DNA from: a virus
Virus record (IMG/VR): IMGVR_UViG_3300033155_002072
Strand: one strand, 5' to 3'
DNA: 20,428 nt
Shown: positions 1-20,428 of the stretch, one piece after another
Layout of the letters: each line of letters opens with the position of its first letter
Position numbering within the stretch: position 1 is the stretch's first letter
Notes under the pieces: generated by a model
What the model was told of the DNA's origin: nothing
Seen by the model: only the letters and a program-made list of their open reading frames with translations
Database searches by the model: none
Made by a program: the position numbers and the translations under genes

Positions 1-453
1 CTTGCAGGCCTTGGCACCGTCTGCCATCGAGGGATTGCTCTCGGCGATCACCCGGCACTGCTCCATGGCTTCGGCGATAATATCCTCGCGGCTATCTCGG
101 GATGGCGGAAGGGCGGCCTGCTTGCCGGCGTCGAATCCCCTTTGGTAGGCAGCATTGAGCGACTGGTCCATCGTCCGGAGAGCGCTGTTATAGCCCCGTT
201 GGTAGCTCTGGCTAGTCGCGCGCTCCACCATCGCCTGGGACTCTCTCAGGCCCTGCTGGTACCCCGTCTGATGTGCCTCCTGTAGAGCGTTGCTCGAAGG
301 TGCGACTTGCAGGGCGTGGTCCCAGCCGCGTCGTGCAGCCTCAACTGCGACATCGGCACGATACTGCATAAGGGGGTCCTGTTCCTGCCCCCGTGGCACC
401 AGCTCCATGTATATCTGGCGAGCGAGCGAATCAAATCTAGGATCGTTGTACAC
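1..453 (-). CDS. Hypothetical protein with repeated (A/S)YQxGxxxG motifs (FliH/Yae1-like glycine repeats); runs off the left edge
   Basis: Manual translation from GTG at 453: MYNDPRFDSLARQIYMELVPRG...AHQTGYQQG...SYQRGYNS...AYQRGFDAGKQ..., open to position 1. Overlaps the stop of the 437-1111 gene. Not in the supplied ORF track. Confidence 0.75.
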   Translation of the reverse strand, partial: MYNDPRFDSLARQIYMELVPRGQEQDPLMQYRADVAVEAARRGWDHALQVAPSSNALQEAHQTGYQQGLRESQAMVERATSQSYQRGYNSALRTMDQSLNAAYQRGFDAGKQAALPPSRDSREDIIAEAMEQCRVIAESNPSMADGAKACK

Positions 454-1111
454 GGTAGAAGTCGACTTCGTCTTCGTTGTTTTTCTCAAAGATGGCCTGC
501 TGCCGCTTAGAGAGCCCGGTTACATTATAGACTATATCCTGAGGATATCGTGCAATCATGCGGGCGACGAAATCAAATCGTTCGCCGGCTTCCTGGCGTT
601 TCGCCTGTTTTCGAGACAGGCCAATCGATCCCCCCGCAATAGTCTTGAAGGGCTCTATACCTCTTCCCATGTACACGGGCCTCCCGGTCTCCGGGTCCAA
701 TTCGGTTGGACGCCCAAGCGCCTTGAATCTCACCGACTCTTCGCTGGGTGGCTCAGTGCCCACGGCCCCCCATCCTTTCCTCGCACCGGCAGTAAGCTGT
801 TCCCTGGCCCGCTGGTCTTTGAGAATGCCGCCCGGCGTAAGCGCATCAAGGTCGCCCAATTCGTCCCTCAGGGCCGAAACTCTTTGGTTCATCCGGGCAA
901 TCGAACGCTGCCATTTCTTGATCTCGCAAATTAGGTCGTCCTGCGCATCATCCGTTAACCCCACTCCTGCCTCTAGGCGCTCGCTCGCTTCCTCCGCCTT
1001 CCTCTGGAGGAAGGGGATGCCCATTTGGACATCGGACTCGATCTTCTCAATGGACCTGCGGATCTCGACCTTGCGGTCGGAGACGTGGGCTTGAAGGGTT
1101 TTAGGGGGCAT
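437..1111 (-). CDS. Hypothetical protein with N-terminal coiled coil
   Basis: 224-aa ORF in a tightly overlapped leftward operon; helical, charged composition; no recognised motif. Confidence 0.75.
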   Translation of the reverse strand: MPPKTLQAHVSDRKVEIRRSIEKIESDVQMGIPFLQRKAEEASERLEAGVGLTDDAQDDLICEIKKWQRSIARMNQRVSALRDELGDLDALTPGGILKDQRAREQLTAGARKGWGAVGTEPPSEESVRFKALGRPTELDPETGRPVYMGRGIEPFKTIAGGSIGLSRKQAKRQEAGERFDFVARMIARYPQDIVYNVTGLSKRQQAIFEKNNEDEVDFYRVQRS

Positions 1112-1760
1112 CGAACACGTCCTCTTCGTCGAAGAGCTTCTGAACGCCTTTCTTGAGCTTGATGGCGTCGGACTTCTTCTTCGCGGCTTCTACCGCAGGG
1201 TAGTCAGCGATTTCCACCTTGTGCTTTTGGCTAGGGTGGGCGGCATCGATCTTGTCTGCGATGAACTCGAATCCGTCGGAGATCTGGACCTGCTGCTCGA
1301 TAACCGCCTTGCCAAGCCTGTTTATCTTGGCCTCGGCGCTCTGTAAGCGAATCTCAATGGTCTCGCTGGATGTACCCACGGCCCTGATGACGGGCTCGGC
1401 CTCTTTTCGTATCTCATCGTCCGAGGGGGACCTCAGGGCCGTCCAGATGCCTACGCCGCCACCAGATGTGACGATGGCCACCAGGAAGACCACCAGGCGT
1501 GTAAATGCCCTTGAGCGACGTGTGCGCTCCTCGGAGCCCTCCACCTGGAGGTCCAGTAGGCGCTGGATCGCCTCTTGCTGGACCTCCATCCGCTTTTGCT
1601 GGCTGTCGGTCCGGTTTGATTGCTCCCGGGTTCGGGATCGGACGACGTCAGTTTCCCGCTCAACGGCCTGTAGAATCCTCTGATTCTCCTCGCATACGCG
1701 GGCAACCTCGACCTTAATTGCCCGCGTAAGCGTGCTCTCCAGGTCCGTAAGGTCGGGCAT
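1101..1760 (-). CDS. Single-pass membrane protein with coiled coils on both sides of the TM segment
   Basis: 219 aa; hydrophobic stretch LVVFLVAIVTSGGGVGIWTAL preceded by basic RTRRSR; heptad-rich flanks; 11-nt overlap with the next gene. Confidence 0.75.
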   Translation of the reverse strand: MPDLTDLESTLTRAIKVEVARVCEENQRILQAVERETDVVRSRTREQSNRTDSQQKRMEVQQEAIQRLLDLQVEGSEERTRRSRAFTRLVVFLVAIVTSGGGVGIWTALRSPSDDEIRKEAEPVIRAVGTSSETIEIRLQSAEAKINRLGKAVIEQQVQISDGFEFIADKIDAAHPSQKHKVEIADYPAVEAAKKKSDAIKLKKGVQKLFDEEDVFDAP

Positions 1761-1780
1761 GGTAATATCTTATCACAGCA

Positions 1781-2011
1781 TCAGTAGCCCTTGATCATGG
1801 CCTCAAGGTCGTCACAGCCCCCAATATGATGTCCATCAATGAAGATCTGCGGCACAGTCATTCCCCTGCTCACTATCTGGCGCGCTACGTCCCTCTGGGC
1901 CCCTCGCGCCGTCTCCAGGTTGTAGACTGAGTAGTTGATGCCCATGCGGTCCATTATTCGCATCGCCCTGGTGCAGTACGGGCACCCTCTCTTGACGTAT
2001 ATCTCGTTCAT
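1781..2011 (-). CDS. grxC: Glutaredoxin (GrxC/Grx3-like, dithiol CPYC)
   Basis: From ATG at 2011: MNEIYVKRGCPYCTRAMRIMD...MTVPQIFIDGHHIGGCDDL. CPYC, TVPQIF and IGGCDDL are canonical glutaredoxin motifs. The track's longer 2317 start is not supported. Confidence 0.93.
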   Translation of the reverse strand: MNEIYVKRGCPYCTRAMRIMDRMGINYSVYNLETARGAQRDVARQIVSRGMTVPQIFIDGHHIGGCDDLEAMIKGY

Positions 2012-2123
2012 TAGGTCTCTCTTGCTGGCTGAGGTGGGGACACGTGGGGACGCCCAGGCCCAGCAGCGCTCCAAGTGCCACAAGGCACGCCCTGAGGGCC
2101 ATTCGCGGGCGATCCATCGTGAA

Positions 2124-2152
2124 ATTGTACCATTCGCGGCGATAGGTGGCAC
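2124..2152 (-). promoter_or_regulatory. Putative sigma70-type promoter P2 (GTGCCA-17-TACAAT, extended -10 TGn)
   Basis: Minus strand reads GTGCCA N17 TACAAT with TGG directly before the -10; predicted +1 falls at about 2117. Confidence 0.55.
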
Positions 2153-2315
2153 CAGGGGCCCAGGCGTACAGCCATGGGCCTGGGCTTCCTGGTGCCTGCG
2201 TCGCAAGGGTCGAGTGAGAGTGGGTTTCGGGGCATAGTGGGACTGGGTGGGGGCTTTACGAAAGCGGCCTGAGAACCGTTTTGCCAAGCGCTCGCGCTGG
2301 TTTGTGCGCTTAGGC
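2148..2315 (-). ncRNA. Candidate structured non-coding RNA or long 5' leader
   Basis: Lies between promoters P1 and P2, has no convincing ORF, and contains the long hairpin GGCACCAGG-GCCCAGGC/GCCTGGGC-CCTGGTGCC (2148-2196) plus GCTTT/AAAGC (about 2253-2265). Confidence 0.3.
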
Positions 2316-2321
2316 AAAACG

Positions 2322-2351
2322 AGTTTAGCATCCGGCGTGGGATGCTGTCAA
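2322..2351 (-). promoter_or_regulatory. Putative sigma70-type promoter P1 (TTGACA-18-TAAACT, extended -10 TGn)
   Basis: Plus-strand TGTCAA at 2346-2351 and AGTTTA at 2322-2327; the minus strand reads TGC-TAAACT. Confidence 0.65.
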
Positions 2352-2400
2352 GGCCAGTCAGGGATCACTAGTTAGATACTCTCTGAGGGATATGACTGGT

Positions 2401-2428
2401 GAGTACGGTAATACCTGTTACGGTACTC
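2401..2428. other. dif/Xer-like recombination site candidate (11-bp arms, 6-bp spacer)
   Basis: GAGTACGGTAA-TACCTG-TTACGGTACTC; the arms are inverted repeats with one mismatch and inner TAA/TTA flanking a 6-bp asymmetric core. Confidence 0.55.
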
Positions 2429-2492
2429 GGCGCTTCTGCCTCACCTATCTCTCGACCATTCGCCGGTGAATACCCGGTAAGGAAAACGAAAC

Positions 2493-3251
2493 ATGATGAA
2501 CATCGATATCAATGAACTCTCTCCTGCTCAACTCAAGGCTCTGGTGGAAGCCGGACTGATCAATGTCGGAGGTACGAGCGTCGCTCCAACGGAGACTGGA
2601 AAGCGCCGAACGCGATCGGATTCGGACGAGAATCTCGCGAAGAACTACTTCGATGCCAAGTTCTCGACCTACCATCTTGCGGTCAAAGAGAAGAACCCTA
2701 TCACCCGGCTCATCCTCTGCGATAAGCTCTGGAGTGAGGTAAAGCAGGATATTCGGCGATTGGCTGGATATGATGGGGTCGACTCCAAGGGTAAGCCTAA
2801 GTATAACCCCGCAAAGCACCCCATTGGCCTTAGGCACAAGGATCACCTGCCTACCGACTGGGCTGATGACGATACAAGGGGTAAAATTGAGGGTAAGCGG
2901 GTCAAGCTCTCGAACGGAATCAGGAGTTTTGGCCAGAGCGGCCCTAACTCTTACCCGTTGGTCGCTAAGCTCGTACTTGGAGAGGCGACCGATGAGGATC
3001 GGCAGATCGTCATCAATGCCCCCAACAATATCCGAGACGCGATTGTCGCTCTCTTGGCTGGAGAGGCCCATGACGATGGGTCTCTCCTCTATGCTCAGAA
3101 GGGTTCCAGGGGCGACGATCGGTATGCCTTTGATCCCATGACCAACAAAGAAGGGGTGCGAAAGCGTATGCACGAAAGCATCGGTGGGACTAAGGCAAAG
3201 AGCGAGCAAGCCCCTGAGGGTGTAGACTCTGCCAGCATCATGGCGTTCTAG
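2493..3251 (+). CDS. Hypothetical protein, first gene of the rightward arm
   Basis: 252-aa ORF with AAGGAA RBS, followed by two terminators; no recognised motif. Confidence 0.85.
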   Translation: MMNIDINELSPAQLKALVEAGLINVGGTSVAPTETGKRRTRSDSDENLAKNYFDAKFSTYHLAVKEKNPITRLILCDKLWSEVKQDIRRLAGYDGVDSKGKPKYNPAKHPIGLRHKDHLPTDWADDDTRGKIEGKRVKLSNGIRSFGQSGPNSYPLVAKLVLGEATDEDRQIVINAPNNIRDAIVALLAGEAHDDGSLLYAQKGSRGDDRYAFDPMTNKEGVRKRMHESIGGTKAKSEQAPEGVDSASIMAF

Positions 3252-3265
3252 TATATCAGGACGCC

Positions 3266-3317
3266 GCGCCCCCCTCGGGGGGCGCTTTTTTTCGGCCTGC
3301 TTCGGCGGGCTTTTTTT
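3266..3317 (+). terminator. Two tandem intrinsic terminators
   Basis: GCGCCCCC-CTCG-GGGGGCGC-T7 (3266-3292) directly followed by GCCTGC-TTCG-GCGGGC-T7 (3295-3317). Confidence 0.9.
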
Positions 3318-3388
3318 GTGCCTCAAGAATGAGGCGACCCGCCATTGGGAGACAAGTCGGCATACGGACTGTCTCCGCAAGATCAATC

Positions 3389-3435
3389 CCATTCGCCGCG
3401 GCTGGCCCATTCGCGGCGAATGGCACGAATGGGCC
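3389..3435. repeat. Cluster of four CCATTCG motifs (two direct, two inverted)
   Basis: CCATTCG at 3389 and 3407; CGAATGG at 3417 and 3426; 3407-3423 is the palindrome CCATTCG-CGG-CGAATGG. Confidence 0.7.
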
Positions 3436-3444
3436 AGGATAGTC

Positions 3445-4005
3445 ATGAAAGCAACAATCGGAAACATTCTGAAGTCTAAGGGGGCAATGGCCCCTGCGCT
3501 CCAACCCTCGAACACTGAGAGCAACCGAGTCTCCCGCGCCAATCGCCGTGGAAGGGCACATCGTAACTCCGATCGGATGCGTACCGAGGAGCTAATACGC
3601 ATGATTGAGGAGGCGGAGTATAGCGGGACTGGCGGCCTGGTAGGTCAAGACGTGGAATATGCCGATACTCGACCAGAGGAGGTGAAGGCGGAGTACCGGG
3701 CCAGTCGGCATTGTTCGGTCTGCGGCGAAAAGGGGCACGACAAGCGCAACTGCCCCAAGGTCACCGGACCCATGAGGGAACACTTCGAGATGATGAGGGA
3801 CAGGGTCATCTCAATGGCTCCAGATTCAGTGAGTTCTTTGATTGATGAGCTGAGGGAGGTAAAAAACGGGTCTACGTCAGCCCCTGTTTGGACCGAGCTG
3901 ATGAATCGGCTGGGCGGAGATAACATATGGGTGCGAGAGTATTGCGCAGTAGAGTATATGGACGAAACAGTATGGGCCGTTTGGCTCAGGAACGTAATCA
4001 GGTAG
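3445..4005 (+). CDS. CCHC zinc-knuckle-containing protein
   Basis: Start MKATIGNIL after AGGAT at ATG 3445 (the track's 3316 start lies in the terminator); CSVCGEKGHDKRNC = C-x2-C-x4-H-x4-C at 3712-3753. Confidence 0.8.
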   Translation: MKATIGNILKSKGAMAPALQPSNTESNRVSRANRRGRAHRNSDRMRTEELIRMIEEAEYSGTGGLVGQDVEYADTRPEEVKAEYRASRHCSVCGEKGHDKRNCPKVTGPMREHFEMMRDRVISMAPDSVSSLIDELREVKNGSTSAPVWTELMNRLGGDNIWVREYCAVEYMDETVWAVWLRNVIR

Positions 4006-4020
4006 AAGGAGAAAAGACCA

Positions 4021-4101
4021 ATGAGAGAAGATACAAAGATTTTTCTGGCCATGTTGGCATTCGGTGCATTCATGGGGCTTTGCGTTGGCAATGCCCTTTA
4101 G
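4021..4101 (+). CDS. 26-aa hydrophobic small protein
   Basis: AAGGAG RBS, then MREDTKIFLAMLAFGAFMGLCVGNAL*; below the ORF-track cutoff. Confidence 0.6.
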   Translation: MREDTKIFLAMLAFGAFMGLCVGNAL

Positions 4102-4118
4102 CATGGAAGGAGTAAGCG

Positions 4119-4208
4119 ATGACTGCACTGCTACTCATGAAAACCTTCCCTGGGGCCGCCGAGAAACTCCGGTGGCCCCTCATTTTTGTCGCACTGTCGG
4201 GGATGTAA
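4119..4208 (+). CDS. 29-aa hydrophobic small protein
   Basis: AAGGAG RBS, then MTALLLMKTFPGAAEKLRWPLIFVALSGM*. Confidence 0.55.
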   Translation: MTALLLMKTFPGAAEKLRWPLIFVALSGM

Positions 4209-4241
4209 TCCCTTGCATTTACAATAACCAAGGGCTAAATA

Positions 4242-4604
4242 ATGAATATGCGACTTCTCAGAACAATTCATGAGCTTGAAAAAGAGGGAATCCCCCTATA
4301 CTACCTGTCGAGCTTTCCCGCCGGCGTCGCAGTCGGCACGTATGCCGACTTAGTGGACGCAACGATAAGCGTGGTGGACGAAGCCCACCACGGGCACGTC
4401 ATTGTCGCCTGGTGCAACGGAGTCCCCAACTTGATTGGAGTCGATGTGATACACCGACCCGAGCGCCTGGACCAAACAGTCATCGTGGGCGGCAAGTGGC
4501 CGATCAACATCGCCTCCTACGCCCACTACGGCCCCCAGCGGTTCATGCAGGGATGGGAAACATATAAGAATGCGTGCCGGCAAATGCCCAGTGCGTTCGC
4601 CTAA
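4242..4604 (+). CDS. Hypothetical protein
   Basis: 120-aa ORF with a globular-looking composition, followed by a terminator. Confidence 0.75.
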   Translation: MNMRLLRTIHELEKEGIPLYYLSSFPAGVAVGTYADLVDATISVVDEAHHGHVIVAWCNGVPNLIGVDVIHRPERLDQTVIVGGKWPINIASYAHYGPQRFMQGWETYKNACRQMPSAFA

Positions 4605-4628
4605 AAAAAGCAACAGAGAGAGAAGTCG

Positions 4629-4652
4629 AGGCCCCTTGAGGGGCCTTTTTTT
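4629..4652 (+). terminator. Intrinsic terminator
   Basis: AGGCCCC-TTGA-GGGGCCT followed by a T-run. Confidence 0.85.
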
Positions 4653-4657
4653 ATGGA

Positions 4658-4978
4658 ATGAAACAGTACATCGAGATCGGTGAGCAGGAACTGCGAGATG
4701 CAGTCACCGAATACCTAGAAAAGAAGGGCATCAAGTTGAGCCCTGATCATACTATCGAAATCTTTGATGGATGCGCCACCGTCATGCTGAAGGATGGCGA
4801 TGGACCAAGTCTGAAAGATGCGATGAGAAAAGTTGTTCTCGCGACCGCGGAAACACTCAACATAAGACACCTAAGATGTGTAGACGATGCAGAGTTCTTC
4901 AAGCTCTGCAACAAAATCATGGACAAGATGGGTCGATCTGAAATCGCCTATTACACTGAGAAGGATATCAAGCAATGA
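4658..4978 (+). CDS. Hypothetical protein
   Basis: 106-aa ORF, ATGA-coupled to the next gene. Confidence 0.8.
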   Translation: MKQYIEIGEQELRDAVTEYLEKKGIKLSPDHTIEIFDGCATVMLKDGDGPSLKDAMRKVVLATAETLNIRHLRCVDDAEFFKLCNKIMDKMGRSEIAYYTEKDIKQ

Positions 4979-5196
4979 CACCAATCCCACAAGCAGCAAT
5001 CGGCGAAGACTCTCAAATGATGATCGGGGAGTTTGTCCCCCAGTGCCTTAATCGTCTCAGTGGCCTTGAGGCCGAGATGGGCAACGGAATGAGCGAAGAA
5101 AAGGCGCTGTGTGTCGTGAACACATGCGTCGGCATTATTCAGACCGCCGCTCTACTTGAGGTAGCAGCAGCATTCAACAAGATGGCAGAGCGCTAG
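4975..5196 (+). CDS. Hypothetical protein
   Basis: 73-aa ORF with an ATGA overlap with the upstream gene. Confidence 0.7.
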   Translation: MTPIPQAAIGEDSQMMIGEFVPQCLNRLSGLEAEMGNGMSEEKALCVVNTCVGIIQTAALLEVAAAFNKMAER

Positions 5197-5210
5197 AAGG
5201 AGAACACGCT

Positions 5211-6725
5211 ATGTTTGGTAAAAAGCCCACACAAACCACCACCACCACCGAGTCCGTCAAGATGCCGGGAAGCAACATTTCCCGGCATGTCGATGTAAAG
5301 AACAAGAACATCATCTTGCCGCAGGACATGCTTCTGCCGCAAGCTGCTGCTCAGATTATTGAGCAGCACAAGCAAGATGAACTGGAGGTCTGCGTCGAGG
5401 AGGAGATTCACTCCTATCCTCTCGACGCAGCCTACGCGCTGAAGACTGTGCTTGACCAGAAGTACAGTGGACAGTCCCTGACGAAGAAGCAGGGAACGTT
5501 CGGGGCACAACCCCCTCAGATGCTCGGCGTGGTCGTCGACAAAGACGAGAAGGGTGATGATGTGACGGTCCAGGTGCCCTGGGGCACCATGACTGTCATC
5601 GGCATCGCCGGGACGATCGAGACGCGGCTGACCGTTACGAAGGAGGGAAACCCCATCATGACGCTTGTTGGCAACGTCAAGCGTCGGGATGAGAAGAAGG
5701 TGCATGAACTGGCCCAGCAAGTCAGGGATATGTGCAAGAACAACTCCATCTACCGCAACTGCGCACTGGAGATTAGTTTCCCCAAGTGCGATTGGAAGGA
5801 CGTGGCGCTGACGGATTTCAATCCGAAGTTCCTTGACCTCACCAATGTCAAGCCAGATGAGCTTATCTTCTCGGATAAGCTCATGAACTCGGTGGCACGG
5901 AACATCTTCGTGCCCATCCGCTACTCGGATGCCTGCAAGAGCATTGGCACCCCGCCTAAGCGGGGCACCCTGCTTGCTGGCCCCTACGGGACTGGCAAGA
6001 CCTTGACGGCGATGGTCGCCGCCAAGTATGCGGTGGCCAACGGCTGGACGTTCTTGTACATCAAGGACCCCAGTGACCTGCCCAAGGCTGTGAAGTTCAG
6101 TGAGCTTTATGGCCGAACGGTCATCTTCTGTGAGGATATCGACCAGGCGTTCCACGGAACGAATGGTCGACGTTCTGTGGAGGATGGCACCACGGAGATT
6201 GTAAACATCGCCGATGGCATTGAGAGCAAGCATCGTGAGTTGATCATGGTGTTCACGACCAACCACGAAGAGATGATCGACAAGGCGATGCTCCGCACTG
6301 GTCGCATCGACTCTATCATCCGCTTCACCCCGCCTGACGCTGAGGCTGCACAAAAGCTGCTTCGCCAGTACGGTCGGGGCCTCATCCCTGACTCGGAAGA
6401 CCTTTCGGAGGTGGGGACCGCCATGGATGGCTTCAAGCCATCTGACATCCGGGAGGCGGTGGAGCGAAGTAAGTACGCCGCGCTCGACCGTTCGTGCGGT
6501 GACCCGAACATCTCCATCTCTGCTCAAGACCTACTGGGGGCTGCCTTCGACCTCCAGGAGCACATTGAAATGGTGACCCCGGAGGTGCCAGACGACCGCT
6601 CTGACATCGAGAAGGCCGCTGAGACGCACGCTAACGTCCTCGGGGCGTGGCTGGCAACACCATCCGTCCCGTCCGATGACGACAGGAGCGACGCCCTAGT
6701 GGACGTGGACGCATTCCACGCCTAA
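5211..6725 (+). CDS. AAA+ ATPase, classic clade (FtsH/Cdc48/BCS1-like module) with an uncharacterised ~240-aa N-terminal region
   Basis: Walker A GPYGTGKT, Walker B VIFCEDID, sensor-1 VFTTNH, second region of homology DKAMLRTGRID; AAGGAG RBS. Confidence 0.92.
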   Translation: MFGKKPTQTTTTTESVKMPGSNISRHVDVKNKNIILPQDMLLPQAAAQIIEQHKQDELEVCVEEEIHSYPLDAAYALKTVLDQKYSGQSLTKKQGTFGAQPPQMLGVVVDKDEKGDDVTVQVPWGTMTVIGIAGTIETRLTVTKEGNPIMTLVGNVKRRDEKKVHELAQQVRDMCKNNSIYRNCALEISFPKCDWKDVALTDFNPKFLDLTNVKPDELIFSDKLMNSVARNIFVPIRYSDACKSIGTPPKRGTLLAGPYGTGKTLTAMVAAKYAVANGWTFLYIKDPSDLPKAVKFSELYGRTVIFCEDIDQAFHGTNGRRSVEDGTTEIVNIADGIESKHRELIMVFTTNHEEMIDKAMLRTGRIDSIIRFTPPDAEAAQKLLRQYGRGLIPDSEDLSEVGTAMDGFKPSDIREAVERSKYAALDRSCGDPNISISAQDLLGAAFDLQEHIEMVTPEVPDDRSDIEKAAETHANVLGAWLATPSVPSDDDRSDALVDVDAFHA

Positions 6726-6830
6726 GGTAGAAGTCCTGCGCATGGTGCCTGGGGAGAGCCCAGGACGATATCCTTGTAGCACGAAACACGCAGGCAAGCC
6801 GCTGGCACACCGGTCAAAGTGTGCCCCTCT

Positions 6831-6904
6831 GGACGTTTAGCTCAGTTGGTCAGAGCAGTCGGCTCATAACCGATCGGTCCTCGGTTCAAGCCCGAGAACG
6901 TCCA
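6831..6904 (+). tRNA. tRNA with CAT anticodon, most like tRNA-Ile2 (lysidine, reads AUA); CCA not encoded
   Basis: Acceptor GGACGTT/AACGTCC, D-loop AGCTCAGTTGGTCAGAGC, anticodon arm GTCGG-CT-CAT-AA-CCGAT, T-loop GGTTCAAG. Resembles Ile2 as recalled from Firmicutes; elongator Met is not excluded. Confidence 0.9.
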
Positions 6905-6989
6905 CAAAGGGCCAGCGGGCGGTGCCCTTGGCATGGAAATAACACCCGCAGTCGCGTCATGGGTCGTTGCCCAGGGGCGCGGCACCTAT

Positions 6990-7066
<77 letters not shown>

Positions 7067-7106
7067 CTGTTCAGTCCAATAAATTGATAAACGAAGGAAG
7101 AAAATA

Positions 7107-7280
7107 ATGGAAGAGCCCAACTATTTCACGTTCGACATGAATGACCGGAGAATCATCGAAGCGATAGCAAAAAAGATTGAGCGTTTCGCTGGCAGCGGGG
7201 AAGGAAGCCAATATCAGCGAGACCAGGCACGCCTAGCGGCTGCGTATATGAATCGTTTCCTTGACTCGCTAGAGGGGTAA
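7107..7280 (+). CDS. 57-aa hypothetical protein
   Basis: AAGGAAG RBS; MEEPNYFTFDMNDRRIIEAIAKKIERFAGSGEGSQYQRDQARLAAAYMNRFLDSLEG*; not in the track. Confidence 0.7.
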   Translation: MEEPNYFTFDMNDRRIIEAIAKKIERFAGSGEGSQYQRDQARLAAAYMNRFLDSLEG

Positions 7281-7284
7281 ACGT

Positions 7285-7791
7285 ATGAAGGCTGACCCAT
7301 TTACACAGATTCGGGTATTCGCCCGTAAAATTGAATCGAAACATGCATTTTGGTGCGCCGAGAAGTTCCTGCATGAGATCGAAGAGCACTGGGAGGGGAT
7401 GCCGCCGCAAATAGCGAATGGACTCTACCTCACCATATTTAGGACTTCTGGTGTTAGCCTTTCAACGATCGACTTTCTGTCTGAAAGTTTCAAGCAGGCT
7501 GGAAGGCAAGAAACCCCATTCGTTGAAGAGGAAGAGGTCTTAGGTGAACCCGAGTTCCTTAGCCTAAACACAGTGAGGCAGGCGCTTGCCTACAAAAACC
7601 AGAACTGGGTTCTAGCCATGCTCGGAGTCCTTTCAGGTGTCAATGCACCAATGTCTTTGCAGGCTTCGACATCGAAGTGGGCAAGCGAGGTCGGCTATGG
7701 GGTTGAAATCCGCGAGCTGGACCCGTTCAACGAAGTCAAACCCAACCTTCTTGAGATGATGAAGCAGGTTGCCAACGCACCGAAACCATAA
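7285..7791 (+). CDS. Hypothetical protein
   Basis: 168-aa ORF; GAGGGG RBS; 4-nt gap from the previous gene. Confidence 0.8.
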   Translation: MKADPFTQIRVFARKIESKHAFWCAEKFLHEIEEHWEGMPPQIANGLYLTIFRTSGVSLSTIDFLSESFKQAGRQETPFVEEEEVLGEPEFLSLNTVRQALAYKNQNWVLAMLGVLSGVNAPMSLQASTSKWASEVGYGVEIRELDPFNEVKPNLLEMMKQVANAPKP

Positions 7792-7798
7792 GGCATAC

Positions 7799-7972
7799 AT
7801 GAAGAAGCTACTACAGTTTGGGCTCGTGAAGACGCCCGAATCATGGGAAGAGTTGTTGGAGACTGTCTCCGACAACCCCGAGGCGATTGGTGCAGCCTTT
7901 ATGGGCTGGAACCTTGCCTGTAAATACCACGATCAAATCTTGGCGGAGATGAAGGAGAAGGAGGAGAATTGA
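7799..7972 (+). CDS. 57-aa hypothetical protein
   Basis: MKKLLQFGLVKTPESWEELL...; the ATG at 7799 fits the gene packing. Confidence 0.7.
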   Translation: MKKLLQFGLVKTPESWEELLETVSDNPEAIGAAFMGWNLACKYHDQILAEMKEKEEN

Positions 7973-7975
7973 AAC

Positions 7976-8170
7976 ATGAGTTACCGCATCATTAGATTCC
8001 ATCAAAATATCGACAAGCCCCGGAGGACAATCAAAGAAGGGCTCTCGCTGGAAGAAGCACAAGAGCACTGCAATGACCCAGAGACTAGCAGCCGGACATG
8101 CACAGAGTTCGGACCCAGGAATTACACACACCAACACGGACCATGGTTCGACGGGTATGAGGAGGAATAA
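7976..8170 (+). CDS. Conserved phage hypothetical protein
   Basis: GLSLEEAQEHCNDPETSS...GPWFDGYEEE pattern, recalled from small phage early proteins; GGAG RBS. Confidence 0.8.
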   Translation: MSYRIIRFHQNIDKPRRTIKEGLSLEEAQEHCNDPETSSRTCTEFGPRNYTHQHGPWFDGYEEE

Positions 8171-8173
8171 ACA

Positions 8174-8512
8174 ATGGAGCAGATTGAAAAGCTGAAGTTC
8201 ACATCCGAAGAAATCAAGAGCGACTTTGTCGCAAACTTAGAGTGGGCAAGAGAGTCATCCCCCCAACTAGAGGAGACATTTCTGCGATGCCTGAATCGCC
8301 TTTGCAAGTGGTCCGACAACAGAGATAATGAGGTTTGGGTTGGAAGTGACTTCGCCCCAAGGTCGTTTTCGTTCGCAGTCAACAACAACGGCAAACACTT
8401 GCTCAATGGCGGCATGATCTTCCATGGGAAGCACGACAACGGCGGTGACGGGAGTGCGCCAACGTACTCGGTCAACCTAAATCCTCACGATGGATGGAGT
8501 CTTCACACATGA
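8174..8512 (+). CDS. DUF4120-like protein
   Basis: CLNRL...DFAPRSFSF...NGGMIFHG...GWSLHT matches the recalled DUF4120 pattern (DFAPYSF, GGLxYHG, GWSIHT); GAGGAGG RBS. Confidence 0.8.
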   Translation: MEQIEKLKFTSEEIKSDFVANLEWARESSPQLEETFLRCLNRLCKWSDNRDNEVWVGSDFAPRSFSFAVNNNGKHLLNGGMIFHGKHDNGGDGSAPTYSVNLNPHDGWSLHT

Positions 8513-8712
8513 CAGCTAAAGATATGGACCGGGTAAGCCAGATAATCTCATACGAAAGCGGAACCATGTCAGACGATGACATGGTTTATTTTTTCCAAGA
8601 ACTCATCAACGATGGTTCTGCGTGGACACTTCAAGGGCACTACGGACGAACGGCCAAGGCGCTGATTGAGAGCGGGTTGTGCCATGAGAGGAAGGAGAAC
8701 GAAGATGAGTGA
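8509..8712 (+). CDS. Conserved phage hypothetical protein
   Basis: FFQELINDGSAWTLQGHYGRTAKALIESG motif, recalled as a widespread phage family; ATGA overlap. Confidence 0.8.
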   Translation: MTAKDMDRVSQIISYESGTMSDDDMVYFFQELINDGSAWTLQGHYGRTAKALIESGLCHERKENEDE

Positions 8713-8995
8713 AGGTACAACCGAGAAACAGCGCAAGGAACTACTGCGCGATCTTATTGCACAGAATGTGGGTCTGCTTGCTGAGATCGACCGGCTCCGC
8801 GCCGAAGTGAAGAAGGCAGAGGATGCGGCTTGCGATTTCGCCAACGGCGGCCATGCGTTCCTCTCTGACCTGCCGGCGCTTGGTATGTGGGAATGCCCCG
8901 GCTCTGGCCTTTGGTACACGCGGCGGGAGGATCGATGCGAGTGCTGTGAGGAGCCTACGATGCGCGGCGACCACTGGAAGCATGGCGAAGAATGA
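8705..8995 (+). CDS. Hypothetical protein: coiled coil plus Cys-rich C-terminus
   Basis: MSEGTTEKQRK..., EIDRLRAE coil, WECPGSG...RCECCEE; GAAGGAG RBS. Confidence 0.75.
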   Translation: MSEGTTEKQRKELLRDLIAQNVGLLAEIDRLRAEVKKAEDAACDFANGGHAFLSDLPALGMWECPGSGLWYTRREDRCECCEEPTMRGDHWKHGEE

Positions 8996-9183
8996 GTGAA
9001 GAAGAAAAAGAACAGATCGTCGCGTATCTCCGCCGACGCGCCCGCCGCTACGTGGGAGCACTGGGGCCCGCGCCCGATCCATACGACAGCATCGGTGCGA
9101 CGCTCTACACCCTCAGTGCCGCGTTGATGGAATGCGCTGATGCAATCGAGAGCGGCGAGCACCGGAAGGATGGCGAAGAATGA
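8992..9183 (+). CDS. Hypothetical protein
   Basis: 63 aa, ATGA-coupled on both sides. Confidence 0.75.
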   Translation: MSEEEKEQIVAYLRRRARRYVGALGPAPDPYDSIGATLYTLSAALMECADAIESGEHRKDGEE

Positions 9184-9671
9184 CCGGAGAAAGTTACACG
9201 GACATGGACGGTAACCCCATTACCCTAGAGGAGCGGTGCCGAACGGAACCTGAGTGGGCGTCCTACAAGATCATGCATCTCCGCGCCGCGTTGGAGACGG
9301 CGAGACGAGACCGCGACGTATTGCTCGATCGGGTGATGTCGCACCGGAAGGAACGCGACGAGGCGCGCAGGGAGGAGCTTACCTCATTCTTTACGTTGAC
9401 GAACTGCGCCAACGCTATCGAAGGCGGCGAGCACCGGAAGGAGAACGAAAGAATGACAGACAAAGAGATCGAGGAGATTTTCAAGCAGTTGAATCAGGCC
9501 GTCGTCCAGCGATGGCTTAACAAGTACCCCCAGGGCCTTGATAGCGGTGCAGCCGCACTACGGCAGTTGTCGGGACTCCAATCGATCGTAGAGGAGTTGA
9601 AAGGCGACCTCATGGCCCAGCTGTCGGAGTTTCCAGAAAGTAAGGAGATTGAAGGCAATGCAGAAGATTAA
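9180..9671 (+). CDS. Hypothetical protein, probably a fusion of two small genes (internal start at 9453)
   Basis: 163 aa; an internal copy of the junction repeat with GAAGGAG RBS precedes an in-frame ATG at 9453. Confidence 0.7.
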   Translation: MTGESYTDMDGNPITLEERCRTEPEWASYKIMHLRAALETARRDRDVLLDRVMSHRKERDEARREELTSFFTLTNCANAIEGGEHRKENERMTDKEIEEIFKQLNQAVVQRWLNKYPQGLDSGAAALRQLSGLQSIVEELKGDLMAQLSEFPESKEIEGNAED

Positions 9672-9729
9672 GGCGCAGTTTCGGCTTTTTATCGACTACG
9701 AGGGGGATGAGGCAGCGACCGATGGGTAA
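9658..9729 (+). CDS. Possible 23-aa peptide
   Basis: TAAGGAG...GAAGG upstream; MQKIKAQFRLFIDYEGDEAATDG* bridges two genes with overlaps at both ends. Confidence 0.3.
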   Translation: MQKIKAQFRLFIDYEGDEAATDG

Positions 9730-10315
9730 ATTCACGAATCGCATGACAAAAAGCTGGACTGAGTTCGAAAGGGCCGGTAGCGGAGATCCTTTCGGTGAGT
9801 CAAAGACCTTCATCAACAACCTGTACCAAGTCTCTGTCGATGAGGACATCGGAGGCGCGTTGCATCTTTCTATTGTTCGGAGAGACCGTAGGCCTATTCG
9901 TGACTGGCGCCACCTCCAAAGAATCAAGAATGAGATAGCAGGTCCAGATCGGGAAGCCGTCGAGATCTACCCTGCCGAATCAAGGCTGGTTGACACAAAC
10001 AACCAGTATCACTTGTGGGTCTTCCCGGAAGGATCTGGTGTAAAAATCGGATTCCAGGAACGGCATGTCACCAACAGGACGTGGGGTGCTCACCAGCAGA
10101 GAGAGCTTGACGAAGGTACTCAGATCTCCGAGCCTCAAGGCGTACGAACCAAAGTCGTAATGCCGAAATTCCGAGCACCGACAGAGAAAGAAGAATCCGT
10201 GGAAATCCGAGAGATGATCTCCAGAGCCGAGTCTGAAATTTCTGGATGGGAGTCTGAACTGGAAGAACTTAGAACCCGTCAAAGCGAGTTGCAGAAAAAG
10301 ATTGAAGAAAAATGA
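9722..10315 (+). CDS. Conserved phage hypothetical protein (DUF7694-like as recalled) with C-terminal coiled coil; start could be 9707
   Basis: HLSIVRRDRRPIRDWRHLQRIKNEIAGPDREAVEIYPAESRLVDTNNQYHLWV signature. Confidence 0.82.
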   Translation: MGKFTNRMTKSWTEFERAGSGDPFGESKTFINNLYQVSVDEDIGGALHLSIVRRDRRPIRDWRHLQRIKNEIAGPDREAVEIYPAESRLVDTNNQYHLWVFPEGSGVKIGFQERHVTNRTWGAHQQRELDEGTQISEPQGVRTKVVMPKFRAPTEKEESVEIREMISRAESEISGWESELEELRTRQSELQKKIEEK

Positions 10316-10659
10316 CAATCATCACAGGAAAAGAAAAAAAGGACTACAAGATTGGCGCAGTCGGCATACAGCTTGACGAGGACGTCAAGGCTGAGCAACT
10401 GCTCCAGCAACAAAATGGCTGCATGAGCCTATATGTTGACCCGATGACAGGCATCGCTGCCCCAAAGCCGGGACCACAGCCATTTGCGCTGGCGATGTTT
10501 ATGGAGATGGCACAGGAGCTTGAGGCGCTCAAGAAGAGAATTGAAGAACTTGAAGACCTAATCGCCGGGACAAATCTGCAAGTCCCCGGTGTGACCGTCT
10601 GTGAACCCATGAGCGTCGAGGAGTTTCGAAAGTTGAGTGGAGAGAATGACAATGAGTAA
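10312..10659 (+). CDS. Hypothetical protein
   Basis: 115 aa, ATGA overlap, short coiled coil. Confidence 0.75.
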   Translation: MTIITGKEKKDYKIGAVGIQLDEDVKAEQLLQQQNGCMSLYVDPMTGIAAPKPGPQPFALAMFMEMAQELEALKKRIEELEDLIAGTNLQVPGVTVCEPMSVEEFRKLSGENDNE

Positions 10660-11347
10660 AGCGAAATCAAAATCAATCTGTTTTTCGGAAGAGGTTTCAG
10701 ACGTCCCCGCCGAAGAAGTTGCGGGATATATGTGGTCCATCTGGTGCCAGTCTGCGACCTTTGACAAGATCATGAATCAATTGCAACCTGAAACCTGGGC
10801 CGCCAAAGAGAAACAGGGCGGGTCTCCTAATTGTCCTCAGAATTTTGTCATCGCATGCCTTGTTCACGATTACGATGAACTCCTACAGGCAGCGATTGCA
10901 TTCTCGCCAGATGATATTCGGGTCGTCAAGAGGCGGCTTTCAATAAGCCCAGAAAGTACCTTTTACGCACGGAAAAAACTGACTCAATTGCGTTCCTCTT
11001 TCGATCTAGTGCTCGCCGATGGCACTGTGATGCTAGACGACGACGCCAGATGGGGCGCGGCGCTTTGCAAATGTGGGTCGAATGATGTGTTTGTCGTTGG
11101 CAGCGGCACCGTGACGAATAGATTCGAGTTGTCTGTTGAGGTGGAGTGGGACCCACTGCTCGGAGATTTCAAAAAGATCACTAGCGTTCTCAGTGATTGC
11201 GAATCCTGGCACGATGAACACGATCTCGATGATGTAAGCGTGAGTTGCTCAAGCTGCGGTGCTGACATACCGATCCGCACGAGCTTTTTCACCTATGAAA
11301 AATGCAACGACGTGCTAGAGCAGTTCATTGAAGATGAGTTCACCTAA
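10652..11347 (+). CDS. Hypothetical protein with CxC...CxxC possible zinc site
   Basis: MSKAKSKSICF... after GGAGAG; LCKCGS and SCSSCG motifs. Confidence 0.78.
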   Translation: MSKAKSKSICFSEEVSDVPAEEVAGYMWSIWCQSATFDKIMNQLQPETWAAKEKQGGSPNCPQNFVIACLVHDYDELLQAAIAFSPDDIRVVKRRLSISPESTFYARKKLTQLRSSFDLVLADGTVMLDDDARWGAALCKCGSNDVFVVGSGTVTNRFELSVEVEWDPLLGDFKKITSVLSDCESWHDEHDLDDVSVSCSSCGADIPIRTSFFTYEKCNDVLEQFIEDEFT

Positions 11348-11519
11348 TTTATCTGAGGTCATCATCGCATTCGAGCACCATGCTTTTTGGTGGCAGAAGT
11401 GTGATTGTGGTAAACGCGTTTGGTGGGTTGGTGAGCAACCAAGAATGTTCTTGGTGATCAGCCAAGACCGGTCCGGATCTATGAAAGCAAGAAAGGCATG
11501 TCGGAGATGTATGAAGTAG
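11334..11519 (+). CDS. Possible small Cys-rich protein
   Basis: CDCG...CRRC; fills the gap between neighbours with overlaps; weak RBS. Confidence 0.45.
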   Translation: MSSPNLSEVIIAFEHHAFWWQKCDCGKRVWWVGEQPRMFLVISQDRSGSMKARKACRRCMK

Positions 11520-11773
11520 ACACTCACGAGTTTCACGTATTTGCAGAGCCAAGAAGGTGGGCGGTTCGCCACTTTAGGGTACGAGGGCTGGAAGCGCCTA
11601 CGCGACACTTCTTCATCGTTCACGACGGAGACAAACTTCACGACCAATCAAGGACGCATGCCTTCCAGGGGGAGTACCCGGAAGGTACCCTATCGAGCAA
11701 GTTGGACAGCGTTTACGATAAAGAATTCTCATCCTCAGTTACCGAGAAGCTACACGAGCTGATGCATAAATGA
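11498..11773 (+). CDS. Hypothetical protein
   Basis: 91 aa; AAGG before the ATG; TGATG coupling downstream. Confidence 0.65.
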   Translation: MSEMYEVDTHEFHVFAEPRRWAVRHFRVRGLEAPTRHFFIVHDGDKLHDQSRTHAFQGEYPEGTLSSKLDSVYDKEFSSSVTEKLHELMHK

Positions 11774-11940
11774 TGTCAGGAACAATCAAGTGGAATAGAC
11801 AAAAATTAAATAGGCTGAAGGAAGCAATCCGGGATGCAAGAATCGAAGGCCAAGAGGTCTTCACGTTTGAGGGACATACGCTAGTGCTGACCTATGCGCA
11901 CTACCTCGCACAACACCTTGACAGTCAGCTAGGAAAATAA
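11773..11940 (+). CDS. 55-aa conserved phage hypothetical protein
   Basis: MSGTIKWNRQKLNRLKEAIRDARIEGQEVFTFEGHTLVLTYAHYLAQHLDSQLGK*; TGATG overlap; not in the track. Confidence 0.75.
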   Translation: MSGTIKWNRQKLNRLKEAIRDARIEGQEVFTFEGHTLVLTYAHYLAQHLDSQLGK

Positions 11941-11942
11941 AC

Positions 11943-12323
11943 ATGGAACGAGTAAGACCAAGAGCTGGATCGTGCAAGTCTAAGCCCCTTCCTCTGGGAA
12001 GTGTCAGTGTCACAGTCTCTGTGAATACTAAGCTGATGGAGCACGCAAAAAAGATGACCTCAGACGAGATGGGCCAATGGGCAATCGTGCAAATTTTCAT
12101 GCAGCGCTACCTTGGTCGGCACTCTTCAGGTGATTGGGGAAATCTGTCTGAACACGACCAGCAGGCAAACATAGACGCCCTGGATAGCTCCGACCCTAAA
12201 AGGGTTATGAGTGTGTACGATGGCGTGGAGTACATAGAGGGGGTCCCAACAGATGATCGCATGTATGTAATCACGGAGTGGGACCGCAGCGTAACAACAC
12301 TGCTTTTCCCGGATGATTATTGA
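11943..12323 (+). CDS. 'Plasmid-related protein' family found in phage/ICE/plasmid early regions
   Basis: RHSSGDWGNL...DQQANIDAL...YVITEWDRSVTTLLFPDDY signature. Confidence 0.82.
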   Translation: MERVRPRAGSCKSKPLPLGSVSVTVSVNTKLMEHAKKMTSDEMGQWAIVQIFMQRYLGRHSSGDWGNLSEHDQQANIDALDSSDPKRVMSVYDGVEYIEGVPTDDRMYVITEWDRSVTTLLFPDDY

Positions 12324-12367
12324 GGACCTGTACAATTAAAGCCAGCGAATGGCAGAAAGGGGCAAAC

Positions 12368-13048
12368 ATGGGAGACCTAACCAGCATAGACCTATTGGAC
12401 AGAAGTCGATTATCGGCAGGGAAACGCTACTATGCGTTCCGCATGGACTTCTCGGCAGCCACTCAAGAAACTTTGAATCAAGGAATACAGGATGTTTCAC
12501 ACGCATGTTCGTTATCCAATCCAAATATACCGTGGGCACTGGGTGATGGTTGCATTCTGGTTGTTTACAAAGTGCTGGAAACCTTCTTGCAAGAAGCCAA
12601 CCAACTTCGGGAGAGGCTGACGTTCCCTTATTCTTGCGAGGGGGTAACATTCTCTGCTTATGGGTTCGATGATTTGCCAGACCTTTCCTGGCACAACCCA
12701 GAATCCATCGCCTCGCCTCGCGGCGAAGGTGAAGATGAAGATGAAGATGAAGATGAAGATGAAGATGAAGATGAAGATGAAGAGTACAACGAGGACAACC
12801 CCAAGCCACTGACCTGCGCCCACTGCGGTCACGACGTTGACCCAGATCAAGTGGCGGCATACGTCAAGTTTGATAGGGCCTACACTGGGACTCGTTATGA
12901 GGTCGATGAGGACGGTGATTACACCTTCTACGTGGACAGCTCAAATGCGGAACCAGAGGCCGCCAGCTTTGTCATTGAGTGCCCTAGATGCGGTGCAGAG
13001 GACGACGAAGATCTTTTGGAAGGGTGCTACAGAGTAAAGGATGAATAA
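12368..13048 (+). CDS. Hypothetical protein with acidic (ED)8 linker and C-terminal CxxC...CxxC zinc ribbon
   Basis: ATG at 12368 after AAAGGGG (the track uses TTG 12320); CAHC and CPRC motifs. Confidence 0.78.
   Translation: MGDLTSIDLLDRSRLSAGKRYYAFRMDFSAATQETLNQGIQDVSHACSLSNPNIPWALGDGCILVVYKVLETFLQEANQLRERLTFPYSCEGVTFSAYGFDDLPDLSWHNPESIASPRGEGEDEDEDEDEDEDEDEDEEYNEDNPKPLTCAHCGHDVDPDQVAAYVKFDRAYTGTRYEVDEDGDYTFYVDSSNAEPEAASFVIECPRCGAEDDEDLLEGCYRVKDE
12731..12778 (+). repeat. Perfect in-frame hexanucleotide microsatellite (GAAGAT)8
   Basis: Directly visible; flanked by the degenerate units GAAGGT and GAAGAG. Confidence 0.97.
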
Positions 13049-13430
13049 AGACCAGCAGAAAATATCAGACGCCTGGGAGAGTGGATACTGTAAAGATGCA
13101 GTTTCAGCCCTCTCAACGATTGGCTTCGGACCGGAAAACAAATCCGCTCGAATCTCATATATCCGGTCACATATCCATGAATGTGAGCGGTGCAAGATGG
13201 CCAATATGGTAAAGGGCATCGAGGGTGAGATAGCAGACCGGTTGGTATCACGTGGATATCCCACCGCAAAGATGCTGTTCAATGCCGGAGAGCCTTCACC
13301 ACTAGGCTATAACACGGCGGAATACGGGTCCGTGTTTTTTGAGGTCATTGATGAAATGCAGTTCAGCCGAGAGGAGATCGGTGACATTGTGAAGTTCATG
13401 GTATCTGTGAGAATGGGAAAGGAGGTATAA
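13041..13430 (+). CDS. Hypothetical protein with HxxxCxxC (zf-HC2/ZAS-like) motif
   Basis: IRSHIHECERCK; overlaps the upstream stop. Confidence 0.75.
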   Translation: MNKDQQKISDAWESGYCKDAVSALSTIGFGPENKSARISYIRSHIHECERCKMANMVKGIEGEIADRLVSRGYPTAKMLFNAGEPSPLGYNTAEYGSVFFEVIDEMQFSREEIGDIVKFMVSVRMGKEV

Positions 13431-13431
13431 A

Positions 13432-13575
13432 ATGCAAGACGATCGAGAAGAAATGATTGATGAAATCCACTTTGCCGAGAAGTCCATCATCCAGATGGAG
13501 CACAGGGCGAGAATGGCTAAGATGGCATCGGCTCTGGGAATCATGATGATCCTCATCATCCTGATGAACATGTAA
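13432..13575 (+). CDS. 47-aa small protein with C-terminal TM helix
   Basis: AAGGAGGT RBS; MQDDREEMIDEIHFAEKSIIQMEHRARMAKMASALGIMMILIILMNM*; not in the track. Confidence 0.7.
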   Translation: MQDDREEMIDEIHFAEKSIIQMEHRARMAKMASALGIMMILIILMNM

Positions 13576-13582
13576 AAATAGA

Positions 13583-13612
13583 CCGGGGAGGGTGTTGCCC
13601 TCCCCGGATTTT
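13583..13612 (+). terminator. Intrinsic terminator-like hairpin
   Basis: CCGGGGAGGG-TGTTG-CCCTCCCCGG-ATTTT. Confidence 0.75.
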
Positions 13613-13613
13613 C

Positions 13614-13625
13614 TGTGTACGGTAA
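13614..13625 (+). promoter_or_regulatory. Half-site matching the left arm of the dif-like site, 3 nt before the recombinase ATG
   Basis: TGTGTACGGTAA versus TGAGTACGGTAA at 2400-2411 (11/12 identical). Confidence 0.5.
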
Positions 13626-13628
13626 CCT

Positions 13629-14573
13629 ATGGGCGAGTCGATTGCACTAAAAGGGAATCTTTCTCAAGAGGAAGTCGCCAGACTGATTCAGTCTTCTCTA
13701 GGGAGACTGAAGCCGGAGACCCTAAGGTCTTACACTTACGCGCTGAACAACTTTGCGGAATACTGCAATTGCAGTGATCCAGGCTCGGCGATGCATATGC
13801 TTCTTTCTAAATCAAGGGGGGAAGCCAACTTCTTTGTTCTCGAATACTTAAAGCACTTGCAGGACCAAGGATTTAGTCCAAGCACGGTCAACGCTCGGCT
13901 CGCCGCCATCAGAGGCCGAGTGGCAGACGCTAGGATGGTCGGTCTGGTGGACTACCAGATCGATGTGAAGAGCCCTAAGAGAGAGACACTGAAGGACGTA
14001 CGAGGGCCAACGGAGGCGCAGTTCCAGCGGATACTGCGCTATGTGAAGAACCCTACGTCCAAAATCGAACATCGCACCCGAGCGATTGTTTACATGCTCG
14101 CATTCATGGCTCTGAGGAGAAATGAGATTGTCAGCCTAGATGTTGAGGATGTAGATGTTCATCGCAAGCAGATTATGGTCCTGCGAAAGGGCAAGAATGT
14201 GAAGGAACCAAAATCAGTTCCATCCATGACAATGGTGGCAATATCTGAGTGGATAAACATCTCTGGGCTCACCGATGGACCGCTGTTTATCAACTACGAC
14301 CCCACGGGGAAGGGGTCGAACAGGTACTCTGCGACCAGCCTTTATCGAATGATTCGGAAGATCGGGGATGAGTGTTCCATCAAGAACCTTCACCCACACG
14401 CATTCCGGCACTTTTCAATTACAGAGGCACTTGACGTAACAGGAGGCAGCACCAGGAAGGCTCAGAAGCATTCGGGCCACACCGACGCAAGAATGATCGA
14501 TGTTTACGAAGACGAACGAAAGGACGAGGCGCTCGAAGTTGCCAACTCCATTGAGCGTAAGTGGATAAAATGA
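13629..14573 (+). CDS. Tyrosine recombinase/integrase (XerC/XerD-like, with N-terminal SAM-like core-binding domain)
   Basis: ETLRSYTYALNNF (SAM-like); catalytic R (ALRRNE), K (LRKGK), HxxR (HPHAFRH), H (SGH), Y (IDVYED). No arm-binding N-terminal extension is apparent. Confidence 0.95.
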   Translation: MGESIALKGNLSQEEVARLIQSSLGRLKPETLRSYTYALNNFAEYCNCSDPGSAMHMLLSKSRGEANFFVLEYLKHLQDQGFSPSTVNARLAAIRGRVADARMVGLVDYQIDVKSPKRETLKDVRGPTEAQFQRILRYVKNPTSKIEHRTRAIVYMLAFMALRRNEIVSLDVEDVDVHRKQIMVLRKGKNVKEPKSVPSMTMVAISEWINISGLTDGPLFINYDPTGKGSNRYSATSLYRMIRKIGDECSIKNLHPHAFRHFSITEALDVTGGSTRKAQKHSGHTDARMIDVYEDERKDEALEVANSIERKWIK

Positions 14574-14983
14574 TCCGGCACATTGTTTCCGGAGACAGAC
14601 GGGGTGCTGAGAATGGCTCCCAAAGAGCAGTGAGCGACTTTAACTCAAGAATGGGATATGACTCTGTTCAGTTCACCTGCATTGGTGACGACATGCATTT
14701 CGAGAAAGTCATTGACTTGGGTGACGGTTTGGTTATATTTTCCAAGCTGTCATCACATGGTGTGGCACAAATTCGGAGAATGGCTGAGGCCAGAGGAAAG
14801 CCTGTTACGGTTTTTGATTTCGACCAAGAAACAACCCTGTATGAGCTTGCTGCGTGGATCAGCGAAAACAAAATAGAAACCCTATCTGTGCTTGGACTGA
14901 AAGAGTCTGCATGCACAGGAACAGAAGAGAAGGTTTTCAGGTCCGTAGTGGATCTGTTCGGTCTGTCTCAGGTTGTACCCTGA
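14570..14983 (+). CDS. Divergent SLOG-superfamily protein (YpsA/putative molybdenum-carrier-like)
   Basis: HIVSG...G, DGLVIF, ARGKPVTVFD, AAWISENKIETLSVLGLKES parallel the recalled pattern IISGGQTG, DGTLIF, GKP, WL..I.VLNVAGPRES; ATGA-coupled to the recombinase. Confidence 0.7.
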   Translation: MIRHIVSGDRRGAENGSQRAVSDFNSRMGYDSVQFTCIGDDMHFEKVIDLGDGLVIFSKLSSHGVAQIRRMAEARGKPVTVFDFDQETTLYELAAWISENKIETLSVLGLKESACTGTEEKVFRSVVDLFGLSQVVP

Positions 14984-15002
14984 GACTCAAAGGAGAAAGC
15001 AA

Positions 15003-15599
15003 ATGGCAGTAGAAAGAGACAAACTTAACCAAATCATCAACATGAAAGAGCAGGAGCTTCAGCGTGAGATCGCTATTGCGACTGTCCGAGAGAATATGGA
15101 TGAGCCCATCGGGGCAGTCCTAGACCAGCTTGGCAACATTAGCTCTGAGTACCAGTCGGCACTGTCAGGAATGAGCTGGAGAGACATTCTGATGGCAGTT
15201 GTTGCCGAAGGCTCTGCAGACGATGTAGAGGTCGGCGTGGATGACGCGATCATTGTCGCAAGCGATCCGGATGAGGGGGAATGTGAGCAGGAGGAGGCCG
15301 AAGCTCCTAAGCCGAAGAAGAAGTCTAAGCGGAGCGGTCGAAAGCCTCCTCCCCGCACCAAGGCGAAGCCCGATGTGGATGACTTTGACTCGCAGATCCT
15401 CTGTGCTGTGAATGAGTTCAAGGACTTCACAGATGACAAAGGGAACACCGGAGCCTCGATGGGAGCGGTCCTGGACGCCCTGGGTCCAGACTGTGAGGCC
15501 TCGGCATCCAAGGTCCGCGGCGCGCTCAACCGGCTTGTGGAGCAGGGTCACATTACCAAGAGAGGCTCTACTCGTAGCACAAGGTACCTCGGAAGATAG
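15003..15599 (+). CDS. Putative nucleoid-associated DNA-binding protein with C-terminal winged HTH
   Basis: AAGGAG RBS; N-terminal coil, acidic then K/R/P-rich linker (PKPKKKSKRSGRKPPPRTKAK), wing motif LNRLVEQGHITKRGSTRSTRY. Confidence 0.78.
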   Translation: MAVERDKLNQIINMKEQELQREIAIATVRENMDEPIGAVLDQLGNISSEYQSALSGMSWRDILMAVVAEGSADDVEVGVDDAIIVASDPDEGECEQEEAEAPKPKKKSKRSGRKPPPRTKAKPDVDDFDSQILCAVNEFKDFTDDKGNTGASMGAVLDALGPDCEASASKVRGALNRLVEQGHITKRGSTRSTRYLGR

Positions 15600-15606
15600 T
15601 TGGAGT

Positions 15607-15633
15607 GCCGGGGGCGAAAGCCCCCGGCTTTTT
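15607..15633 (+). terminator. Intrinsic terminator
   Basis: GCCGGGGGC-GAAA-GCCCCCGGC-TTTTT. Confidence 0.9.
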
Positions 15634-15637
15634 AATC

Positions 15638-16015
15638 ATGATAAGCGAATCTATTTGTAACTACTGCAGCGAGCCCAGAACTATCAACGAGATTTCTACG
15701 TTTGTTCAACTGAGCAAGCCAGAGTGCAAGGTCATTGTCACTGAGCTTGTTGAGCTTGGGCGACTGGATAAGAGCGGAAAGGCCAAGGGGACGCGATATT
15801 GTCGTCCTACGCTCAGCGACCTTGAACGTGCCGTCCGCTCGGTGTCAGACCGCTGGTATCCAGTGCGCGAGTTTTGCCTTGAGGTGTTCAAGGCCATGGA
15901 GGGGTCAGAGATCGCCCCCATCACAATCGTCATGGCCCTCCCAAAGCTCTGCCAAGATGGCCACGCCCTGGCGAAGCTAAACCTGGAAGGATCTCTGTAT
16001 CGGGGCCGAGGTTAG
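15638..16015 (+). CDS. Winged-HTH protein, motif-paralogous to the upstream gene
   Basis: RTINEISTFVQLSKPECKVIVTELVELGRLDKSGKAKGTRY. Confidence 0.75.
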   Translation: MISESICNYCSEPRTINEISTFVQLSKPECKVIVTELVELGRLDKSGKAKGTRYCRPTLSDLERAVRSVSDRWYPVREFCLEVFKAMEGSEIAPITIVMALPKLCQDGHALAKLNLEGSLYRGRG

Positions 16016-16027
16016 GGAAATTGACAG

Positions 16028-16444
16028 TTGCCTCAAATCGACCACGAAAACAAAACTATAAAATTCAATAACCATCGCGAGTTCTCTGCCATTGTCAGCA
16101 TCCTGGAGCACCCGTTCCGACACAGTGTCCAGGGTATCTACGATCATCTAAGAGAGGAGTTCGGAGAGTTCGAGGGTTATCAGCCTGCGTACTTGAGGAA
16201 CCGGATGCGCCGAAGGATTAAGTTCCTAGAGGATCTCAATCCATCCAAGGGCGTGAAGTATAAAGAGGAAGAGCTACTAGCGCTACGATGGACCATGCGC
16301 TTGGTAAGTCTTCAAGAAGAAACCATCTACTACCTGCTTAGCTTGGTGAATGACCTCTCATCCAAGAAAATCAGCCCATCAGATGCCCATGTGCTTCTCA
16401 CTGAGCCTCCTTGGCTGGAAAAAACTCTTAAGCCCAGGTTATAG
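16028..16444 (+). CDS. Hypothetical protein (TTG start)
   Basis: 138-aa ORF filling the gap; AGGG RBS-like sequence upstream. Confidence 0.7.
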   Translation: MPQIDHENKTIKFNNHREFSAIVSILEHPFRHSVQGIYDHLREEFGEFEGYQPAYLRNRMRRRIKFLEDLNPSKGVKYKEEELLALRWTMRLVSLQEETIYYLLSLVNDLSSKKISPSDAHVLLTEPPWLEKTLKPRL

Positions 16445-16450
16445 TATGGC

Positions 16451-17251
16451 ATGTCCAAGAATACGCTCAGGCTTCTGGGAGTTTTATCCGTGGGTGCGGC
16501 TGCGCTCGCATTGCGAAACAGCAAAGGAAGTGGCGTACCTAACTGCCCTGACATCAAGATCGGCGAGGATCAGCAATTGGCAGGGGTTCGTTTTCAAGAA
16601 GTTATGAAAGGCGGCGCATCCCCAGGGGATGCTGTTCCCATCGTATTCGCTTTTCACTCCAGAGGTAATAGCCCAAGCCAATACAGTAAGAGCGGATCGA
16701 TGTCCGCAATAGGACCCGCAAGGATGATCATCCCATATGGGATATATTCATCCCAAGACCTTAATGGTGGGAGCGCGGACAGTTACCACTTTTTCCCATC
16801 TGGGATTAAGAATATAATAAACAATAACTCAGAGAGCGAAGTCTTGGAGATATTCTCAACCACATCCAGATGGTTTGAGCCGTTCGCAAGAGCGATCGTT
16901 AGGTGCAGGCCATCTCCGCCAGACCGTCGACCCGTATTTACCGGATCTAGCATGGGTGCTCAAATGGCGTACCTCATGAACTCAACGATGCCGGGCTTCG
17001 CGGGGCTGACTGTTGCGGTCAATGGATATCTACCAAGACCTTTCTGGAACTCGAATATTTCACCCCAGGCGGCTCTTCACGGCCGGTCTGACACAACCGT
17101 CCCGTACAACTGGGACAAGGAGTACAATGAAACGATCATCAGCCAAGGAGCACCTGCCACGTTTGTCCCATATGATGCGGGCCATGGACTTACAAAGACT
17201 ATGTCGAGCGACTGGCAGTCTTTTATTCGCAACTATATTTCTGGCGCATAG
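16451..17251 (+). CDS. Alpha/beta-hydrolase esterase (phospholipase/carboxylesterase-like) with N-terminal hydrophobic anchor or signal
   Basis: FAFHSRG oxyanion loop, nucleophile elbow GSSMG, LHGRSDTTVP (Asp), AGHGL (His); N-terminus MSKNTLRLLGVLSVGAAALAL. Confidence 0.88.
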   Translation: MSKNTLRLLGVLSVGAAALALRNSKGSGVPNCPDIKIGEDQQLAGVRFQEVMKGGASPGDAVPIVFAFHSRGNSPSQYSKSGSMSAIGPARMIIPYGIYSSQDLNGGSADSYHFFPSGIKNIINNNSESEVLEIFSTTSRWFEPFARAIVRCRPSPPDRRPVFTGSSMGAQMAYLMNSTMPGFAGLTVAVNGYLPRPFWNSNISPQAALHGRSDTTVPYNWDKEYNETIISQGAPATFVPYDAGHGLTKTMSSDWQSFIRNYISGA

Positions 17252-18227
17252 CTCCGGATGCGAGAAGATAGAAACGGCCTCTGAGGAGGCCGTTTTTGTT
17301 CCAAAGGAGCCCGATCAGCCACCCGCTCCGCCTTCCTGTACGACCACCAAGGTGTGGAAAGTTGGCGGCAGGGAATTCGAGTATCTGCCATGGGGCCAGA
17401 CCATACATCGATACGATGAGCCCCGGTTTGATAAGAAATCTGACAGAAGAGAGAATCAGAAACGCACCAAAAAACTGCTGAGGAACACCGTGGAAGTCAT
17501 GGGAGGGTCGGAAGACCTGTATCGCTTTCTCAAGCTCATTGCCATGAGAGAGTCCAGCCTCATTGGGAGTGATCAGCCCTTTGACAGTATGGGAGTAGTT
17601 CACAGGCTCTCAGCCGACCAGGATTCATCTTATCGGTCCTGGCAACTGCGTCGACAGTATTTCGAGGGGAACCCACTGTCAAAGGAGTCAAAGCTCTGGA
17701 AGACCTATGGGCCATTTGGAATGAATTCAAACTACGCCCTACATCACTTCGACAGCCAGACAGACCCAAGAGTTCTTGGGGATACGGTTGCAGCCACCGT
17801 TACGCAGATCGTCAAGATCGCCTACGTCTCCGCCAAGCTAGGAGGCGATGTGCTGTGCCCTCAATGGTCCGGTGAGTCCGTCATTAATACCGGATGGAAT
17901 GGAAAGAAATGGCGAAGGGGAGTGCAAAAGCGAGATGAAAATGGCAAGATAGTCAAATCGACAGTCTTTGTGCCAAGGACTTGGTACACGATTCATAGAG
18001 CCGTACAGTCGGGAAAAATTTGCCCTGCATGGACAGGCGACACACTAGAGTCGTCATTGAAGAAATCTTTTGAGCGACGGGCCAATACCAACCGGCTTCG
18101 CCCCCACAAGGAAGTCCCGGCAAAAGACTTAGGGATGGTGCCAGATGACCCATATCACGCATGGGCTCAAGCATGGACATTGTCTGGCGTGAAGGTAGAG
18201 AAAACAGAAAAGACGACCTGCGAATAA
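17184..18227 (+). CDS. Putative lipoprotein with lysozyme-like/lytic-transglycosylase-like motif
   Basis: MDLQRLCRATGSLLFATIFLAHSSG-C (lipoprotein-type signal), Pro-rich linker, LIAMRESS (catalytic Glu-Ser-like), YGPFGMN (GLMQ-like). Start inferred. Confidence 0.65.
   Translation: MDLQRLCRATGSLLFATIFLAHSSGCEKIETASEEAVFVPKEPDQPPAPPSCTTTKVWKVGGREFEYLPWGQTIHRYDEPRFDKKSDRRENQKRTKKLLRNTVEVMGGSEDLYRFLKLIAMRESSLIGSDQPFDSMGVVHRLSADQDSSYRSWQLRRQYFEGNPLSKESKLWKTYGPFGMNSNYALHHFDSQTDPRVLGDTVAATVTQIVKIAYVSAKLGGDVLCPQWSGESVINTGWNGKKWRRGVQKRDENGKIVKSTVFVPRTWYTIHRAVQSGKICPAWTGDTLESSLKKSFERRANTNRLRPHKEVPAKDLGMVPDDPYHAWAQAWTLSGVKVEKTEKTTCE
17272..17297 (+). terminator. Terminator-like hairpin after the esterase, inside the lipoprotein ORF
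   Basis: AAACGGCCTC-TGAG-GAGGCCGTTT-TT, 20 nt after the esterase stop. Confidence 0.65.
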
Positions 18228-18952
18228 TGGAACAGTCCTATATCGAATCTAAGATTCGAAAGCTGCTGGCACTCTCTGACAGCGACAACCCTCACGAAGC
18301 AGCGAATGCTGCAGCGAGGGCACAGCGGCTTATCACCAAATACAAAATCGAAAAACTAAAGAAGGCTGGCGATTCATTTGTAATCCCCGAGGTCAGAAGG
18401 CAGACAGAGTTTCCGCTGCTGACATTTAGCACAAAGAAACCCACAGCATGGAAGTGGCGACTTGCCGTTGCAGTATCCAGGGCCAACCACTGTCAGCCGT
18501 GGTACGGATTTGTGCAAGGCGAGAAGATGGTCTTCTGTATCGGAGGGGCCGAGGATGCGGCGCATACTCAATCATTGTTCGGATATATCGCGTCTCTTGT
18601 ATGTGACATGAGGGAAAGAGATAGGCCAGATTACCTGACACGAGGTCGCAAGCGAAGCTGGAACCATGCGTTTGAGACGGGTGCCTCAATCGAGATCTGC
18701 AAAAGGCTAGAGGAAACAATGAGGGAGGAGAAGACAAAACTGAGTGCCGCCAGGGAGGATGCCGTGGCTCTACAGAGAATAAATAAGTCGGAGTCCATGG
18801 TAAGTGAGTTTATGGCAAAGTCAGGGATGTCTCTTACCAAGAGGGTGAGTAAAACTCAGTATTCATCGAGGAGTGCATTTGAGGCAGGAAGGCAGGCAGG
18901 AAGGTCTGTCAACCTTGGGAACACAGGACAGAAAGCGCTGAAGGGAAAGTAG
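18227..18952 (+). CDS. DUF2786 domain-containing protein
   Basis: SKIRKLLALSDSDNPHEAANAAARAQRLITKY N-terminus; C-terminal AFEAGRQAGRSVNL; TAATG coupling. Confidence 0.88.
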   Translation: MEQSYIESKIRKLLALSDSDNPHEAANAAARAQRLITKYKIEKLKKAGDSFVIPEVRRQTEFPLLTFSTKKPTAWKWRLAVAVSRANHCQPWYGFVQGEKMVFCIGGAEDAAHTQSLFGYIASLVCDMRERDRPDYLTRGRKRSWNHAFETGASIEICKRLEETMREEKTKLSAAREDAVALQRINKSESMVSEFMAKSGMSLTKRVSKTQYSSRSAFEAGRQAGRSVNLGNTGQKALKGK

Positions 18953-18953
18953 A

Positions 18954-19295
18954 ATGAGCAATTTCGACGAAGTGATTGACAATGACGGGCTTATTTCCTT
19001 AATGAAGCATGCTGACGAAAGTGGAAAGAATCGGCGTGCTGAGGCGGAGAGCATCATCCCATACCTGGAGGATGGAGGCGTCCATATCTGCACCGTGAGG
19101 CTCTGCCACAATGAGTGTGAATGGAGAGCATATTGGATGGTCAGGGTCAAGACTGAGATGCCAATGTGCAGCATCCTCGAAGACGACGGAGCCGAGCTTG
19201 GCATGATCCAGGTTTGGCTCGATACGGACTTCGATGTGTGGGACTCAACTGTAAAAACCTGGAACGTCGACTACGAGAGAACGTTTGGAGCATAA
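18954..19295 (+). CDS. Hypothetical protein
   Basis: 113 aa; 1-nt gap from the previous gene. Confidence 0.75.
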   Translation: MSNFDEVIDNDGLISLMKHADESGKNRRAEAESIIPYLEDGGVHICTVRLCHNECEWRAYWMVRVKTEMPMCSILEDDGAELGMIQVWLDTDFDVWDSTVKTWNVDYERTFGA

Positions 19296-19297
19296 AG

Positions 19298-19681
19298 ATG
19301 GGACTAGACCAGTTTGCATACAAAACAAAAAACGATCTAACCCTCGCGGTGGATGAGGACGCCTCCATCGAAAAGGAGGAAATCATGTACTGGAAAAAGC
19401 ATAACCGCCTAGAGGGTTGGATGACGAATCTTTGGGAGTCCCGGGGGAATGGGGGAGAATTCAACTGTAAGTACCTGGAGCTTGATGACCTAGACCTAGA
19501 TTCGCTGGAGAGAGATGTCCGTAATGCCAGTCTCCCCAAAACAGAAGGTTTTTTCTTTGGAGGCGACAGCTATACCGTTGAGTATAAAAGCCAACTGATC
19601 AGTAGTGACCTGCAATTTATCCACAATGCGCGGCAGGCGTTGGCCGATGGATTCCGCGTATTCTATACGAGTTGGTGGTGA
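19298..19681 (+). CDS. Conserved phage hypothetical protein (MGLDQ...YWxKHN...FNC...GFFFG...YxSWW family)
   Basis: Signature motifs visible; ATG at 19298 after GGAG. Confidence 0.85.
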   Translation: MGLDQFAYKTKNDLTLAVDEDASIEKEEIMYWKKHNRLEGWMTNLWESRGNGGEFNCKYLELDDLDLDSLERDVRNASLPKTEGFFFGGDSYTVEYKSQLISSDLQFIHNARQALADGFRVFYTSWW

Positions 19682-19682
19682 T

Positions 19683-19922
19683 ATGAGCAATAAGAGCATT
19701 AGAGACTACGGCCTCGGCGAAACCAAGGTGTCAGGTACGCCAAGAGTCACACAGACACTCGAAAAAGGAACAGGTGTCTGGTGCCCAAATTGTGGCTGCG
19801 AGACGCTCTTTGAAATCGTAGTCGATGTGGAATCGGCCCTGGAGGTGGCGGGGACAGGCAAGTACATTGGCTGCCCCGCTTGCCCGTGGGCGAGTCCGTG
19901 TGTGACAACAATCAAAAGGTAA
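19683..19922 (+). CDS. Small zinc-ribbon protein
   Basis: WCPNCG...GCPACP; 79 aa. Confidence 0.75.
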   Translation: MSNKSIRDYGLGETKVSGTPRVTQTLEKGTGVWCPNCGCETLFEIVVDVESALEVAGTGKYIGCPACPWASPCVTTIKR

Positions 19923-19927
19923 TCAAA

Positions 19928-20254
19928 ATGGCAAAGAAGAAAAAGAGTAACAAAGGTAAATACACGACTGAGTTCAAGCGGGAAGTGATGGCTTATCGAC
20001 AAAACCACAGCATCACGAAGACCGCAGCGCGCTTTGGTATTCCAAAAGGCACAGTGAGCACTTGGAGCAGGCAGTGGGGGCATCTGGCAGGGATCGTCCA
20101 AGAAGCTGAGACCCCACCCCAGCCTGACAAAACCGATGTACTGCTTGAGGTAGCTGAACTCGCCCTCAGCCTTCGCAAGAGAGGCCACAAAGTGAATCTC
20201 AAGGTCGAGGACTACGAGGACTCTGGATGGGCAGTTCTGTCGGTGAAGCAATGA
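19928..20254 (+). CDS. Helix-turn-helix DNA-binding protein (HTH similar to transposase/Brinker N-terminal domains)
   Basis: KYTTEFKREVMAY...SITKTAARFGIPKGTVSTW; no catalytic domain follows. Confidence 0.8.
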   Translation: MAKKKKSNKGKYTTEFKREVMAYRQNHSITKTAARFGIPKGTVSTWSRQWGHLAGIVQEAETPPQPDKTDVLLEVAELALSLRKRGHKVNLKVEDYEDSGWAVLSVKQ

Positions 20255-20428
20255 ATGAAATTGCATGTCACCGCAGTGGCCTCAGTGTCCATACGAGAGA
20301 CGATGGCAAGTGCGTGATTGTTGAGTGGTGTGACTTCCACAAGCAGTACCAGACAGCAAAGGAGCGGCGGCACATCGAGTCACCGCAGGGCGGATATTAT
20401 TGTGGCAGGGGACCCTGGGGCATCTTTG
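20251..20428 (+). CDS. Hypothetical protein, truncated by the right edge
   Basis: ATGA overlap; MNEIACHRSGLSVHTRDDGKCVIVEWCDFHKQ..., open to the window end. Confidence 0.65.
   Translation, partial: MNEIACHRSGLSVHTRDDGKCVIVEWCDFHKQYQTAKERRHIESPQGGYYCGRGPWGIF

Follow-up and report, generated by a model that had tools for sequence, protein, structure and literature searches.

The 28-bp element at positions 2401 to 2428 of the phage DNA analyzed here is a selected site which, judged from its counterparts in related phages, is read as two inverted 11-bp units, and it is not a chance hairpin. We tentatively interpret this conserved, dif-like site as a binding site for a protein, and the phage's own tyrosine recombinase is the candidate that we favor, without strong confidence, as the protein that recognizes it.

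The window (the whole 20,428-nucleotide stretch of DNA that was analyzed) is part of the genome of an uncultured marine-sediment phage. More than 20 near-identical contigs from marine-sediment, subsurface, and hydrothermal-vent metagenomes carry copies of it, one of these contigs being 62.7 kb long, and a binned genome (G001) carries a 5.9-kb copy of window positions 12045 to 17936. Most of the window genes are without a known family. The AAA ATPase gene at 5211 to 6725 encodes a product that is 37 to 38% identical to the ATPase of N4-like phages, and behind it lie a tRNA-Met (CAT) gene at 6831 to 6905 and a tRNA-Arg (TCT) gene at 6990 to 7066, the latter of which is 90 to 95% identical to a tRNA-Arg of large Klebsiella and Aeromonas phages. 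Left of ~2011 the genes are read leftward, and from 2493 a block of small genes that extends for more than 17 kb is read rightward; the intergenic gap between the two blocks is 481 bp of noncoding DNA and contains the 28-bp element. The features at this strand switch are as follows:

1781 to 2011, minus strand: glutaredoxin gene, the first leftward gene (PF00462 at 3.7e-16; 76-aa gene call taken from relatives)
2322 to 2351, minus strand: sigma-70-like leftward promoter (TTGACA, 18-nt spacer, TG-TAAACT)
2401 to 2428, no strand assigned: 11-6-11 palindromic site (left arm 2401 to 2411, spacer 2412 to 2417, right arm 2418 to 2428)
2493 to 3251, plus strand: first rightward gene, 252 aa, of no known family, with two tandem terminators after it at 3266 to 3311

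The site consists of GAGTACGGTAA at 2401 to 2411, the asymmetric spacer TACCTG at 2412 to 2417, and TTACGGTACTC at 2418 to 2428. Apart from a single mismatch at position 7, at which both arms carry a G on the top strand, its arms are inverted repeats of each other. This confirms the first-pass annotation of this DNA, which had described an 11-6-11 inverted-arm site with one mismatch in noncoding DNA at the strand switch. The 11-6-11 geometry alone is weak evidence: the window contains four inverted repeats of this geometry with at most one mismatch, and the other three look like G+C-rich hairpins or lie in genes. Recurrence of the arm within the window, taken alone, is also weak evidence, with one extra arm (≤1 mismatch) observed versus 0.23 expected, a count that is reached by 20% of shuffled sequences; the 9-mer count is reached by 2 of 100 shuffles. 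The significance of the palindrome beyond chance comes from the comparative data, namely, its invariant arms, the dyad symmetry of the changes that the arms have undergone, and the extra arms of each lineage's own type.

Four lineages of this phage group have the site, always at the corresponding strand switch, and its 11-6-11 geometry and spacer length are invariant. The 28-mer is unchanged in 10 near-identical contigs, which are too close to the window to be informative, and it is identical in L028, a 1.3-kb contig with diverged flanks and diverged neighboring genes. In the lineage represented by L024, L025, and L045, whose recombinase is 68% identical to that of the window, the corresponding strand switch carries GAGTACGGTAA-CTCCAG-TTACGGTACTC; the arms of this site are identical to those of the window, 4 of the 6 spacer bases differ, and there is one further paired base on each side. 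When the intergenic region is aligned three ways, the arms are the longest invariant blocks, and the only other conserved blocks are TGTCAAG and a CT-rich run. The most distant lineage is that of L050 and L049 (recombinase 42% and ATPase 44% identical), in which GTGTACGATAA-GGCTCA-TTATGGTACAC occupies this strand switch, with a spacer that is 6 bp long and of unrelated sequence. Compared with the window, position 2 of the L050 arm is changed from A to T in the left arm and from T to A at the mirror position in the right arm, and position 8 is changed from G to A, with the mirror C changed to T. These two double changes preserve the dyad, and at position 7 both arms still have the G on the top strand. 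To date, the spacer is known in three variants and the arm in two. Because the arms are invariant, the spacer is fixed in length and free in sequence, the covariation is symmetric, and the asymmetry is conserved, the comparison points to selection on two inverted 11-bp units.

Several other elements lie near the site. The -35 hexamer of the leftward promoter is kept in all lineages (TGTCAAG is invariant in alignment A1 and also occurs in L050), and the same promoter element is found in L045. Just downstream of this promoter is a large inverted repeat at 2278 to 2320, which would be at the 5' end of the leftward transcript; the block TTGCCAAGCG is common to distant lineages, and the L050 counterpart of the repeat (L050:560-629) is a perfect 26-bp repeat with an 18-nt loop. 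A CCATTCG motif (2099 to 2140 and 2456 to 2463) is kept between the window and L028 in alignment A1, to the left of the site and 28 nt to its right, and is a separate candidate binding motif. On the rightward side, the tandem terminator-like hairpins at 3266 to 3311 are both strong, so that the first rightward gene looks like a monocistronic early unit, and transcription past these hairpins into the following genes may require antitermination. The flank of the L050 site resembles an inverted counterpart of the upstream flank in the window (GGATCAC ... TCTCT ... TGGT), a hint of inversion in which the similarity is short and CT-rich. A G-homopolymer-rich stretch to the left of the site (L045:4190-4215 and the start of L024) breaks the assemblies of the L024 lineage, and three contigs of this lineage begin ≤145 bp upstream of the site, mimicking a genome end. 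A physical genome end near the site, to which the starts of L024 and L025 just upstream of it might point, was rejected, since L045 reads through the G homopolymer, which marks these contig starts as an assembly break.

The arm also occurs apart from the full site, and in the window the extra copy lies directly in front of the recombinase gene. The features of this region are as follows:

13583 to 13607, plus strand: strong intrinsic-terminator-like hairpin (11 pairs, 9 of them G-C, with a T-rich tail), between the gene for a 47-aa membrane protein and the lone arm
13615 to 13625, plus strand: lone left-arm copy, which matches the arm at 10/11 positions (11/12 if the T in front is counted) and is separated from the recombinase ATG by 3 nt
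13629 to 14573, plus strand: Xer-type tyrosine recombinase gene, 314 aa (PF00589 at 1.7e-18), no Shine-Dalgarno sequence
14570 to 14983, plus strand: cpYpsA (SLOG) protein gene (PF12694 at 6e-8), overlapping the recombinase stop codon (gene call from the near-identical contig L014)
15003 to 15599, plus strand: gene for an ~200-aa protein with a conserved C-terminal winged-helix motif, the rival candidate binder of the site

The near-copy of the left arm that had been reported three bases before the recombinase start codon is indeed present, with TGTGTACGGTAA at 13614 to 13625 and the ATG at 13629, and the lone arm at 13615 to 13625 is invariant in 11 contigs of the window lineage. The accompanying suggestion, that the recombinase autoregulates through this half-site, fared less well. 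The position is specific to the window lineage, and no half-site is found in front of the recombinase ATG in L045, L024, L043/44, L046-48, or L049, the five other lineages or sister contigs that were checked; autoregulation through exactly that half-site is therefore not conserved. Among these, L043 and L046-48 represent two further lineages, with recombinases that are 67% and 57% identical, respectively. The window half-site is a lineage-specific instance of a more general pattern of one lineage-matched arm per genome: the window, L045, and L050/L049 lineages each have exactly one further arm, which matches their own variant and without exception has the left-arm form on the plus strand. In the L050/L049 lineage, this is an exact GTGTACGATAA at L049:8076 (L050:17405), within 162 bp of intergenic DNA ahead of a same-strand run of five genes, the fifth being the recombinase gene; the arm is 26 nt from the start of the first of these genes and 9 nt downstream of a TTGACA hexamer. 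In L045, an exact GAGTACGGTAA at position 10651 lies inside an 85-aa open reading frame, and the sister contig L024 has one mismatch there. Lone arms are situated in noncoding DNA just upstream of the recombinase gene or its operon in 2 of the 3 lineages. The number of extra arms expected by chance in the two lineages other than that of the window is about 0.02 and about 0.03, and the observed count is reached in 0 of 60 shuffles for either of them. Taken together, these copies argue that the 11-bp arm is a reiterated, recognized unit that changes together with the full site, which therefore favors a sequence-specific DNA-binding protein and disfavors a purely structural hairpin.

The recombinase is a simple, two-domain enzyme (PF00589 plus a weak SAM-like N-terminal domain), and its gene is the only recombinase gene seen. 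Its nearest solved structures are XerA of Pyrococcus and of Thermoplasma (PDB 4a8e XerA at 1e-28), followed by XerD, IntI4, and XerH. The catalytic R-K-H-R-H-Y set is intact, with R163, K187, H257, R260, H284, and Y293 invariant in 21 family members. Against the NCBIfam models, the protein scores 99 bits for XerA (cutoff, 220), 62 bits for XerC (cutoff, 335), 53 bits for XerD (cutoff, 330), and 47 bits for XerS (cutoff, 267); because it is below the curated cutoff of every Xer model, it is classed from its sequence as Xer-like and not as an equivalog of any of them. The order of a small membrane-protein gene (47 to 52 aa), a hairpin, and the recombinase gene is found in most lineages (window 13432 to 13628; L045, L043, and L046). 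The hairpin at 13583 to 13607 has a counterpart at this place in most lineages; none was seen in L049, in which the recombinase gene abuts a 126-aa gene. Across the lineages, the recombinase gene is mostly without a Shine-Dalgarno sequence, and its translation start is perhaps leaderless or coupled. The winged-helix protein gene is syntenic in all lineages, either after the recombinase gene or after the cpYpsA gene, and the C-terminal block of its product, which includes TRSTRY, is invariant or nearly invariant and has an acidic/basic linker in front of it. Just left of the window, the phage encodes a topoisomerase IB of the eukaryotic/poxvirus type (PF01028; L004:344-1663 and L005:6165-7484), and further left is a RuvC-like resolvase (PF02075); both are unusual neighbors for a tyrosine recombinase.

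Site and recombinase are both present in 3 of the 3 lineages that are readable for both (window, L045, and L050/L049), a co-occurrence that is confounded by shared ancestry. A recombinase retained by relatives that lack the site, which the first-pass annotation had named as evidence that would speak against its proposal, was seen in none of these three lineages. Among the three lineages compared, the arms change only in the one with the most diverged enzyme. The winged-helix protein co-occurs with the site just as well as the recombinase does. In 80 broader relatives (ATPase 33 to 42% identity, including N4-like phages), neither the site nor the recombinase is found within ±10 kb of the ATPase gene. 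When the proteins conserved across all three lineages are considered, the only plausible DNA binders are the recombinase and the winged-helix protein encoded at 15003 to 15599. The product of the first rightward gene was rejected as the binder, since it is 21% identical to its L045 counterpart and unalignable with that of L050, though the arms are identical or nearly so; this fast-evolving gene therefore cannot account for the invariant site. The 228-aa wHTH protein of the L049 operon was rejected as a general binder because the window encodes no homologue of it. The small leftward proteins of L045 show no homology to those of L050.

The choice between the two remaining candidates bears on the alternative that survives best, namely, that a dimeric phage regulator, most plausibly the 15003-15599 protein, binds the palindrome (in a leader or divergent-promoter region) and the lone arms and thereby controls early transcription, with the recombinase as a bystander. 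We regard this alternative as a strong rival, albeit a somewhat less probable one. The location of the site is consistent with it, since in all lineages conserved sigma-70-like promoter elements flank the site or lie just upstream of it, and the site is probably in the rightward leader, and in L049 the lone arm overlaps the TTGACA hexamer region 45 nt before the gene start; however, the distance from the site varies from 22 to 48 nt to the promoter hexamers and from 64 to 318 nt to the first gene, and there is a single palindrome instead of the usual multiple operators. The dyad-symmetric covariation of the arms is predicted equally by a dimeric regulator, but the asymmetry at position 7, which is conserved in all lineages, is unexpected for a homodimer. 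The winged-helix protein itself is a good candidate in that its gene keeps its place in every lineage and its DNA-reading head is nearly invariant, like the arms, yet its low-complexity acidic/basic linker resembles those of nucleoid-type proteins and not those of specific repressors. Finally, a half-site of 11 contiguous bp with arm centers 17 bp apart is typical of recombinases and would be unusual for a single wHTH; we infer from this contiguous unit, from the spacing, and from the arm asymmetry that the site fits the recombinase better than a winged-helix dimer. If the binder is nevertheless the winged-helix protein, then the site would be an early operator of an ordinary, if well-conserved, kind.

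If the recombinase acts at the site, as we tentatively favor, then the 28-bp element would be a lox/dif-like core site, with two 11-bp recombinase-binding arms around a 6-bp crossover spacer, and the acting enzyme would be the phage's single Xer-type tyrosine recombinase, encoded 11.2 kb downstream. Two recombinase monomers would bind the inverted arms, two sites would synapse, and strand exchange would take place at the edges of the 6-bp spacer. The likeliest partners would be sister or terminally redundant copies of the genome, and the outcome would be multimer resolution or circularization, with integration the less probable alternative. Such a reaction between identical copies is the more likely one, provided that the recombinase acts at the site, because each genome has a single site, which all of the assemblies cross without a break. 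The single extra arm of each lineage would bind a recombinase monomer and serve an accessory or regulatory function; that of the L050 lineage would be in the promoter region of the recombinase-containing operon.

Integration and inversion had also been proposed for this site, and neither gains support from the contigs or from the GTDB genomes, in which there was no sign of a junction, an attB, or an inversion. Over window positions 1 to 6000, contigs of four independent runs have no alternative joints or loose ends at the site, a result obtained at the contig level, at which rare junctions are invisible. All assembled relatives read through the site, and none has a rearranged joint, which contigs would rarely show. 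A GTDB-wide pattern scan of 185,579 species genomes gave no credible attB- or dif-like partner: there were nine matches versus about 3 to 6 expected, of which five are one rplC stretch of Clostridia and four are singletons. In many Clostridia (L033, L034, L038, L039, and L041), the ribosomal protein L3 gene (rplC) contains both 10-nt arm cores in inverted orientation with an 8-nt gap; this is a coincidence of coding sequence, and every pattern search for the site will pick it up. The one intergenic match, in an Acidobacteriota genome (G002), between an HD-domain gene and gpsA, was rejected as a host dif or attB because it is not conserved in its family; no counterpart with <3 mismatches was found in 40 genomes of that family, and the one in G027 is a 3-mismatch, chance-level match. 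In IMG/VR, the lineage-general site pattern has no matches, and the one match to the exact or degenerate site patterns (L002) was rejected as a chance occurrence in the coding sequence of an unrelated contig. Neither a matching attB nor a phage-host junction was found at the core, and the site is not assigned as an attP. Thus, the original proposal of a phage Xer-like system stands with respect to a selected dyad site of dif geometry, an enzyme of the Xer type, and the co-occurrence of the two, and it has gained no junction, attB, or inversion.

Compared with XerA/dif of archaea and XerCD/dif of bacteria, the phage site has the same 11-bp imperfect inverted arms, the same 6-bp spacer, and the same TAA/TTA inner ends (ATAA/TTAT in the L050 lineage). 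Xer-class enzymes act on two ~11-bp arms around a 6- to 8-bp crossover region, and the phage arrangement further resembles Xer/dif in having one site per replicon and a recombinase gene that is, as is often the case, far from the site (PMC5357621; PMC2958812). The best matches of the phage enzyme are XerA, XerC, and XerD, with the same catalytic residues. In contrast to Xer/dif, the enzyme is phage encoded and not chromosomal and scores far below the curated Xer cutoffs, and the arms of the site have nothing in common with the dif sequence beyond the inner bases. The phage site also heads an early operon instead of lying at the replication terminus, is accompanied by extra lone arms, and has no evident FtsK-type control.

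Phage-encoded simple tyrosine recombinases with a single palindromic site are known from Cre/loxP of phage P1, Dre/rox, and Vika/vox, in which the site is of the form 13-8-13 and lies within a few hundred base pairs of the gene. The system described here is like Cre/loxP in its simple phage tyrosine recombinase and single palindromic site, and its role would be circularization or multimer resolution. It differs from Cre/loxP in geometry (11-6-11 versus 13-8-13) and in the placement of the site relative to the gene (11.2 kb away versus adjacent), and it is not assigned to this type of recombinase/site pair; no specific sequence relationship of the phage recombinase to Cre was detected, with no Cre chain among the structure matches. 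In TnpI/IRS of Tn4430 (a core plus accessory direct repeats), P4 Int autoregulation, and the third element of FRT, extra motifs adjoin the core. The phage lineages resemble these systems in that the binding motif is reiterated outside the core, two of them having the extra arm just upstream of the recombinase gene or operon, but the phage extra arms are 7 to 17 kb from the core, and their position is not conserved between lineages.

A second alternative is that the palindrome works as a structure, either at the RNA level, as a stem-loop in the early-operon 5' leader (for stability, antitermination, or protein binding), or at the DNA level, as an extruded hairpin or cruciform. We consider this quite improbable. 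Folding of the top strand is predicted at -6 to -9 kcal/mol (z = -3 to -4), and both arm changes in L050 are compensatory for base pairing, but the sequence of the stem is over-conserved for a structure (9 of 11 positions), the mid-stem G-G mismatch is kept and not repaired, and the loop is not conserved. A rightward promoter-like element is probably upstream of the site in L045 and L050, and several terminators follow in the early region, so that an antitermination signal would make sense; however, lone arms, which are unable to fold, recur in every lineage. The ATPase gene that the phage has in common with N4-like phages, and the position of an inverted repeat where the early genes begin, also bring to mind the hairpin promoters of the N4 virion RNA polymerase. 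In N4-type hairpin promoters, of which there are about three copies, a stem of 5 to 7 bp encloses a 3-nt loop whose central base is a purine, and a G+C-rich heptamer is present (PMC4496689, PMC3715699). These features do not fit the phage site, which has arms of 11 to 12 bp, a conserved mismatch, and a 6-nt spacer of variable sequence, is present in one copy, and is not classed as a promoter of this type; the DNA that was read showed no gene for a virion RNA polymerase.

It is very unlikely that TACGGT (TACGAT/TATGGT in L050) is simply a -10-like hexamer, or the 11-mer a promoter of a phage-directed polymerase, serving both at the head of the early operon and before the recombinase gene, whose mRNA would be leaderless. 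In favor of this reading, all lone arms are oriented with transcription, the recombinase gene has no Shine-Dalgarno sequence, and in the window TGT precedes TACGGT at 2416 to 2424 (extended -10-like) and the TACGGT at 13618 has TTGCCC 17 nt before it and the recombinase ATG 5 nt beyond it. Against it, the -35-like spacing is inconsistent between copies (in L049, TTGACA is only 12 nt from TACGAT), the TG is lost in L045, and the L024 recombinase gene is preceded by TGCGGT and that of other lineages by nothing similar. In addition, the two occurrences of the motif in ~40 kb of the window lineage are fewer than a phage polymerase promoter would call for, and the strictly maintained inverted partner arm is left unexplained.

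Returning to the recombinase as the binder, several consequences would follow if it acts at the site. The uncultured sediment and vent phages of this group would carry a compact, host-independent recombinase/site pair, and this phage would meet the problem of multimers or circularization with its own Xer-like enzyme and not with that of the host. The defined arms and naturally variable spacer would be a ready-made family of orthogonal lox-like tools, and the lineage-matched lone arms would be an example of a recombinase motif reused for regulation. A more far-reaching version, which we consider unlikely, is that the phage has a self-contained system of the Xer/dif type whose recombinase doubles as a transcription factor, with the full site in the early-operon leader and co-evolving lone arms before the recombinase operon. 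If this is true, then one protein would couple genome resolution or circularization to the regulation of early genes and of itself.

The contigs that carry copies of the window also differ from it locally. An arm-like GGACGGTAACC at 9206 to 9216, which may well be there by chance, is ~13 nt inside the boundary of the first of two variable segments. These segments, at window positions 9000 to 9193 and about 11750 to 11825, are replaced or inserted in contigs that are otherwise 99.6 to 99.9% identical: L014 differs at 9000 to 9193, and L008 has ~650 extra bases near 11800.
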